Of a stretch of DNA of 64,000 bases, positions 1 through 64,000 are shown one piece after another (the first letter of the stretch is position 1; the number at the start of each line of letters is the position of its first letter). Made by a program: the position numbers and the translations under genes. The notes under the pieces are model-generated. The model did no database searches, was not told where the DNA came from, and worked only from the letters and a program-made list of their open reading frames with translations. Origin of the DNA: Candidatus Daviesbacteria bacterium RIFCSPHIGHO2_12_FULL_37_16 (GTDB taxonomy: Bacteria > Patescibacteriota > Microgenomatia > Daviesbacterales > UBA10151); contig MFDF01000008.1 of NCBI GenBank assembly GCA_001776785.1, positions 103,097 to 167,096 on the forward strand, in the 5' to 3' direction.

Positions 1-342
1 AACTCAATTGATTATGAAGTTTCGGAGAAAGCCAGTAACATTGTAGTTATTCCTGGAGATTTTGACTGGTCAGACGTAGGGGACTGGAAAGTGGTTTATG
101 ATTTAAAAGAAAAAGACTCAAATGGAAATGTGGTGGTTGAAAAGGGCACAGATTTTGTTAATATAGGCTCAAGTAACTCACTAATTGAGGCAAATGGTAA
201 ACTAATTGCCCTGGTTGGATTAGAAGATGTAATTATTGTAGACACAAATGATGCATTATTAATAGTAGCAAAGGATAAAACCCAGGATGTTAAAAAAGTT
301 GTGGAAAAGCTAAAGGAAGAAAAAAAAGATAAATACCTGTAA
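1..342 (+). CDS. mannose-1-phosphate guanylyltransferase / mannose-6-phosphate isomerase family, C-terminal fragment (5' end lies outside the window)
   Basis: Frame 1 is open from base 1 and reads NSIDYEVSEKASNIVVIPGDFDWSDVGDWKVVYDL..., which matches the conserved C-terminal WSDVGxW region of GDP-mannose pyrophosphorylases. The ORF track lists only the internal Met at 91. Stop at 340-342. Confidence 0.55.
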   Translation, partial: NSIDYEVSEKASNIVVIPGDFDWSDVGDWKVVYDLKEKDSNGNVVVEKGTDFVNIGSSNSLIEANGKLIALVGLEDVIIVDTNDALLIVAKDKTQDVKKVVEKLKEEKKDKYL

Positions 343-1290
343 ATGGAAAGAATTGTCAGGTTTGATGACCCAATATTGAAAGCCCCTAGCCCTACAAGCT
401 TTCCTACTTATTATCCGCGTCATGTTACGGTTTCTGACTCGTTAATGGAAGCAACAGAACGCTTTAGAGGAGGAAATACCCAATTTCTGTTTGTTTATGG
501 TTCGTCACTATATAAAGAGGGGCAAACTAGTGGAATGCTTGATTTAGGAGTCTTTATAGATAATAGCCGGCAATTCCATGAAGAAAATTTGGCAAATAAT
601 TCTCCAGATTATGGTTTTCCCCATTGGTTGATGTTTCATGAACTTTATAACAAAAGAGGTCCTAGTTTTTATCATACAAGTTTAAATTTAGGTGGTGAAG
701 TTAAACCCGCAAAATATTTTTCTATCCAATTTAACCAAGCATTAGATGAATTGAATAGTTGGAAGATTTACCTTTCTGGAAGATTTCATAAACCCATGAT
801 CGTTCCACTGGTTGAGCCTTTTGATCCAAAAAAGAAAGAACAACTTGACCGGGGAATAAACCAATCTAGGATTAATGCAGCAATTTTAGCATTGGCTCTT
901 ATGGAGGAAGAATTTACATTTAGAGATTTTGCAGAAACGGAGGCTCAAATAAGCTATCTTGGAGACAAAAGAGGTAAGTATGAAAAAGACAATAAACATG
1001 TAATTATAGTAGAAGAATGTTGGAGTGAATTTAACGATATGTTGCCCCCTGTAATGGAAGTTTTAGAAGGAGCTGGGATGATTGAAGAAACAGGAAATGG
1101 AAGGTTTGCCAAAAAAGTTTCACTTTGTAGACAAGAAGTAGAGAATTTTCTAGAAAGAAGTAATAAATATGCCAAAATAATGAATATTAGCAACGCACTG
1201 ACCGTTGGTTTAGGAAGATCATTAAACTATATTAAAAGTAAAGAAAAAAGGGCAGAGACTTCAAAAATTCCAGAATCAAAAATAGCTTAG
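343..1290 (+). CDS. Tam41/Mmp37-family nucleotidyltransferase-like protein (putative phosphatidate cytidylyltransferase-like)
   Basis: FLFVYGSSLYKEGQ...DLGVFIDN...FHEENLANNSPDYG...YLSGRFHKPMIVPL resembles, from my memory of the yeast Tam41 sequence, FVFGYGSGVFEQ...IDIILGV...NMRQNPQHY...YLAGRLQKPVKIL. Start codon abuts the preceding stop. Confidence 0.4.
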   Translation: MERIVRFDDPILKAPSPTSFPTYYPRHVTVSDSLMEATERFRGGNTQFLFVYGSSLYKEGQTSGMLDLGVFIDNSRQFHEENLANNSPDYGFPHWLMFHELYNKRGPSFYHTSLNLGGEVKPAKYFSIQFNQALDELNSWKIYLSGRFHKPMIVPLVEPFDPKKKEQLDRGINQSRINAAILALALMEEEFTFRDFAETEAQISYLGDKRGKYEKDNKHVIIVEECWSEFNDMLPPVMEVLEGAGMIEETGNGRFAKKVSLCRQEVENFLERSNKYAKIMNISNALTVGLGRSLNYIKSKEKRAETSKIPESKIA

Positions 1291-2027
1291 GGTTTTTTTG
1301 CAGCAGCAGGGCTGGCTGTTTGTTTATCTGACTCACCTGTCCCTGGTGAAACAAAGTATATAAACCTTGACCTTATTGCTCCATCATCTCCTTCTACACC
1401 CTTTGACACTATTGCAGCATCTTTTTTAGCATCTGTTAAGCTTGCTTCCTCACTTCCTTTAAAAAACTTAGTTATACCAGAAGTAATTAAATCTAAAAAC
1501 TTATCTTCAGGTGTTTGTATATGAACAGTATAACTCTCTCTTGATGTTACAGCTCCCCAAACTACTTTAGCAGAATCAGTTGCAACACTATCAAGTTTAA
1601 TTAATTTTTTAGCTACCAAAACTTTTTTATCATCAATATCCCCAAGCCCTGCAATATAATCACCTTCTGCAATATTTTTAATGCTTAGCTTGGTTTTTGG
1701 TTTAACTTTAGTTTTAGATTCAAAATTTGTGTATTCATTTGTAGAAATATTTTTAATACCCCCTATTGTCTGAAGCTTAATCTGACTACCTTCATTTAAT
1801 AAAACTGTCCCCACATAAGCTTTATTTTCTAATTTTTTATTAACCTCTAGTTTAATCTGGGCTGCTTTTGAAGCAATTTCTTTTTTTAAATCCTCAAGTT
1901 TTGAAGATAAACTAGATGATTCAGTTGCTGTTTGGGTGGCAGTTTTATCCTGGGCAAAAACTGGAACAATGAACAATGAACAATTAACAATTAACAATGA
2001 AACAACAATTGCCTTGATGATTCGCAT
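1287..2027 (-). CDS. secreted hypothetical protein (signal peptide MRIIKAIVVSLLIVNCSLFIVPVFAQ)
   Basis: Long ORF with a hydrophobic N-terminus followed by AQ, Lys-rich mature part. Translationally coupled (4-nt overlap at 2027) with the upstream minus-strand gene. Confidence 0.5.
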   Translation of the reverse strand: MRIIKAIVVSLLIVNCSLFIVPVFAQDKTATQTATESSSLSSKLEDLKKEIASKAAQIKLEVNKKLENKAYVGTVLLNEGSQIKLQTIGGIKNISTNEYTNFESKTKVKPKTKLSIKNIAEGDYIAGLGDIDDKKVLVAKKLIKLDSVATDSAKVVWGAVTSRESYTVHIQTPEDKFLDLITSGITKFFKGSEEASLTDAKKDAAIVSKGVEGDDGAIRSRFIYFVSPGTGESDKQTASPAAAKKP

Positions 2028-2608
2028 TATATTTTCTCCTCAGAGTAATAAACTACCTTTTCTACAGTTTTACTCCCGCCCCTGGAATCTAAAGCTGTAA
2101 TCGTAAAGGTATTAGCCCCTGATGTTAATGTAACTATTTTAGAAAAATCCCCCTTTTTATTACTTTCAAACCCTAAATCAGCCCCATTTATAGTTACTAT
2201 AAGCACTGCACCAGGCATAGTTTTTCCTGAAATAACTAAATTTTTATCAAAAACTAAAGAGTCATCATCAGGGTTATTGACCTCCAGAGTTAAACTTTTT
2301 GGTGCCTGGGTTAATGGAGCCATATTTTTCCAGTCATCTGACGCATCTCCATAGAGGTAATAATAAAGACCAACAATAGCCAGGAGTGAAATTAAAAGTA
2401 AGAAAAAGTGGGATAAAATAAAAGTTTTTGTTGAAATCTCTTTGTCGATTAAAGATTGTTTGTATTTATCGGAAAACTCAGAATGACTCAGTTTACCAGA
2501 AGTATCAGTTTTTTCAGATAAATCAGATTTCTGATTTTCTGGATCACTGGCTTTCTGTTTATCTGAGTTCTCAGAGTGTTCTGAAATTTTTTTCATAGGC
2601 AGAGGCAT
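2027..2608 (-). CDS. membrane-anchored protein with disordered Ser/Lys-rich N-terminus and C-terminal Ig-like (Big-type) domain
   Basis: TM helix FILSHFFLLLISLLAIVGLYYYL, then TLEVNNPDD...ISGKT...TFTITALDSRGGSKTVEKVVY, a beta-sandwich pattern. Confidence 0.45.
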   Translation of the reverse strand: MPLPMKKISEHSENSDKQKASDPENQKSDLSEKTDTSGKLSHSEFSDKYKQSLIDKEISTKTFILSHFFLLLISLLAIVGLYYYLYGDASDDWKNMAPLTQAPKSLTLEVNNPDDDSLVFDKNLVISGKTMPGAVLIVTINGADLGFESNKKGDFSKIVTLTSGANTFTITALDSRGGSKTVEKVVYYSEEKI

Positions 2609-2660
2609 TCTTTTGCTCTAGTAGTATATGTTAAAAAGATCTTGTTTGTAAATTCTGATT

Positions 2661-3326
2661 TTGCTAAGATTCCACAAGATGGATATTATTTGGTTTGGTC
2701 AAGCCATGTTTAAACTTAAAGGAAAACAGACTCAGGCTATTATTGACCCTTTTTATTCTGAATTTACAGGCCTTAAACTTCCAAAGCCATCAGAACTTAT
2801 TGCAGATTTAGCCTTAAAAACCCATGACCATGAAGATCACTCTAACTTAAAAGCTATTGAGGGTAATTCTGTTAAAATTGAAGGGCCTGGAGAATATGAA
2901 GTAAAAGGAGTCGCAGTCACAGGGGTATCTGTTTTCCATGACAGCAAAAATGGTGAGGAAAGAGGCAGGAATACAGTTTATAACATAGAAATAGATGGAG
3001 TCTCAGTGCTTCATTTGGGTGATTTAGGCCACACTTTAACCCAGGAGCAATTAGAAGAAATTGGCCCGGTGGATATAGTCTTAATCCCTGTAGGTGGAAC
3101 TTACACCATTGATGCACCTGTAGCAGCTCAGGTTGTCTCACAGCTTGAACCAAAAATTGTTATTCCAATGCACTTTAAAATTGATGGGTTAAAATTTCCT
3201 CTGGACGGGGTGGACTTATTCCTAAAAGAAATGGGGGTTGGCAGCATTGAACCTCAAAATAAATTCTCAATTACAAAAGACAAACTGCCTGATGAAACAC
3301 AGGTAATTGTTTTAAACAAAGTTTAA
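2661..3326 (+). CDS. MBL-fold metallo-hydrolase
   Basis: H-x-H-x-D-H zinc motif (THDHEDHSN), a downstream HLGD and a further His in PMHFK, typical of the beta-lactamase fold. Confidence 0.7.
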   Translation: MLRFHKMDIIWFGQAMFKLKGKQTQAIIDPFYSEFTGLKLPKPSELIADLALKTHDHEDHSNLKAIEGNSVKIEGPGEYEVKGVAVTGVSVFHDSKNGEERGRNTVYNIEIDGVSVLHLGDLGHTLTQEQLEEIGPVDIVLIPVGGTYTIDAPVAAQVVSQLEPKIVIPMHFKIDGLKFPLDGVDLFLKEMGVGSIEPQNKFSITKDKLPDETQVIVLNKV

Positions 3327-3361
3327 AAAATTTAAAATTTTAAATTGAAAATTCCTAAATC

Positions 3362-4786
3362 ATGGCAACCCAATCAACTATCAGATCAATCAAAAAACCA
3401 CAACCTATTAGCATGGGGACTACCATTAAGCTTCCTCCTCAAAATATAGAAGCAGAACAATCCCTTCTGGGTGCCCTTTTAATAGACAAAGATGCAGTGG
3501 TAGAGGTTGCAGAAATTTTAAAACCTCATCATTTTTATAAAACTGAGCAGCACGGCAACATCTTTAATGCTGTAGTTGAACTGTTTGAAAAAAGAGAACC
3601 AATTGATTTAGTCACTGTCACAGAGAAATTAAAACAAAATGGGGTTTTAGACAGAGTAGGGGGAAGTGCCTATTTAGCAGAGCTTGTTAATATGGTCCCA
3701 ACCTCAGCTCATGTCCTTTCCTATGCCAGAATTATTGCAGAACATGCTTTAAGAAGAACCCTAATTTCCTCATCAACTAAATTTGTAGAGATGGCATATG
3801 ATGAAAGATCAGCCATTAATGAAATTATTGAAGAGTGTGAACAGTCTATATTTGCTCTCTCCCAGGCCCACACAAAAAGGGATTTTATCCAGCTTAAAGA
3901 TGCCCTGGCCCAGTCTTTTGACAGGTTAGATGAGATTCAAAAATCTGCAGGAAAACTAAGGGGCATTCCAACAGGCTTTAAAGATTTAGATAATAAATTA
4001 GCAGGGCTCCAGGACTCTAACTTAATAATTTTTGCAGCCCGCCCTGGTATGGGAAAAACTTCATTTGCCCTAAATATAGCCCAGCATGTTGCAGTTAATG
4101 CAGGAGTTCCAGTTGGGATTTTTTCTTTGGAGATGTCTCAGGAAGAGCTTGTGGACAGGCTTTTAGTAGCCCAGGCAGATATAGATGCCTGGAAATTAAA
4201 AACAGGCAGATTAGATGATAAAGATTTTGACAGGCTCTCCCATGCCATGGGACAGTTAGCAGAAGCACCATTATTTATAGATGACACCCCAGGTGCATCC
4301 CTCTCAGAGATTAGGACCAAAGCCAGAAGGCTTCAGGCAGAGCATGGATTAAAATTAATTGTAGTGGATTATCTCCAGCTAATCAGAGGCAGGAATTTGG
4401 AAAACAGGGTCCAGGAAGTTTCAGAAATATCCCAGGGCTTAAAAAATCTGGCCAGGGAATTAAAGGTCCCTGTTTTTGCCCTCTCCCAACTTAATAGGTC
4501 TGTAGAAAATAGGGGAGGCACAAAAAAGCCCCAGCTTGCAGATCTAAGGGAATCTGGTGCAATTGAACAGGATGCAGATGTGGTTATGTTTATCTATAGG
4601 GAAGACCCTGATCAAATGGAGCAGGTGACTCTGGCCATTGAAAAACACCGAAATGGTCCCACAGGTGAGATCCCACTAATCTTTCGGGCTGACAGGGTCA
4701 AGTTTTATGGCATGGAAAAAACCAGAAAACCAGCAACTCCCAAAGAAGAGTCTGCAGCAAAAACCCCTGCCGCCGCAGCAGCATAA
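3362..4786 (+). CDS. dnaB: replicative DNA helicase DnaB
   Basis: N-terminal EAEQSLLGALLID, Walker A GMGKTSFALNIA, RecA-like C-terminal domain, 474 aa. Confidence 0.9.
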   Translation: MATQSTIRSIKKPQPISMGTTIKLPPQNIEAEQSLLGALLIDKDAVVEVAEILKPHHFYKTEQHGNIFNAVVELFEKREPIDLVTVTEKLKQNGVLDRVGGSAYLAELVNMVPTSAHVLSYARIIAEHALRRTLISSSTKFVEMAYDERSAINEIIEECEQSIFALSQAHTKRDFIQLKDALAQSFDRLDEIQKSAGKLRGIPTGFKDLDNKLAGLQDSNLIIFAARPGMGKTSFALNIAQHVAVNAGVPVGIFSLEMSQEELVDRLLVAQADIDAWKLKTGRLDDKDFDRLSHAMGQLAEAPLFIDDTPGASLSEIRTKARRLQAEHGLKLIVVDYLQLIRGRNLENRVQEVSEISQGLKNLARELKVPVFALSQLNRSVENRGGTKKPQLADLRESGAIEQDADVVMFIYREDPDQMEQVTLAIEKHRNGPTGEIPLIFRADRVKFYGMEKTRKPATPKEESAAKTPAAAAA

Positions 4787-4829
4787 ATTCATCTTTTAAT
4801 TTTTACCTTCATAAAATATACTTGAGTCT

Positions 4830-5768
4830 ATGGATATTCTTTCAATTTTTCTTGTAGTTGGAGGACTTGTTTTATTTGAAACAGTCTCTTCAATTGATAA
4901 TGCAGTTATCAATGCAGAAGTCCTCTCTACCATGTCCCAGCGGGCCAGAAGATGGTTTTTAATATGGGGGATGCTTATTGCAGTATTTGTAGTCAGAGGA
5001 GTTCTGCCTTTTTTGATAGTTTTTCTAACAGTTCCAGAGCTTGGCCCCATTGGTGCAATTACTGCTACATTTTCTTCAGACCCAAAGGTAGTGGAAGCCA
5101 TTAATAAATCTGCCCCAATGCTTTTAGTTGGAGGTGGGACATTTCTGTTATTTTTATTCTTTCACTGGCTTTTTTTGGAAGAAAAAAATTTAGGTTTAAA
5201 AGGAGAAAAGTTTTTCTTTAAACAAGGAGTTTGGTTCTATGCAGTAGTTTCAGTTCTTTTATCAATTATTGTCTGGTTTGCACTAAAAGATAATCCGCTG
5301 ATAGCTTTTGGGGCAGTTATTGGTTCCACAGCTTTTTTTATAACCCATGGTTTTAAAGAAAATGCAAAAGAGGCAGAAGAAAAATTGTTGTCAGGAAATT
5401 CTGCCCAATCTGATTTATCTAAAATATTTTACCTTGAAGTAATAGATGCAACCTTTTCTATAGATGGAGTTTTGGGAGCATTTGCTTTTACTTTTTCAAT
5501 CCCATTAATTTTACTAGGAAATGGTTTGGGGGCAGTAGTTGTCAGGCAATTGACTATTGGAAATATAGAAAGGATTAAAAGATATGTTTTTTTAAAAAAT
5601 GGTGCAATGTATTCAATCCTGGCTTTGGGAACAATTATGGTCTTGGAGGGTTTCCACTGGCACATCCCGGAGTGGCTCTCGCCAATTGTGACTGTTATTA
5701 TTATTGCTTACTTCTTTTTAAAATCCCAAAAAACAGATTTAAATAATGTTGTTACAATTGGAGAGTAG
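4830..5768 (+). CDS. DUF475-family integral membrane protein
   Basis: Multiple TM helices. N-terminal LVLFETVSSIDNAVINAEVL is characteristic of the DUF475 family. Confidence 0.45.
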   Translation: MDILSIFLVVGGLVLFETVSSIDNAVINAEVLSTMSQRARRWFLIWGMLIAVFVVRGVLPFLIVFLTVPELGPIGAITATFSSDPKVVEAINKSAPMLLVGGGTFLLFLFFHWLFLEEKNLGLKGEKFFFKQGVWFYAVVSVLLSIIVWFALKDNPLIAFGAVIGSTAFFITHGFKENAKEAEEKLLSGNSAQSDLSKIFYLEVIDATFSIDGVLGAFAFTFSIPLILLGNGLGAVVVRQLTIGNIERIKRYVFLKNGAMYSILALGTIMVLEGFHWHIPEWLSPIVTVIIIAYFFLKSQKTDLNNVVTIGE

Positions 5769-6318
5769 AATAAACCTCTTTTATCTTTTTTTTAAATTTA
5801 TCCAAGCTCCCATTATTCTCTAATTTGATATCTGCCCTTGCCCCAATTTTAGGAATTAAAAGCTCATTTTTAGCTTTTTCTTCTTTTAAAAATTGTTTAA
5901 AACTCATTGACCCTTCACCCACCTTTGAATTCCTTTTTTTTAATCTGTCAAATCTTTTTTTAACATCAGCAGTTATATAAATAAGTAAATTATTTGGAAA
6001 TTGCCTAACTAAAGTTACATCAGATTTCCACCTGACTCCGTCTAAAATCACTAAATCTGCATTAAGCTTTTTTGCCCTTTCAAAAGTTGCATAAGAGAGT
6101 GCATCTTTATTAAAAAATTTGACAAATAAAACTGCCAGATCCTGAAGGTTTTTTCTGGTTTGGGGAATATTCCAAAGTTCCAAAGTTTCCTTTAAAATAT
6201 CTGAAAAATGAATCCTAACTATCATTTCATCTTTAGCAATTTCCATTAAAAAGTTCCCAAATGTCTCCTTACCTGAACCCTTTTCACCCACCAGCCCAAT
6301 CACGAGTTTATTTTTCAC
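5752..6318 (-). CDS. P-loop nucleotide kinase, phage-T4-dNMP-kinase-like
   Basis: N-terminal LVIGLVGEKGSGKETFGNFL Walker A directly after a beta strand, similar to T4 gp1 dNMP kinase (LIFLSGVKRSGKDT). About 188 aa. Confidence 0.5.
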   Translation of the reverse strand: MKNKLVIGLVGEKGSGKETFGNFLMEIAKDEMIVRIHFSDILKETLELWNIPQTRKNLQDLAVLFVKFFNKDALSYATFERAKKLNADLVILDGVRWKSDVTLVRQFPNNLLIYITADVKKRFDRLKKRNSKVGEGSMSFKQFLKEEKAKNELLIPKIGARADIKLENNGSLDKFKKKIKEVYSTLQL

Positions 6319-6941
6319 TGTCCAGTTTTTGTAACAAAAGGATAGGGGTAAGTCAATTGACCGGTTTTCTTAAGCCAGTACAATATCTCATGAGCCCTGT
6401 GGCGCAGTTCTCTTTCTTTCGTACCATTATTTATGACAATTGAGTCAGCATATTTCTCCAAAGTAGCTGTAAACCTTTCGTTGCCTTCCATGTCCTGTAT
6501 CTGAAACATTTTCCTGGAAATATTTCTTTCATCAGCTCGCTGTACTCCAGCCCTCGCCCTCTGAAATCTGACATCAAACTGTGCACTCATATAGACAAAA
6601 AAATTATTATCAAATTCTCTTAACATCCTGACTGTTTTTAGAAATCTAAGTCCATCTACTACAACAATATCAGCCCCAGATACCCTTGCTCTGTTGAAAG
6701 TAAATCTTTCTAGAGCATCATCGTCATAAGTCCTTTGTAACTCTCCATAGAGCAAGAGATTATTATCCTGAGTAGAGGGAATGCCCCTTTTTGCATGGAT
6801 TTTATCCAGGATTTCTGAGAATCTAATTACCTGGACAGAATAGGGGAAGGCAACATCTGTTAAAAGCTTGGCAAAAGTACTCTTACCGCTCCCTCTTTCA
6901 CCGGATATACCTATAATAAGTTTTCCCTCTGGTGAATTCAT
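6315..6941 (-). CDS. P-loop nucleotide kinase, paralog of 5752..6318 (dNMP-kinase-like)
   Basis: LIIGISGERGSGKSTFAKLL. The ORF track starts at a TTG at 7028; the first ATG (MNSPEGKLIIG...) is at 6941, so I use that. Tandem with and paralogous to the downstream kinase. Confidence 0.5.
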   Translation of the reverse strand: MNSPEGKLIIGISGERGSGKSTFAKLLTDVAFPYSVQVIRFSEILDKIHAKRGIPSTQDNNLLLYGELQRTYDDDALERFTFNRARVSGADIVVVDGLRFLKTVRMLREFDNNFFVYMSAQFDVRFQRARAGVQRADERNISRKMFQIQDMEGNERFTATLEKYADSIVINNGTKERELRHRAHEILYWLKKTGQLTYPYPFVTKTGQ

Positions 6942-7028
6942 ACCCCATAGTTTAACAGAATAGACAAATAAAGGCAATAATTTTCTTATTTTCGTGAAGA
7001 AAGCATTAGATAGAAGTAGGGGAGTCAA

Positions 7029-7334
7029 TTAAGAAATTTTTTCAGAAGAAGGAAAGACAGTAATCCCAATTTGGGAAAACACCATGGATAAAGTTCTTTT
7101 AAGGTTGTCAGTTAGTGGCAGACTTGCTATATGTACCCCGTTTGAGATTCCTAAAAATTCAACCCCAAAAACTCCTAAATCCACAATTGTTTTAGGGTTC
7201 ACTTCCTTGCTGTAGTCAACATAGTAGCGTTTTCTAGGTAAACTTAAATAAGCACAATCAATATCATCATGAATATCTAACATAACTCCACGCTTTATAC
7301 CTATTCCAGATTCAATTCCCTGAATTCTCTCCAT
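7029..7334 (-). CDS. hypothetical protein
   Basis: 101-aa ORF between the tRNA and the kinase pair, with no recognisable motif. Confidence 0.3.
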   Translation of the reverse strand: MERIQGIESGIGIKRGVMLDIHDDIDCAYLSLPRKRYYVDYSKEVNPKTIVDLGVFGVEFLGISNGVHIASLPLTDNLKRTLSMVFSQIGITVFPSSEKIS

Positions 7335-7379
7335 AAAACTTTATACACCTTTTAATTTATTTAGTAAAGCTGATTCTAG

Positions 7380-7462
7380 TGCCGAAGGTGGGAGTCGAAC
7401 CCACACAGCCTTGCGGCTAGTAGTTTTTGAGACTACCGCGTATACCATTCCGCCACTTCGGC
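7380..7462 (-). tRNA. tRNA-Leu (anticodon CAA), class II with long variable arm
   Basis: The minus-strand sequence GCCGAAGTGGCGGAATGGTATACGCGGTAGTCTCAAAAACTACTAGCCGCAAGGCTGTGTGGGTTCGACTCCCACCTTCGGCA shows an anticodon stem GTAGT/ACTAC with loop CUCAAAA, a T-arm GGGTTCGACTCCC and a 7-bp acceptor stem. CCA is not encoded. Confidence 0.85.
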
Positions 7463-7622
7463 AAATAAGCCTGTAAATTATATCAATTAATGAACTTGAC
7501 CTCAAATAACTGTCTTGACCTGTATTGAACAATATAGATAAGTATATTAGATTATAAATTAAAAATATAACAAATATTTGTAGGTACGCAAAATTGTTAT
7601 AATTTACAATCTTGTAAATTAA

Positions 7623-8162
7623 TTGATGGAAAACAAAAAAGAGGTGGCTAAAAATATTCTAATGGCTTTAGGAATACTGGGTATTATACCTATGGTTATG
7701 TTAGCTCCTGGTCTTGCTAAAATATTGCCACTACTTCAAAAGATTGACACAGCAAGGATTAATCAAGAACTAAAAAGGCTCCATAAGCGGGGTTTGGTAG
7801 AAATAATAAAACACAAAAATGGGATAACTTCAATTAAGCTCACAAAAAAAGGCAAAGAGAAGCTCAAAAGATATGAAATTGACAACTTAAAGACAGAAAA
7901 ACCTACTAAATGGGACAAAAAATGGAGGATTATTATTTTTGATATTTCAATAAAAAAGAATTTTGCTAGAGATTTATTAAGAAGAAGAATGAAAAAACTT
8001 GGATTTTATAAACTGCAAAGTAGCGTGTTCGTCCATCCATACCCATGTTATGAAATAGTAATCTTTATAAGGGAGTACTTTGATGTTAATGATGAAGTAA
8101 AGTATATTGAAGCAGAAAAAATTGAAAACGATGATAAACTGATAGAATATTTCTTCACCTAA
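7623..8162 (+). CDS. PaaX-like protein: N-terminal TM segment plus winged-helix, C-terminal VapD/Cas2-like fold domain
   Basis: KRLHKRGLVEI...ITSIKLTKKG looks like a wHTH. KWRIIIFDISIKKNFARDLLRRRMKKLGFYKLQSSVFVH has a Cas2/PaaX_C-like pattern. No cas genes are nearby. Confidence 0.4.
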   Translation: MMENKKEVAKNILMALGILGIIPMVMLAPGLAKILPLLQKIDTARINQELKRLHKRGLVEIIKHKNGITSIKLTKKGKEKLKRYEIDNLKTEKPTKWDKKWRIIIFDISIKKNFARDLLRRRMKKLGFYKLQSSVFVHPYPCYEIVIFIREYFDVNDEVKYIEAEKIENDDKLIEYFFT

Positions 8163-8237
8163 CAAAAATCCGTACGTACGCATATAAGTTATATTAAATC
8201 CTTGCATATAATCGGTTTGAACAATAAAATACATCCG

Positions 8238-10769
8238 ATGATTAAAAAATCTGCTAGGCTACCAGCTCATATTAAACCAGAAAGATATGAAATTTTTCTA
8301 AAACCTGATTTAGAAGGTTTTACATTCACTGGTGAAGAAACAATGTGGCTGAGCTTGGATAAGCCATCAAAAGCAATTACCTTGCATGCTGCAGAACTTG
8401 AAGTTTTTTCTGAAGATGCAAATGTTTCATATGACCAGGCTGCAGAAACTGTTACCCTGACCTTTAAAAAACCTATATCTGGAAAACAGAAAATAAAGCT
8501 TAAGTTTACAGGTATATTAAATGATCAGATGAGAGGTTTTTACAGGTCAAAATATATCCATAATGGAGAAGAAAAATATTTAGCTACTACCCAGTTTGAA
8601 TCAACAGATGCCAGAAGGGCTTTTCCATGTATAGATGAACCATCTGCAAAAGCTGTCTTTGATGTAACTTTAATGGTCCCAAAAGAAAAAACAGTTATCT
8701 CAAATACCATAGAATCTGAAGTTTTAGAGCATGATGGGGGATATAAGTCAGTCAAATTTGAATCTACCCCCAGGATGTCTACCTATCTTTTGGCTTTTAT
8801 AGTTGGAGACTTTGAATACATTGAGAAAAAAACAAAAGGTGGGGTAATGGTCAGGGTTTTTGTAACTCCAGGTAAAAGTTTGCAAGCTAAATTTGCACTT
8901 GATGTGGCAGTAAAAACTCTGGATTTTTATGAAGATTATTTTGATATAAAATACCCACTTCCTGTTTCAGACCTGATAGCCATCCCTGACTTTGCAGCAG
9001 GTGCAATGGAAAACTGGGGAGCTGTAACTTATAGGGAATCTGCTATTTTAGTTGATCCAGAAAAATCCTCTACTGCAAATAAACAATGGGTAGCACTGGT
9101 CATTGCCCATGAGCTTGCCCATCAATGGTTTGGAAACTTAGTCACAATGGAGTGGTGGACTCATCTTTGGTTAAATGAGGGTTTTGCTTCCTTTATAGAA
9201 TATTTGGCAGTTGATAAAATTTTTCCTGAGTGGGATATCTGGACTCAATTTGTCTATTCAGACTTAGGGTCTGCCTTAAAACTTGATGCATTGGAAAATA
9301 CCCACCCAATAGAAGTAGAAGTAGTACACCCCTCTGAAATTGCAGAAATTTTTGACAGGGTTTCTTACTCAAAAGGAGCCTCAGTTTTAAGGATGCTTTA
9401 CAACTATTTGGGTGATAAAGACTTTAGGGATGGATTGAGGCACTATTTAAAAAAACATGCCTATTCAAATGCTTTAACAGAAGATCTCTGGCATTCTCTG
9501 GAAGAAGTTTCTGGTAAGCCTGTGACTAAAATAATGGGTAATTGGACAAGTAAACCAGGTTATCCACTAATCCAGGTTTTTGATTCAGGAAAAAATCTAA
9601 GATTAACTCAATCAAGATTTTATTCCAGCCCGCTCTCACGAAAATCCTCAGAAGATAAAACAGTCTGGACAACCCCAATATATTTTAAAAAATCAGGTTC
9701 AAAAAAAATTGGCCACATCTTAATCAATAAAAAAACTACAGAAATTGGTAAACCCAGTGGTTGGATTAAATTAAACTCAGGAGAAGTTAGTATCACCAGA
9801 ATTGATTACCCTTCGCAGCTTCTATTAAAACTGAAAGATCCAATATCTAAAAAAGAACTTGAAGCACCAGACAGGTTAGGGGTAATCAGAGATGCCTTTG
9901 ATCTATCCCAATCAGATCAGCTCCCCACCCATTTTGCTTTAGAACTAGCCCAGGGATATAAAAATGAAGATGATTTTACAGTTTGGGCGGAGATTACCTC
10001 GCAGCTTAATACCCTGGATAATTTAATAACTCATGAAAAGTTTTATGATAACTTCAGGCTTTATGGACAGGATCTGTATGATAGTATTGCCAAAAAAGTA
10101 GGCTGGTCAAAAAAATCTGGAGAACCTCATACAACATCACTTTTGAGAAGTTTAGTTTTATCAGCTTTAGGAGGTTTTGGCCACAGGGAAACTATCAAAA
10201 AAGCCTTTGACCTGTTTGAAGATTTAAAGATGGGGGAGAGTATGGATCCTGATTTAAGGGGGGTTGTTTTAAGATTAGTTGCAGAAAATGGTTCTAAAAA
10301 AGAACATGGAATTTTAAAAAAACTTTATGTAAAAGAGCCTTTGCAGGAAGAAAGAAACAGGTTAGCTAGAGCCCTGTCTATGTTTAAGCAGCCTGAACTT
10401 TTGAAAGATACTCTGGAATTTGCTCTCTCACAGCATGTCAGGTTCCAGGACTCTATTCATGTTATAGCTGGAGTTTGGTCAAATCCTTATGGCAGTGAAT
10501 TAGCCTGGATTTTTTTCAAAAAGAATTTTAAAAAGTTAAGAAAAATCTATGCTGGAGGCCACTTCATGTCAAGGCTTTTGGGTGCTGCAGGATCAATGGT
10601 TAAAGTCTCTCAGGCTAATGATTTGGAAAAGTTCTTCAAGAAAAACCCAGTCCCAGAAGCAACCAGGACCATAGCTCAAGCTTCTGAGCAGATCCGCTCA
10701 AACGCAGCTTGGTTAAAAAGAGACCGCAAAGGTATAGAAAAGTTTTTATCCAATACATTTTTATGTTAA
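8238..10769 (+). CDS. pepN: M1-family aminopeptidase N
   Basis: GAMEN motif (AAGAMENWG) and zinc-binding HELAHQWFGNLVTMEWWTHLWLNEGFA (HEXXH-18-E). The ORF opens at 8202; the Met at 8238 (MIKKSARLP) fits the family N-terminus better. Confidence 0.85.
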   Translation: MIKKSARLPAHIKPERYEIFLKPDLEGFTFTGEETMWLSLDKPSKAITLHAAELEVFSEDANVSYDQAAETVTLTFKKPISGKQKIKLKFTGILNDQMRGFYRSKYIHNGEEKYLATTQFESTDARRAFPCIDEPSAKAVFDVTLMVPKEKTVISNTIESEVLEHDGGYKSVKFESTPRMSTYLLAFIVGDFEYIEKKTKGGVMVRVFVTPGKSLQAKFALDVAVKTLDFYEDYFDIKYPLPVSDLIAIPDFAAGAMENWGAVTYRESAILVDPEKSSTANKQWVALVIAHELAHQWFGNLVTMEWWTHLWLNEGFASFIEYLAVDKIFPEWDIWTQFVYSDLGSALKLDALENTHPIEVEVVHPSEIAEIFDRVSYSKGASVLRMLYNYLGDKDFRDGLRHYLKKHAYSNALTEDLWHSLEEVSGKPVTKIMGNWTSKPGYPLIQVFDSGKNLRLTQSRFYSSPLSRKSSEDKTVWTTPIYFKKSGSKKIGHILINKKTTEIGKPSGWIKLNSGEVSITRIDYPSQLLLKLKDPISKKELEAPDRLGVIRDAFDLSQSDQLPTHFALELAQGYKNEDDFTVWAEITSQLNTLDNLITHEKFYDNFRLYGQDLYDSIAKKVGWSKKSGEPHTTSLLRSLVLSALGGFGHRETIKKAFDLFEDLKMGESMDPDLRGVVLRLVAENGSKKEHGILKKLYVKEPLQEERNRLARALSMFKQPELLKDTLEFALSQHVRFQDSIHVIAGVWSNPYGSELAWIFFKKNFKKLRKIYAGGHFMSRLLGAAGSMVKVSQANDLEKFFKKNPVPEATRTIAQASEQIRSNAAWLKRDRKGIEKFLSNTFLC

Positions 10770-10779
10770 AATTTTACCC

Positions 10780-11340
10780 ATGTTAAACGTCAACGACCTA
10801 AGAACGGGTATTGTTTTTAAAGAAGGCCCTATTTTGTGGCAGGTTTTAACCTATGAACACATTAAAATGGGCAGGGGATCCGGCAACATTAAAATTAAAG
10901 CCAAAAACCTGCGTACTGGTGCAATCACAGAAAAATCTTTTATTACAGGGGCCAGGGTAGATGAGGCAAATGTTTCAAAAGAAAAAACTCAGTATTTATA
11001 CAATGATGGTGAAACATATAACTTCATGGATCCTGCATCCTTTGAACAATTTTCAATCCAAAAACCAGTTTTAGGTGACTCAGCAAAATATTTAAAAGAA
11101 GGTTTAGAAGTCAATTTAATAGTCTCAGATGGAGAAGCACTGGGAGTAGAGCTTCCTAACTCAATAGTCTATGAAATTAAAGAAACAGGGCCAGGGGAAA
11201 GGGGAAACTCAGTTTCAAATGTTTTCAAAGAAGCAGTATTAGAAAATGACCTGATAGTCAAAGTCCCCATGTTTATGGGAGAAGGGGATAGAGTTAAAGT
11301 TGATACAAGAACTGGTGAATATGTTGAAAGAGTTAAATAA
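10780..11340 (+). CDS. efp: elongation factor P
   Basis: 186 aa. N-terminal MLNVNDLRTGIVFKEGPILWQVL and three OB-domain architecture typical of EF-P. Confidence 0.85.
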   Translation: MLNVNDLRTGIVFKEGPILWQVLTYEHIKMGRGSGNIKIKAKNLRTGAITEKSFITGARVDEANVSKEKTQYLYNDGETYNFMDPASFEQFSIQKPVLGDSAKYLKEGLEVNLIVSDGEALGVELPNSIVYEIKETGPGERGNSVSNVFKEAVLENDLIVKVPMFMGEGDRVKVDTRTGEYVERVK

Positions 11341-11393
11341 CCCAAACTAATTCTTGACTCAACCCCTAAAGAGTATAAAATAGTTTAGAGTAG

Positions 11394-12278
11394 ATGAAAA
11401 AGATTAGAAAAGCTTTAATTCCTGCTGCAGGGTTTGGTACCAGATTTCTTCCCCAAACAAAGGCCATGCCCAAAGAGATGATGCCTCTTGTGGACAAGCC
11501 CATTATTCAAAGGGTAGTTGAAGAATTAGTAGATGCAGGCATAGAAACTGTAGTAATAGTCACAGGTTGGAATAAAAGGTCTATTGAGGATCACTTTGAC
11601 AATAACTTTGAGCTGGAAGAAAAACTTTTAGAATCAGGCAAAACTGATGCTTTAAATATTGTCAGAGAAATCTCCAACATGGCAGAGTTTGTCTATATCA
11701 GGCAAAAAGGCATTCAGGGAAATGCCACCCCAATTTTAAATGTCCGCCACATAATGAACGATGAACCATTCTTAGTATTCTGGGGAGATGATTTTATAGA
11801 TGCCACACCCTCCAGGGCAAAACAGCTGGTTGAAGCTTACGAAAGGTATGGCTCAATAATTTTAGGTGGAATGCCAGCCCAAAGTGAGGATTACTATAAA
11901 AAATATGGTTTTGCAGGAGGAGTAAATGTAGGTAATGGAGTTATTAAAGTTGACAGGATTATAGAAAAACCTGGCAGCAAAGAAGCTTCCCCTTCAGATT
12001 TAGCTATTATTTCAGGTTATGTCTACACCTCAGACATCTATGATGCTCTGGAAAAAGCAAAAGAGAATCTTAAGGAAGGTGATGAGCTGGTTTATACTTT
12101 AGGTGTTCAAAATTTAATTGACCAGGGCAAAGCTGTTTATGCAGTTGAGCTGCAGAATGCTGTTTATAGAGACACTGGGAATAAATTGGAATATTTAAAA
12201 ACTGTTGTTGAATATGGGCTTGACCATGAAGAATTTGGTAAAGAATTTGCAAACTTCTTAAAAAAATTAGACCTCTAA
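11394..12278 (+). CDS. galU: UTP--glucose-1-phosphate uridylyltransferase
   Basis: IRKALIPAAGFGTRFLPQTKAMPKEMMPLVDKPIIQ signature N-terminus, 294 aa. Confidence 0.85.
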   Translation: MKKIRKALIPAAGFGTRFLPQTKAMPKEMMPLVDKPIIQRVVEELVDAGIETVVIVTGWNKRSIEDHFDNNFELEEKLLESGKTDALNIVREISNMAEFVYIRQKGIQGNATPILNVRHIMNDEPFLVFWGDDFIDATPSRAKQLVEAYERYGSIILGGMPAQSEDYYKKYGFAGGVNVGNGVIKVDRIIEKPGSKEASPSDLAIISGYVYTSDIYDALEKAKENLKEGDELVYTLGVQNLIDQGKAVYAVELQNAVYRDTGNKLEYLKTVVEYGLDHEEFGKEFANFLKKLDL

Positions 12279-12715
12279 AAAGCCCTTAAAATTAAAACAA
12301 CTGAGGCTACTGTAGCCACCTGGGTTAAGATTCCCCATGGAAGTTTTGTGTTGGCCTGAATTTTGTGCTGCCAGGAGTATGCAGTTGAAAAAGGGGGGAA
12401 ATCCCAGCCCCATAAAAGATACGGCATCATTAAAATGTCCCACACTTCAGAAAAGAAGATACAGCTTAAAAAATAAATAGGATTTAGATTCTGGCCAAAT
12501 ATGAAGTAAGCAACGGCTATTCCTACCGCTAAATCTAAGACAGATTCTGCAAATAGAGTGATCTTATTTTTTTTTCTCCAGCCAATGCCTAAATCCCAAT
12601 GGGGTATCATGTCTAAAATGGGGTGGGAAAGGAATGCTAAAGGGAGTCCTAATGCAGGATTGGGGATTGCTGAAGCAATTGCCCCCCCAACCAATGCGTG
12701 TGCAGTAGCGGTCAT
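12275..12715 (-). CDS. membrane protein, possibly membrane-bound metal-dependent hydrolase (YdjM-like)
   Basis: Four hydrophobic segments. His-rich loop HPILDMIPHWD. Confidence 0.35.
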   Translation of the reverse strand: MTATAHALVGGAIASAIPNPALGLPLAFLSHPILDMIPHWDLGIGWRKKNKITLFAESVLDLAVGIAVAYFIFGQNLNPIYFLSCIFFSEVWDILMMPYLLWGWDFPPFSTAYSWQHKIQANTKLPWGILTQVATVASVVLILRAF

Positions 12716-12772
12716 ACAACTTTAAAGTATACACAATTAGTCAACTAATGCCAAATTTGGTATATTAAGGTT

Positions 12773-13687
12773 GTGAAACCAGTTCTAATAAGCTTTGGCT
12801 CATATACAGTTACAACTTTGGGTGTATTTTTAGTGCTAGCCTTTATTTTAGCCTTAATTATTATATGGAGAATTATTAGGGGACTTGAGGTAGATAAAGA
12901 AAAGACAATTGACCTATATTTGTTAACCTCAGTAGTTTCCCTTTTAGGAGCCAGGGCTTATTTTGTCTTTTCAAATTCAATTCTTTCAGAAAACCCTCTA
13001 AACTTCTTTTTAGTCAATAAATACCCTGGATTTTCTTTTTGGGGAGGGTTTATTTTAGGGTTTATCTTTTTAAAGCTATTTTCAAAAAAACTGAAAATTA
13101 ACTTTTGGCAGGCTGCAGATTTAGCTATTGTTGCGCTTTTTTTAGGCATATCCACAACTAGCCTGGGTTGTCTGTTCAATAGCTGCCAATATGGTCTTGT
13201 CAGCAATCTCCCAATAGCAGTTTCACAGGTAGGGTTGGTTGGCAAAAGATTCCCCCTTCAAATCATAGAAAGTCTTTTGTTTTTCCTGGGCTTTTTAGTT
13301 TTATGGAGCAGTATAAAAAGATTTCATTTTAGTGGGTCTATTGCACTGACTGGGCTTTTTATGCTGGGCGGTTTTAAATTTTTTCTGGAATTTTTTAGGG
13401 GAGACAGCCTAAGGGTTAGTAATTTTTTATCATCAGGTCATATCTGGTCAACTCTTTTCATTTTTCTTGCAGCAATTAACTATTATAAGCTTACCAGGAA
13501 ATCATTTAAAGAAGATGTTTTAAACTTTTTAAAGGTTTTTTATATCCCAGCTAAAAGACGGTTAGCAGTATCGCGTTTGGCAAAAAGTTGGTATAATCTT
13601 AAGATTGATTTGAGAATTTCTTTAAACAAGTTTTTCAAAAACCTGATTAAAGTTTTAAATATTAAGTCAAATCCAACAAAGTTCTAA
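12773..13687 (+). CDS. lgt: prolipoprotein diacylglyceryl transferase-like membrane protein with C-terminal extension
   Basis: Polytopic membrane protein. KRFPLQIIESLL matches the Lgt (H/R)PTQLYE signature, with Gly/Phe-rich TM helices. Confidence 0.45.
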   Translation: MKPVLISFGSYTVTTLGVFLVLAFILALIIIWRIIRGLEVDKEKTIDLYLLTSVVSLLGARAYFVFSNSILSENPLNFFLVNKYPGFSFWGGFILGFIFLKLFSKKLKINFWQAADLAIVALFLGISTTSLGCLFNSCQYGLVSNLPIAVSQVGLVGKRFPLQIIESLLFFLGFLVLWSSIKRFHFSGSIALTGLFMLGGFKFFLEFFRGDSLRVSNFLSSGHIWSTLFIFLAAINYYKLTRKSFKEDVLNFLKVFYIPAKRRLAVSRLAKSWYNLKIDLRISLNKFFKNLIKVLNIKSNPTKF

Positions 13688-14031
13688 TGAATACAATTGA
13701 TAAATTTAAAAAGCTTTTATTAAGACAGCAAAAAGAAGTAGAAAAAGAAATTGAGGATCTGGAAAAAGATGACCCCATTAACTCTCTTTCCATGGCAGAA
13801 AGTTCAGAGCCCGGTACTGATTCTTGGGTGGCAGATACACATAGCAGGGTCCTGGCTGTCAAATCAAATCTGCAGATGCTTCTTGTAAGGATCAGAAAAT
13901 CCCTCCAGAATTTAAATTCAGGAAAATTTGGCAAATGTGAAAATTGCGGAAAACTCATTGAGGATGAAAGATTAAAAGCCATACCCACTGCAACTTTGTG
14001 TATTGTTTGCTCAAAAAAAGTCAAAAAATAA
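13687..14031 (+). CDS. DksA/TraR-family C4-type zinc-finger protein
   Basis: C-terminal CENCGKLIEDERLKAIPTATLCIVCSKK (CxxC-17-CxxC) after a coiled-coil. Confidence 0.6.
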   Translation: MNTIDKFKKLLLRQQKEVEKEIEDLEKDDPINSLSMAESSEPGTDSWVADTHSRVLAVKSNLQMLLVRIRKSLQNLNSGKFGKCENCGKLIEDERLKAIPTATLCIVCSKKVKK

Positions 14032-14068
14032 ACTATACTGTGATAGTTTAAGTTAGAATACAATAAAT

Positions 14069-14455
14069 ATGGCTAAAGTTTTAATCATTGATGACGATCC
14101 AAATATACTAAAGCTCTATTCTGACCCTTTAACTAAAGCTGGATATGAAGTGGAGATGGCTTTAAATGGTCAGGAAGGCCTGACAAGACTTTTTCAGGGA
14201 GGCTATGATTTTATCTTGTTGGATATTATGCTGCCGGATATTGACGGAATTAACATCTTAAAAAGGGCCAAAGACAAAATACAGGAAAATTTCTGCGGCC
14301 CGATAATTGTCCTTTCACAACTGGAAGAACCCCAAATTATAGAGTCTGCTATGCAAAATGGTGCGAGAGGTTACTTAGTAAAAGCCTCCTTTACTCCAGA
14401 CCAAATTTTATCAAAAGTCTCAGAAATCCTCCAAAAAACACCACCTGCTGTTTAA
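14069..14455 (+). CDS. single-domain response regulator (CheY-like receiver)
   Basis: VLIIDDD...DFILLDIMLPDIDGINILK...GARGYLVK. Asp pocket and conserved Lys are present. No output domain. Confidence 0.75.
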   Translation: MAKVLIIDDDPNILKLYSDPLTKAGYEVEMALNGQEGLTRLFQGGYDFILLDIMLPDIDGINILKRAKDKIQENFCGPIIVLSQLEEPQIIESAMQNGARGYLVKASFTPDQILSKVSEILQKTPPAV

Positions 14456-14516
14456 TAGTCTATCTGATCTTAACCCTCTACCTTTGAATTTCTACAGAAA
14501 TTCAGCTATGGCAACC

Positions 14517-14840
14517 TCACTGCCAGGGCAGCTTGTTCTTTGGGTTTGACCAAAAATTTGCTAAATATACCCCAACCAAAAGTGCCCCTACTAAAAATGC
14601 AATTAAGTTCATTCCTGTAAGGTTTGCATTCCAGGGAAGTGTTAGTCCTCCCATTCGACTTGCAACTCCCAATAAATAGAGTGCTATAAGTCCATTCGTA
14701 AATCCCCATAAAACATTAACAACAGGGGATGAAACCTTAGCAAAAGGTGTCATATGTTTTTGACCAGTTATCCCTTTAACAATGTGAGGAATTCCATTCC
14801 AGGTAAAAAAGCCTGCTAAAAAATACCACAATAGTGTCAC
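14517..14840 (-). CDS. small membrane protein (3 TM)
   Basis: Hydrophobic 107-aa ORF. Confidence 0.35.
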   Translation of the reverse strand: MTLLWYFLAGFFTWNGIPHIVKGITGQKHMTPFAKVSSPVVNVLWGFTNGLIALYLLGVASRMGGLTLPWNANLTGMNLIAFLVGALLVGVYLANFWSNPKNKLPWQ

Positions 14841-14920
14841 TTAATATCACCTCCCAAATATAATAATGGGGTTAAGATGAACTTATTGTCAACATTCAAA
14901 TTTTCAGATAGGATAAATGT

Positions 14921-15700
14921 ATGGTATCTGTAAAGACAGATCTAATAAGGCCTGACCACCAGCCATGGTTTAAAGGATATACAGGTGGAACTTCTAATTG
15001 GCTTTTAGATAATCCTCCCAAATGCTTTGACTGGCTATTTGAGGAAAGATTAAAAGGTCATATCCCCTCAAATGAAACAGCTTTGGATATGGGCAGCGGT
15101 AATGGCAGAAAGACTCTTTTGCTCTCTGAAGCAGGAATTGCAAATGTTATTGGTATTGACATGGTTCCAGAGGCAGTGCAGATGGCCGAAGATTTAGCCA
15201 AACATCGCCCAGCTAAAGGAAAAGTGGAGTTTATTAATTCAAAAATTTTAGAATATCTAAAAAACATACCAGACATAAGCGTTCATATGATTACTGATAC
15301 TTATGTCTTTACCCACCAAATACCAGATAAAGAAGGGGATAGGGTGGAAGATTATGTAGCGGAGTATTACAGGATACTTGTTCCGGGTGGACTATTAGCC
15401 CTGGAGCTTTTTTCTGCAGAAGATAAACACTTTTATGGAAAAAAATTAGATCAAGTGGAGCCCACACATACGCCTGAGGGAAAGTTTGCATTCAAAAGAT
15501 ATCAGTATGAATATAATCCTGAAATTGAAGAGGCAAAAGGAGCAGAAAGCTATCACAACATGCATAATATGCACTATACCCAGGATGGAATTAGATGGAT
15601 TTTAAAAGATAAATTTGAAATCCTTAGAATAGAGATACTTCCACACTCAAGGCACGATCACAGAAGGGTTCTAGATGTTTTAGCTAGAGTCACTAAATGA
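14921..15700 (+). CDS. class I SAM-dependent methyltransferase
   Basis: Motif I LDMGSGNGRKTLLL and motif II VIGIDMVPEAV. Confidence 0.65.
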   Translation: MVSVKTDLIRPDHQPWFKGYTGGTSNWLLDNPPKCFDWLFEERLKGHIPSNETALDMGSGNGRKTLLLSEAGIANVIGIDMVPEAVQMAEDLAKHRPAKGKVEFINSKILEYLKNIPDISVHMITDTYVFTHQIPDKEGDRVEDYVAEYYRILVPGGLLALELFSAEDKHFYGKKLDQVEPTHTPEGKFAFKRYQYEYNPEIEEAKGAESYHNMHNMHYTQDGIRWILKDKFEILRIEILPHSRHDHRRVLDVLARVTK

Positions 15701-16461
15701 GCAAAGCAGCATTAATTAATCTCTCTGACCCTAATCATCACAAAACTTTAGCAGAAATTTTAACAAATGGGGGAGTTGTTGGCTCAATTTGGGGCCATCA
15801 TTTATATTTTCTAGCCTGCAATGCCTGTGACCCTAAAGCTGTTGCCAAAATGAATTCACTTAAAAATAGGCCTGCTACCCAAACTTTTGTTTCTCCTGGG
15901 GCAGTAGAGGATGCGCAAGAATTAGCAGATTTAGAAAAATGCCCAGCACTTCTAAATTCCTCTCAAAAAATGGGAATGACTCCAATAAAATATCTGGAAT
16001 TTTTGTTTAAAAAATTCCCCCTTGGGGTAGAGTTAATTGCCAAAGATAATGTTCCAAATTCCCTAACATTTGCAACAGATGTTGGCAAAACCATCTGGAT
16101 TGCTGCCCATATGGGAGATAAAAATTATACAAAACTTTTGAAAGAGATAAGAAATTTAAGAAAAATTGGAAAAAAAGTAATTTTTGCTGGCACCTCCTTA
16201 AATTTAAAAGGGGCTAACACCTTAACAGTCAACCAATTAGACCAGGTTTTAAATGATTTTGGTCATAGCCTGGATGCAATATCTGTTCACCCTAAAGAAA
16301 AAAAACTAAAAAGACTTAGCTTTAATACCTCATGTTCAGTAATCAGTTTTATAAGCTCAAATCCCAAACTTTTAAGACTTGGCTGCACCAATATAAAAAC
16401 ATTAAGTAAATATATCCCTGATCTGGAAATTCCCTCAGATATTTTAAACACCCGCAAGTGA
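15697..16461 (+). CDS. YrdC/Sua5-domain protein (threonylcarbamoyl-AMP synthase-like)
   Basis: ILTNGGVVGSIWGHHLYFLACNACDPKAVAKMNSLKNRP resembles the YrdC pattern L..GG.v..PTdT.YGL.cda.n..Av.ki..iK.RP. 4-nt overlap with the upstream gene. Confidence 0.4.
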   Translation: MSKAALINLSDPNHHKTLAEILTNGGVVGSIWGHHLYFLACNACDPKAVAKMNSLKNRPATQTFVSPGAVEDAQELADLEKCPALLNSSQKMGMTPIKYLEFLFKKFPLGVELIAKDNVPNSLTFATDVGKTIWIAAHMGDKNYTKLLKEIRNLRKIGKKVIFAGTSLNLKGANTLTVNQLDQVLNDFGHSLDAISVHPKEKKLKRLSFNTSCSVISFISSNPKLLRLGCTNIKTLSKYIPDLEIPSDILNTRK

Positions 16462-16501
16462 TTGTTTAATAGCTCTGCTTTCTTTGGTATGATTTTTAAT
16501 A

Positions 16502-18001
16502 ATGCTTTACTTTCTGATTAATCCCACAACCCTCCTTTACATTACTGCAATTTCTGCCACCTTTTTTATTGGGTTGGTTCTTTTTACTGTGCGTTATGGA
16601 ATTAAATACAAAAGACTTTTAGATGAAAAAAACAGTTATCTGATAGCATTTCAAAAACTTTATACTATTATGGCATCAACTGTAACTCTGGAAGAAACAG
16701 CCCAAAAACTCACTAATGCCATTGCATTTGAACTAGGGTTCCAGGCTGGGGTCTTAACAATTATTGATAAGCAGTCAAATTCTTTAAAACGAATTGCAGT
16801 CTCCCAAACCCCGGAAGGAATTATTGGCTTAAAAATGTTCCCTGTTCCTTATAAATCTATTGGAATACCGCTTACCTACACTGGTAATTTATTAATCAGA
16901 GCGATAAACGAGAAAAAACCCTTTATTACTCACAACATGATTGATTTATTTGTACCAGTTCTTCCGGAAGTTATTATTAGCAACATACAAAAAGTTATGA
17001 AAATTAAAACTTCCTTTGTATATCCAATTTTTTATCATAATGAAGTTATAGGTGCAATGATTTTTAGTATTTCAGGGGAAGAACATGAAATACCTGACCT
17101 GCAGAGGGAAGCCATAATGAGGATAATGGAAGTTGTAGGAACTGTAATTGAGCGGGTTAAAGTCTATGAAAAATTAGCACTTACATCACAAAGTTTAGCC
17201 ATAGCCAATGAAAAGCTTAAAGAACTTGATAAAATAAAAGATGATTTTGTTTCAATTGCCTCACATGAGCTGCGTACCCCCATGACTGCTATCCGCTCAT
17301 ATGCCTGGATGGCACTAAACCGCTCAGACATTCCTCTTTCCGCCAAACTAAAAAAGTACCTGGAACGAACTCTTATATCAACTGAAAGGCTGATTCATCT
17401 GGTCAATGATATGTTAAATGTTTCAAGGATTGAATCAGGCAGGATCCAAATCAGTCCAGAAGTATTTGATCTGCAGTCACTAATTCAGGATGTGGTATCT
17501 GAAGTGGAATTAAAAGCTGGTGAAAAAAGTATAAGTCTTAAAGTAAACTATACAAACCTTCCTAAAGTTTTTGCTGATCTTGAAAAAATTCACCAGGTAT
17601 TACTAAATCTAATTGGAAATGCATTGAAATTTACACCCAAAAATGGCAATATTGTGTTGTCTCTTATGTCTGATGGTATGTTTATTCAAACCACAGTTGC
17701 AGATAACGGGGTAGGGATCTCAAAAGACGACATCTCTAAGTTATTTCAAAAATTTGGAAGGCTGGACTATTCATATACAGCCGCGGCTGCTACGGGAGGA
17801 ACAGGTCTGGGGTTATATATTTGCAAAAAATTAATTGAATCAATGGGAGGAAAGATTTGGAGTACCTCAGAAGGTATGGGGAAAGGTTCACAGTTTCACT
17901 TCACACTCCCAATTGCTTCAAAGCAAGTTATAAACCAGGCTTCTGTTAACCAAACCTTAAGGGAAGATGGAATGATGCCTTTGGAACCTACTGCTATATA
18001 A
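16502..18001 (+). CDS. sensor histidine kinase (N-terminal TM, GAF-like region, HisKA + HATPase_c)
   Basis: H-box FVSIASHELRTPMTAIRSY, N-box LLNLIGNALKFT, G-box GTGLGLYICKKLIESMGGKIW. Confidence 0.8.
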   Translation: MLYFLINPTTLLYITAISATFFIGLVLFTVRYGIKYKRLLDEKNSYLIAFQKLYTIMASTVTLEETAQKLTNAIAFELGFQAGVLTIIDKQSNSLKRIAVSQTPEGIIGLKMFPVPYKSIGIPLTYTGNLLIRAINEKKPFITHNMIDLFVPVLPEVIISNIQKVMKIKTSFVYPIFYHNEVIGAMIFSISGEEHEIPDLQREAIMRIMEVVGTVIERVKVYEKLALTSQSLAIANEKLKELDKIKDDFVSIASHELRTPMTAIRSYAWMALNRSDIPLSAKLKKYLERTLISTERLIHLVNDMLNVSRIESGRIQISPEVFDLQSLIQDVVSEVELKAGEKSISLKVNYTNLPKVFADLEKIHQVLLNLIGNALKFTPKNGNIVLSLMSDGMFIQTTVADNGVGISKDDISKLFQKFGRLDYSYTAAAATGGTGLGLYICKKLIESMGGKIWSTSEGMGKGSQFHFTLPIASKQVINQASVNQTLREDGMMPLEPTAI

Positions 18002-18105
18002 TAGTTGAATAAAAAGTTAAAATCATGATAATAAGAAACAATGGATAAACAAGAGAGAAAAATTTTAAAGTTTTTGCGAAGCAAAAAGGCAAGCAGGCTT
18101 TTTTA

Positions 18106-18501
18106 ATGGATACAGTAAAAAAGATTCTTATAGTTGAAGATGACCAGTTCTTAAGGGAGTTCTACCAGGAGCTTTTAACAACAGAGGGGTTTTTAACTGA
18201 AACAGCCCAGGAAGGAGAAGAGGCTGCTTCAAAGATTAAAAAGGGAGGATACGACCTGATACTTTTAGATATAATGCTTCCTAAAAAAGACGGTCTGCAA
18301 ATTCTTGAAGAGCTGAAAAATAACCCCCCATCCACTCCTAATGGACCTATTGTTGTCTTAACTAATATTGGTCAGGACGCAACAATTCAAAAATGCTTTG
18401 ACTTGGGAGCTACAGGATATATGGTAAAATCAGCGCTTAATCCTGACCAGGTATTGGTAGAGATTAACAATTACCTAAAAACTGCAAAAAATCCTGCTTG
18501 A
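18106..18501 (+). CDS. single-domain response regulator (CheY-like receiver), paralog of 14069..14455
   Basis: ILIVEDD...DLILLDIMLPKKDGLQILEEL...GATGYMVK. Confidence 0.75.
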   Translation: MDTVKKILIVEDDQFLREFYQELLTTEGFLTETAQEGEEAASKIKKGGYDLILLDIMLPKKDGLQILEELKNNPPSTPNGPIVVLTNIGQDATIQKCFDLGATGYMVKSALNPDQVLVEINNYLKTAKNPA

Positions 18502-19295
18502 TGGTAAATTTATCAATAATTTTCGAAGATGACTTCCTGGTGGTTATAGATAAACCGCCTAATGTTTCAGTAACAGATGAGGGAGTTAAAGCTGGTGAAG
18601 AAACCATAGCCTCAATTCTTGCTAAAGAGTTAGGTATAAAAGCTGAAAGGGGAGGGATAGTCCACAGGCTAGACAAAGCTACCTCCGGGCTTTTACTGGC
18701 AGCCAAAACCAATGAGGTAGCCCAAAAATTAAAAGACCAGTTCAAAGGCAGGACTATTAAAAAAACCTATCTGGCTTTGGTCCATGGCATAGTTCAAGAT
18801 GGTGGGGTTATCGAAGGATCTATCCGGAGAAACCCTGAAAACAGGTTTAAATTTACAGTAGATGATAGTGGAAGAGATGCTGTAACTGAGTATAAACCCT
18901 TACAACAATTTCAAATTTCGTTTTTCGAAAGAAAATTTGCTAAAGCAAACAATTTAAAATTTAAAATTATATTACAGGAATTAAATAAAAGAGAAATCAA
19001 CAAGCTAGAGCTTCAAAATTATAACCAATTCACTCTCCTTGAATGTTACCCAAAAACTGGACGTACTCACCAGATTAGGGTACATTTAAAGTACATTGGT
19101 TTTCCAATAGTAGGGGACGAAAAATACGCTGGAAGAAAGACTGCCAGGTTAGATCACCATTGGTGTCCCAGGCAATTTCTCCACGCAGCAAAATTAGAAT
19201 TTGATCACCCTGTAACAGGGGAGCGGATGGTTTTTGAAAGTCAATTGCCAAGTGACTTAAAAAAGGTTTTGGATGTTTTAGGACAATTAAGATAA
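18498..19295 (+). CDS. RluA-family pseudouridine synthase
   Basis: Catalytic motif HRLDKATSGLLLAAKT. The C-terminal half has the usual layout, including the conserved Arg (TGRTHQIRVHL). Confidence 0.8.
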   Translation: MMVNLSIIFEDDFLVVIDKPPNVSVTDEGVKAGEETIASILAKELGIKAERGGIVHRLDKATSGLLLAAKTNEVAQKLKDQFKGRTIKKTYLALVHGIVQDGGVIEGSIRRNPENRFKFTVDDSGRDAVTEYKPLQQFQISFFERKFAKANNLKFKIILQELNKREINKLELQNYNQFTLLECYPKTGRTHQIRVHLKYIGFPIVGDEKYAGRKTARLDHHWCPRQFLHAAKLEFDHPVTGERMVFESQLPSDLKKVLDVLGQLR

Positions 19296-19353
19296 TTAAT
19301 TTACAATTTTTAATTTTCAATGAAAATTTCAAATTTAAAATTTCAAATTTAGA

Positions 19354-21012
19354 ATGGATAATATATTCTTACAGCTAGCCATAGTCTTATCCCTATCCTC
19401 CCTCTTTGGCTACCTGGTATACAGGTCAAAACTTCCTTTAGTGGTAGCGTACCTTTTAGCTGGTGTATCACTTTCTTTAATAACCTTTTTTGATATAAAA
19501 AACCTGGAAGTTTTCCACTTTCTTCCTGAAATAGGCATAGCCTTTGTACTTTTCCTTATTGGAATGGAGCTTGACCTGAGAGAAATTAAGGCACTTGGTA
19601 AGCCCATAATTTTTGCTTCACTGGGTCAGATAATTATTTCAGCTTTAGCAGGATATGCAATAGCAGGAGCTTTAGGTTTTAATTCAATAGAAAGCTTTTA
19701 TTTAGGCATTGGCCTTTCTTTTTCGTCAACTTTAGTTGTTATTAAAATGCTTCTTGAAAGAAGGGATCTGGCTTCTTTGTACGGCAAACTTTCTATTGGA
19801 ATCCTTCTTTTAGAAGACCTTGTTGCAGTTGCTTTACTTATGGTTATCTCTGTTTCCTCCTCTGCATTTTCTTTTGGTTTTCAGCAAAGCCTTCCTCTTT
19901 TAACACTTTTTCTAAAAGCCATAGGCCTATTCCTGGCAACTTTTGTCCTCTCAAAATTTGTTTTAGAAAAGCTTTTTGATGCTGTTGCTAAAAATGGGGA
20001 ACTGCTTTTTCTATCAGCTATAGCCTGGTGTTTTGTCTTTACCACGTTGGCTATTCTTACAGGTTTCTCAGTAGAGATAGGTGCATTTCTTGCAGGTGTA
20101 GCACTGGCATCTTCTCCTTACCATCTCTCAATTCAGGGTAAAATCCGCTCCCTTAGGGATTTTTTTGTTACCCTCTTTTTTGTCTATTTAGGGACTCAGG
20201 CTAAAGTTGCAGACATAATTCAATATTGGCCGGCAGTAGTTGTATTTACCTTCTATGCGCTTGCCCTTAAACCTCTAATCTATCTTTTGATACTGGGAGT
20301 CTTCGGGTTTAGAAAGCACACCCTTTTTCAAACAGCCCTTAACCTGTCACAAATTTCAGAGTTCTCGCTTATTCTTCTGCTGGTTGGATCAAAAACAGGC
20401 CTGGTTTCAACATCAGCTTTGTCCATCATGTCAGCAGTTGCAGTCCTTTCGATCATTTTTTCATCTATCATGATTTCTTACGCCAAAAAACTTTATCAAA
20501 TCCTTGCACCATTTATCGTTTTCTTTGAGAGAAAAAATAGTTCCCATATCTTAGAGTCAAAGCTGGATGAGGAGATGGAGGACCATGTAATTTTGGTTGG
20601 TGCACACAGGGTAGGGGGGCCTGTTGTTGAGTATCTTCAGAAAACTAAAATCCCATTTGTTGTTATGGACTTTAATCCCCATGTAGTGGAACAGCTTGCC
20701 AAAAAAGGCCTGAAGGTTGTTTATGGAGATCTTGGGGATACAGAAATTTTGGACTCACTCAGCTTAGAAAAAGCTAAGCTGATAATTTCCACCTCAAGGG
20801 ATATGGATGATAATGAAATTTTATTAGATGAGTGCAAAAGACGCAAAGTAAAAGCTAAGATTGTGGCCAGGGCTCTGGATGATTCCCATGCAAAAGCCTT
20901 AAAAGCTTTAGGAGCAGATTATGTAATTATGCCAGAGCAGGTTTCAGGTGACTTTTTAGTTACTCAATTAAAGTCCCATTGGCCAAACATTAGCTTCCCA
21001 GGCCTTGATTGA
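19354..21012 (+). CDS. Kef-type (CPA2) monovalent cation:proton antiporter with C-terminal RCK/TrkA-N domain
   Basis: About 12 TM helices. Rossmann HVILVGAHRVGG followed by an RCK domain. Confidence 0.75.
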   Translation: MDNIFLQLAIVLSLSSLFGYLVYRSKLPLVVAYLLAGVSLSLITFFDIKNLEVFHFLPEIGIAFVLFLIGMELDLREIKALGKPIIFASLGQIIISALAGYAIAGALGFNSIESFYLGIGLSFSSTLVVIKMLLERRDLASLYGKLSIGILLLEDLVAVALLMVISVSSSAFSFGFQQSLPLLTLFLKAIGLFLATFVLSKFVLEKLFDAVAKNGELLFLSAIAWCFVFTTLAILTGFSVEIGAFLAGVALASSPYHLSIQGKIRSLRDFFVTLFFVYLGTQAKVADIIQYWPAVVVFTFYALALKPLIYLLILGVFGFRKHTLFQTALNLSQISEFSLILLLVGSKTGLVSTSALSIMSAVAVLSIIFSSIMISYAKKLYQILAPFIVFFERKNSSHILESKLDEEMEDHVILVGAHRVGGPVVEYLQKTKIPFVVMDFNPHVVEQLAKKGLKVVYGDLGDTEILDSLSLEKAKLIISTSRDMDDNEILLDECKRRKVKAKIVARALDDSHAKALKALGADYVIMPEQVSGDFLVTQLKSHWPNISFPGLD

Positions 21013-21055
21013 CAACGTCTGCAGGCTCATTTACAATATATATTGAGCCTAATAA

Positions 21056-21238
21056 ATGAAAAACCTCTATAAACTTTTTTTAGTTTTAGTTTTAATTTTT
21101 GTAGGCTTCTTGTTGCTTTTGGCTGGACTTAAACTTATTGAACTTGCATTAAATCTGATTTTGTATTTAGGTATAGCACTACTTACTTTGGCAGTTATTT
21201 ATTATTTTATATATCCTAATGAGAAAGGAGGGGAATAA
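21056..21238 (+). CDS. small hydrophobic protein (2 TM)
   Basis: 60-aa ORF LFLVLVLIFVGFLLLLAGL... Confidence 0.3.
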   Translation: MKNLYKLFLVLVLIFVGFLLLLAGLKLIELALNLILYLGIALLTLAVIYYFIYPNEKGGE

Positions 21239-21432
21239 GACATGGGATTTGGAGACTATTACAAGGGGGATACTAAGAAAAAAAAGAAAGGACAGGGGGG
21301 CAAACAAATTTCTATAGCTCCGGTTTTTACCCCCCCAAAAGTTGCCCCTAAGGGCAAAGATAAATTCTAACGCTTTAAAGCAGGCGTTTTTCCATAGAGC
21401 AGATTAAGACGGAAGAGAGGGGTCTATACCCG

Positions 21433-22470
21433 GTGTGGAAGAAATATCAAAAACAAAATAAACAGTCCAGGCAAATTAAACTCGCCTTTTTAGCGCTTGG
21501 ATTTCTACTTTTGCTGCTTTTAGTGGCAAAACTTTTTTCTGTATTCTCATCTCTCTTCCAGCCCTTTAATTCAGCTATTGATTCATCTAAAAAATACTCC
21601 TGGGATGGCAGTTCTTCAATTAATGTTCTAATTTATGGTCCCAGGATTTCATTAATAAATTTGCATCCCCAAAACAAAAACATGACTATTCTGCATATCT
21701 CTGATGATGTCTTTATGGAGCTTCCAAAAGGGTATGGCAGCTGGAAAGTAGGAAGTATTTATGATCTTGGTCAGGAGGAAAAACCTCAAATAGGATCTAA
21801 TCTTTTAAAGCTTTCCATCTCAAAATTAGTCGGTCTGCCAATAGATGGACTTATAATTCAAAAAGATTTAAGTCAGCCTTCAGTTGAAGACTTGGTTGGA
21901 GGCTGGCGCAAAAATCCATTTAACCGGTTAACCTTTTTAAGATCAATTTCAACGGATCTAACACCGATAGAATTGTATAAATTTATTAAGTCAAGCTCGT
22001 CTGTCCGTCCTGACCAAATCACATCTTTGAATTTAGCGCAGTCAAATATAACCCGCTCCCAGCTTCTGCCTGATTCCTCCAGGGTGCTTGGGGTAGATAC
22101 AATAAAGCTGGACACTTTTATCAGGGATAATATTTCTGACCCAACTTTATCTGAAGAAGATTTAACATTAGCAATCTTTAATGCAACACCTCATCCGGGT
22201 TTAGCCCAGCAAGCTCAAAGGATTATGACAAACCTGGGGATGAATGTAATTATTTTGGCAAATACAGAAAAAGTATTAGAAAAATCATTGGTATTGTCTA
22301 AAGAAGATAAGTTAAGAGAAACTGTTACCTTTAAAAAATCTGCACAGTTTTTTGCTCCCTCATGTATTAAAAAGACTTGCATAAGTAATGACTCAAAAAT
22401 TGATTCATCCAGAGCCCAAATTACCATAGTCCTGGGTGAGGATTTTTACAATTTATGGTATAGCAAATAA
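21433..22470 (+). CDS. LytR-CpsA-Psr (LCP) family cell-envelope transferase
   Basis: N-terminal TM anchor, NVLIYGPR...MTILHIS core pattern, and a C-terminal LytR_C-like AIFNATPHPGLAQQAQRIMTNLGMNV. Confidence 0.5.
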   Translation: MWKKYQKQNKQSRQIKLAFLALGFLLLLLLVAKLFSVFSSLFQPFNSAIDSSKKYSWDGSSSINVLIYGPRISLINLHPQNKNMTILHISDDVFMELPKGYGSWKVGSIYDLGQEEKPQIGSNLLKLSISKLVGLPIDGLIIQKDLSQPSVEDLVGGWRKNPFNRLTFLRSISTDLTPIELYKFIKSSSSVRPDQITSLNLAQSNITRSQLLPDSSRVLGVDTIKLDTFIRDNISDPTLSEEDLTLAIFNATPHPGLAQQAQRIMTNLGMNVIILANTEKVLEKSLVLSKEDKLRETVTFKKSAQFFAPSCIKKTCISNDSKIDSSRAQITIVLGEDFYNLWYSK

Positions 22471-22504
22471 ATTTATGGTAATCTCTCCCTAACTTTTCTA
22501 CAAA

Positions 22505-23245
22505 ATGATTTACGTTATTTTATTCATTGCAGTCTTAGTTATCTCATTTTTTCTAGCCTACCGTTCTATGAGCTCATTCCAGCAATATCCTTCAAAGCTT
22601 CAAAGTTATTCACTGTATCTGATTAAAAATATTAAAGAATTAAATTTGGATACATTAGAAAAACTCCATAATCTTTCACTTAGTTCCCAGCACCAGTTTT
22701 CACTGGAAGTGCTTTTTAAAGGCAATCAGGCAGCCCTCGCCCTCTATGCGCCTGCAACCTTCGCTCAGGCTACCCAGCTGCAGCTTTTAGAAATTGAAGA
22801 TTATTTAGAATCAAATAGTTTAAATCTTCCTGCAAACAAAACAACAGTTAATGAGATTTATGGGTGGGTAATTGCACCAAAGAATAATCCTAAAAAAATA
22901 TTAAATGTTTCCCAGGATTTTTTAAGGATGATAGATTTAGAAGCAAGTCAAAAATTCTTTTGGCAAATGGTTTTGCTGGCAGTAAAAAATGGGCAAAGCA
23001 AACAGTATCAGGCAACAATCAGGGTCATGGTAGCGGAATCAGATCCAATAAAAAGGGTAGAGCTTGCCAAAGCCATGGACAGAGAAATTGAGCAGCATAC
23101 AGGCCTGGTTAAAAATCCAAAAGCCTCATCAGCCTCTTTTGTTTTTGAAGCTTATTCTAAAAGAACTCTGGTACCAAAAGAAGTTTCTCCATTCATTCTG
23201 CAAATTGAAGAAGTATTTAACCTGCTTGGAAAATTAACCCACTAA
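22505..23245 (+). CDS. hypothetical membrane-anchored protein
   Basis: N-terminal TM helix, no recognisable domain. Confidence 0.4.
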   Translation: MIYVILFIAVLVISFFLAYRSMSSFQQYPSKLQSYSLYLIKNIKELNLDTLEKLHNLSLSSQHQFSLEVLFKGNQAALALYAPATFAQATQLQLLEIEDYLESNSLNLPANKTTVNEIYGWVIAPKNNPKKILNVSQDFLRMIDLEASQKFFWQMVLLAVKNGQSKQYQATIRVMVAESDPIKRVELAKAMDREIEQHTGLVKNPKASSASFVFEAYSKRTLVPKEVSPFILQIEEVFNLLGKLTH

Positions 23246-23275
23246 TCTATCTATATTTTTTGGTACACTAAATCT

Positions 23276-24694
23276 ATGCAGTCTTGGTCTCAAAAAGGTT
23301 ACATAAGTGTATTTGTCATAATTTTTCTCCTGGTTCTATCTTTTGCTCTTTATCCGCTTAAATACCCAAAATCAGAGCCCGTTTCAACGTCAAACTGTCC
23401 CATTATTGGTATAGCACCCAGTTACAATCCACCTTTTATCACTCAATTTCCAGAAAACAGAGGCAATAGACAGGTTATGGTTGACTATATATTAGTTCGG
23501 GAAAATGTGATTCTTGGAGGCCGTGAGCTAATCTTAAATGCCCCTCAGGGAGAACATGCATCTGAGTGGCCAAATCATCTGACAGAACCCATCACTAAGC
23601 CAGATGGTACCACTAAACTATACAGGCCCATGTTGGCAGATGATTGGGGAGAGCTAGGCGCAAAAGATGAATTTCAGGCAGTTGGATATAACAACTTTGA
23701 CCAAGATGGCACCAAAGGAGGTGGCAACAGGATCTATAATTTTAATAAAGAAGGTTATGTCTATGCTATGCATCTAACAGATACAGGTACACCTATAACT
23801 GTAGATTTGGACCCAACTGGCCCCGGCGGAGAACCACCATTTGCCCAGATTGTTGATCTATATCAAATGAAATCCATCTATGATGATCCGAGCAGGGCTT
23901 ATGATGACGATGGAAAAATTTTTGTCTGCCCAAAAAATAGTAGGTTTTTAAGTAAAGACCTTACTTATGCTGGCTCAAGCAATGACCAGGATATATCTAT
24001 TCCAACTCAGGCTTCTAGCTCGGGTCAACAGCTCCAGCTGCAATGGTTTAAGTTTAATTTTTCCAGCAATTCACTTCTTGATGTCACTTGTAAACCTGCA
24101 ATATATCTTTATCCCAAAGAAAAGAGCTTAGTCAATGTCAAAGTTAATACTAAAGGGTTGTTAAGTTATGTAGATCCGCCATATGATCAAAAGTTTGGTT
24201 GGAATATCACAGCCTACCCTGATGGAACGATCACAACTCTGAACTCTGAACTCTTAACTCAATCCTACCCCTATCTTTACTATGAAAGCAAAATCCCGGA
24301 TCAACTTATTAAAAAACCAGATACAGGTTGGGTAGTGGAAAAAACTAAACTTATAAGCCTTCTTAATGAAAACTTACCAAAACTTGGTTTAAATTCTACC
24401 CAGACTAAAGACTTTATAGAATATTGGGAAAAAGCTTTACCTGATTCCCCATATTATTTTGTAGGAATTATAGATCAGGAGAATATAGATAATGTAGAAC
24501 CCCTGGAGATAACTCCCAAACCAGATTATATAAACAGAGTTAGGGTCTATTTTGAGACTCTAGACCAACCTAAAAAAGTCCAAGCTCCTGTCTTAACTAA
24601 TAACTATCAACTAACAACTAATAACTTTTCTGTAGTGGAATGGGGTGGAATGGTAAAAAGGGATAAAAATCACCCCTTTATTTGCAGTGAGTAG
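23276..24694 (+). CDS. hypothetical exported protein
   Basis: N-terminal signal anchor, 472 aa, Asp/Gly-rich, no motif recognised. Confidence 0.4.
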   Translation: MQSWSQKGYISVFVIIFLLVLSFALYPLKYPKSEPVSTSNCPIIGIAPSYNPPFITQFPENRGNRQVMVDYILVRENVILGGRELILNAPQGEHASEWPNHLTEPITKPDGTTKLYRPMLADDWGELGAKDEFQAVGYNNFDQDGTKGGGNRIYNFNKEGYVYAMHLTDTGTPITVDLDPTGPGGEPPFAQIVDLYQMKSIYDDPSRAYDDDGKIFVCPKNSRFLSKDLTYAGSSNDQDISIPTQASSSGQQLQLQWFKFNFSSNSLLDVTCKPAIYLYPKEKSLVNVKVNTKGLLSYVDPPYDQKFGWNITAYPDGTITTLNSELLTQSYPYLYYESKIPDQLIKKPDTGWVVEKTKLISLLNENLPKLGLNSTQTKDFIEYWEKALPDSPYYFVGIIDQENIDNVEPLEITPKPDYINRVRVYFETLDQPKKVQAPVLTNNYQLTTNNFSVVEWGGMVKRDKNHPFICSE

Positions 24695-24738
24695 AGATTC
24701 TTATCTGCCTTGCCCAACAAAGCTTCAGCGGAGTTGGG

Positions 24739-25530
24739 TCAGAGTGAGCTGTCAGAAGCTTCTTCACCTGTGTCATCCTCAGGCATTTCTTTCATTAAAG
24801 AAATATTATCTGAAGAATAGGCTAAAACTCTTGATTCATCCAAAAATGAAGCCTGGTTTTTAAACTTTTTAGATCTGAAAACCTCTCTTATTAATATAGA
24901 AAGTCCATTGTTTTTAACAGATTTAATAATAACCTGGTATTTATTTCCTCCGGAAATTAATTTTTGCAGGTGGTGGGCACTATCATCAGGCAGGGCTCCC
25001 AGATACTGATTATAGGAATCTACTACTGATATACCCCTTTTTTTTGCTATCAAATTAACAATAGAACCGGGGGAGAGGGTTAAAAGTTTTTGCGGTTCAG
25101 CCACCTTTACTAAATTAACAATTTTTGTAACCCCTGGTTCTTCTAAAAATAGGGAAGGGGAGAGTGATGCTTTTAAAAGCCCGTTGCCACCTCCATTGTG
25201 GTTTAGTCCATTAGCATTTTTCTTAAATGAACTTATCTTTTTTATGTTTTTCTGGGCAATAGTGTTATAGGGGTCTATCTCCAAAACCTGGGAATATATT
25301 TTCTTGGCCAGGGTATATTTACCCAATTCAAAATAAGATTTTGCCAGTCTGTTTAAACACTCAGTATTTCCCGGCAATAGTTTAGAAAGCCTTAAATTTA
25401 TCTCTAAAGCTTTATCCCAATCACAATTCAACGCAGCATCTAAAGCTTGTCTGTAGAGATCATCACAAGTGGAGTCAGTAGCCATTTGATAGACACAAAG
25501 TATATGGTAGTCACAATACCTTGTCAACAT
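24739..25530 (-). CDS. TPR-repeat protein
   Basis: Tandem 34-aa TPR-like units (LAKSYFELGKYTLAKKIYSQVLEIDPYN). Confidence 0.55.
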   Translation of the reverse strand: MLTRYCDYHILCVYQMATDSTCDDLYRQALDAALNCDWDKALEINLRLSKLLPGNTECLNRLAKSYFELGKYTLAKKIYSQVLEIDPYNTIAQKNIKKISSFKKNANGLNHNGGGNGLLKASLSPSLFLEEPGVTKIVNLVKVAEPQKLLTLSPGSIVNLIAKKRGISVVDSYNQYLGALPDDSAHHLQKLISGGNKYQVIIKSVKNNGLSILIREVFRSKKFKNQASFLDESRVLAYSSDNISLMKEMPEDDTGEEASDSSL

Positions 25531-25595
25531 ATCAACTTATCCCAAAACCACCCCAACCGTTCTAATCTTCTAAATTTATTGTATAATCTTTTTCT

Positions 25596-26348
25596 ATGTC
25601 AGGGCATTCTAAGTGGTCAACTATAAAAAGAGCAAAAGGTGCAGCAGATATTAAAAGGGGACTTACTTTTACTAAAGTTGCCAACGCTATTACCATTGCT
25701 GCAAAACTGGGAGGGTCCGCTGATCCATCCTCAAATCCCAGGCTCAGGATGGTACTTGAACAAGCAAGGTCTGTAAATATGCCTAAAGACAATATCCAGA
25801 GGGCAATTGACAAGGGCCTCGGAAATCTTCCAGGTCAGGAAGTGGAAGAGGTTTTATATGAAGGTTTTGGTCCTGGAAAAATTGCTATTATTGCAGAGGG
25901 GGTAACAGATAATAGGTTAAGGACCAACCAGGAAGTAAAAAACCTATTTGAGCGCTCAGGCGGACATTTAGGCGGGCAGGGAAGTGTTTTATATATGTTT
26001 GATAAAGTTGGGGAGATAAAAACTACTTCTAAAGGTGGGAACTCTGAAGATGAAATGTTGGAACTCATGGACACAGGTGCGCAGGATTTAGAAGATTTTG
26101 AAAGTGATGGGGTTAAAAATTATCTTTTGTACACATCCCCAACTAAGTTGTTTGAAGTGAGTAATAAAGTTGCTCAACTAGGCTATTCTGTAGATACAGC
26201 TGAGCTTGTTTATAAGCCAAATCTAACAACCAAAATTACTGAGAAAGAGACAGCAGAAAGAGTAATAAATTTTATCGAAAGATTAGAAGAAAATGATGAT
26301 GTCCAAAAAGTATATGCAAATTTTGAATTTGAAGACAACTTATTGTAA
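25596..26348 (+). CDS. YebC/PmpR-family DNA-binding regulator
   Basis: Invariant N-terminus MSGHSKWSTIKRAKGAADIKRG. Confidence 0.85.
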   Translation: MSGHSKWSTIKRAKGAADIKRGLTFTKVANAITIAAKLGGSADPSSNPRLRMVLEQARSVNMPKDNIQRAIDKGLGNLPGQEVEEVLYEGFGPGKIAIIAEGVTDNRLRTNQEVKNLFERSGGHLGGQGSVLYMFDKVGEIKTTSKGGNSEDEMLELMDTGAQDLEDFESDGVKNYLLYTSPTKLFEVSNKVAQLGYSVDTAELVYKPNLTTKITEKETAERVINFIERLEENDDVQKVYANFEFEDNLL

Positions 26349-26360
26349 AGTTTATCTCTG

Positions 26361-26912
26361 ATGAAAATTCTTGGTATTGATCCTGGAACAGCCTCCACAG
26401 GTTATGGAATTATTACTGTCCCTGATGACATCATGGGGAAGGAGTTTGATTACAATATTGAACTTATAGATTATGGCTTTGTCCAAACCCCAAAAGATAC
26501 ACTAATGGAAAAAAGGCTGGTTCAGCTATACTCAGAAATGAACTCAGTCATAGAAAAACACAAGCCTGATGCTATTGTCATAGAAATGCTTTTTTTTGGG
26601 GCAAATACCAGAACAGCAATTTCTGTGGGTCAGGCTAGGGGAGTGATCATGCTTTGTGCAGGCTTTCATAGTGTTTCTATAACAGAATATTCAGGGCTTA
26701 CAGTGAAGTTAATGGTTGCAGGTGCAGGCAGGTCAGACAAAAAACAAGTCCATGAAGGAGTCAGAAACTTTTTAGCCAAAATGAAAGGGGAAAAAGCAGC
26801 AGAATTATCAAGGCCTATGGCAGGTACTAAAAGGAAAAAGAGCTGGGATGATAATGCAGTAGATGCAGTAGCAATTGCCATATGCCATGTCCTAAAGTTG
26901 GCGGCGAAGTAA
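26361..26912 (+). CDS. ruvC: crossover junction endodeoxyribonuclease RuvC
   Basis: MKILGIDPGTASTGYGII and the acidic catalytic residues D7, E66 and D154 of the RNase-H fold. Confidence 0.85.
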   Translation: MKILGIDPGTASTGYGIITVPDDIMGKEFDYNIELIDYGFVQTPKDTLMEKRLVQLYSEMNSVIEKHKPDAIVIEMLFFGANTRTAISVGQARGVIMLCAGFHSVSITEYSGLTVKLMVAGAGRSDKKQVHEGVRNFLAKMKGEKAAELSRPMAGTKRKKSWDDNAVDAVAIAICHVLKLAAK

Positions 26913-26962
26913 AACGAAGCCGCCATCCTGAGGAGCCATTAAGGCGACGAAGGATCTAATAT

Positions 26963-27784
26963 ATGAAAACATACCTTGCATCAGTTAAAGATTATTCAGG
27001 ATATCTGCAGCTTAGCAAACGTCAAAAAATTATCATTGCCTCAATTTTAGTAACACTAGGTTTGATTGTTTCAACCCAAACTGTAAGCTTTTTATATGCA
27101 AAGTTTAGACTAATTTTTGTACTGGGAATTATTGGTTACCTTTTATCTTTATGGGCACTTTGGGAGGGAATGTCAAAGTCAAAGGCTTTAATTTTATTAA
27201 TATTACCAACGCTTTATACAGTTTCTGTCACCAGCTTTTATTTTCTTCTTCCTATAAGGTGGTTAACCAGGCTCCCAATAGCAGTTTTATTTGCAATCTC
27301 TTTTTATACACTTTTGCTGTCACAAAATGTATTCAATGTTGCAAGTTTGAGGACGATCCCTTTATATAGGGCTGCCTCAACCTCAAGCTTCCTTTTTACA
27401 ATCATCACATCTTTTTTTCTATATAATGTTGTCTTTGCTCTTAACTTACCATTTTACTGGAATGGGGTAGTAGTGGCATTTTTAAGCTTTCTTTTGATAA
27501 TTCAGGTCCTTTGGTCTGTAAAAATGGAAAAGATAACAGGACAAATAATAACCTATTCTTTAATACTTGGTTTGTTAATAGGTGAGGGGGCAGTGGCCTT
27601 GTCATTTTGGCCTGTTGCCCCAACTATCTGGTCCCTGGCTCTTTCTACGTATCTTTATATATTATTGGGTGTAGTGAATGATTACCTAAGGGATAGGCTT
27701 AATAAAAGACACCTCAGGGAATATATTTTTGTAGCTGCAACAGTTTTAACATTTAGTTTTTTAGTAACATCCTGGTCAGGCTAG
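26963..27784 (+). CDS. polytopic membrane protein
   Basis: At least 7 hydrophobic helices, no motif recognised. Confidence 0.4.
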   Translation: MKTYLASVKDYSGYLQLSKRQKIIIASILVTLGLIVSTQTVSFLYAKFRLIFVLGIIGYLLSLWALWEGMSKSKALILLILPTLYTVSVTSFYFLLPIRWLTRLPIAVLFAISFYTLLLSQNVFNVASLRTIPLYRAASTSSFLFTIITSFFLYNVVFALNLPFYWNGVVVAFLSFLLIIQVLWSVKMEKITGQIITYSLILGLLIGEGAVALSFWPVAPTIWSLALSTYLYILLGVVNDYLRDRLNKRHLREYIFVAATVLTFSFLVTSWSG

Positions 27785-28212
27785 GGAAGTGGAGAAGTCT
27801 GCCACAGGGTAAAAAAAGGATTCGAATAATTCCCGAAACTATAGGACATATCGTGAAAAGAAAGTGATATAGTGTGATATAGTTACAGCGTTAACAATAG
27901 CAAACTATAGGGTCTACTGACCCTGCGAGAACTTCACATACTCCAAAGATCGTTGTCTTGGAGTGCTTCGTTCTCTAAAGTCTAGAGGGAGTGGACTACA
28001 CTTTCTAAGGACCTACTTGTGGATAACTTTAGCAGTTCTTACATAAGATTGTTAACCGTATTTTCATGCGTGAAAAATAAAGCGACATCATTTAGCAGAG
28101 GAGTATGGATATTAAATTATCATAAGCATGAGTGTAGAGGCATACTTTTGCTTCCTGCATCCCTGTCCCTACTAGTATTTACCTCTACTTTATTGACAAC
28201 AAGACTGCCCAT

Positions 28213-28233
28213 ATCCACTATGTCGCACAATGT
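28213..28233. repeat. direct repeat copy 1 (ATCCAyyTTGTCGCACAATrT-like)
   Basis: The GC-containing 11-mer TGTCGCACAAT (28221-28231) recurs at 28702-28712; flanks extend the match to about 17/21. Confidence 0.5.
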
Positions 28234-28693
28234 AGCTTATACGACATTCAGGATGCGTCTTTGCCGGAGGAGTGGTTAAACCCAATATAAAATATTAAAG
28301 ATAAAAAATCAAAAATATTTAAGCGTGGTTATTTGTGCCCGTTTTTTGTCATTTTTACTTTTTAATTTTTACTTTTTAATTTTTCCCATTACTAAAATAA
28401 CAATGTTGGGTTTGGACTGCTATATAGACCTAATCTTAAGATTACCAATTGCACCTCTCCCCTCTGCAAAAGCCGTTTTAGGGGACTTTTTGCGCCTTGT
28501 GCAAAAAGGCACCGGTATGAGTTAAATTTATTTGATCAACTAGAAAGTTGAATTCTTTCTTTTCCAAATAAACCACATCTTCTTGCCAAACTAATAGATC
28601 AGTAAATGTTTGTATTTTTCCATCTTTCATATTCTTTAATCATAAATCTTTAATCTTAAATCCACTATATGAATTATCAACCTTTTATGAACT

Positions 28694-28714
28694 ATCCATC
28701 TTGTCGCACAATAT
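28694..28714. repeat. direct repeat copy 2, 60 bp upstream of the giant-gene start
   Basis: See copy 1. Spacing is 481 bp. Confidence 0.5.
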
Positions 28715-28773
28715 TAAGTTTATTTCCGAGCTCCTCGTTGACTATTTACTAATAATATCTGAAGATATATTTA

Positions 28774-31700
28774 ATGGACTCAGTTCGGGAACTTCTGCAC
28801 AATAAAAAAACCCTCATTACCCTGCTCCTAGTTGGAATCCTGATTTTGGCAATACCTCTGGGGATAAGTCTTGTAAAATACCAGCAAAGGTTGTCCTCCC
28901 AGGCAGCAGTACCTGGTATAGAAGTGACCGAGGGAGATTGTGTTAAGTTAAAAAATGGAGTTAAAGTCTTAACCTGCGGCTTTGTTCCATTAAAGCTTAA
29001 TTTCCCGGCCACCCCAACCCCAACTCCTTCCCCAACCCCTACCCCAACGAGTTCCCCTACTCCCACCAGTTCAATTACGCCATCTCCTACTGGTACAACA
29101 GCATCCGTAAACCTGACCATAAATAACCAGGATGGTCCTATACATGTTGATAGTGGTGCTACTTTGGTTCTGAAGTGGGTAACTAATCAAGTCAGAGCTT
29201 GCTCAGCCTCTGAAGCATGGTCTGGAAGTAAAAATGATGATGGTGCATCAGAGACAATATCAAATATTCTTAGCCCTAAAACATTTGTACTGACATGCGA
29301 ACAAAGGGGTAATCCTGATAACAAAATTTCTGACTCCATAACTGTTGTAGTAGGTAATGGGAATTCGAACCTTAGACAAACTGATCCTGCTAAATTTGAA
29401 GCCGATTTAAAAACCATTAGAGATCTAGGAGGGGGTGTTTTGTACATTCCAGCTGGTAGTTATACTTTGCCTAAAGGCTTTACCATATACTCAAATACAA
29501 CCCTTATGGGAGATGGTAAAGGACAGACCAAATTAAAGTTGCCTTCTGGAGTTGATTCAAAAGTAATCTCTTCCTCTGGTGAGGGGAATAACTCAAATAT
29601 AGTGATTAGGGACTTATCAATTGAAGGTCCAGGTGTAAGTGGTCCCAAAGATGACTGTTGCTATGGAATTAGACTTAGAAATATTAAAAACTCTTATTTA
29701 ATTAATGTTGAGGTGTCCGGTTTTAGTCAAGATGGAATTTATTTAGGTCAAGTTAGTAACAAAGGAGTAGATAGTACAAGAATTACAGGGTGTAGTGTTT
29801 TTGGAAATGGTCGTAACGGTATATCAATAGTTCATGGTCAAGGAAATGTTATAGATGGTTGCAGTATAAATGAAAATGGGTCGAGAGAAGCAGTCTCGGC
29901 TATAGACTTAGAACCCGATGGGGGGTTAAATGTTTCCAATAATGTCATAATGAATAATTCGATTGGAGGAAATGCAGGTAATGGTATTGGTCTAGGCGAT
30001 AATCCAAATGATCCAGGAGGGATTGTGTCAAACAATGGGGTTTGTGGAAATACCTTTTCTGGTAACGGTTTTGCAGAGATTGCTCAGAGTAACGATCAAG
30101 GTACATATACTTCTGGTTGTTCAATTCCTTCTGGTCTGTCAAATCTCCCTGCAGCTCCCTCAAGGCCCTCTGCCAATTCTGGCAGTAGTTTATTTGCAAA
30201 ACTTAAAAACCTTATTCCCACTGTATATGCCCATAATATCCCCCCTCAAATAAGTGGTGTTGACTGTTCCAAACCAAGTGTCTTTGTATCATGGGTAATT
30301 GACCCAAATGACAATCACGATATGGATATATTCCGCGATGGGGTCAAAGTAGGTGAAGCAAATGGATTTTTTGAGGACACTACTGTTACCAGAGGTAGAT
30401 TTTATGCATATTCTATTGGTCATGGAGCAAGTGGAACTAATACCAGTGTATGGGCTGATGTAACCTGTGCCACTACCCCACCACCAACCCAACCTCCCAC
30501 AACACCCCCAACTGCCTCACCTACCCAACCTCCCACCCCACCACCTACCTCTCCTCCAACCTCGCCTCCAACTACACCTCCTGGAGGTCCACAGTGCTCT
30601 GATGATATAAACAATGACTTTGATGGCCTGATTGACATAGAAGACCCACAGTGCCATACGGATGGTGATGCAGATAACCCGGAAACCTATGATCCAACTA
30701 TTAAGTTTGAATCCAGACAGTACAGGCTGGCTGAATCAGAATCTGAACTTCAATTCACCCTTTGGAGTGACTACAGAGAAGATCCCCTTCTTACAGAATT
30801 TGGTCTAACAGATGATTCACCAGGGATCAAGCAAATTTGGGTTGAGTTTAAAGAAACTGATGGTAAAACTACAAAAGACAAAGTTACTATTGAACTTGTG
30901 GAACCGGATCCGGTTATTAAAAGCGCCAGGTGTGATTTTGATTCTATAAACAAACAAAACCTCAAGGTTACCATAAAAGGAGAAAGATTCGGAACAAAAG
31001 AAAGCTCTGTTTTTATGGGTTTAGATCTGTCTGAGGAAGATCTTGACCCAAAGAAAAAACCCTTCTCAGGTGCAGAAGTTTTGGAATGGAATGATAAAGA
31101 AATTACACTTCTTATAAGAAGCTTTAAGACATTTTTATTAGAAAGTGTAAGGCTTAAGATGTCTGTTTTTCGCTCAGACCAATCATTCTCAAACATTGCC
31201 TCCTGTGACATTGGTGCATCAATGATTTCACTGGGAGCCCGGGTTTTCTGCAGGGAGCCTGGAAAATTTGACACAGAAAATGTTAAAGTAACTGTCTTTG
31301 ATAAAGACTCAAAGACTGGCAAAATAAACAAGGCTGAAGAAACTGTAAAGATTGACAAAGATGGAGTTATTACTGGATTAAAAACCATTCTGCAGACTGG
31401 CAAAAATTATGCATTATCGATCAAAGCTCCAAACTCGCTCAGAAGGAATGCCACCTTTGTGGCTGAAGAAGGAACAACTATTGTCACAAGACCAAATGAT
31501 CAGGACTTTATCCTGCCCATTGGAGATATTGCCCCAACCCAAAGCCCTGATGGAAAAATTAACACAGTTGATAAAGCAGAATTAACAAGACAGTGGAGAA
31601 TTTTTGGGGAAAATATAAAAGCTCAGACTGGTGACTTTAACAGGGACACCAAAGTTAACTCCTTTGACTGGGCCTGCATGAGGTATGACTTTAATGCAGA

Positions 31701-32292
31701 AGATGACCCCATACCTACAGATATAGAGCAAATTGCACCAATTTCCCAAAACAATTCTTCCGACGCATCAACTCCTGTTAAGCTGGCTAGTACAGGCGGA
31801 GGATCCTCCTCTATTCAACAAACTCCTGTACCTTTATCAGAAGCTTATTTTTCTTTTATCCCTTTTAAAAGCACAGTAAAAAAAAATTGTGATCACGCTG
31901 TAAATATTTATTTAGATACAGGAGGGAAATTTATTGATGGCGTTGATGTAATTATAAAATTTAATCCAAATGTAATAGCAGATACTACCTTTTTTGACGG
32001 CGTGCTTCCATTTGATAAGTATGAGGTAAATGATGATAATACTAGAGACTTTATAACTATTTCAGCCCCTACTCCAACAAATAAACCATTTAGAGGATCT
32101 GGAATATTTGGCCGAATTGTCTTTAAGGTAAAGCCAAACCCTCCTGTCTCTACTTTAGATTTAAGTTTTGATTTTGATCCCAATGATAAAGGCAAAACTA
32201 CTGATTCAAATATTGTTGAAGATAAGACTCTCAAAGATATCCTTAGCTATGTAGTCAATGGAAATTACCAGATTACATCAGGATCCTGCTAA
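28774..32292 (+). CDS. giant surface protein 1 with the following domains: N-terminal signal anchor; Pro/Thr linkers; right-handed beta-helix (pectate-lyase fold); FN3-like module; one thrombospondin-type-3-like calcium-binding repeat; conserved C-terminal module with a dockerin-like duplicated segment; C-terminal cohesin-like domain
   Basis: 1172-aa ORF. Beta-helix repeats: NVEVSGFSQDGIYLG / CSVFGNGRNGISIVHGQGNVIDGCSINENG. TSP3-like CSDDINNDFDGLIDIEDPQCHTDGDADNPETYDP. Dockerin-like GDIAP...DGKINTVDKAELTRQWRIFG...GDFNRDTKVNSFDWACMRYDF. Cohesin-like AVNIYLDTGG...IIKFNPNVIA...GIFGRIVFKVKPN...FDFDPNDKG. Confidence 0.75.
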   Translation: MDSVRELLHNKKTLITLLLVGILILAIPLGISLVKYQQRLSSQAAVPGIEVTEGDCVKLKNGVKVLTCGFVPLKLNFPATPTPTPSPTPTPTSSPTPTSSITPSPTGTTASVNLTINNQDGPIHVDSGATLVLKWVTNQVRACSASEAWSGSKNDDGASETISNILSPKTFVLTCEQRGNPDNKISDSITVVVGNGNSNLRQTDPAKFEADLKTIRDLGGGVLYIPAGSYTLPKGFTIYSNTTLMGDGKGQTKLKLPSGVDSKVISSSGEGNNSNIVIRDLSIEGPGVSGPKDDCCYGIRLRNIKNSYLINVEVSGFSQDGIYLGQVSNKGVDSTRITGCSVFGNGRNGISIVHGQGNVIDGCSINENGSREAVSAIDLEPDGGLNVSNNVIMNNSIGGNAGNGIGLGDNPNDPGGIVSNNGVCGNTFSGNGFAEIAQSNDQGTYTSGCSIPSGLSNLPAAPSRPSANSGSSLFAKLKNLIPTVYAHNIPPQISGVDCSKPSVFVSWVIDPNDNHDMDIFRDGVKVGEANGFFEDTTVTRGRFYAYSIGHGASGTNTSVWADVTCATTPPPTQPPTTPPTASPTQPPTPPPTSPPTSPPTTPPGGPQCSDDINNDFDGLIDIEDPQCHTDGDADNPETYDPTIKFESRQYRLAESESELQFTLWSDYREDPLLTEFGLTDDSPGIKQIWVEFKETDGKTTKDKVTIELVEPDPVIKSARCDFDSINKQNLKVTIKGERFGTKESSVFMGLDLSEEDLDPKKKPFSGAEVLEWNDKEITLLIRSFKTFLLESVRLKMSVFRSDQSFSNIASCDIGASMISLGARVFCREPGKFDTENVKVTVFDKDSKTGKINKAEETVKIDKDGVITGLKTILQTGKNYALSIKAPNSLRRNATFVAEEGTTIVTRPNDQDFILPIGDIAPTQSPDGKINTVDKAELTRQWRIFGENIKAQTGDFNRDTKVNSFDWACMRYDFNAEDDPIPTDIEQIAPISQNNSSDASTPVKLASTGGGSSSIQQTPVPLSEAYFSFIPFKSTVKKNCDHAVNIYLDTGGKFIDGVDVIIKFNPNVIADTTFFDGVLPFDKYEVNDDNTRDFITISAPTPTNKPFRGSGIFGRIVFKVKPNPPVSTLDLSFDFDPNDKGKTTDSNIVEDKTLKDILSYVVNGNYQITSGSC
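29008..29090 (+). repeat. Pro/Thr/Ser-rich low-complexity linker coding repeat (PTPTPSPTPTPTSSPTPTSS)
   Basis: ccaaccccaactcc... periodic CCn-ACn codons. A second linker lies at 30472-30590. Confidence 0.7.
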
Positions 32293-32377
32293 AATCCATC
32301 ATCCTAAACGTTTGTATTTTTTCTATAGCTGACTGGTTGACTTTAGTAAAATCTTCCTTCACTATTATATTAAGACA

Positions 32378-35300
32378 TTGCAGGAATACTTAGAAATTTT
32401 TAAAGGTAAAAAAGTTATAACCAGTTTAGTGGTTCTCCTTTTTTTGGTCATAAGTATCCCACTAGCTTTAAATCTTTTTAATTCAAGGCTTAAACTGTTT
32501 TCCAGGGCAGCTTTAGGAGACCCAATTGAACTTTTAGCAGGAAGGTGTGTTGTTTCTGTTGAAGGTAAAAAGATTAACTGCGAAGAGATACCTTTGAAAT
32601 TACTCTCCCCTCTTGGACCTCCCATTCAAAAACCTCCAGCACCTCAAAACCTGGTTGTAGAATCCTCAAGCTGTGAGATCAACTCTCCAGTCATTAAACT
32701 AAAGTGGGACCATGTTAGTGGAGTTTCGGGCTACAGTGTGATTAGGCGGTGGGGAGATAATGACGGGATTGAAGTCTTTGATTTGGACCCTAATTCCAAT
32801 ACCTTTAATGATTCCCCGGCGTCTGACGGTATTGTCTCAGGTACTGAGGTAAAATATCAGGTTTTAGCAGGCAGTGATATTCAGTCAGACCCATCAAATG
32901 AGGTGACTACCCAAGTCGCACTCTGTGGGGTCCCATCCCCACCCCCCACCGCCTGCAATCCCAGGCCAAATGTTATCAGAAACCTCCAGCTTCTCTCAGC
33001 TGACAGGTACAAAGTTACTGCAACAGTGGGAACAAATACCAGTACCCCTACAAATAGTTTTACCAAAGTTAAATTTAACAGCTTAAGTAATGGAAAAATA
33101 GAAATTGGTGGTACTCCTGGTAGGGCTGCTCCATTTGAATATGGACTCAATGGAGCCCAATCTTATTCATTTGAAGTAAAACTGGATAGGCCCTGCCAGG
33201 AATCAACAACGATTTTTGAACATTTTGATGCCTGTGGAAGCTTTCCTGATTTTCAGGGATCTGGAGCTGGCCCTACTGGTTTTGGCCAATTCCCTCAGTG
33301 TCAAACAAGTACACCTGCCCCAACCCCAACAGCAGTCCCTTTACCAACTCCCCTTCCAGGTGTGACATCCTCAACAGTAACCTCAACTGGAGACTTCAGG
33401 CTTATAGGTTCTGGACAATGCACTGGAGGCTCTCCAACTATAGATCTTGTTTGGGATAGGACAGACGGGGGGCCATATACAATAGAAAAAACTCCTGTCC
33501 CAATCCCGGGCCAGCTTGCAGGTCAGCTAACATTGAGGCCAATATTATCAACCTTTGGAAATTATATTGCACTAAACACGACCTACAGTATCTATATTCA
33601 GTCAGTAAATGGTCCTAAATCAGACACTATCTCTATTGCCTCTCCAGCAACCTGTTCTGGAGCATCACTAATTTTTAAAAATAACTTTTCTTTAACAAGC
33701 ATTTTAAATATTCTTAAACCATTTATTGAAAACACCAAAAATATATTTGGTTCACCTGCGTATGCTATTGATCCAGGTGATACAGGTCCTGGTGACCTGC
33801 AGTTAGGTGTTAGCGGCCGCTGTGACTCATCTTTCAGACCGTACGTAAGTGTTGACTGGAATACTAATGGATATTATTACCATATTTTAAGAAACGGCTC
33901 TGAAATAGCCTGGACACCTGCTGCGATGAGTGATTATGGTGTGCAGTCTGGACAAACTTATACTTACCAACTGATTAAAACAGGAATTGATGAACCTGCT
34001 TCCCCAACACAATCTACATCAGTTCCAACCTGTGTAGCTCCAACTCAGGTTCCAACTCAAGCTCCAACACAAGCTCCAACTCAGGCACCAACTCAAGCTC
34101 CAACTCAGGTTCCAACTCAGCTACCCACTCAGGCTCCTACAACTGTTCCTACTTCAACACCAACTGCATATTACCTCTATCCCCCAACTACTCAGACTGT
34201 TGCTACTTCAAACTGCACTGATATAAGAACAACTAAGGTTTCCTGGGATAGTGTGACTGATTCAGGAGGAAATCATAATTACACTAAAACTTTCACTAAA
34301 GCTGCGCTTGACCAAACCTATCCTCAATGGATAATAGGTGCAGGTCTTGATGGAAATAAGGACTTTCCTGCAACAGTTACTATTGCAGGTCAGTCATACA
34401 CTATTCAGCCTGGTGTCTGGAGTTCACATGATGATACCTATCTTGAGTTTTATTACACAGGTGCATTTAGAAAAATACATGGGATAACTGCAGATAATTT
34501 TACTGTTGCAGGATCAGGAACAATTGCAGTGCCAGCAACAATTACTGTGACTGGAAGCAGTCTAAGTTCATATAACAGTACCCCTGTTCCTCCCAATACA
34601 GGTGTAGATATTAAATATTGTGCTGCAGCTGCTCCTACTCCACAGTGCTCCGATTCGTTGGATAATGATTCAGATGGCAAAATTGACTCTGCCGATCCAG
34701 GTTGTCACACAGATGGTAATCCAAATAATCAAGGTTCATATGATCCAAATGACAATGATGAAAGCAATATTACTGAATGTAATGACACAATAGATAATGA
34801 TGGGGATGGTAAAATAGATTCTGCTGACCCACAGTGCCATACAGATGGTAATGCTGACAATCCATCCTCATACGACCCCAATATCCCTTCTGAAGGCGAA
34901 CCACCCCCAGGCAACTTTACAGTCAAATACAGGCTTGCAGAAACAGAAGAAGGTCTAAGCAGTGCAGAATTCAAGCCATATACTCAGGAGCCTATAATAA
35001 CATCCTTTATACTGCAAAACATAGGTCCTGGGCCAAAGCAGGTTTGGGTAGAATTCGTGGACTCAAATGGAGGTTCAAGAGTTGAGAATATAAACCTTAC
35101 CTGGGTTGAACCTGACCCCACAACTGATGCTGTTTCATGCACATTTGATATTTCCAAAGAAAATGTCAAAGTAGTGATTAAAGGAACCGGATTTACAGCA
35201 ACGCCAGGCAGGATCAGTGTTGATGGTAAAGATGCAGAAATTCTGGAATGGAAAACTGATTTGATAACTGCCTTAGTGAGAAAACCAAGCCTGCCAGCCG

Positions 35301-35917
35301 GTGGATCTAAAAGGTTTGCAATTCAGGTTCTCAGGGCAGACGGCAAGGTTATTACTACTGCCCCCTGTGAAATTGATAGGTCATTAATCTATCTTGGCGC
35401 CCGGGTCTTCTGTAGGGAGGAAGGTAAATTTGATGTAGAAAAAGTCCAAATAAGAGTCGTTGATGATGTAAAAAACAAAGTTGATGAAACTGTCTCAATT
35501 GACAAAGATGGTGTAGTCAAAGGGCTTAAAACTTCAATCCAGGCAGGCAGAAGGTATGGCCTCTCTATAAAAGCTCCAAAATCTGTCAGAAGAAATGTTT
35601 TCTTCACTGCTCAGGAAGGCACAACTATAGTTTCCAATCCAGACGGCAGCCAATTTATCCTTCCGGTTGGTGATATTGCCCCTGCAATTCAGGCTGATGG
35701 TAAGATAAACACACTTGATAGGGCTGAACTAACCAGGCAATGGAGAATCTTTGGTACTCCAAAAGAGCCCCAATCTGGAGACTTAAAGATAGATACCAAA
35801 GTTAACTCTTTTGACTGGGCTTGTCAGAGGTATGACTTTAACGCTCAAGATGATCCTATTTTGAATGAAGTTGAGGCTACACAATCTGCAAGTATTATGA
35901 GTAATAACTTGCAATGA
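32378..35917 (+). CDS. giant surface protein 2 (paralog) with the following domains: N-terminal signal anchor; FN3-like modules; (PTQA)n linker; two TSP3-like calcium-binding repeats; conserved C-terminal module with dockerin-like segment
   Basis: 1179-aa ORF. Its N-terminal module GRCVVSVEGKKINCEEIPLKL parallels giant 1 (GDCVKLKNGVKVLTCGFVPLKL). The C-terminal ~330 aa align closely with giant 1 (IYLGARVFCREEGKFD..., GDIAPAIQADGKINTLDRAELTRQWRIFG...DTKVNSFDWACQRYDF). Confidence 0.75.
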   Translation: MQEYLEIFKGKKVITSLVVLLFLVISIPLALNLFNSRLKLFSRAALGDPIELLAGRCVVSVEGKKINCEEIPLKLLSPLGPPIQKPPAPQNLVVESSSCEINSPVIKLKWDHVSGVSGYSVIRRWGDNDGIEVFDLDPNSNTFNDSPASDGIVSGTEVKYQVLAGSDIQSDPSNEVTTQVALCGVPSPPPTACNPRPNVIRNLQLLSADRYKVTATVGTNTSTPTNSFTKVKFNSLSNGKIEIGGTPGRAAPFEYGLNGAQSYSFEVKLDRPCQESTTIFEHFDACGSFPDFQGSGAGPTGFGQFPQCQTSTPAPTPTAVPLPTPLPGVTSSTVTSTGDFRLIGSGQCTGGSPTIDLVWDRTDGGPYTIEKTPVPIPGQLAGQLTLRPILSTFGNYIALNTTYSIYIQSVNGPKSDTISIASPATCSGASLIFKNNFSLTSILNILKPFIENTKNIFGSPAYAIDPGDTGPGDLQLGVSGRCDSSFRPYVSVDWNTNGYYYHILRNGSEIAWTPAAMSDYGVQSGQTYTYQLIKTGIDEPASPTQSTSVPTCVAPTQVPTQAPTQAPTQAPTQAPTQVPTQLPTQAPTTVPTSTPTAYYLYPPTTQTVATSNCTDIRTTKVSWDSVTDSGGNHNYTKTFTKAALDQTYPQWIIGAGLDGNKDFPATVTIAGQSYTIQPGVWSSHDDTYLEFYYTGAFRKIHGITADNFTVAGSGTIAVPATITVTGSSLSSYNSTPVPPNTGVDIKYCAAAAPTPQCSDSLDNDSDGKIDSADPGCHTDGNPNNQGSYDPNDNDESNITECNDTIDNDGDGKIDSADPQCHTDGNADNPSSYDPNIPSEGEPPPGNFTVKYRLAETEEGLSSAEFKPYTQEPIITSFILQNIGPGPKQVWVEFVDSNGGSRVENINLTWVEPDPTTDAVSCTFDISKENVKVVIKGTGFTATPGRISVDGKDAEILEWKTDLITALVRKPSLPAGGSKRFAIQVLRADGKVITTAPCEIDRSLIYLGARVFCREEGKFDVEKVQIRVVDDVKNKVDETVSIDKDGVVKGLKTSIQAGRRYGLSIKAPKSVRRNVFFTAQEGTTIVSNPDGSQFILPVGDIAPAIQADGKINTLDRAELTRQWRIFGTPKEPQSGDLKIDTKVNSFDWACQRYDFNAQDDPILNEVEATQSASIMSNNLQ
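34038..34140 (+). repeat. about 8 tandem copies of a 12-bp unit (caagctccaact) encoding (PTQA/V)n
   Basis: The linker sequence ...VAPTQVPTQAPTQAPTQAPTQAPTQVPTQLPTQAPTTVPT...; the nucleotide units are near-identical. Confidence 0.8.
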
Positions 35918-35957
35918 ATAAGGAGAATAATTTAATCTAGAGAAAGTAGGGATAAAA

Positions 35958-36773
35958 ATGGAAGTATCTGCCAAACCATTAATATATGTAACTAAAGATT
36001 CTGAGATAAAACTTGAACCTAAAAGCCTGCTTAAACGCAGCTTCCTGAAGATTCTTTTCATAATTTTGGGTGTCATTATTATCGGTGAACTTATTTGGGG
36101 AGTCCGTTCAATAATCTCCTCGCAAAACGCACTTATTCCGTCTGTTTCTGAACTTTCTGAAGGGTCTATAATAGTTGATTCCCCAAAAGTTAATTATCAG
36201 GTTGGTGAAGCAGTCCCTATAACTATCAGGGTGGCCACAGGAGGAAAATTAACTGATGCTGCAGATCTAATCCTAAAATATGACCCCAGTGTTTTAAGCC
36301 TTGTAAGCTCTGATATAAAAATAGGCCAAATCTACAAAGATTACCCGGTTGCAGATAATGACCAGTCCTTTGGAGAAGTTAAAGTCTCAGGAATTACCCC
36401 TCCTGGTGAAACAGGTTTTGGTGGAATTGGTGAACTAGCCAGTCTTCAGTTTAAAGCCCTATCATCTGGCAAAACAGTAGTTTCTGTAGATTTTCAAAAA
36501 GATTCAACAATAGATTCAAATATTGTAGAAGCAAATACCACTCATGACATGCTGGGGGTAGTTTATAATAAAGAACTTTTTATTGGTTCTTCACAGTCAA
36601 CCGCGGTTGAAAAAGATAACAAAAACCAGTGCCAGGGCTACATTCAGCTTTGTCAGACATCTGAAAACCAAACAGGAAGGCAGTTCTGCCAACAGGGAAG
36701 GATACAAGGCAACCAGTGTAAATTTGATCCAAATCTGACAATCAGCTGTGATGAATGCAGGGTTTCACAATAA
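35958..36773 (+). CDS. cohesin-like domain protein, N-terminally membrane-anchored, with C-terminal Cys-rich module
   Basis: TM LKILFIILGVIIIGELIWGV. Cohesin-like VPITIRVATGG...LILKYDPSVLSL...GELASLQFKALSSGKTVVSVDF. The C-terminus has 7 Cys (CQGYIQLCQTSENQTGRQFCQQGRIQGNQCKFDPNLTISCDEC). Confidence 0.6.
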   Translation: MEVSAKPLIYVTKDSEIKLEPKSLLKRSFLKILFIILGVIIIGELIWGVRSIISSQNALIPSVSELSEGSIIVDSPKVNYQVGEAVPITIRVATGGKLTDAADLILKYDPSVLSLVSSDIKIGQIYKDYPVADNDQSFGEVKVSGITPPGETGFGGIGELASLQFKALSSGKTVVSVDFQKDSTIDSNIVEANTTHDMLGVVYNKELFIGSSQSTAVEKDNKNQCQGYIQLCQTSENQTGRQFCQQGRIQGNQCKFDPNLTISCDECRVSQ

Positions 36774-36822
36774 ATTTTTAGCTGACCTTGACTTTAAACC
36801 TTATTGTGCACACAATAGATAT

Positions 36823-37548
36823 ATGGGTAGATTAAAATACATTTTAATGTCCTTCCTGGCCTTAGTAATATTCTCAAGCCCGGCATTGGCCCAGGCTGCA
36901 ACCCTTTCATTAAATCCTTCCGCAGGTACATTTAATAGGGGTTGTGTTTTAGGGGTCAATATTGAGCTTGATACTCAGGGCGGCCAAACTGATGGTACAG
37001 ATGTGATCCTAATTTTTGATCCCACAAAGCTTTCAGTTAAAACCTCTGATATTACAAATGGCAAAATTTATCAGGACTACCCTGGCAACTCTGTAGATGC
37101 CCAATCCGGCAAACTTTCTATATCGGGTATCTCCTCAGTTTCAGAACCCTTTACAGGCAAAGGCACTTTTGCCACAGTCCAATTTCATGTTTTGGAAAAT
37201 GCCCCAACTGGTGCAACTTTAATCAGGTTTGATTTTGATCCCAATGATAAAACCAAAACTACAGACACCAATGTAGTTGAAAGAGGCACAATAGCTGACC
37301 TGTTAAGTAGTGTAACTGATGGAAATTATACTGTTGGTACTGGTTCTTGTGTAAGCCAGGGTCAGGGCGCTGCTGGCACTACCATTGGGGGGCAGGGTCA
37401 GGTTGGTACAGTTTCTGCTACTCCCCTGCCTACTAAAGTTCCTTTAAAAGAGTTACCACAGGGAGGGATATTTGATAATACAATAATTATTGCAGCAATT
37501 GGTACAGTTTTAACTATTATTGGCATTGCAGGCCTGGCAATGCTGTAA
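36823..37548 (+). CDS. cohesin-like domain protein with cleavable signal peptide, Gly/Thr linker and C-terminal LPQGG + TM anchor
   Basis: Signal peptide MGRLKYILMSFLALVIFSSPALAQA. Cohesin-like GVNIELDTQGG...ILIFDPTKLSV...GTFATVQFHVLENAPTGATLIRFDFDPNDKTKTTDTNVVE. C-terminal KELPQGGIFDNTIIIAAIGTVLTIIGIAGLAML. The ORF track opens at 36748; I prefer the Met at 36823, which avoids overlap with the upstream gene. Confidence 0.6.
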   Translation: MGRLKYILMSFLALVIFSSPALAQAATLSLNPSAGTFNRGCVLGVNIELDTQGGQTDGTDVILIFDPTKLSVKTSDITNGKIYQDYPGNSVDAQSGKLSISGISSVSEPFTGKGTFATVQFHVLENAPTGATLIRFDFDPNDKTKTTDTNVVERGTIADLLSSVTDGNYTVGTGSCVSQGQGAAGTTIGGQGQVGTVSATPLPTKVPLKELPQGGIFDNTIIIAAIGTVLTIIGIAGLAML

Positions 37549-37572
37549 TTTTCTCACATCACACTTCTCAAT

Positions 37573-38499
37573 ATGACAAAATCCATCCCCTCCCTAATTA
37601 CTGACTTCTTAGAATATTTGGAGCTTGAACGCAACTCATCCCAGCGCACTATTAGAAATTACGACCATTACTTAAAAAGGTTTGCTGACTTTGCAGGGGA
37701 AATTACCCCAAAAGATATAAATCTGGAAGTTATAAGAAAATACAGGCTTCATCTTGCTAGATATACAGACCCTAAAACTAAAGCTCCCTTAAAAAGAAAA
37801 ACCCAAAACTTTTTTATGATTGCCTTAAGGGCATTTCTAAGGTATCTTACCAGGTTAGATATTCAAACCCTTTCTGCAGAAAAAGTTGAGCTTGGTGAGC
37901 AAGACCCCTCCCCACTTAAAGTTTTAGATGAAGAAAGCCTGCAAAGGCTTTTAGATGCTCCTGACACCTCTTCAAAAGAAGGGATCAGGGATAAAACTAT
38001 TTTAGAAATGCTTTTCTCAACAGGTCTGAGAGTCTCAGAGCTTGCCTCACTAAACAGGGAGCAGGTTAACTTAGACAGAAAGGAGTTTGGGGTTGTGGGC
38101 AAGGGTGGTAAGGAAAGAGTTGTCTTTTTATCAGATACAGCCTGTCAGTGGATAGAAAGGTACTTAATGATAAGAAAGGACAGTTTTAAGCCTCTTTTTA
38201 TCCGCTACCAGGGGCGTGTTGCCCCGGAAGATAATGGTGAGTATATGAGGCTTTCAACCCGCTCAATAGAAAGGATAGTAGAAAAATATGTTAAAGCTTG
38301 TGGACTCTCAGTTAAAGCTACTCCCCACACCCTGCGTCATAACTTTGCAACTGATCTTTTAATAAACGGAGCGGATATAAGAAGTGTTCAGGAAATGCTT
38401 GGTCATTCGAATATTTCAACAACCCAAATCTACACCCATGTCACCAACAAGCACTTAAAAGATGTTCACAAAGCCTTTCATTCTAAAAATAAGGAATAA
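37573..38499 (+). CDS. tyrosine recombinase, XerC/XerD-type
   Basis: N-terminal SAM-like core-binding domain (LEYLELERNSSQRTIRNY). Catalytic R...HTLRHNFATDLLINGADIRSVQEMLGHSNISTTQIYTHV with the terminal Tyr. Confidence 0.8.
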   Translation: MTKSIPSLITDFLEYLELERNSSQRTIRNYDHYLKRFADFAGEITPKDINLEVIRKYRLHLARYTDPKTKAPLKRKTQNFFMIALRAFLRYLTRLDIQTLSAEKVELGEQDPSPLKVLDEESLQRLLDAPDTSSKEGIRDKTILEMLFSTGLRVSELASLNREQVNLDRKEFGVVGKGGKERVVFLSDTACQWIERYLMIRKDSFKPLFIRYQGRVAPEDNGEYMRLSTRSIERIVEKYVKACGLSVKATPHTLRHNFATDLLINGADIRSVQEMLGHSNISTTQIYTHVTNKHLKDVHKAFHSKNKE

Positions 38500-38557
38500 A
38501 TTCCCACCTCGGGCGTGTGCTAGCTAGACACCCTGGGATATTTTCTAACAATCGTGC

Positions 38558-38908
38558 CTACTTCTTAGCTACATCTTTAGCTAGCATAGAAAGTACTGTT
38601 GAAACAACAGATAAAACAATAGCTGCAAGAATTGCTGGTAATACCCCCTCAATTGTTAACCCTGGTACTATTGCTGCTGCTAACCATAAAATTACTGCAT
38701 TTATAACAAAGGTAAAAAGTCCCAAAGTTAAAATATTTAAAGGCAGGGTTAAAAGTAAAAGTATAGGTTTGATAAAAGTATTTATTACTCCTAAAATAAT
38801 TGCTGCTAAAATAGCTGTTGCAAAACTATCTACTCTAAATCCTGGTACAATATAGGCTGTGATAATTAGCGCTGCTGCATTAAGTAAAAGTGCTATTAAT
38901 AAATTCAT
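38558..38908 (-). CDS. DUF360 / phage-holin-4_2 family membrane protein (YvlD-like)
   Basis: LNAAALIITAYIVPGFRVDSFATAILAAIILGVINTFIKPIL...LTLGLFTFVINAVILWLAAAIVPGLTIEG matches the family pattern. The plus-strand ORF 38517..38855 is antisense noise. Confidence 0.5.
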   Translation of the reverse strand: MNLLIALLLNAAALIITAYIVPGFRVDSFATAILAAIILGVINTFIKPILLLLTLPLNILTLGLFTFVINAVILWLAAAIVPGLTIEGVLPAILAAIVLSVVSTVLSMLAKDVAKK

Positions 38909-38979
38909 ACTTCACCTCCCAATTTATTGTACTCACAACCACAGTTCTCGAGTCAAGGACTTTCTGGTAAGATGGTAGT

Positions 38980-39543
38980 ATGGATACAAAGGACAAAAAA
39001 CTTCTCCTTGATGCATTAATTTTGATACTATCTGTTACCTTTGCAGTCTGGACTATTAATTCAGGTTTTATAGATAAAGTATTTGAAACACTCCTACCAG
39101 TTCAGTTTTTAGCAGAATTCTTTGCAGGCATGCTCTTTACCTCTTTTTTGACCACTCCCCTTTCCCTGGCCTTTATTTATGTTTTATCAGAAAATACAAA
39201 CCCAATGGTTATTGCACTTGTTGGTGCTTTAGGGGCTGCAGCTGGGGATTTCTTCATAGTAAAACTTTTTAGGGATTCAATTTTTCAGGATTTCTCCACA
39301 CTCTCCAGAGACTTAAAGTTAAAAAGATTTCTGCATTTTTTCAGGCATTCCCATTTCAACCATTTAGCCCCCCTGATGGGGATGCTGGTTATTGCATCCC
39401 CATTCCCTGATGAAATAGGTTTGATGCTTTTAAGTGCCAGCAAACTCCAATACTCCCAACTTTTTCTGCTAACATATTTATTGAATGCATTGGGAATTTT
39501 TCTTTTTGCCAGTTCTTTTAACCTGCTCATATGGAAAATGTAG
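38980..39543 (+). CDS. hypothetical membrane protein
   Basis: 4-5 hydrophobic helices. Confidence 0.35.
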   Translation: MDTKDKKLLLDALILILSVTFAVWTINSGFIDKVFETLLPVQFLAEFFAGMLFTSFLTTPLSLAFIYVLSENTNPMVIALVGALGAAAGDFFIVKLFRDSIFQDFSTLSRDLKLKRFLHFFRHSHFNHLAPLMGMLVIASPFPDEIGLMLLSASKLQYSQLFLLTYLLNALGIFLFASSFNLLIWKM

Positions 39544-41912
39544 GATTAACATCTGTTCAGGCAAGAGAAAGACTTGCCCAATACGGTCTAAACCAATTGC
39601 CCGGCAAATCCGGGTCTAACATCTTGTTCCTGCTGCTTTCCCAATTTAATAACTTCCTGGTCTGGCTTTTGCTTGCAGCAGCTGGGTTATCTTTTTTTGT
39701 AGGAGACTTTATAGACGGCTTTTTAATTCTGGTTATTCTTCTTTTAAATAGCGCATTAGGTTTTTGGCAGGAATTTAAAGCCTCTAAAGAACTTGAAGCT
39801 TTGCGGGCAATGGAAGTTTCAGTAAGCAGGGTTTTGAGGGATGGTACCCAAATTGAAATTTCCTCATATGAAATTGTCCCGGGTGATGTAGTTATTGTAG
39901 AAAGTGGTGACAAAATCCCTGCTGATGGCCATCTGATTGAATCCTTTGACCTTGCTGCCAATGAAGCGGCATTAACAGGAGAATCACTTCCTGTTGCCAA
40001 AACTGCCTCCAAAGATGATGGGGTTTTATATTTTGGATCAACAGTTTCTTCAGGAAGGGGGAAAATTCTAATTGAACAAACAGGTATAAATACCCGCTTT
40101 GGTAAAATTGCCCTGACACTTTCAAACATTTTAGAAGAACCCACTCCCCTTGAAAACTCCCTAAAAGACCTGGCTTTAAAAATTGGGATTCTGGCAGTAA
40201 TTATCTCCATATTTCTGGCAGCCCTAAGATATTTTCAGGGAGAGCAAATTCTGGAGGTAATATTTACCTCAATCGCCATGATGGTGGCAGCAGTTCCGGA
40301 AGGGCTCCCCGCAGTTATAACAGTCCTTTTAGCTTTAGGTGTCAGAAGAATGTATAAGAAAAAAACAATAGTTAGAAAACTATCCGCAATAGAATCTTTA
40401 GGTGCAACCTCTGTTGTCTTAACAGATAAAACAGGAACCTTAACTAAAAACCAGATGTCTGTTAGAAAAATTTTTACAGATAAGTCAAATCTTTCAGAGA
40501 TGTTAAGAGGCTCTGTTATCTGCAACAGTGCTTCCCTTGTAATGAAAGAGGACTTGCCTGGCCGGCAGGCAGGCCATGGAGGTTATGATATTTTAGGTGA
40601 CACCACAGAAGGTGCTCTATTAATTTATGCAAAAAATAAAGGTTTGGATATAGAAGAAGTCCGTTCTTCTGGAAAGATAGAAATGGAGCTGCCCTTTGAT
40701 TTAAAAAGAAGAAGGATGAGTGTACTTTGGGCTGAAGGAAATAAATTATCACTCTTTTGCAAAGGTGCTCCCGAAGTTATCTTATCTCTTTGTAAGCTTA
40801 CTCCTTCAAAACACAAAGAATTAACTACAATTTTTGAAACTTTTGCCAAAGAAGGATTAAGGGTAATTGCGGTTGCCAAGAGGGATAATTTAGTTAAAGG
40901 TGTAGAAAAAGATTTGGAAAAAAATCTTAAGTTTTTAGGTTTTATAGCTATTGCAGATGCTCCAAGGGAAGAAGCAAGTTTGCAAATTGAAAAATTAACA
41001 AAAGCCGGAATCGCAGTAGTTATGATTACGGGAGACAATGAGTTAACGGCTAAAGCCATAGCGGAAGAGGTTGGTCTTTTAAGGATGGGAGATGAAGTTA
41101 TGACTGGCGCACAGCTCGATGAACTCTCAGATGATAAGCTTCTGGAAAAACTTCCAACCATTAAAGTTTTTGCAAGAGTAGTCCCTGAACACAAACTAAG
41201 GGTTGTTACTGCTTACCAACAGTTAGGAAAAGTTGTGGCAGTCACAGGAGATGGGGTCAATGATGCACTTGCCCTAAAAGCAGCCCATGTTGGCATAGCC
41301 ATGGGAGATACAGGGACTGATGTGGCCAAGCAGGCAGCAGACATAGTTATCCTTGATGATAATCTAACTACTATTGTTGATGCTGTTGAGCAGGGAAGGT
41401 TAATATATTCAAACATTATAAAAACAGTCAAATTTTTAATGACAGGAAATCTTTCTGAAGTTCTGGTTATTGTAGGAGCAGCAGTAATAGGGTTCCCCAC
41501 TCCCCTCCTGCCTGCCCAAATATTGTGGATTAACTTTGTTACAGACGGCTTCCCTGCCCTGGCCTTATCTGCAGATGAAGCCTCAGATCACATTATGAGG
41601 GCAAGCCCAAGAGATCCAAATAAATCTATATTAGATCAAAGCAGTTTGAAATTTATTCTTGGTTTTGGAATTTCCATAGCTGTAATTAATTTAGCTGGTT
41701 TTACTTATCTGTATAACTTTTATAATTTAGATGCTGCCCGCTCATTTGTCTTTACAGGAATAGTTATTACTCAAATGATAATGATTTTTATAATGCGCCG
41801 CCACCACTCAATTTGGTCTAATAAATACTTACTAGCAGCAGTTGGATTTGTCCTTCTAATGCAGCTTGCTATCATAACTATTCCCCAGCTGAGAGTACTT
41901 TTTAGTCTTTGA
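39531..41912 (+). CDS. P-type ATPase, type IIA (Ca2+/cation-transporting)
   Basis: Cation-ATPase N-terminus MENVGLTSVQARERLAQYGLNQLP, phosphorylation site DKTGTLT, hinge TGDGVNDALALKAAHVGIAMG, PEGL motif (AAVPEGLP). Confidence 0.85.
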   Translation: MENVGLTSVQARERLAQYGLNQLPGKSGSNILFLLLSQFNNFLVWLLLAAAGLSFFVGDFIDGFLILVILLLNSALGFWQEFKASKELEALRAMEVSVSRVLRDGTQIEISSYEIVPGDVVIVESGDKIPADGHLIESFDLAANEAALTGESLPVAKTASKDDGVLYFGSTVSSGRGKILIEQTGINTRFGKIALTLSNILEEPTPLENSLKDLALKIGILAVIISIFLAALRYFQGEQILEVIFTSIAMMVAAVPEGLPAVITVLLALGVRRMYKKKTIVRKLSAIESLGATSVVLTDKTGTLTKNQMSVRKIFTDKSNLSEMLRGSVICNSASLVMKEDLPGRQAGHGGYDILGDTTEGALLIYAKNKGLDIEEVRSSGKIEMELPFDLKRRRMSVLWAEGNKLSLFCKGAPEVILSLCKLTPSKHKELTTIFETFAKEGLRVIAVAKRDNLVKGVEKDLEKNLKFLGFIAIADAPREEASLQIEKLTKAGIAVVMITGDNELTAKAIAEEVGLLRMGDEVMTGAQLDELSDDKLLEKLPTIKVFARVVPEHKLRVVTAYQQLGKVVAVTGDGVNDALALKAAHVGIAMGDTGTDVAKQAADIVILDDNLTTIVDAVEQGRLIYSNIIKTVKFLMTGNLSEVLVIVGAAVIGFPTPLLPAQILWINFVTDGFPALALSADEASDHIMRASPRDPNKSILDQSSLKFILGFGISIAVINLAGFTYLYNFYNLDAARSFVFTGIVITQMIMIFIMRRHHSIWSNKYLLAAVGFVLLMQLAIITIPQLRVLFSL

Positions 41913-42771
41913 GAGAATTAAGAATTTTAACATTCTCCTCATCTGGGCCATTTCCTGAAAATCCAGGTACTTCTAAAATAAAAGAAATATCTTTAAGTTT
42001 GGGGTGGTTTATTAAATTTTTAAAACCATCAATTCCAATAAAACCTTCACCAATATTTGCATGTCTGTCTATATGTGAATTAAGTTCTGTTTTAGAATCA
42101 TTAGCATGAATTGCAGCTAAATTGGAAAGTCCAATTTCTTTATCAAACTCCTCTAAAGTTTTATCTATTCCCTCAGCAGTTTTTAAATCATATCCTGCAG
42201 CAAAAGCATGCTGGGTATCCATGCAAACTTTCAGTCTGTCATCCTGAACTTGTTTCAGGATCTCTCCCATTTCTGAAAATTTATCTCCAATTACATTTCC
42301 AGCCCCGGCTGTTGTTTCAAGTATAAGCAAAGGCCCGCCATCCACGTTCCCACTCGACATGTGGGAACTCGTTTCATTTAAAATCTTCTTTAATGCCTCA
42401 GTAACTTGGGGTAAAATTTGATGGTAACCTACACCCTTATGAGAGCCTAAATGAAAAATAACTCCCTCGATCCCAAGCTTATCTGCATAGGACAGCGCAT
42501 ATTTAAGCCACTCAATGGATTTTTCTAAATGTTCAGGGTTTGGAGTTCCTAAATTTATTAAATATGTCCCATGGATAAAATTTGGCCTAATCCCTGTTTT
42601 ACTCTTAATATCCTTATATCTTAATATCTCTTCTTTCCCATGTTCAGTAAATCCCCACTTTCTTGGTGGGGAAATAAAAATTTGGGTACACTGCGCCCCA
42701 ATATTTTTTGCCTTTTCAAAACTAGTTTCTAAGGATACTGCTGCACTAACATGCGCTCCAACCTTTGGCAT
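41902..42771 (-). CDS. nfo: endonuclease IV (AP endonuclease family 2)
   Basis: MPKVGAHVS...GIEGVIFHLGSH...LILETTAG..., a TIM-barrel Nfo pattern. Convergent 11-bp overlap with the ATPase. Confidence 0.75.
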   Translation of the reverse strand: MPKVGAHVSAAVSLETSFEKAKNIGAQCTQIFISPPRKWGFTEHGKEEILRYKDIKSKTGIRPNFIHGTYLINLGTPNPEHLEKSIEWLKYALSYADKLGIEGVIFHLGSHKGVGYHQILPQVTEALKKILNETSSHMSSGNVDGGPLLILETTAGAGNVIGDKFSEMGEILKQVQDDRLKVCMDTQHAFAAGYDLKTAEGIDKTLEEFDKEIGLSNLAAIHANDSKTELNSHIDRHANIGEGFIGIDGFKNLINHPKLKDISFILEVPGFSGNGPDEENVKILNSLKD

Positions 42772-43664
42772 TAATGTATTTCCCCTGATATTTCTGTCCC
42801 AATAAACTCTGGATTAAAGGTATTCTTTACTCTTAAAACTATTTTAGTATCCATCAAAGGCTCAACAGTTTTTTCGTATAAAACCCTAGCTCCATTTCTG
42901 GCCATTATATCAGCTTCTTCATACGTCAGGTGAGGTATTATTCGAGCATTAGGATCCTTAGCAGGATCAGTTGAATATACTCCATCAACATCTGTCCAAA
43001 TCCAAACTTCTTTTGCATCTAGAACTCTTCCCAATATTGAAGCTGTGTAATCCGATCCTCCCCTCCCCAAAGTTGTAGGCCTATAATCTTTGGTGGCCCC
43101 CACAAAGCCCGTTACAATCGGCACAACCCCTTTTGCCAGAAGTGAGAGAACCTTCCTCTTGCTATAAATTTCTGTTTTTTCAATATCAGGATTAGCATTC
43201 CCAAAATTATTATCTGTCTCAATAATTTCCGTTGCATCCACAGCTTCAGATTTAATTCCTTGGTAATTTAATGCACTAGCAACAATATGGCAATTAATCC
43301 TTTCCCCCAGCCCTGTAATTAAATCTTTTACTTCCGGAGTAAACCTTGTTGTTCTGCAGGTATTAGCCAGTGTATCAAAATAGAACTTTAAATGATCTTC
43401 TAGAGAATCTTTGTATGGTCGTGAGAGCTCAAGATCCCCAATCACTAAATTATGCTTTGAGGTAATATCTTCAAGCTCAAGTTCAACATCCTGTGGTTTG
43501 TCGCTCTCCAGATAGTTACATACTCTAACTAGAGAGTCTGTAACTCCTCTTATTGCAGAGACAACTACAACAATATCCCCAACCTCTGCTCTCTCATTTG
43601 CAATAATCCTTCCTGTTTTTTCAATCGCTTGAGCGTTTCCAACAGAAGTTCCGCCAAACTTCAT
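42771..43664 (-). CDS. aspartate kinase, catalytic (amino-acid-kinase) domain only; no ACT regulatory domains
   Basis: VMKFGGTSVGNAQAIEK... and C-terminal GARVLYEKTVEPLMDTKIVLRVKNTFNPEFIGTEI. The ORF track extends to a TTG at 43733. The ATG at 43664, preceded by GAAGGAA, matches the family N-terminus, and a terminator hairpin lies at 43735-43757. Confidence 0.55.
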   Translation of the reverse strand: MKFGGTSVGNAQAIEKTGRIIANERAEVGDIVVVVSAIRGVTDSLVRVCNYLESDKPQDVELELEDITSKHNLVIGDLELSRPYKDSLEDHLKFYFDTLANTCRTTRFTPEVKDLITGLGERINCHIVASALNYQGIKSEAVDATEIIETDNNFGNANPDIEKTEIYSKRKVLSLLAKGVVPIVTGFVGATKDYRPTTLGRGGSDYTASILGRVLDAKEVWIWTDVDGVYSTDPAKDPNARIIPHLTYEEADIMARNGARVLYEKTVEPLMDTKIVLRVKNTFNPEFIGTEISGEIH

Positions 43665-43734
43665 AACATAAATTCCTTCATGTTTTAACTCTTCGTTTAG
43701 ACTATCAGACTTTATTTCAATCATAATTCCCAAT

Positions 43735-43757
43735 AAAAAACCCCTCTTAAAGAGGGG
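43735..43757 (-). terminator. rho-independent terminator-like hairpin downstream of the M20 peptidase gene
   Basis: On the minus strand CCCCTCTTtAAGAGGGG is followed by TTTTTT. Confidence 0.4.
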
Positions 43758-43883
43758 TAAGTTTTGCTAAAAAAACTACTGCCCCTCAGAAGAGAGTTTT
43801 TGCAGTTTTTTTAGTTGTTTTTCCAAAGTTATTCATTTTAGAATATTCTGATTCTAGTTCTTAAATCAATTATTGTCAATTAT

Positions 43884-44987
43884 TTAAAGTTTAGTCAAAT
43901 TACTCAAAAACTCTTCCTGCATCTTATTTAATTGATCAAAACTTTTAATCTCTAAATATTCATTATTAGTGTGTTCATTCCCTCCTTTGGTCCCCCAAGT
44001 AATTACTGGTATTCCCAATGTTGCCAAAACATTTTCATCCCCGACAGAGCTTCTGTAAACATATTCAACTTTTTTACCAATTCTTTTTTCAATAATTTCT
44101 TCGATCATTTCTTTAAATGGATAATCTTTAAATAGATACGGATCTAAATAAGGAGTTTTTCTATCCTTAAGTCTAATCTGGACACTTTCGTCAATTTGAT
44201 TTAACTTTTCTAATACACTTTTTTCAGTATCTCCAAAACCTAACAAAACTTCAATCTCGCAAGTAGCCAATGCAGGAACACTCATACCCACTGACTCCCC
44301 GCTTATTTTTCTGATTTGTATCCTGGAGTATTTTGATTCAAATAAAGACTTTTCTAGATCGTAAACCTTGCTCATAAATCCGGTTAGCTTATTAATAGAA
44401 TCAATTCCCTCGCTTTGATTAAATAGATGGGCTGCCTTCCCTGCGACTGTTACTTCAAAAACTCTCCTTCCAACTCTCCCATTAGTTAAAGAATTCAACT
44501 GGGCATTCATTGTAGGTTCTGATGCGATTATTAAATTTACATCTTTAAAAAATTCAGGCTTTTTTTCTAAAACAGTCCAAGCGCCTTCAGATATATTTTC
44601 CTCGTCTACAGACAGCAATATTTTTATATATCCTGGAAAGTTTTTTAATGCAGTTAAAAATGAAGAAATTCCACTCTTCATATCAGATACGCCAAGTCCG
44701 TAATAATTATTTCCTTTTTGGGTTAGTTTGAATGGATCTGTATTCCATTCTTCTGAATTTACTACGCCGACAGTATCTAAATGACCATAAAATAAAATGG
44801 CAGTATCTCCCTTTCCCCTCTTTGCTAAAATATTTTTTCGACCATTTCCTATATCAACAACATCAATATCAAAATTTAAATCTTTTAATAAATCAATACA
44901 GAAATTAGAGATTTCTTCTTCGTTGGGATATACAGAATTAATCTCTACTAATTTTTTAAGAAGTTCGTGATGGGTTAGAGTTCTCAT
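43884..44987 (-). CDS. M20-family metallopeptidase (ArgE/DapE-like deacylase)
   Basis: ILFYGHLDTVGV metal-binding motif, GLGVSDMKSG, 367 aa. Confidence 0.7.
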   Translation of the reverse strand: MRTLTHHELLKKLVEINSVYPNEEEISNFCIDLLKDLNFDIDVVDIGNGRKNILAKRGKGDTAILFYGHLDTVGVVNSEEWNTDPFKLTQKGNNYYGLGVSDMKSGISSFLTALKNFPGYIKILLSVDEENISEGAWTVLEKKPEFFKDVNLIIASEPTMNAQLNSLTNGRVGRRVFEVTVAGKAAHLFNQSEGIDSINKLTGFMSKVYDLEKSLFESKYSRIQIRKISGESVGMSVPALATCEIEVLLGFGDTEKSVLEKLNQIDESVQIRLKDRKTPYLDPYLFKDYPFKEMIEEIIEKRIGKKVEYVYRSSVGDENVLATLGIPVITWGTKGGNEHTNNEYLEIKSFDQLNKMQEEFLSNLTKL

Positions 44988-44990
44988 ATG

Positions 44991-46025
44991 CTAACCTTTT
45001 GCAAATTCGTTAAGAGTTGCCCTACTTAAAAATGCAGGTAATAGATTATTATACTCAGATATTTTAGAAGATCCAAATATTGGAACATGCTGAAGCAATA
45101 ATCCGTTAAAAGGCAGCTTCATTTTTTGAGCAGCCTCTGCTGCAAAAGTTCTTCCCTGATATCTGGCAGCTTTCAAAACACCCTGGTTATGCCCGTTGCA
45201 TTCACCGTAAACTAGATCGACACCATCTTTTATAAATGGTACAGAGCCCTTTGCAAGTTCAACTAAACCTTTTGTAGCCACCGCTGAATATAAACCTTGG
45301 CCTTGATGTTCTGTAACAGTTGCTGCCTCTGTAAGTTCAATAATTTTTAAGGTTAAATCATCTTTTTCATCCCCAATAGTTATTTTATTAAACTCCCCTA
45401 AACCAGCTGAGACAACTCTTCCTTCAAAACTAGCATAAGTCAAAAAGTTATTTGGATTTGTCAGGATCTCCTCTACTTGCTCAAGAGTCCAGTCAAAACG
45501 AGAATATATTTCTGCGAGTTGGCTAACAAGTGAGGTATCACTAATCGGTGCAGAAATAGTATTTAGTTCGTAACCTGCCTCTATTACTCTTTCAATAATT
45601 TGTGATGCCGGTAAAGATTTTTTAATATGAGCAGCCTGATAATTTTCAATACAATCCTGAAGATCTTGTACATCGGACTGTCTAGAATCTGAATTATAAC
45701 CAAGATAAAGTATAGATGTGTCTTCAAAATGTGGTGATGAACCTTGAAGAGGAATAACTGCCTCTCCATATTTATGAAGCCTAGGATTTTCAGAAGTTAG
45801 AATATTATTTTGAGTAATAGCTCTGATACTTAATCGAGTTGCTGGAACTGTATCATTGCTCACACTTTGTGCGATATATTCAACTTCAGTGAGCAAATTG
45901 TTTAGTTTTGCCTCACTATCTATAATCGATAAATCATAAAAACCTTTTATTCTCTTAAAAGATGTTTCATCTGGTGGCCATTTTGGGCCTATTGAACTAG
46001 TTATGCTTGCAGTTTCCAGTGACAT
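44991..46025 (-). CDS. hypothetical protein (possible GNAT-like C-terminal half)
   Basis: 344 aa. EAATVTEHQGQGLYSAVATKGLVELAK faintly resembles GNAT motif A. Otherwise unrecognised. Confidence 0.35.
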   Translation of the reverse strand: MSLETASITSSIGPKWPPDETSFKRIKGFYDLSIIDSEAKLNNLLTEVEYIAQSVSNDTVPATRLSIRAITQNNILTSENPRLHKYGEAVIPLQGSSPHFEDTSILYLGYNSDSRQSDVQDLQDCIENYQAAHIKKSLPASQIIERVIEAGYELNTISAPISDTSLVSQLAEIYSRFDWTLEQVEEILTNPNNFLTYASFEGRVVSAGLGEFNKITIGDEKDDLTLKIIELTEAATVTEHQGQGLYSAVATKGLVELAKGSVPFIKDGVDLVYGECNGHNQGVLKAARYQGRTFAAEAAQKMKLPFNGLLLQHVPIFGSSKISEYNNLLPAFLSRATLNEFAKG

Positions 46026-47524
46026 TAACTTATTTGTTTTGGGCGGACAGGAGGAAAATATATCACATGTCTGATATGATTTGTATCAGTAAGTAACATT
46101 GTCCATCTATCTATTGAAATTCCAATCCCAGCCTGTTGTGGCATCCCATACTCCATTGCTAAGATAAAGTCTTCATCAAATGGCATAGCTTCTTTGTCTC
46201 CATGTTCTCTTTTTAGTTTTTCTGTTTCAAATCTGGTTCTTTGGTCTCTTGGATCATTTAGTTCTGAATATGAATTTCCAACTTCCATACCAGCCACAAA
46301 AATTTCAAATCTTTCAGTAAGATCAGGATTAGTCCTATGCCTCTTAGTTAATGCACTGGTATCAGCAGGATAATCCATAACAAAGGTTGGCTGGATTAAG
46401 TCTTTCTCCCAAACCTTTTCAAAAAGTTCTACCAGAACATCGCCTCTTGTATATGTGTCTATTTCATATTGGTGAGCAATTGTCCTAAGCCTTGAATCAG
46501 ATATATTAGATGGGTCTATCCCCAACATTTCTCTAATTCCTTCATAAATTGAAACTCTCCTCCATGGAGTTTTGTAATCAATCCCAACTTCTTTTTCTTT
46601 ACCATCACCCATGGGCATTCTGTAAGGGACTTCAGTTGTGCCATGAAGTTGTCTTGCAATTCCTGACATTAAATCCTCTGTCATATCCATCATGTTATTG
46701 TAATCCCAAAAAGGCATATATAGTTCCACCTGGGTAAACTCTGGATTGTGTGTTCTATCCATTCCCTCATTTCTGAAATCTCTGGAGAACTCAAATACAC
46801 CTTCAGAAAACCCTCCTACTGTCATTCTTTTTAAATATAGTTCATTGGAAATCCTTAAATACATTTCTGTATCCAAGGCATTATGATTTGTTATAAAAGG
46901 TTTTGCTAAAGCACCTCCATATGTAGTGTCCAGCACAGGAGTCTCAACCTCCAAGGCTCCCAAGCTGTCTATAAAGTAATCTCTCATGGACTGGACTATT
47001 TTTGACCTGATTCTAAACCTATCCCTGGCATCAGGATCAACTAGGGTATGCAAATATCTTTGTCTTTGCATTATTTCTGCATCAGCAATTTTCCTTGGAG
47101 CACCTCTCAAAGCTTTTGTTAGCATTGTCATCTCCTTTGCCCATATTGAGATTTCACCTCTGTTGGTAGCTTTTAATTCACCCTTTGCACCAACGAAATC
47201 ACCCGTATCATATAAATCTTTTATAATAGGAAATTGCCCATCTAAAATCCTCTGATTCATAACTATTTGAATTTGCCCAGCCCTATCTTCTACATGTCCA
47301 AAAATGATTTTGCCATGCTCTCTTTTGCTTTGTAGTCTACCTGCGATGCTCACCTGAGAACCCTCCAATAATGAATATTGAGAAATCAATTCCTGACTGG
47401 TATGAGTTGCCCTAAAAGGTTTTGCAGGAAAGGGATCAATGCCCAAAACCTCTAGTTTTCTTGCATGTTCAAGCCTTGATTCATAATCTCCCTGTATTGA
47501 TAATTCAGTATCTTTTATATTCAT
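46025..47524 (-). CDS. lysS: lysine--tRNA ligase, class II
   Basis: OB anticodon-binding N-domain. Class II motifs FRNEGMDRTHNPEFTQVELY and C-terminal motif 3. 499 aa. Confidence 0.85.
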   Translation of the reverse strand: MNIKDTELSIQGDYESRLEHARKLEVLGIDPFPAKPFRATHTSQELISQYSLLEGSQVSIAGRLQSKREHGKIIFGHVEDRAGQIQIVMNQRILDGQFPIIKDLYDTGDFVGAKGELKATNRGEISIWAKEMTMLTKALRGAPRKIADAEIMQRQRYLHTLVDPDARDRFRIRSKIVQSMRDYFIDSLGALEVETPVLDTTYGGALAKPFITNHNALDTEMYLRISNELYLKRMTVGGFSEGVFEFSRDFRNEGMDRTHNPEFTQVELYMPFWDYNNMMDMTEDLMSGIARQLHGTTEVPYRMPMGDGKEKEVGIDYKTPWRRVSIYEGIREMLGIDPSNISDSRLRTIAHQYEIDTYTRGDVLVELFEKVWEKDLIQPTFVMDYPADTSALTKRHRTNPDLTERFEIFVAGMEVGNSYSELNDPRDQRTRFETEKLKREHGDKEAMPFDEDFILAMEYGMPQQAGIGISIDRWTMLLTDTNHIRHVIYFPPVRPKQIS

Positions 47525-47539
47525 GTTATAGGTTATTTC

Positions 47540-49003
47540 TTAACATAAAATTCTCTGTTTTACAACTAATATTTTATTCAAGGTTAAATCAGTTGCATTT
47601 ACTTTGAATTCAGAAATATTTCTAAAATTTAAATAATACTCAATTATCCGTGGAGAAATTATTTCTCCTTTAATAGTAACAGGAATCCCTGGCGGATAAG
47701 GTACAATCGATTCTGCAGAAATTCTATTTTTAGCATCTTGCATATCAATCAATTCGAAAGAATTTTGATCTAAACTTTGCAATGAATAAATTTGGCTATT
47801 GGAATTAATTTCAGGGTATGGAACCTGTATTCTCCTAACCATTTTAGCATTAGATATAATCTCCTTTAACGCATCTAAAGTTATTTGCGCATCAATAAGA
47901 TTAGACTGGAATGGAACTAAAAATAAAATCATATTGAAGTTTCTGGATTCCACAATGATTCCATATTTTTCTTCAAGCTCTTTGGCAACTCTATATCCAG
48001 ATAATCCAGTTTGGCTAACATCCACAATTATTTTTGTCTGATCTTTGTCAAATACTCCAGAATCTCTGGTTTTCAAATCAGTTAATTCAACCACTCTCAC
48101 GTCTTGAATTTTCTTTATCTTTTCCTTCATAAAATTTGATAAATCTAAAACATTGCCTATTAATATTTTCCCTCTTTTTTGCAGTTCTAGTCTTGCAGAA
48201 TCCATTGAGGCTAAAAGAATAAAGGATGGACTAGTTGTATATAGATGTCTGTAACTGTTAAGTAAAATTTGTTTGTTAATTCGGTGTCCTTTAACATGAA
48301 TCATTGATGTCTGTTGCAGTGCGCCACCTTGCTTATGGGTACTTTGGGTGCAAATATCAACTCCAGCTTCCATAGCTGAAGTTGGTAAACCGTCCGAAAA
48401 ATTCAGATGCGCCCCCCATGCTTCATCGACAAAGATAATAATATTTGGCTTTACCTCCCTTACTTTTTGGACTAAAGTTCTTAAATCCAAACATAGCCCT
48501 TCGTAAGTAGGATTAGTTAAAAATAAAACATCAGGATTATATTTCTCCAAGAACTTTAAATATTCATTAATACTATTTGGTTTAAAGATCAGAAGATTTT
48601 TATCTATATGTGCAGGTAAAAACTTTAGCTCAAGGTTATAGTCTTCGCAGGCCGCAAGAAAAGATTGATGAATATTTCTTTGTGCTAGAATTCTAGCATT
48701 AGGAATCTGCTTGCTCAAAGCTCTTAAAACAATAAAATTACTTCCTGAAGTACCATTGACAGAAAAAAGTGTAAAGTCAGAAGAGTAAGCTTTAGCTGCT
48801 TCTTCGTAAACTCTTAAGAAAATACCAGATGGGTCAGATGGGTATCCCAAAGCGTGGTATGAAATGGAGATATCACTACTATAAGGGTCAATTATCTTAG
48901 AAGCAGAAGGTATTAATGAGGGTGTGCACCAGCGTATCGTTTTTCTGGTTACTTGATTTAGAATATCAGTTAAACTAAGTTCTTTTATATTTTTGCTTAG
49001 CAT
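47540..49003 (-). CDS. Orn/Lys/Arg decarboxylase-family PLP-dependent decarboxylase
   Basis: STHKQGGALQQTSMIHVKG, the PLP-lysine region of the OKR_DC_1 major domain. Confidence 0.7.
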   Translation of the reverse strand: MLSKNIKELSLTDILNQVTRKTIRWCTPSLIPSASKIIDPYSSDISISYHALGYPSDPSGIFLRVYEEAAKAYSSDFTLFSVNGTSGSNFIVLRALSKQIPNARILAQRNIHQSFLAACEDYNLELKFLPAHIDKNLLIFKPNSINEYLKFLEKYNPDVLFLTNPTYEGLCLDLRTLVQKVREVKPNIIIFVDEAWGAHLNFSDGLPTSAMEAGVDICTQSTHKQGGALQQTSMIHVKGHRINKQILLNSYRHLYTTSPSFILLASMDSARLELQKRGKILIGNVLDLSNFMKEKIKKIQDVRVVELTDLKTRDSGVFDKDQTKIIVDVSQTGLSGYRVAKELEEKYGIIVESRNFNMILFLVPFQSNLIDAQITLDALKEIISNAKMVRRIQVPYPEINSNSQIYSLQSLDQNSFELIDMQDAKNRISAESIVPYPPGIPVTIKGEIISPRIIEYYLNFRNISEFKVNATDLTLNKILVVKQRILC

Positions 49004-49009
49004 CTTTTT

Positions 49010-49624
49010 TTAAGCTGAGTCTTTTTTAGTTGCTAGTAATCCCAAGAATGTATCAGAGCATTCAGGAAAATCATATGATATTCTAGGCTTTCCAAAGAAG
49101 TTTTCTAATACCATAAATCTTGAAGGTCTACTAATACCAGTTTGGATTCCAAAGCTTCCTGTAAAATCTCCCCCATATAAAGCCACATTACTTATTTTTA
49201 AAATTTCCCCACAAGCAGCTAGACCTTCAAATGGGGTAGCCAATCTTAAAGTTAGTTTGAGCGAATCTGCAATTTCTGGTATAGATTTTCTACCCTCGGG
49301 CCCATTGAGTCTGCTTATTACTTCTAAATGCGAGACTGAAAGGTTTGATCCAGGAGCACCTTTTGGCTGGCAAATTGGGAATTTAAAAACTGCTGGGTCC
49401 AAATCTATCTCCAGCATTGCAAGCTGTCTTATAAAATCAATCCTTTTTTCTGTAAGAGTTGGAATGCTTCCTGAAAATGTTGCTAAGGCAGTAGCTTTAA
49501 TTGCTTCGTCTTCGTATTCAGAGTTACTCATCCGTAAAGCTTTAGGGAAGCCAGCATCGATTAACTTATTAGCTTGCGCTTCAAGGATCTTAATTTCATT
49601 TCTGTCAGCTGATTCGAATAACAT
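49010..49624 (-). CDS. hypothetical protein
   Basis: 204-aa ORF, no motif recognised. Confidence 0.35.
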   Translation of the reverse strand: MLFESADRNEIKILEAQANKLIDAGFPKALRMSNSEYEDEAIKATALATFSGSIPTLTEKRIDFIRQLAMLEIDLDPAVFKFPICQPKGAPGSNLSVSHLEVISRLNGPEGRKSIPEIADSLKLTLRLATPFEGLAACGEILKISNVALYGGDFTGSFGIQTGISRPSRFMVLENFFGKPRISYDFPECSDTFLGLLATKKDSA

Positions 49625-49664
49625 ATATCTTGATTAACTGAACTTTAGATCAAATTTTGAAAAG

Positions 49665-49710
49665 TGTCAAATTTTTGACAAATATATCAAAAAATGTATA
49701 AAATTATACA
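49665..49710. promoter_or_regulatory. two perfect palindromes in the divergent promoter: TGTCAAATTTTTGACA (49665-49680) and TGTATAAAATTATACA (49695-49710)
   Basis: GTCAAA/TTTGAC and TGTATAA/TTATACA half-sites read directly. They lie between divergent genes 49010..49624 (-) and 49727..50380 (+). Confidence 0.45.
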
Positions 49711-49726
49711 AATTGTATTAAATTAG

Positions 49727-50380
49727 ATGGTCACCATCTCTGAAGTTGTTCGGGATATAGCTTCCAACTCACCCTTTCTTGAAGAGGGTTTAGCTTACGG
49801 GGTTATAAATCTTTCAGAGTTTGCCAGAAGTATCAGGTCAGAAATTGAATTAAGACTTGGCAAAGAAGTCCAAATAGGTACTATTACAACTGCCTTAAAC
49901 AGATTTTCTAAATCAGTTAATAAAAACTACCAAATTAAAAAGCTAAATCAAATCCTAAGCCATCTCTCTGATATCACCATTAGATCCAACTTAATGTCAC
50001 TTACCTTTGCCAATTCAACTACTATTAATAACAAACAATTAGTTCTCCTAAATACAATCCAAAATAAAGAAAACGTCTTTTTGACAACTTCTATTGGGAT
50101 CTATGAAACTACACTTTTTGCAGCAGATAGTCTGGATGTATTAATAGCTGAAATTTTTGCTGAAGAAATTTTAAAAATTAAAAGAACTAATCTATCTTCT
50201 CTTACAATAATGCTTCCAAAACATGCAATTAATGTACCTGGTGTTTATTATTCAATCTTGAAAAAATTAGCATGGGAAGGTATAAATTTTATAGAAATTA
50301 TCTCAAGCTATACAGAATTAACTATCTTTTTAGAAACTAAAGATATCAACAGAGCTTTCGTAGCTATAAGGAAATTCTAA
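49727..50380 (+). CDS. hypothetical protein with possible tandem ACT-like folds
   Basis: GVYYSILKKLAWEGINFIEIISSYTELTIFLETKDINRAF has an ACT-like beta-alpha-beta-beta pattern. Weak. Confidence 0.35.
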   Translation: MVTISEVVRDIASNSPFLEEGLAYGVINLSEFARSIRSEIELRLGKEVQIGTITTALNRFSKSVNKNYQIKKLNQILSHLSDITIRSNLMSLTFANSTTINNKQLVLLNTIQNKENVFLTTSIGIYETTLFAADSLDVLIAEIFAEEILKIKRTNLSSLTIMLPKHAINVPGVYYSILKKLAWEGINFIEIISSYTELTIFLETKDINRAFVAIRKF

Positions 50381-50569
50381 GCCTTCTTTTCTTACAATAG
50401 TAAAACAATTTGAAGTAACTGACCGGGTGATCTGGTTGAAAACAACTAAATTGGTTAGATTTTTTGGAAGTTTATTTAGAAGAGATAATACTTCGACAAT
50501 AAAATTAAAAATTCTTTCATGTATGTCATAATTCTTCATTTGAAATTTGACATTAGAAATTAGAAATTT

Positions 50570-50773
50570 TTATACAGGCTTACCTGCAAGGCCATAATAG
50601 AGGAGATCTTTGGTAAATCCTATTGCCTGGTAAGGCCATGTTAAAACAACAGAAAAAAATCCTGGGCTAAAATAAGAAAAAGCTGACCACCTGTAATAAA
50701 GTGCAAAAATAAATGCAAAAATAAGCCCAATTACAAAATATAAAACAGCAATAGTTGAGAGTTTCTTCTCCAT
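50570..50773 (-). CDS. small membrane protein
   Basis: 67 aa, two hydrophobic segments. Confidence 0.3.
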   Translation of the reverse strand: MEKKLSTIAVLYFVIGLIFAFIFALYYRWSAFSYFSPGFFSVVLTWPYQAIGFTKDLLYYGLAGKPV

Positions 50774-50785
50774 GAACTAATTATA

Positions 50786-53380
50786 CTACTCTTGTGTAGA
50801 AGATGAGGCATCAGATGTTTTATCTTTAGAAGAAACTACAGTTGCTGCAGCCACCTTCTCCCCTGCCCTAACCCTCATTAAAATAACCCCCTGGGTTTGT
50901 CTTTGCAGGGTTGGTACATCTTTCAGATTAAGTTTTATAAGCTGGCCCTTATTAGATGTCATAACCAAAGTATCCACATCTTTATCTATAATTTCTGCTG
51001 TAACAATCTCTCCTGTTTTATCTGTCACCTGGGCTGCTTTAATCCCAGACCCTCCCCTCCCCTGTCTTTTCCAGGCATTTATCTTAGTCTTTTTACCCAA
51101 TCCATTCTCCATAACCACTAAAAGATCTGAATTTGGATCCTCAACCTTGTTCATAGAAACTACCTCATCAGTCTTAGAGAGTGAAATTCCCCTAACCCCT
51201 GAAGTATCCCTGTGGGTTGGCCTGACTAAATGCTCTCCAAACCTAATGGATTGTCCTTTTCTTGAAACAATTATCATGTCATCTTTACCAGTTGTTGGTA
51301 CAACCCAGGATAATGTATCTCCGCTGTCAAGCTTAATAGAAATAAGTCCATTTTTTCTGATATTTGCATATTCTTCAACAGGAGTCTTTTTAACATTTCC
51401 CATCTTTGTTCCCATAAATAAAAATTTAACAGTATCCTTAGACCTTAATGTTAAAATTGCAGTAACTTTTTCTCCCTGTTCTACATTAATTAAATTAACA
51501 ATGGCCTGCCCCTTAGCTATCCTGGAAACCTCAGGGATTTCCCAGACTTTTATCTGAAATGCCCTACCCCTGTCAGTAAAAAATAATAGGTTATCTAAAG
51601 TCTTAGTATAGAAAATATGTGAAACTGCATCCTCCTCTTTTGTGGTGATGCCTGAAACTCCTTTGCCTCCCCTATTTTGGGTCCTGAAACTCATAGGAGA
51701 CTGCCTTTTTACATACCCACCCTCTGTTACTGTAACTATAGTTACTTCATCAGCAACTAAATCCTCTTCAGAAAATTCTCCAACCTTTTGTTTGTATACC
51801 CTGGTTCTCCTGTCATCAGCATATTTGTCCTTAACTTTTAAAATCTCCTCTTTTATTACTTTTAAAATTTTCTCAGGATGTGCCAGTAAATCCTCTAAGT
51901 AGGCAATCATCTGTCTTACCAGTTTTAACTCATCTTCAATCTTTTGTCTCTCCAGTGCAGCCAGTCTCCTCAGCTGCATGTCCAAAATTGCAACAGCCTG
52001 GATCTCTGAAAGCTTAAACTTCTTCATCAAATTTTCCCTGGCTGCATCAGAGTCTTTGGATTTTCTGATCGTGTCTATAACCTCATCAATATTATCAACA
52101 GCTATCTTTAATCCCTCTAAAATATGCTCTCTGGCTTTATATTGCGCCAGTTCAAACTCAGATCTTCTTCTCACAACCACCTGTCTGTGATGAATAAACT
52201 CTTCTAAAATCCTTTTAAGAGTCATTAAGCCAGGCGCCCCATCTGAGAGTGCCACCATATTTACATTAAATACAGACTGCATTGCAGTGTGTTTATAGAG
52301 ATTGTTTAAAATAGATTGTGGTTTGCCATCCCTTTTTAATTCAACCACAATCCTCATACCTCTTCTGTCTGATTCATCCCTTAAATCTGAAATTCCTTCA
52401 ATCTTTTTCTCCTTCACTAAATCAGCAATCTTAGCAATTAAAACAGCTTTGTTAACCTGATAAGGCAGTTCTGTAACAATAATGTCAAACCTTCCGCCCT
52501 TTGTTTCTTCAATCTCAGCCTTTGCTCTCATCACAATCCTGCCTTTACCTGTAGCATAAGCAGCCTGTATCTCAGTTGCATCATAAATAGATGCCCCTGT
52601 TGGGAAATCAGGTCCTTTAATAAACTTCATCAACTCCTCCACAGAAGCTTCTGAATAAAATAAATTTGGATCCCTGAAAGTCTCAGTTGTTTGTCCTAAC
52701 TTTGCCTCAATCTCACCTTCTCCATCTGATACCTTTGATACTTTTCCTTCCTTTACAACCTTTTCTTTAAATGGATGTTCAATCATATAAATTAAAGCAT
52801 CAGAAATTTCTCCTAAATTATGGGGAGGGATTTGGGTTGCCATACCAACAGCAATACCCGCTGCGCCATTTAGTAAAAGATTTGGGATAAGAGAAGGAAG
52901 CCAAATAGGTTCCTGAGCAGTACCTGAATAGTTATCAATAAAATCAACAGTTTCTTTATTAATATCCCGCAAAAGTTCATCAGATACAGCAGATAATCTG
53001 GCTTCTGTGTACCTCATGGCTGCAGGTGAATCTCCATCTACAGACCCAAAGTTGCCCTGACCATCAACCAGCGGATATCTCATTGAAAAATCCTGAGCCA
53101 TTCTAACCATAGCGTCATAAATAGAAGAGTCTCCATGAGGATGGAAATTTTTCATAACTTCACCCACAACAGCAGCAGATTTTTGATATCTGGCAGCGTG
53201 GTGAAGGCCTTGCTGGTGCATGGCATAAACTATTCTTCGCTGTACAGGTTTTAATCCATCCCTAACATCTGGCAGTGCGCGCGAAACAATAACGCTCATC
53301 GCATAATCTAAATATGAGCGCTGCATCTCCTCAATGATAGGTGCTGGTTGTATTCTGCCTATGCCTGTATCTTCTGCCAT
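50786..53380 (-). CDS. gyrA: DNA gyrase subunit A
   Basis: [22 protein letters not shown] (active-site Tyr region) and the GyrA-box [10 protein letters not shown] in the C-terminal beta-pinwheel. Confidence 0.9.
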
Positions 53381-53383
53381 TTA

Positions 53384-53402
53384 AAAAAGCCCTTTCGGGC
53401 TA
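53384..53402 (-). terminator. terminator-like hairpin after gpmA, abutting the gyrA start
   Basis: Minus strand AGCCCGAAAGGGCT followed by TTTTTT. Confidence 0.4.
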
Positions 53403-53450
53403 CTTAATTATACAGTTTTTAGAGCTCTGAAACAAGGCTTTTTGAATAAG

Positions 53451-54083
53451 TTACTGCTTTCCCGCTAAAGGGTTTTTGTTTCTTATTTCCTTATTTAAAA
53501 TGGCCCCGTTCTCATCCATCTGGTAAACATAAACCTCCCCAATCCCAAACTCTAACTTTGCAATATCCTCTTCAGGTAAATCCTCAATGTATTTAATTAA
53601 AGCCCTTAAACTATTCCCTGAAGATACTAAAATTACATCCCTGTCATCCATTAAATCCTTTAAAATACGCTCCTTGTAAAAAGGGATAATCCTTTCATAA
53701 ACCTGTTTTAAAGACTCACCATGTGGGGTTGGATAATCCCAGCTTCTTCTAAGTTTTTGAAACTCTATATCTCCAATCTCTTTTTGGACTTCCCACTTAT
53801 TTTTGCCTGTATAATCACCATAATCCCGCTCATTCACTGCAGCATCTTCTATTACTTGTATATTTTCCTGATTTAAGACTTTTAGAATTACATCCAAAGT
53901 TTTTGTAGACCTTTTTAGTGTTGCAACATAAGCTTTATCAAAATTAATATCCCCTAAAGCTTCACCAGCCCTTTTTGCATCTTCAATCCCCTTTTGGGTT
54001 AAATCCACATCAGTCCAGCCCGTCCATTTACCTAATTTATTCCACTCAGATTCGCCATGTCTTACTAAAACCAGTCTGGACAT
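53451..54083 (-). CDS. gpmA: 2,3-bisphosphoglycerate-dependent phosphoglycerate mutase (short form)
   Basis: LVLVRHGESEWNKLGKWTGWTDVDLT and the catalytic His. 210 aa. Confidence 0.8.
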   Translation of the reverse strand: MSRLVLVRHGESEWNKLGKWTGWTDVDLTQKGIEDAKRAGEALGDINFDKAYVATLKRSTKTLDVILKVLNQENIQVIEDAAVNERDYGDYTGKNKWEVQKEIGDIEFQKLRRSWDYPTPHGESLKQVYERIIPFYKERILKDLMDDRDVILVSSGNSLRALIKYIEDLPEEDIAKLEFGIGEVYVYQMDENGAILNKEIRNKNPLAGKQ

Positions 54084-55357
54084 TAACTCTTCAAACCTTT
54101 CTTAGTGTAATTACTGTTTAATTCCTCAATCCTTAGTAGTTCATTGTACTTAGCTATTCTGTCAGTCCTGGAAAGTGATCCAGTTTTTATTTGTCCGGTT
54201 CCTAGTCCAACAGACAGGTGAGCAATAGTTGTATCCTCTGTTTCACCTGACCTATGGGAAATTATTGCTTTCCATCCTGCGTTATGTGCCATCTCAACAG
54301 CCTTGATAGTTTCAGTTAAAGTCCCAATCTGGTTTAATTTAATTAATATTGCATTTGCAGTTTTTAACTTAATTCCCTTTTCTAAAAATTTGATATTTGT
54401 CACAAATAAGTCATCCCCAATAATCTGTATATTTTCTCCAAGTTCACTGGTTAATTTTACCCAGCCATCCCAATCCTCCTGGTTTAAGCCATCTTCAACA
54501 GAAACTATTGGGTATTTCTGGGAAAGCCCCTTAAGCCACTCAATCATTTGTTCTGTATCAAGCTCTTTGCCCTCTGCCTTTAAGATATATTTCCCATCCT
54601 TAAAAAACTCAGATGCAGCCACATCCAGTGCAAATACAATATCCTCACCCAATTTAAACCCTGCTTTCTTAACTGCCTCTGAAATAAACTCTAAAGGTTC
54701 TTCATTTCCGGAAACTTTTGGGGCATAGCCCCCCTCATCCCCAACATTTATTGAAAAACCCTTTTCATCTAATAATTCTCCCAGGCTATGAAATACCTCT
54801 GACCCCATCTGTATAGCTTCTGAAATGCTTTGTGCGCCAATAGGTAAGATCATATATTCCTGGATATCTGTAGCCCAATTTGCATGTCTTCCTCCGTTCA
54901 TAACATTCATCATTGGCAAAGGTAAAACTGGCTCAACTTTTTTTTGTGCCAGTGAATTTATATACATAAACAATGGGAGCTTTTGGAAGTTTGCTGCGGC
55001 ATATGCAACTGCTAAAGAAACAGAAAGTATTGCATTTGCCCCAAGATTAGATTTATTTTCTGTTCCATCAAGATCAATCAATGCCTGGTCAATCTGCTGC
55101 TGATTAGTCACCTCAAAACCATTTAACAATTTATCAATTTGACCATTTACATTTTCTACAGCCTTTAAAACTGACTTGCCGCCAAACTTTTTTGGATCCT
55201 GATCCCTAAGCTCTAAAGCTTCAAATTTGCCTGTGGATGCACCTGATGGCACAGCAGCCCTTCCTATTGTCCCATCTTCTAAAATCACATCTGACTCAAT
55301 TGTAGGATTACCTCTTGAGTCTAAAATCTGCCTTGCATGGATCCTTTTTATCTTCAC
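54083..55357 (-). CDS. eno: enolase
   Basis: [21 protein letters not shown]..., 424 aa. Confidence 0.9.
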
Positions 55358-55366
55358 AAAGTAATC

Positions 55367-55908
55367 TTACTTGGAATTTTTTGCATCATCAAGTGCCATC
55401 TCTACTAACTTTTTTGTTAAATCTGGAAATGAAATCCCTGCAGTAATTTCAACTCCTGGTAAAAATCTTTCAATAAAAAGTTTAGTATCAGCTTTTAATA
55501 CTGATGGAAAACCGAATTCTATAATTTCTCGTATTAGCTTGACACCATTAAGGTGGGAAGCTAAAATCTTCCACTTTGATGTAGGTATATTATTTGACTC
55601 ACAAAACTTCTTAAAAGAAATCTTATACCAGCCTTTTTTGAACGATCTCCAACCCCCTCCTATATATGGTTTGTTTAAAGTTTTTAAAAATTTATGAAGT
55701 TTTCCTCCCTCGCCCTCTTCACCATGAATTACAGGAAATATAACGTCAAAATTTGCAGATACATTTTTTAATTCCTGATATCCTTTCCTTAAATCAAATA
55801 TTTTTACTTTAAAATTATTTTCCTCTAAAGCTTTTTGACTTCCTTTGCAGAAATTAAGGATATTTTTCTCTCAGAAGAATCCCCTCCGCTGATTATTAAA
55901 ACCCTCAT
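55367..55908 (-). pseudogene. ddl: D-alanine--D-alanine ligase, frameshifted and C-terminally truncated
   Basis: Minus strand ATG at 55908 gives MRVLIISGGDSSERKISLISAKEVKKL then a stop. The +2 frame continues ENNFKVKIFDL...FDVIFPVIHGEEGEGGKLHKFLKTLNKPYIGGG...FGFPSVLKADTKLFIERFLPGVEITAGI and stops at 55367. That is roughly half of Ddl, missing the central ATP-grasp segment and the C-terminal catalytic region. Confidence 0.55.
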
Positions 55909-55946
55909 GAGCTTTTAATTATTAAAAACTTTGGTAAGATAGTCAA

Positions 55947-56450
55947 ATGCAAAAAATTAAAAATTATTTAGAGAAAACAAAATCTTACTCAACCTTGAGG
56001 TTTATTTTGGAGATGACTTTTTTGGCATTTTTGTTAAAAATCCTTCTTTCTTTAGTTGTGGGAATTATTTTTACAATGCTTAATATACCCAATGATCCTA
56101 ACTTAAGCTTTGAAACAGAACTTTTAAAATTTAACCCAATTTTAATTTTAATTTTTGTGGTGTTCTTTGCCTCATTTGAAACCATCACCTCCCAGTGGTT
56201 TATCCTCTGGCTCTCTTCAAAATTTACTAAAAGTATTTTTACTCAAATTATGGTTTCATCAACAGTCTTTGGAATCCTGCACTTTGACCCAGCTTTTTCA
56301 ATAATAGTTATCCCTATTGGAATGATTTTGGCCTGGAGCTTTTTAATTTACAGAAAAAAATCTCTCTGGTCTGCCCTTTGGGTCACAACAGCAATCCATA
56401 TCCTCCACAACCTGGCAGCAGCTTATCTTCTATATTTATCTATTATTTAA
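55947..56450 (+). CDS. CPBP-family intramembrane metalloprotease (CAAX-protease/Abi-like)
   Basis: Polytopic. FxxxH (GILHF) and HxxxN (HILHNLAA) motifs in the last two helices. Confidence 0.45.
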   Translation: MQKIKNYLEKTKSYSTLRFILEMTFLAFLLKILLSLVVGIIFTMLNIPNDPNLSFETELLKFNPILILIFVVFFASFETITSQWFILWLSSKFTKSIFTQIMVSSTVFGILHFDPAFSIIVIPIGMILAWSFLIYRKKSLWSALWVTTAIHILHNLAAAYLLYLSII

Positions 56451-57783
56451 AAACTCTCTCCAAAGCTTCATTGAATTTTCTCCCCCTGTCAAATTCATTT
56501 TGGAAAAGGTTAAATGATGTAGCCCCTGGAGAAAATAAAACTGTATCTCCCATTTTGACCTCAAGTCTTAGGTCTTTTAATAATTTAGTTAAGTCATCAT
56601 AGTTGCTTCTTAAAATATCCCTGTGTTTAATAAATTTTCTTAACTCATCTGTAGCATCACCCTCTAAAAAATAAACAGCTTTTGCTGATCTGTCTATCTG
56701 ATGGGCCATCTGATCATAATTAAGACCTTTGTTCATTCCCCCGCATATCAAAATTGCATTATTAAAAGTTTTTAGAGCAGATATGGCAGCATCAGGAGTT
56801 GTAGCAGCGCTGTCATTATAGATTTTAACTCCGTTAAAAATCTTAATTAGCTGGGTCCTAAACTCTACCCCTTCAAATTCTTCAAATGCAGTGATAATTT
56901 TTTCTTTGGGAATATCAAATTTCTTAGAAACTGCAAATGCAGCAGCAAAATTTTCTAAGTTATGTTCCCCCCTTAGCTTTGGTTTAAAACCTTTTGGTAA
57001 ATCTTTTTTTGAGTATTTAATTATTTTTCCATTAAAACCCTTTAAAAACTTGGGATTATTAACTGTTTTACTGTCTGCATTAATGAAAAGAAAATCTTTC
57101 TCAGTTTGATACTTCGCGATTATTCTTTTCGCACTAATATATTCATCCATATCTTTGTAATAATTTAAATGGTCTGGAAATATATTTGTAATAATTGCAA
57201 AATAAGGAGAGACTTTTTTATCTTCAAATGCTTCCAGCTGAAAAGATGAAATTTCCAAAATAACCAGGGTTTTTGGGTTAATTTTATCTAAACTATCCAA
57301 AACAGACTTCCCTATATTCCCAGCCAAAATTACATTTGTCTTGTCTGATGACTGACGTCTGATTACTGACGACTCTTTCAGCGCCTCATATATTAATGAT
57401 GCAGTTGTAGATTTTCCTTTAGTTCCTGTTACTCCAATTATCTGTTTAGGATTTACAAACTCTAAAAAAATTCCTATGTCTGTTTGAATCTCTTTCCCTT
57501 GTTTTTTTGCATATTCTAAAAATTCATTCCCGGGTTTTATTGCCTGGTTTCTAATTATCAAATCAGCCCAGTCAATATCCCCCATCCTGTGTCCCTCTAA
57601 AACATACTCAATCTCACTAAATTCAAAAAGTTTTTCTAAAGAGGGTTTTAAAACCTTTGCATCCTTTAAATCTGTAACTCTAACCCTGGCTCCAGCTTTG
57701 GCAAAAAATTTGGCAGCCCCCACTCCCCCATCATTCAATCCTAATCCCAAAATTAATACTTTTTTATCTTTATAATTCTTCAT
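56443..57783 (-). CDS. murD: UDP-N-acetylmuramoylalanine--D-glutamate ligase
   Basis: KVLILGLGLNDGGVGAAKFFAKAGARV Rossmann N-domain, P-loop GVTGTKGKSTTASLI, Mur ligase C-domain. Confidence 0.8.
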   Translation of the reverse strand: MKNYKDKKVLILGLGLNDGGVGAAKFFAKAGARVRVTDLKDAKVLKPSLEKLFEFSEIEYVLEGHRMGDIDWADLIIRNQAIKPGNEFLEYAKKQGKEIQTDIGIFLEFVNPKQIIGVTGTKGKSTTASLIYEALKESSVIRRQSSDKTNVILAGNIGKSVLDSLDKINPKTLVILEISSFQLEAFEDKKVSPYFAIITNIFPDHLNYYKDMDEYISAKRIIAKYQTEKDFLFINADSKTVNNPKFLKGFNGKIIKYSKKDLPKGFKPKLRGEHNLENFAAAFAVSKKFDIPKEKIITAFEEFEGVEFRTQLIKIFNGVKIYNDSAATTPDAAISALKTFNNAILICGGMNKGLNYDQMAHQIDRSAKAVYFLEGDATDELRKFIKHRDILRSNYDDLTKLLKDLRLEVKMGDTVLFSPGATSFNLFQNEFDRGRKFNEALERVFK

Positions 57784-58336
57784 TCTTTAAATATTCAGCT
57801 AACTTCTCTAATGCTATTCTTCTTGGTGAAGATATAAAATAATCCTTTACTTCCATCTCTGCTCTAGTTTGCTTAAATCCCTCTGGAATAAAAATTGAAT
57901 CAAATCCAAATCCATTCTCACCTCTGGGTTTGTCTGCAAGATTACCCTTAATCACACCCTGAAAGATATGAACTTTTACTCCATCATGATAACCCAAAGA
58001 TGTAGTAGCTGAAGCAGCTCTATTTCTGTTATCCAAAAGCTCACAAATCTTTTTATTGCCAATCTCCTGATGAAAATATTTAATAAAAGGACCTGGCAGA
58101 GCCCCAAATTCTTCAATAACTATAGATGTATCCTCAACCAAAACTGGAGCTTTTAATAGCTTAAATGCCTCACTAACTTTATGCTCTATTACTTCTTTTG
58201 GGTCCAGAGACTGAATTTCATGAAGTTCTAAGCTTTTATGGGAAACAGGATAACTAAGCATCTTACTCACCTGATCTGCCTTTCCCTGGTGGCTAGTTAT
58301 AAGTGTAATTTTTTTATGCTTTAAATCTTTAATCAT
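57770..58336 (-). CDS. non-canonical purine NTP pyrophosphatase (RdgB/HAM1 family)
   Basis: VLVEDTSIVIEEFGALPGP...GFGFDSIFIPEGFKQTRAEM...ISSPRRIAL, the ITPase motifs. Confidence 0.7.
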   Translation of the reverse strand: MIKDLKHKKITLITSHQGKADQVSKMLSYPVSHKSLELHEIQSLDPKEVIEHKVSEAFKLLKAPVLVEDTSIVIEEFGALPGPFIKYFHQEIGNKKICELLDNRNRAASATTSLGYHDGVKVHIFQGVIKGNLADKPRGENGFGFDSIFIPEGFKQTRAEMEVKDYFISSPRRIALEKLAEYLKNEEL

Positions 58337-58342
58337 TAATCC

Positions 58343-59650
58343 TCAATCCTCAATCACTCTTCTACCAATCTTATCAACATCTCCAGCTCCCATGAAAAAT
58401 ACTACATCCCCACCCCTTATTGCTACTTTTAAAAACCCCTCTACCTCATCTTTGGGTCCCAAGTATGACACAGTGGCCTTCCCAATTGCATCTACTAACT
58501 CTTTAGAAGATGTTAACCCTATATCTTTTTCTCTTGATGGATAGATATCAATAATAAAAGTCTGGTCAATAGGAAGATCCTGAAAAACTTTCACAAAGTC
58601 ATCAAACAAAGCTTTAGTCCTGGTAAACATATGTGGCTCATAAAGTAAAACTATCCTTTTTTCTTTAAATTTTTCTCTGGCTGCCTCCATTGTTTTTCTA
58701 ATCTCAGTTGGATGGTGACCAAAATCAGAATATATTTGTGCTCCCCTAAATTCCCCAATAAACTCAAATCTTCTGCCCAAACCTGCATAAGAAGATAAAC
58801 TTTGGGAAATTGTCTGGGGATCTAAACTTAATGATAAACCTAACTGGAATACAGCACTAGCATTTAATTTATTAAAATCCCCTGGAACCTTTAGATTTAA
58901 ATTTAGTATGTGTTTTGAATAATCTATTACTGTCACAGGAGAGTCTTTCATCACATCTTTAATAATGTCTGCAACATTAGGGTCTTCTAAATTTGCAATA
59001 ATAATTTTTTTAGTTTGAGCTAAAAAATTCCTGAAAGATTTTTTGACATCCTCTATATCTTTAAAATATTCTGGATGGTCCATTTCAATATTGGTAATAA
59101 TTGTGATATCTGGTTTGTAAAACTGGAAATTATCATTATATTCATCTGCCTCTGTTATAAAAAATTTGGATTTACCAACCCTGAAATTTTTGCCCCAACT
59201 GGGAACTATTGCCCCAAGTTCTACAGTTGGGTCCAAATTTGCATCCCCTAAAAGTTTGGCACTCATTGCAGTCACAGTAGACTTACCATGAGTCCCACAA
59301 ACTGCAATCAAAAATTTATCTTTGTGCAAATACTCCCCCATAAACTCCTGCCAGGTTAATACAGGTATATTTAATTTCTTTGCTGCTAAAAGTTCTGGAT
59401 TATTGGCATCCAAAGAAAAAATTGCTGGAGTCACAATAAGTAAATCCACTTTATTAGAAGATTCACTCCCGTAGTGGCCACTCAAATGCTCAGGACTATG
59501 GCCTTTAAACTTGACACATCCGATGTGTAAAGTAAATTCATTATCAGGCTCAAGGTCACAGCCGCTCACTTCAAATCCCTGAGCTTGAGCTATTGCTGCT
59601 GCACCAGATGCCCCACTCCCCCCAATTCCCAAAAAATGTATCTTCTTCAT
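58343..59650 (-). CDS. murC: UDP-N-acetylmuramate--L-alanine ligase
   Basis: IHFLGIGGSGASGAAAIAQAQGFEVSGCDL and P-loop AVCGTHGKSTVTAM. Confidence 0.8.
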   Translation of the reverse strand: MKKIHFLGIGGSGASGAAAIAQAQGFEVSGCDLEPDNEFTLHIGCVKFKGHSPEHLSGHYGSESSNKVDLLIVTPAIFSLDANNPELLAAKKLNIPVLTWQEFMGEYLHKDKFLIAVCGTHGKSTVTAMSAKLLGDANLDPTVELGAIVPSWGKNFRVGKSKFFITEADEYNDNFQFYKPDITIITNIEMDHPEYFKDIEDVKKSFRNFLAQTKKIIIANLEDPNVADIIKDVMKDSPVTVIDYSKHILNLNLKVPGDFNKLNASAVFQLGLSLSLDPQTISQSLSSYAGLGRRFEFIGEFRGAQIYSDFGHHPTEIRKTMEAAREKFKEKRIVLLYEPHMFTRTKALFDDFVKVFQDLPIDQTFIIDIYPSREKDIGLTSSKELVDAIGKATVSYLGPKDEVEGFLKVAIRGGDVVFFMGAGDVDKIGRRVIED

Positions 59651-59656
59651 GAAGTA

Positions 59657-59662
59657 ATTATA
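59657..59662 (-). promoter_or_regulatory. perfect -10 hexamer TATAAT 6 nt upstream of the murC ATG (likely leaderless transcript)
   Basis: The minus strand reads ...TACTATAAT TACTTC ATG, i.e. an extended -10-like TAnTATAAT with no room for an SD. Confidence 0.35.
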
Positions 59663-59718
59663 GTATTATTTAAAGGTCATTGCGAGCGTAGCGAAGCAAT
59701 CTAGCAACAAAATAAGTC

Positions 59719-60009
59719 CTATTTTTTCCAAGGATTACCAGGAGGTTCTTCACTTAACAATCCAGCCGCTTCTTCCTTATTAAGAATTTTCCAATCTACA
59801 TCTAAAAAATCTTTCGGTATCATACGTGAGCGTGTTACACCTACAAAACTGAGGATTCTATCAATATCACCGAAAAATTTAGTTACATTTTCTCCCTCTA
59901 AACATGCAATTTCACCATCTTCATATTGGTAAATTACTCGCACTAAACTTTCAGTAGGTTTTAGATCTCTGTGAGGTATTTCTCTACCTGTATTTTCTTT
60001 TTCTTGCAT
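59719..60009 (-). CDS. hypothetical protein
   Basis: 96-aa ORF between gyrB and murC. Confidence 0.3.
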   Translation of the reverse strand: MQEKENTGREIPHRDLKPTESLVRVIYQYEDGEIACLEGENVTKFFGDIDRILSFVGVTRSRMIPKDFLDVDWKILNKEEAAGLLSEEPPGNPWKK

Positions 60010-60047
60010 AACTCAATCCTGTTGAACAGATATTATTTCTAATTTAT

Positions 60048-62096
<2,049 letters not shown>

Positions 62097-62209
62097 TTAT
62101 TGCAAACTAATACATTCAAATTAGCTTGTTATATCAGTCCAAACTCAATGATTAATGATTAAAGATGAAAGATTAAGGATTCTATTCATCAATCATTATT
62201 CATTAATCT

Positions 62210-62875
62210 TTAATCACCTACTGGAAGCTCCAGCATCAAATACTCCAAAATCCCCCTTATCCCCACATTTGCCCCTGCCCACTCTTCAGCTTCTATTAGT
62301 TTTTTTGCAAACTCCAAGTTTTTTTTATCCTCCAGCTTCTCTCCTCTAAAATAATTTGTTAAAGCCCTCAAAAATCCTTCCTTATCCTCTGTTTTTTCTA
62401 CAAATTCAAATCTTTCTTCTAGAGTCATTTTCTGAAGTTTCTCAATGTCATTCTGAGCCGCAGGCGAAGAATATAAATTCATATCCTTCACTTCGTTCAG
62501 GATGACAATCTCACACCTAGACAGAATTGTTGGTATCAACTGATCTTCCTTCTCTACCCCCAGAATTATCACTGCTTCCTCAGGAGGTTCCTCTAAAGTC
62601 TTTAAAAGGGAATTTTGTGCTTCAGGAGTAAAATTTTGGGCACTTTCTATAAAAACTCCTCTTCCTTTAGTAGAGTAAGGCTTTAAACTTAAATGTTCTC
62701 TAACCCTTTTAGAAGCCTCAACCCCCAACCTTTCTTCATTATTTATATATAAAACATCAGGATGGTCTGTTTTTAAGTCATGTTCACCTAAAATCTTCAG
62801 AAACTCTTCCTGCCTTATATTAAGATCTGGAGAAATAAAAATCCTTGCAATCACAAAAAGGATTATATCACCCAA
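62210..62875 (-). CDS. DNA polymerase III delta-prime-like clamp-loader subunit (no Walker A)
   Basis: AQNSLLKTLEEPP...TILSRC, the sensor-1/SRC motif of clamp-loader subunits. The exact start is uncertain. Confidence 0.5.
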   Translation of the reverse strand: MGDIILFVIARIFISPDLNIRQEEFLKILGEHDLKTDHPDVLYINNEERLGVEASKRVREHLSLKPYSTKGRGVFIESAQNFTPEAQNSLLKTLEEPPEEAVIILGVEKEDQLIPTILSRCEIVILNEVKDMNLYSSPAAQNDIEKLQKMTLEERFEFVEKTEDKEGFLRALTNYFRGEKLEDKKNLEFAKKLIEAEEWAGANVGIRGILEYLMLELPVGD

Positions 62876-62947
62876 AAACTAATTGACACAGGAGCTTTAA
62901 AATGAGAATAATGTATATAGTCCCACCTGCCCTGGGATACTGTCCAC

Positions 62948-64000
62948 ATGGATCAATCACAAATAAACATTACTGATATTTTATTAAAATCAGGAGTTCT
63001 CAACTCTGATCAGGTTTCCGCAGTCAATTTAGAAAGTATAAACACTGGCCAGCCCATTGAAAAGATCATTTTAGACCACAAATTTGCCTCACAGGAAGAC
63101 ATTGCAAAAGCCAGGGCCCAGACTTTGGGTATCCCATTTGTATCTTCCCAGCAGATGGAAAATATAGCTATAGAGTCAGAAATCCTTAATTCAGTTCCTG
63201 AAACTGTTGCCAGAAGGTATAAATTAGTGCCTTTTAGAATGGATTCAGATGGACTAGCCATTATCATGACAGATCCGCTAGATCTCCAGGTTGTCCAGTT
63301 TATAGAAAAAAAGACTGGCAAAAAGGTCAAGCGCTACATGGGTCTTCCTGCAAATATTATTAATGTAATAAATGATCAGTACTCTCAAAATTTAACCACT
63401 GAAGTTGTCTCAGCCTTGAAAGAAGTTACATCATTAAACCCTGAAGAGAAAAAGGAGTCAGAGTTTGATACTGCTGAAGTTATCAGGGAAGCGCCAGTAG
63501 CCAACATAGTCACCCAGCTTCTGGAGTACGCAGTCCGCACCAAAGCCTCAGATATCCATATTGAGCCTGAGGAGGAACAAACCAGAGTCCGTTACAGGAT
63601 TGATGGAATCCTCCATGAAAAGATTCTGCTTCCCAGAAAAGTCCATGATGCAGTTATCTCCAGGATAAAAATTATGTCCGCTATGAAGATTGATGAAAAA
63701 AGACTCCCCCAGGACGGCAGGTTTACCTTTTCAGAAAATGATCGGGATATTGATTTAAGGGTTTCCACCCTGCCAACTGTCTTTGGAGAAAAAGTAGTTT
63801 TAAGGCTTCTGCCAAAATCAGAAAAACCACCTACCCTTGGGGATTTAGGTTTAAGGGCAGCTGCATTAAAGAACCTTGAAAGCCAAATGCTCAGGACCCA
63901 CGGAATCATTTTGATCTGCGGGCCAACTGGATCAGGTAAAACTACTTCGCTTTATTCAATTCTTTCAAAACTTTCAACCACCAGGGTCAATATCTTAACA
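62948..64000 (+). CDS. type IV pilus / type II secretion assembly ATPase (PilB/GspE family), 3' end outside the window
   Basis: ATG at 62948. The N-terminal T2SSE_N-like domain reads (RYKLVPFRMDSDGLAIIMTDPLDLQVV), followed by Walker A LICGPTGSGKTTSLYS. Missing from the ORF track because it runs off the window. The minus-strand ORFs 63010..63330 and 63592..63909 are antisense to it. Confidence 0.8.
   Translation, partial: MDQSQINITDILLKSGVLNSDQVSAVNLESINTGQPIEKIILDHKFASQEDIAKARAQTLGIPFVSSQQMENIAIESEILNSVPETVARRYKLVPFRMDSDGLAIIMTDPLDLQVVQFIEKKTGKKVKRYMGLPANIINVINDQYSQNLTTEVVSALKEVTSLNPEEKKESEFDTAEVIREAPVANIVTQLLEYAVRTKASDIHIEPEEEQTRVRYRIDGILHEKILLPRKVHDAVISRIKIMSAMKIDEKRLPQDGRFTFSENDRDIDLRVSTLPTVFGEKVVLRLLPKSEKPPTLGDLGLRAAALKNLESQMLRTHGIILICGPTGSGKTTSLYSILSKLSTTRVNILT

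Follow-up and report, generated by a model that had tools for sequence, protein, structure and literature searches.

Introduction

The C-rich domain of animal teneurins is present in a single copy, as a connector between other extracellular domains, and carries six cysteines in the consensus ExxCx(D/N)xxDx(D/E)xDxxxDCxxx(D/E)CCxxxxCxxxxxC (Tucker, 2012). The structure of this domain from teneurin-4 (PDB 7PLP) contains three bound Ca2+ ions, whose ligands are E835, D840, D843, N844, D845, D847, D851, D854, and D856, and a disulfide between C838 and C857; its Ca sites I and II were described as thrombospondin-T3-like, and the domain takes part in a dimer interface (Meijer et al., 2022; PMC9058538). 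Thrombospondin type 3 repeats (PF02412; TSP-1 structure 1UX6) are likewise pinned by disulfides and poor in secondary structure, and dockerins and EF-hands contain a DxDxDG-type loop of 12 residues between flanking helices. A further acidic, Cys-bounded unit is described by the NCBIfam model NF033662 (acid_disulf_rpt, acidic double-disulfide repeat); a literature search on this family name found no paper, and experimental work on a bacterial member was likewise not found in the literature.

Repeats of this general type were noted in two “giant” proteins encoded in a window of 64,000 nucleotides of Candidatus Daviesbacteria bacterium RIFCSPHIGHO2_12_FULL_37_16 (contig MFDF01000008.1), and were described in an initial annotation, made from the sequence alone, as thrombospondin-type-3-like calcium-binding repeats. 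Here, their extent, family, closest solved relative, and probable role are described.

Architecture of the two giant proteins

The two proteins, giant 1 and giant 2, were delimited from the list of open reading frames and by domain searches (Table 1). Giant 1 consists of an N-terminal transmembrane (TM) anchor, a beta-helix domain, a PT-rich linker, one repeat, a C-terminal module shared with giant 2, and a C-terminal cohesin, and a dockerin-like segment lies within the shared module. In giant 2, an N-terminal TM anchor is followed by Cys-bearing regions, two repeats, and the shared module with its dockerin-like segment; the Cys-bearing regions gave no Pfam match and are recognizable in the sequence only. 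The TM anchor at the N-terminus of both proteins argues for an extracellular location. An identical giant 2 protein was found on 21 metagenome contigs, and a gap of 990 bp upstream of giant 1 gave no Rfam match. The two membrane-anchored cohesin-domain proteins encoded downstream of giant 2 are likely partners of the dockerins of the giants.

Table 1. Features of the giant-protein locus; nucleotide positions are those of the window.
Feature	Nucleotides	Strand	Residues	Basis
Giant 1 ORF	28774-32292	+	1172 aa	ORF list and domain searches
Giant 1, single repeat copy	30589-30726	+		Own HMM 53.5 bits, E 7e-18; NF033662 19.8-25.6 bits, below the cut-off of 41
Giant 1, dockerin-like segment within C-terminal module	31549-31680	+	926-969	
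Giant 1, C-terminal cohesin	31822-32289	+	~1017-1172	38.6% identical to ORF 36748-37548, E 7e-32
Giant 2 ORF (TTG start)	32378-35917	+	1179 aa	ORF list and domain searches
Giant 2, repeat copy 1 (full unit)	34637-34768	+	44 aa	Own HMM 67.1 bits, E 4e-22; NF033662 match; exact peptide located
Giant 2, repeat copy 2	34772-34906	+		Own HMM 61.5 bits, E 2e-20; NF033662 best stretch aa 797-825
Giant 2, dockerin-like segment	35693-35818	+	1106-1147	PDB dockerin 5K39_B, E 0.015
Membrane-anchored cohesin-domain protein	35958-36773	+		Pfam Cohesin E 4.7e-07
Membrane-anchored cohesin-domain protein	36748-37548	+		Pfam Cohesin E 1.1e-08

Position, length, and conservation of the repeats

The three peptides put forward in the initial annotation were all located exactly and in frame: CSDSLDNDSDGKIDSADPGCHTDGNPNNQGSYDP at aa 757-790 (nt 34646-34747) and CNDTIDNDGDGKIDSADPQCHTDGNADNPSSYDP at aa 801-834 (nt 34778-34879) of giant 2, and CSDDINNDFDGLIDIEDPQCHTDGDADNPETYDP at aa 608-641 (nt 30595-30696) of giant 1. 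The coordinates given for them enclosed the peptides but started out of frame. Each copy contains a core bounded by two cysteines, which spans C757-C776 (nt 34646-34705) in copy 1 and C801-C820 (nt 34778-34837) in copy 2 of giant 2, followed by the tails HTDGNPNNQGSYDPNDNDE and HTDGNADNPSSYDP, respectively, and C608-C627 (nt 30595-30654) in giant 1. Within the cores, the calcium-binding motif DxDxDGxxDxxD can be read as DNDSDGKIDSAD, DNDGDGKIDSAD, and NNDFDGLIDIED. The Cys-bounded acidic loop unit is thus real, but its length had been taken as approximately 34-35 aa, whereas the conserved unit comprises 43-44 aa and includes, in addition to the core CxDxxDNDxDGxxDxxDPxC, a Cys-free tail, HTDGNxxNPxSYDP. 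Successive copies in giant 2 are spaced 44 aa apart, and the most common spacing in the family is 43-48 aa.

When units were collected with a pattern that does not require cysteine, the first Cys was present in all 249 and the second in 241 of them, such that both are essentially invariant among homologues. Six columns are invariant in the family, 80-90% of units have a His after the second Cys, and the seven positions at which a Ca ligand of 7PLP is retained are at least 92% conserved in a family logo of 218 units. Judged against this logo, the giant 1 copy is degenerate, with N613 in place of an Asp that is found in 100% of the family and F616 in place of the usual Gly; given these two residues, its binding of Ca2+ may be weak. 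Each unit of the locus contains two Cys only and can therefore form at most one disulfide.

Assignment to the NF033662 family

The repeat belongs to NF033662, whose model is 32 positions long and has a curated cut-off of 41 bits. The whole giant 2 protein scored 60.5 bits over two stretches, and the isolated two-repeat peptide 64.4 bits. All three copies matched the model, but the single, degenerate copy of giant 1 fell below the cut-off and by itself would not be named by it. In-silico replacement of both Cys by Ser lowered the score of the copy 2 peptide from 37.7 to 24.9 bits (a loss of 12.8 bits) and that of a reference bacterial unit from 45.2 to 30.6 bits. Most of the weight that the model gives to Cys falls on positions 7 and 26, which are those occupied by the two Cys of the present units; position 21 contributes only about 3 bits when it is a Cys, and at position 3 the model disfavors this residue. 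The repeats differ from the name and model of the family in two respects: they have two Cys each, where “double-disulfide” implies four per unit, and they extend approximately 12 residues (to NPxSYDP) beyond the end of the model, which stops about six residues past the second Cys.

By a Pfam scan, the repeat does not belong to TSP_3, EF-hand, dockerin, or MopE. The models EF-hand_1, EF-hand_5, EF-hand_6, and EF-hand_7 reached 9-13 bits (E 0.1-1.2) against cut-offs of 25-30, and Excalibur-type models were absent from the repeats or had E values of 4 or more. Of the HMM searches proposed in the initial annotation, TSP_3 therefore gave nothing and EF-hand remained far below its cut-offs; NF033662 was matched instead.

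Teneurin C-rich domain as the closest solved relative

The closest solved relative of the repeat is the teneurin C-rich domain. In searches of PDB sequences, 7PLP was the best match both of the peptide (E 0.0015) and of a profile of 57 units (E 6.6e-4), matches over the Cys-to-Cys core also included teneurin-2, -3, -4, and Ten-m, and the teneurin-4 peptide in turn scored 36.7 bits against NF033662. The teneurin core CxDxxDNDGDGxxDxxDPxC is approximately 60% identical to that of the repeat. In the alignment, C838 and C857 coincide with the Cys pair of the repeat, and seven of the nine Ca-ligand side chains of 7PLP are kept in both giant 2 copies, the equivalents in copy 2 being D803, D806, N807, D808, D810, D814, and D817; giant 1 keeps six of them unchanged, with N613 at the position of D843. 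The equivalents of E835 (T, I, and G in the three copies) and D856 (G, Q, and Q) are not conserved, and the repeat therefore probably lacks a counterpart of the LDL-A-like site, the third Ca site of teneurin. By analogy with the Ca2+ ions and the C838-C857 disulfide of 7PLP, the Ca2+-binding loop closed by a Cys pair, as originally envisaged, is very probable, and similarity to a calcium-binding domain is documented by a teneurin relative that binds three Ca2+ ions.

The repeat and the teneurin domain also differ. The six-Cys consensus of teneurins is not matched by the repeats, in which only the first Cys and the equivalent of C857 are present, and C852, C858, C863, and C869 are replaced by Ser/Ile or His or have no equivalent. 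Where teneurin has six Cys, three disulfides, and a conotoxin-like C-terminal part, the repeat has two Cys and the Cys-free tail. Moreover, the domain is single in teneurins, whereas the bacterial family forms tandem arrays.

The suggestion that the unit be examined by structure prediction was followed with AlphaFold2. A single-sequence model of both repeats (114 aa) had a pLDDT of 37.7 and was discarded; only the model based on the 57-unit alignment, which covers the whole 43-aa unit with a pLDDT of 96.4 and a pTM of 0.70, was used. It superposes on 7PLP, and the top Foldseek matches in the PDB were 7PLP_A, 7BAM, and 7BAN (rmsd 0.4 Å over 18-20 columns, 60-61% identity), with E values of 1.2-1.7, which for a match this short do not reach significance. 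In the model, the Ca-binding core shares its backbone fold with the teneurin C-rich domain, a beta-bridge links H24 with Y35, and the flanking helices typical of EF-hands and dockerins are missing.

Relation to the C-terminal module and duplication

A blastp alignment of giant 1 residues 607-994 with giant 2 residues 800-1177 revealed a block of 398 aa with 49.7% identity, which opens with the giant 1 copy and with copy 2 of giant 2; these two are thus positional partners at the N-terminal end of the shared block, and the initial placement of the repeats immediately before the conserved C-terminal module is borne out. The repeat and the module do not constitute one conserved unit, an idea rejected on the basis of 17 close homologues of the module without the repeat, which have Ser/Pro-rich linkers where it would sit. 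The duplication of modules first proposed from the difference in copy number is possible, but as the three copies share 63-68% identity at the DNA level it would be old, and a recent tandem duplication was rejected. One versus two copies is unremarkable, because copy number in the family ranges from 2 to 44.

Proposed function and alternative explanations

We consider it probable, taking the evidence as a whole, that the repeat is a Ca2+-binding, disulfide-clamped module of the NF033662 or teneurin-C-rich-like type that serves as a connector. Each unit of 43-44 aa would fold on its own as a small extracellular module, whose core is predicted to wrap approximately two Ca2+ ions through Asp and Asn side chains (core positions 3, 6, 7, 8, 10, 14, and 17) and through backbone carbonyls, with a geometry like that of thrombospondin type 3 repeats. 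The loop would be clamped by a disulfide that joins the first Cys to the last, and the tail (H-T-D-G-N-x-x-N-P-x-S-Y-D-P) may fold back on the core in place of the two extra disulfides of teneurin; what the tail does is a guess, as no solved structure contains a counterpart of it. The modules lie between the variable N-terminal part and the shared dockerin-ended module, reached via the Pro/Thr-rich linker in giant 1 and placed directly after a region without assigned domain in giant 2, and their most likely role would be that of Ca2+-rigidified spacers or connectors that keep the dockerin-bearing module off the rest of the protein. In 35 of 105 homologues with the repeat, 0-30 aa separate the end of the tandem array from a following LPXTG sorting signal; this location, together with the Ser/Pro-rich linkers found at the same place in module homologues, supports a spacer role. 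For candidate phyla radiation (CPR) bacteria, the habitat is largely anoxic groundwater, in which extracellular disulfides are not certain to form, and this counts against the disulfide clamp.

The original view of the units as thrombospondin-type-3-like calcium-binding repeats is partly sustained. DxDxDGxxDxxD followed by Cys resembles the C-type motif of these repeats, and in the closest solved homologue, Ca sites I and II were described as T3-like (PMC9058538). Genuine membership in TSP_3 is nonetheless largely refuted, and we regard it as very improbable: no match was obtained at E<=10 with isolated repeats or at E<=1 with whole proteins (HMMER filters may hide hits above approximately 0.1), the 57-unit profile, run at E<=10 against all PDB sequences, found every teneurin but neither thrombospondin nor COMP chains, the cysteines are spaced differently, and a Pfam scan of the giants detected after the repeats no TSP C-terminal domain, the lectin-like domain of thrombospondins. 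The mechanism first proposed is therefore essentially right, and its family assignment imprecise. An acidic low-complexity linker in which the Cys and DxDxDG are coincidental would fit the abundance of D, N, G, and P in the region and its position beside Pro/Thr-rich linkers, but is refuted, its likelihood being negligible. An HMM built from homologues found only the three copies when run against all six translated frames of the window (Table 1), HMM E values lay between 1e-17 and 1e-22, a degenerate DNA pattern for the Cys-to-Cys core found the same three sites against 0.00 expected in 100 shuffles, and neither the six invariant columns nor a model pLDDT of 96 would suit such a linker.

A metal other than calcium, be it copper (the metal suggested for the MopE-like motif), a lanthanide, or an ion at a Cys2-His site, is brought to mind by the frequent His after the second Cys and by weak partial matches to lanmodulin-type EF loops (E 0.004-0.0075). 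These matches span only 10-14 residues with no single stretch significant, Pfam Cu-binding_MopE (PF11617) gave no match to the repeats at E<=10, and the MopE-type motif is linked to the repeat solely by a remark in the literature on the teneurin core. Since the all-oxygen Asp/Asn ligands favor hard cations and the equivalent Cys are joined by a disulfide in the crystal structure of the homologous core, which also contains Ca2+ (PMC9058538), this alternative is improbable. It is also unlikely that the repeats act primarily as a protein- or glycan-interaction module, such as a second cohesin-binding or adhesion element, instead of a passive spacer. The cohesin-dockerin set encoded nearby and the participation of the teneurin domain in a dimer interface (PMC9058538) would agree with this, but the Pfam Dockerin match to the repeat is not significant (E 4.4), dockerin-type helices are missing from the model, and the occurrence of the repeat in hundreds of unrelated architectures, mostly at stalk positions by anchors, fits a generic structural role better.

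Implications for the family and the organism

The repeat is very common, with 7,722 cluster representatives and up to 44 copies per protein, and often lies just ahead of LPXTG anchors. More tentatively, and with less likelihood than not in our estimate, the tail-bearing form may be a distinct 43-aa calcium domain, in which an extra Ca2+ site built by D26 and N31, both invariant in the tail, replaces the two disulfides of teneurin, and the family may also be the prokaryotic source pool of the teneurin C-rich domain, for which a diatom or alga was proposed as the origin in 2012. If so, the tail-bearing form would represent a Cys-poor, Ca-dependent rigid stalk unit of monoderm lineages (CPR, Actinobacteria), and the source pool would also include the three-Cys variants that were found in Bacteroidota and Myxococcota.

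This family of thousands of clusters matches no Pfam entry, and animal teneurins provide its sole solved relative; the structure of a bacterial member would require little expense and would make clearer where the teneurin C-rich domain came from. A specialist would find nothing surprising in these results. They provide a structure-based annotation for part of two Daviesbacteria surface proteins, each of approximately 1,170-1,180 residues, that otherwise have no annotation. Putative Ca2+ connector modules beside a cohesin-dockerin set support the idea that a CPR organism builds a calcium-dependent surface assembly.

Repeat Copies in the Giant Surface Proteins

The three peptides quoted in the initial annotation as Cys-closed, thrombospondin type 3 (TSP3)-like Ca2+-binding repeats were all found exactly in giants 1 and 2, large surface-protein ORFs that adjoin each other on one strand, and the observation is real and complete; the intervals assigned to them contain the peptides but start out of frame. 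When the window was translated in all six frames and scanned with a profile HMM derived from 248 homologous units, these three copies were the only hits (E = 4e-22, 2e-20, and 7e-18). A degenerate pattern written at DNA level for the C..C core recovered the three sites again; the expectation from 100 shuffles was 0.00. The Cys-closed loop is present as described, but the real unit comprises 43-44 aa, including a conserved tail, rather than approximately 35 aa. Module duplication, which had been read from the presence of one copy in giant 1 and two in giant 2, is possible; any such event must be old, however, because the three copies share 63-68% DNA identity, and the copy-number difference is unremarkable. 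Alignment of the giants pairs the giant 1 copy with copy 2 of giant 2, where a shared block of 49.7% identity begins.

The giant 1 copy carries two substitutions within aa 613-616 (window 30610-30621): Asn at the first loop ligand, where 100% of 218 family units have Asp, and Phe at a position usually occupied by Gly, Ser, Asn, or Ala. Judging from its sequence, the Ca site in this copy may have weakened or be in decay.

Coordinates of the repeat copies and associated features (window nt)
Feature	Window nt	Strand	Description
Giant 1	28774-32292	+	ORF, 1172 aa
Giant 2	32378-35917	+	ORF, 1179 aa, TTG start
Giant 2 copy 1 peptide	34646-34747	+	aa 757-790, exact match
Giant 2 copy 2 peptide	34778-34879	+	aa 801-834, exact match
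Giant 1 copy peptide	30595-30696	+	aa 608-641, exact match
N-terminal anchor regions	28774-29040, 32378-32644		aa 1-89
Cohesin-dockerin set	31549-32289, 35693-35818, 35958-37548		
Two cohesin proteins	35958-37548		membrane-anchored
ORF related to giant 1 cohesin	36748-37548		
DUF5656 protein	26963-27784		multi-pass membrane protein
Upstream region	27785-28773		~990 bp
Tyrosine recombinase	37573-38499		XerC/D-type
P-type ATPase	39531-41912		Cation_ATPase_N + Cation_ATPase_C

Family Assignment and Similarity to the Teneurin C-Rich Domain

A Pfam search of the repeats gave no TSP_3, MopE, or dockerin match, even at E<=10, and EF-hand matches remained below threshold (9-13 bits vs cut-offs of 25-30). 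The NCBIfam model NF033662 (acid_disulf_rpt; cut-off 41) instead matched giant 2 over two stretches with 60.5 bits; the one copy in giant 1 reached 19.8-25.6 bits. The two Cys of the units occupy the two positions of this model with most Cys weight (in-silico Cys-to-Ser, -12.8 bits), and for a third Cys, which would lie at core position 15, the model shows only a weak preference. With a Cys-agnostic pattern, the first Cys was present in 249/249 units and the second in 241/249, so that the expected conservation in homologues was borne out and the tests capable of overturning the earlier reading left it standing.

All PDB sequences were queried with the repeat peptide and with a 57-unit profile (alignment A1). 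The best match of each was the teneurin C-rich domain, 7PLP (E = 0.0015 and 6.6e-4, respectively), and every other teneurin came next (Ten-2, -3, -4, and fly Ten-m), each aligning across the C..C core; thrombospondin and COMP chains were absent from the results at E<=10. The teneurin-4 peptide was itself scored at 36.7 bits by NF033662. The 1.5 Å structure of 7PLP (Meijer et al. 2022; PMC9058538) contains three Ca2+, with side-chain ligands E835, D840, D843, N844, D845, D847, D851, D854, and D856, backbone carbonyl ligands A837, K842, and L849, and disulfides C838-C857, C852-C863, and C858-C869; sites I and II are coordinated as in thrombospondin type 3 repeats and site III as in LDL-A modules (PMC9058538).

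Residue correspondence with teneurin-4, read from the PDB sequence-search alignments
Teneurin-4	Giant 2 copy 1	Giant 2 copy 2	Giant 1 copy
C838	C757	C801	C608
D840	D759	D803	D610
D843	D762	D806	N613
N844	N763	N807	N614
D845	D764	D808	D615
D847	D766	D810	D617
D851	D770	D814	D621
D854	D773	D817	D624
C857	C776	C820	C627
E835 (not kept)	T754	I798	G605
D856 (not kept)	G775	Q819	Q626
C852 (not kept)	S771	S815	I622
C858 (not kept)	H777	H821	H628

This correspondence indicates that the Ca-binding core and a predicted closing disulfide equivalent to C838-C857 are retained; C852 and C858 have no Cys counterpart in the three copies. The mechanistic reading of a Cys-closed, TSP3-like Ca2+ loop was essentially right. 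The missing equivalents of E835 and D856 suggest that the third, LDL-A-like Ca site is absent from the Daviesbacteria units.

AlphaFold2 on a single sequence reached a pLDDT of 38, and the model used was that obtained with the 57-unit alignment (pLDDT 96.4 and pTM 0.70 for the whole 43-aa unit). Regular secondary structure is nearly absent from the modelled unit, in which a beta-bridge joins H24 and Y35, both nearly invariant tail residues.

Architecture of the Giants and Genomic Neighbourhood

Each giant has an N-terminal TM anchor and a common C-terminal module of ~330 aa whose final segment is dockerin-like (Pfam scores close to the cut-off, at 22-23 bits; PDB dockerin 5K39, E = 0.015). Giant 1 ends in an additional cohesin domain, 38.6% identical to a downstream ORF. 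A protein identical to giant 2 is encoded on 21 metagenome contigs. The anchor regions share 32% identity and a conserved Cys pair, and a short stretch in the interior (giant 1 aa 500-596, giant 2 aa 487-584) shares 35%; the middle parts differ, being a beta-helix in giant 1 and without any family match in giant 2 (Fn3/Ig-like by eye only).

The nearest homologues of the C-terminal module (P0001-P0018 and P0048) lack the repeat and have Ser/Pro-rich linkers in its place; of 105 repeat-bearing proteins, 35 have an LPXTG signal 0-30 aa beyond the end of the array. On these grounds, the repeat behaves as a mobile module of the linker/stalk region; its best-supported role would be that of a putative Ca2+-rigidified, disulfide-clamped spacer.

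The dockerin-like segments of both giants lie together with the cohesins of giant 1 and of two membrane-anchored proteins directly downstream, suggesting a self-assembling surface scaffold. This set is compact and lies in a CPR genome, and giant 1 holds both partner types. The block of giants and cohesin proteins has a DUF5656 protein on its upstream side and a tyrosine recombinase downstream. A P-type ATPase with a P2-type (Ca/Mg/Na-like) domain set lies 3.6 kb downstream of the predicted Ca-dependent surface proteins; the UniRef name of the identical protein, "P-type Cu(+) transporter", is at odds with these domains. The region upstream of giant 1 contains no ORF >=100 aa wholly inside on either strand and no Rfam match at gathering score (one chance-level match, E = 0.14); it may serve as an extended promoter or leader, or encode an RNA without prior description. 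The rest of the window encodes ordinary housekeeping proteins (RuvC, YebC, GyrA/B, a LysRS-type tRNA synthetase, and an M1 peptidase). RuvC and YebC have identical counterparts in named genomes, from which the organism is judged to be a Candidatus Daviesbacteria (Microgenomates, CPR); GC content is 37%.

Distribution of the Repeat Family

A homologue search identified >100 proteins with the repeat alone in common, including PKD, Big, CARDB, and choice-of-anchor-P proteins, one sortase-family protein, and many LPXTG-anchored proteins, from sources including CPR (Kaiserbacteria), Acidimicrobiales, Actinokineospora, and Solirubrobacteraceae. Their consensus is PQCSDGxDNDGDGKIDAADPGCHTDGNANNPxSYDPNDDDE, with ligand positions 92-100% conserved, a modal period of 43-48 aa, and 2-11 copies per protein. 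An exhaustive search with a profile covered 1.84 billion cluster representatives and yielded 7,722 proteins at E<=0.001 (2,853 at E<=1e-10; 484 at E<=1e-30); a single protein can have as many as 44 copies. Among 1,453 cores from the best 138 of these 7,722 proteins, 9% have the His-tail of the giants, 8% have the teneurin-like third Cys, and the remainder have two Cys and other tails.

When GTDB species genomes were scanned with a DNA pattern, the core was detected at >=120 loci, the matches listed including Myxococcota, Bacteroidota, Planctomycetes, Chloroflexi, Actinomycetes, CPR (Peribacteria, Saccharibacteria), and Nanoarchaeota. The three-Cys teneurin-like core CxDGxDNDGDGLxDCxDPDC accounted for 51/166 instances among the matches listed, in Bacteroidota and Myxococcota genomes (loci L007, L017, L019, L020, L026, L047, and others).

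The repeat is best assigned to the NF033662/teneurin-C-rich-like family, rather than to TSP_3; this kind is very abundant and already known. Earlier publications have noted that the teneurin motif resembles bacterial and algal "metal-binding motifs". Only two points are mildly new: the Cys-free tail subtype, which lacks prior characterisation, and the wide prokaryotic spread of teneurin-like cores. Tucker et al. (2012) proposed that the teneurin C-rich domain came from a diatom or alga; a prokaryotic source looks at least as plausible.

What the first reader, a model, noticed from the sequence alone, without database searches (positions are those of the whole stretch)
55367..55908. Decayed D-Ala-D-Ala ligase gene inside an otherwise intact murC-murD neighbourhood
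The ddl reading frame starts well (MRVLIISGGDSSERKISLISAKEV) but hits a stop after 27 codons. It continues in another frame through the conserved IFPVIHGEEGEGG and FPSVLKA...GVEITAGI segments, then ends before the catalytic C-terminal third and about 10 bp before eno. The total is roughly half of normal length. Three readings are possible: a sequencing or assembly frameshift; a true pseudogene, implying another ddl or imported D-Ala-D-Ala; or an organism remodelling peptidoglycan synthesis. murC, murD and an LCP transferase are intact.
Basis: seen in the sequence. Interest (0 to 1): 0.55.

Follow-up and report, generated by a model that had tools for sequence, protein, structure and literature searches.

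The report
Genuine decayed ddl pseudogene in Daviesbacteria
The cell-wall gene ddl (D-alanine-D-alanine ligase) of this uncultured groundwater bacterium (Candidatus Daviesbacteria) is a real dead gene, broken by one frameshift and two internal deletions, and the same broken copy turns up in every independent assembly of the organism, so it is not a sequencing error; whether the cell gets D-Ala-D-Ala from elsewhere is still open.

Summary
On the minus strand, 55908..55367 is a remnant of ddl with three lesions. (1) One A is missing from an A-run (55839-55830), which puts a stop after 27 codons. (2) 29 codons, including the GGSS ATP-binding loop, are deleted in frame. (3) 97 codons, covering almost the whole catalytic ATP-grasp part, are deleted in frame. 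The last ~22 codons and the native stop survive, 9 nt before eno.

The 621-bp region is base-for-base identical in six contigs from different assemblies. An antisense ORF that spans both deletion junctions is deposited identically in four NCBI records and appears in 39 collection blocks, against 40 for MurD. A sequencing or assembly artefact is therefore excluded.

The remnant sits where about 26 related species carry an intact ~300-aa ddl (gyrB-murC-murI-murD-alr-ddl-gyrA). In this genome murI and alr are also absent from the cluster, while murC and murD are intact. All 24 family-conserved residues that remain are unchanged, so the decay is recent.

No second ddl is in the window. The rest of the genome could not be searched.

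Verdict: an ordinary but well-supported pseudogene of moderate interest. It would matter more if the whole genome proves to lack Ddl, Alr and MurI.

The parts
55825..55908 (-). 5' fragment of ddl: ATG, 26 native codons, then Leu and TAG in the shifted frame
   Evidence: The fragment is 73-88% identical to residues 1-26 of intact Daviesbacteria Ddl.
55830..55839 (-). Frameshift site GTCAAAAAGC. The A5 run is one A short compared with the single-frame reading EVKKALEEN.
   Evidence: Intact homologues read ..AKAVKKALEENG.. in one frame.
55367..55831 (-). Downstream ddl frame: 154 codons plus TAA, with no usable start codon. It holds the rest of the N-terminal domain, an 18-residue piece of the central domain and the last ~22 residues.
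55481..55498 (-). Junction of deletion 1. 29 codons (87 nt) are lost between SVLKA and DTKLFIERF, which removes the GGSS(R/K)E loop.
55430..55447 (-). Junction of deletion 2. 97 codons (291 nt) are lost between EIT and AGISFP, which removes the WFDYxxKY, RxDF and LExNTIPG regions.
55371..55697 (+). Spurious 108-aa antisense ORF lying over the pseudogene. Public records annotate it as a hypothetical protein. It is useful as a marker because it spans both deletion junctions.
   Evidence: It has no Pfam hit.
55918..55946 (-). Promoter-like site TTGACT-17-AATAAT just upstream of the former ddl start. It may now drive eno.
   Evidence: The number of such sites in the region is not above chance, so this is an inference only.
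56443..57783 (-). murD, intact
   Evidence: TIGR01087 scores 343.1 bits against a cut-off of 211.95. Its divergence from relatives is normal.
58343..59650 (-). murC, intact
   Evidence: TIGR01082 scores 366.8 bits against a cut-off of 335.1. Its divergence from relatives is normal.
55947..56450 (+). Rce1-like/CPBP membrane protease gene lying between murD and the ddl remnant. Relatives have no such gene at this position.
   Evidence: Pfam PF02517 E=1.2e-5. No hit in any of the 80 related loci.
54083..55357 (-). eno (enolase), starting 9 nt after the ddl stop. Together with gpmA (53451-54083) it occupies the slot where relatives have alr or go straight to gyrA.
   Evidence: TIGR01060 scores 642.5 bits. 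No eno hit in any of the 80 related loci.

Best explanation
This is a genuine, recently formed ddl pseudogene that is fixed in the sampled population. It lies at the ancestral ddl position of a Candidatus Daviesbacteria genome.

Three independent lesions disable it:
- Loss of one A from an A-run, which gives a stop at codon 28.
- A 29-codon in-frame deletion that removes the glycine-rich ATP-binding loop.
- A 97-codon in-frame deletion that removes almost all of the catalytic ATP-grasp region.

Both deletions lie between short direct repeats that intact homologues carry in the same codon phase (TTAAA(A/T), encoding LK; GGAAT(A/T), encoding GI). They most likely arose by slipped-strand or microhomology-mediated deletion, which also explains why they are in frame without any need for selection.

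No D-Ala-D-Ala ligase can be made from this locus. The remaining DNA probably persists only as the leader or promoter region of eno.

Shown: the lesions, their reality, the orthologous position, and the loss of the catalytic parts. Inferred: the deletion mechanism, the recency, and the present role of the DNA.
For: Anatomy.

Homology and loss of function:
- Only the N-terminal Pfam domain is found and there is no PF07478 hit, whereas full-length relatives carry PF07478.
- TIGR01205 scores 93.1 bits against a cut-off of 245.65 and matches only profile positions 1-154 of 318.
- 21 of the 45 columns that are >=95% conserved in 80 intact Ddl proteins are deleted.

Not an artefact:
- The 621-bp region is identical in L001-L004, L012 and L013, which come from JGI, NCBI and three ENA assemblies.
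- The junction-spanning ORF is deposited identically in four NCBI records.
- That ORF is in 39 blocks and 24 contigs, against 40 blocks for MurD.
- Assembly-specific frameshifts in other genes of the same organism (L003, L008) are not shared between assemblies.

Orthologous position: the cluster gyrB-murC-(murI)-murD-(alr)-ddl-gyrA holds an intact ddl in about 26 species.

Recency:
- All 24 retained conserved residues are unchanged.
- The remnant's divergence relative to GyrA is within the range of intact genes.
- There is no stop in the 154 downstream codons.

Direct repeats sit at both deletion boundaries in intact homologues.
Against: - No closely related strain with an intact copy exists in the databases (best hit 56% identity). 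The ancestral sequence, the exact repeats and the order of the lesions are therefore inferred.
- Perfect retention of conserved residues and an open downstream frame would also fit continued selection on a shortened product.
- There are no expression or read-level data.
Confidence: 0.9

Rival explanations
1. Consequence A, which goes beyond the best explanation: the genome has no functional Ddl at all. The organism either obtains D-Ala-D-Ala (or complete muropeptides) from a host or the surrounding community, or it builds a changed stem peptide, while keeping MurC and MurD.
For: - alr and murI, which accompany ddl in most relatives, are also missing from this cluster and from the 64-kb window.
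- The family-type ddl is single-copy: the 80 best genome loci come from 80 different assemblies.
- None of those loci belongs to this species.
- None of the 120 best Ddl homologues shows this organism's sampling signature of 18-26 contigs.
- There is no second ddl in the window or in the ~14 kb of flanking sequence that was read.
- The broken gene is the only form found in all the assemblies, so the loss is tolerated.
Against: - Only about 78 kb of a roughly 1-Mb genome was seen.
- alr or murI are not adjacent to ddl in several relatives either (L021, L032 and L035).
- The species' own locus was not among the 80 loci kept, so its presence in the genome collection is unverified.
- The Alr search was uninformative.
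- Intact murC and murD with normal divergence argue that a normal pathway is still in use.
Confidence: 0.45
2. Consequence B: a second, unlinked and probably divergent ddl (or an equivalent ATP-grasp ligase) elsewhere in the genome made this copy redundant, so its decay was neutral.
For: - Loss of an otherwise essential gene is explained most simply by redundancy.
- murC and murD are intact and evolve normally, so D-Ala-D-Ala is presumably still needed.
- Most of the genome was not searched.
Against: - The clade has one ddl per genome.
- No candidate with this organism's sampling signature appears among the best 120 homologues.
- These genomes are small and streamlined and rarely keep paralogues (general knowledge).
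Confidence: 0.4
3. Sequencing or assembly artefact: the real gene is a complete single-frame ddl.
For: The frameshift lies in a homopolymer.
Against: - The sequence is identical in six contigs from different assemblies and in four NCBI records.
- The A-run is only 5 nt long.
- Correcting the frameshift still leaves 126 codons missing.
- The junction-spanning ORF is found in 39 of about 40 blocks.
Confidence: 0.02
4. Programmed -1 ribosomal frameshift at C-AAA-AAG that yields a 180-aa shortened protein with a new, non-ligase role.
For: - AAA-AAG is a known shift-prone lysine pair (general knowledge).
- Both deletions are in frame.
- The downstream frame is open.
- All 24 retained conserved residues are unchanged.
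Against: - The heptamer is imperfect (C instead of A at the first position).
- There is no significant downstream structure (z=-1.48).
- Every homologue is a single ORF.
- The in-frame deletions are explained by codon-phased repeats.
- The product would lack every ATP-grasp catalytic element.
Confidence: 0.03

Closest known systems
D-alanine-D-alanine ligase (Ddl, ATP-grasp, EC 6.3.2.4) of Candidatus Daviesbacteria/Microgenomates, ~295-310 aa (e.g. P0001, P0020, L029)
   Same: The N-terminal domain is 50-57% identical by local BLASTP and 61-67% over aligned columns. All 24 conserved residues that are retained are unchanged. The genomic position between murD and gyrA is the same.
   Different: It has a frameshift at codon 27 and lacks residues 134-162 and 181-277. 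There is no PF07478 domain and the score is below every NCBIfam cut-off. It is a relic, not a member with activity.
Cell-wall gene pseudogenes in reduced genomes of host-dependent bacteria (general knowledge, not tested here)
   Same: A biosynthetic gene is inactivated by small indels and deletions while its neighbours stay intact, and the inactive form is fixed in the population.
   Different: Candidate Phyla Radiation genomes are usually described as streamlined with few pseudogenes, and this clade otherwise keeps ddl (intact in all 80 loci compared, apart from L081, whose copy lacks the first 43 codons). Whether the pathway as a whole has been abandoned is unknown.
dnaX-type programmed -1 frameshift sites (A AAA AAG)
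   Same: An AAA-AAG lysine pair sits at the point where the frame changes.
   Different: The first base of the heptamer is C. There is no stimulatory structure and the site is not conserved in homologues. The product would be catalytically dead.

Membership tests
D-alanine-D-alanine ligase (functional Ddl) | N-terminal Ddl domain (PF01820) | tested here: met
   E=1.3e-18, 68.1 bits against a cut-off of 34.6.
D-alanine-D-alanine ligase (functional Ddl) | C-terminal ATP-grasp domain (PF07478) | tested here: not met
   No hit even at E<=1. The domain is present in the full-length relatives.
D-alanine-D-alanine ligase (functional Ddl) | One uninterrupted reading frame of about 300 codons | tested here: not met
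   There is a stop after 27 codons, the remainder is in another frame without a start codon, and only 180 codons remain in all.
D-alanine-D-alanine ligase (functional Ddl) | Conserved ATP- and substrate-binding motifs (GGSS loop, WFDYxxKY, RxDF, LExNTIPG) | tested here: not met
   21 of the 45 columns that are >=95% conserved are deleted, and these motifs are among them.
D-alanine-D-alanine ligase (functional Ddl) | Curated family score (NCBIfam TIGR01205 / NF002378) | tested here: not met
   93.1 against 245.65 bits and 86.8 against 243 bits; only profile positions 1-154 of 318 are matched. Note that the intact relative P0020 is also slightly below the cut-off (219 against 243 bits) but covers the whole profile.
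Pseudogene (relic of ddl) | Clear homology to a functional gene at the orthologous position | tested here: met
Pseudogene (relic of ddl) | The disabling lesions are real and not artefacts | tested here: met
   Identical in six contigs and four NCBI records; found in 39 blocks.
Pseudogene (relic of ddl) | No functional product is made | not testable with these tools
   This needs proteomics, ribosome profiling or a complementation assay.
Programmed -1 frameshift gene | Slippery heptamer X XXY YYZ with a stimulatory element, conserved among homologues | tested here: not met
   The site is C AAA AAG only; folding gives z=-1.48; homologues are single ORFs.

The most novel reading that the evidence does not exclude
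This Daviesbacteria population has lost the whole D-amino-acid branch of peptidoglycan precursor synthesis (Ddl decayed; Alr and MurI gone from the conserved cluster) yet keeps MurC and MurD. It would therefore have to import D-Ala-D-Ala and D-Glu, or muropeptide fragments, from a host or from neighbouring cells. That would be a concrete, testable metabolic dependency for a Candidate Phyla Radiation bacterium.
Probability: 0.3. Interest if true: 0.6.

Novelty: new member of a known kind. Interest (0 to 1): 0.3.

Why it matters
By itself this is an ordinary pseudogene, and public records mis-annotate it as an antisense hypothetical protein. It matters for three reasons.

- It is a cleanly documented case of recent gene decay in a lineage usually described as streamlined. 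The lesion mechanism can be read off directly: deletions between codon-phased short repeats.
- It was recovered unchanged in many independent assemblies of the organism.
- If the rest of the genome also lacks Ddl, Alr and MurI, it identifies a specific nutrient (D-Ala-D-Ala or D-amino acids) that this uncultured bacterium must take from partners. That is useful for cultivation attempts and for understanding the dependence of Candidate Phyla Radiation bacteria on other cells.

Tried and rejected
- Second ddl in the window: tblastn with four intact Ddl proteins and a profile HMM against all six-frame ORFs with filters off found only the remnant.
The species' own remnant locus was not among the best 80, so the negative result is weak.
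- alr and murI: tblastn against the window found no hit. A database search with a Daviesbacteria Alr gave 5248 hits, and none of the 120 shown carries this organism's sampling signature, so it is uninformative.
- Reading beyond the window: 10 kb to the left and 3.8 kb to the right hold no peptidoglycan genes.
- Programmed frameshift: the site is imperfect and no structure was found. Rejected.
- Alternative genetic code or readthrough: the stop is TAG and more stops follow in that frame. Rejected.
- Promoter scan: a good-looking site lies upstream of the old start, but the count in the region is no higher than in shuffled sequence.
- Literature: three full-text searches found nothing on ddl loss in Daviesbacteria or the Candidate Phyla Radiation, or on these bins.
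- dN/dS was not attempted. The nearest intact homologue is only about 56% identical, so synonymous sites are saturated.

Full report
**What is in the sequence**

The minus strand carries an ATG at 55908. It is followed by MRVLIISGGDSSERKISLISAKEVKKL and a TAG at 55827-55825. A second frame starts at 55831 and runs for 154 codons (ALEENNFKV...IFPVIHGEEGEGG...FPSVLKADTKLFIERFLPGVEITAGISFPDLTKKLVEMALDDAKNSK) to TAA at 55369-55367. Nine nt further on is the GTG start of eno at 55357. One additional A in the run GTCAAAAAGC (55839-55830) would merge the two frames into a 180-codon reading.

The second frame has no ATG, GTG or TTG until 9 codons before its end. For that reason the ORF list shows nothing on this strand apart from the 27-codon piece.

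**Identity**

- The joined 180-aa reading matches the Pfam N-terminal Ddl domain (E=1.3e-18) but not the C-terminal ATP-grasp domain PF07478.
- It matches 37 solved Ddl/Van ligases, and only through about the first 140 residues.
- Its best database relatives are ~295-310-aa proteins of Candidatus Daviesbacteria (E down to 7e-62, 50-57% identity). Essentially all of them carry both Pfam domains.
- Against NCBIfam it scores 93.1 bits for TIGR01205 (cut-off 245.65) and covers only profile positions 1-154 of 318.

**Anatomy of the damage**

I aligned the remnant to intact relatives and placed its three pieces in an alignment of 80 full-length Ddl proteins. Besides the frameshift there are two internal deletions: residues 134-162 (29 codons) and 181-277 (97 codons) of a 293-aa reference.

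- The first deletion removes the GGSS(R/K)E loop.
- The second removes the WFDYxxKY, RxDF and LExNTIPG regions.
- Of the 45 alignment columns that are at least 95% conserved, 21 are deleted.
- The last ~22 residues and the native stop are still there.

It is hollowed out from the inside. 180 + 29 + 97 = 306 codons, which is the normal family length.

**How the deletions arose (inference)**

In intact homologues the left and right boundaries of each deleted block carry the same short sequence in the same codon phase.

- Deletion 1: TTAAAA.. (LK[AST]S) and CTTAAATC (LKS).
- Deletion 2: GGAATA ((V)GI) and GGAATA ((A)GI).

Slipped-strand or microhomology-mediated deletion between such repeats gives exactly the junctions seen here: SVLKA|DTKLF at 55498-55481 and EIT|AGISFP at 55447-55430. 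It also leaves the frame intact automatically, so the in-frame state does not call for selection.

**Artefact or real**

- The exact MurD protein of the window is indexed in 40 blocks of the public collection. Four loci were returned, from a JGI metagenome, NCBI GCA_000991895.1 and two ENA assemblies.
- The 621 bp from 55340 to 55960 are identical in all four, and in two further ENA contigs.
- A 108-aa antisense ORF (55371-55697, plus strand) spans both deletion junctions. Its exact sequence is indexed in 39 blocks and 24 contigs. It is deposited as EKD90581.1 (ACD_30C00112G0022), KKQ10558.1, KKQ15301.1 and OGE17181.1. To my knowledge, not checked here, these accession series belong to three separate studies of the Rifle aquifer.
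- As a control, the ERZ4903137 assembly has split genes elsewhere in the same organism: a T2SSE ATPase in L003 and a P-type ATPase in L008. No other assembly shares those splits. That is what assembly- or strain-specific frameshifts look like, and the ddl lesions behave differently.

A sequencing or assembly error is excluded for practical purposes. Repairing the frameshift would in any case not restore a ligase.

**Orthologous position**

In about 26 Daviesbacteria-type loci the order is gyrB - murC - murI (opposite strand) - (ham1 or a His-phosphatase gene) - murD - alr - ddl - gyrA. alr lies directly before or after ddl in most of them, and ddl is intact in all.

The window reads:

- gyrB (60048-62069)
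- a 96-aa ORF
- murC
- ham1
- murD
- an Rce1-like/CPBP gene on the other strand
- the ddl remnant
- eno
- gpmA
- gyrA (50786-53380)

The remnant is therefore the ancestral ddl, decayed in place. In the same cluster murI and alr are absent, and neither is anywhere in the 64 kb. The eno-gpmA pair and the CPBP gene have no counterpart in any of the 80 loci. The locus has been rearranged as well as eroded.

**State of the neighbours**

MurC (366.8 bits against 335.1) and MurD (343.1 bits against 211.95) pass the NCBIfam equivalog cut-offs. Their divergence from relatives, scaled to GyrA divergence, is unremarkable: residuals of -0.006 and -0.020, inside the range of other genomes. ORF 21433-22470 has only the LytR_C accessory domain.

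**Age**

- All 24 conserved columns still covered by the remnant keep the family residue.
- The remnant's divergence relative to GyrA (residual -0.049, and that with part of the tail misaligned) lies within the spread of intact genes, -0.072 to +0.048.
- The 154-codon frame has no stop although the genome is 63% A+T.

The inactivation is recent compared with the roughly 40% protein divergence from the nearest known relatives. The same facts would also fit continued selection on a shortened product. I rate that unlikely, for these reasons:

- The shift site is imperfect (C AAA AAG).
- No stimulatory structure is present (z=-1.48).
- No homologue uses a frameshift.
- The product would lack every catalytic element.

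**Is there another ddl?**

- None is in the window or in about 14 kb of adjoining sequence.
None of the loci is from this species. The species' own locus was not among the 80 kept, so I cannot show that the genome is in that collection.
- Proteins of this organism have a distinctive sampling signature: 18-26 contigs, longest 219,945 bp. None of the 120 best Ddl hits has it.
- A search for its Alr was swamped by 5248 hits and is uninformative.

The question remains open. I put roughly equal weight on 'no Ddl at all, supply from outside or an altered wall' and on 'an unlinked, divergent ligase'.

**Comparison with what is known, and novelty**

The locus is a relic of a Daviesbacteria-type Ddl. 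It fails every defining test of a functional member: frame, ATP-grasp domain, motifs and family score. A biosynthetic pseudogene in a small genome is a known kind of thing. This one is unannotated as such, and public records instead carry an antisense 'hypothetical protein'.

What is somewhat unusual is the combination of four things: a lineage thought to hold few pseudogenes; the loss of a gene that is normally essential; the simultaneous absence of alr and murI from a conserved cluster; and intact murC and murD.

Literature searches found nothing on this.

**Verdict**

The pseudogene reading is supported at high confidence, and the artefact and programmed-frameshift readings are rejected. 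Interest is moderate to low as it stands. It would be higher if whole-genome scans show that the D-amino-acid branch is really gone.

Noticed in passing
window 55371-55697 (+): A 108-aa ORF antisense to the ddl remnant is deposited as a hypothetical protein in four NCBI records (EKD90581.1, KKQ10558.1, KKQ15301.1, OGE17181.1). It has no Pfam hit and is almost certainly a gene-calling artefact over the pseudogene.
   Followed up: yes
window 53451-62069, compared with L005 and L014-L083: The conserved Daviesbacteria cluster gyrB-murC-murI-murD-alr-ddl-gyrA lacks murI and alr in this genome. It has gained an Rce1-like/CPBP gene (55947-56450) and eno-gpmA (53451-55357), and none of the 80 related loci has eno here.
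   Followed up: partly
L081 about 5700-6756 (CAYSAI010000005.1): Another species has a ddl that lacks the first 43 codons, in the middle of a 74-kb contig. The sequence before it is GC-rich and looks tRNA-like. It may be a second, independent case of ddl damage, or a chimeric contig.
   Followed up: partly
L003 3127-4836 and L008 13574-15955 (both from ENA ERZ4903137): In this one assembly a T2SSE ATPase gene (98+436 aa instead of 569) and a P-type ATPase gene (173+543 aa instead of 793; window 39531-41912) are split. Other assemblies of the same organism have them whole. These are strain- or assembly-specific frameshifts.
   Followed up: no
It has no catalytic LytR_cpsA_psr domain and no NCBIfam hit.
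   Followed up: partly
L005 484-3753: The gyrB of a related Daviesbacteria genome carries an intein (1089 aa, PF14890). The window's gyrB (60048-62069, 673 aa) does not.
   Followed up: no
window 28774-37548: Two very large ORFs (1172 and 1179 aa) have no Pfam hit. They are followed by two cohesin-domain proteins, a phage-type integrase and a holin-like gene. L006 has a similar cohesin-integrase group next to gyrA.
   Followed up: no
P0020 (intact relative): Intact Daviesbacteria Ddl proteins fall just below the NCBIfam cut-offs (219 against 243 bits), which may be why NCBI labels them 'ATP-grasp domain-containing protein'. Pathway surveys that rely on annotation names could undercount ddl in this clade.
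   Followed up: no
P0110 (155 aa), P0064 (189 aa), P0046 (185 aa): Short Ddl-like proteins in other metagenomes end soon after the N-terminal domain, some with aberrant tails. They may be contig-end fragments or further damaged copies.
   Followed up: no
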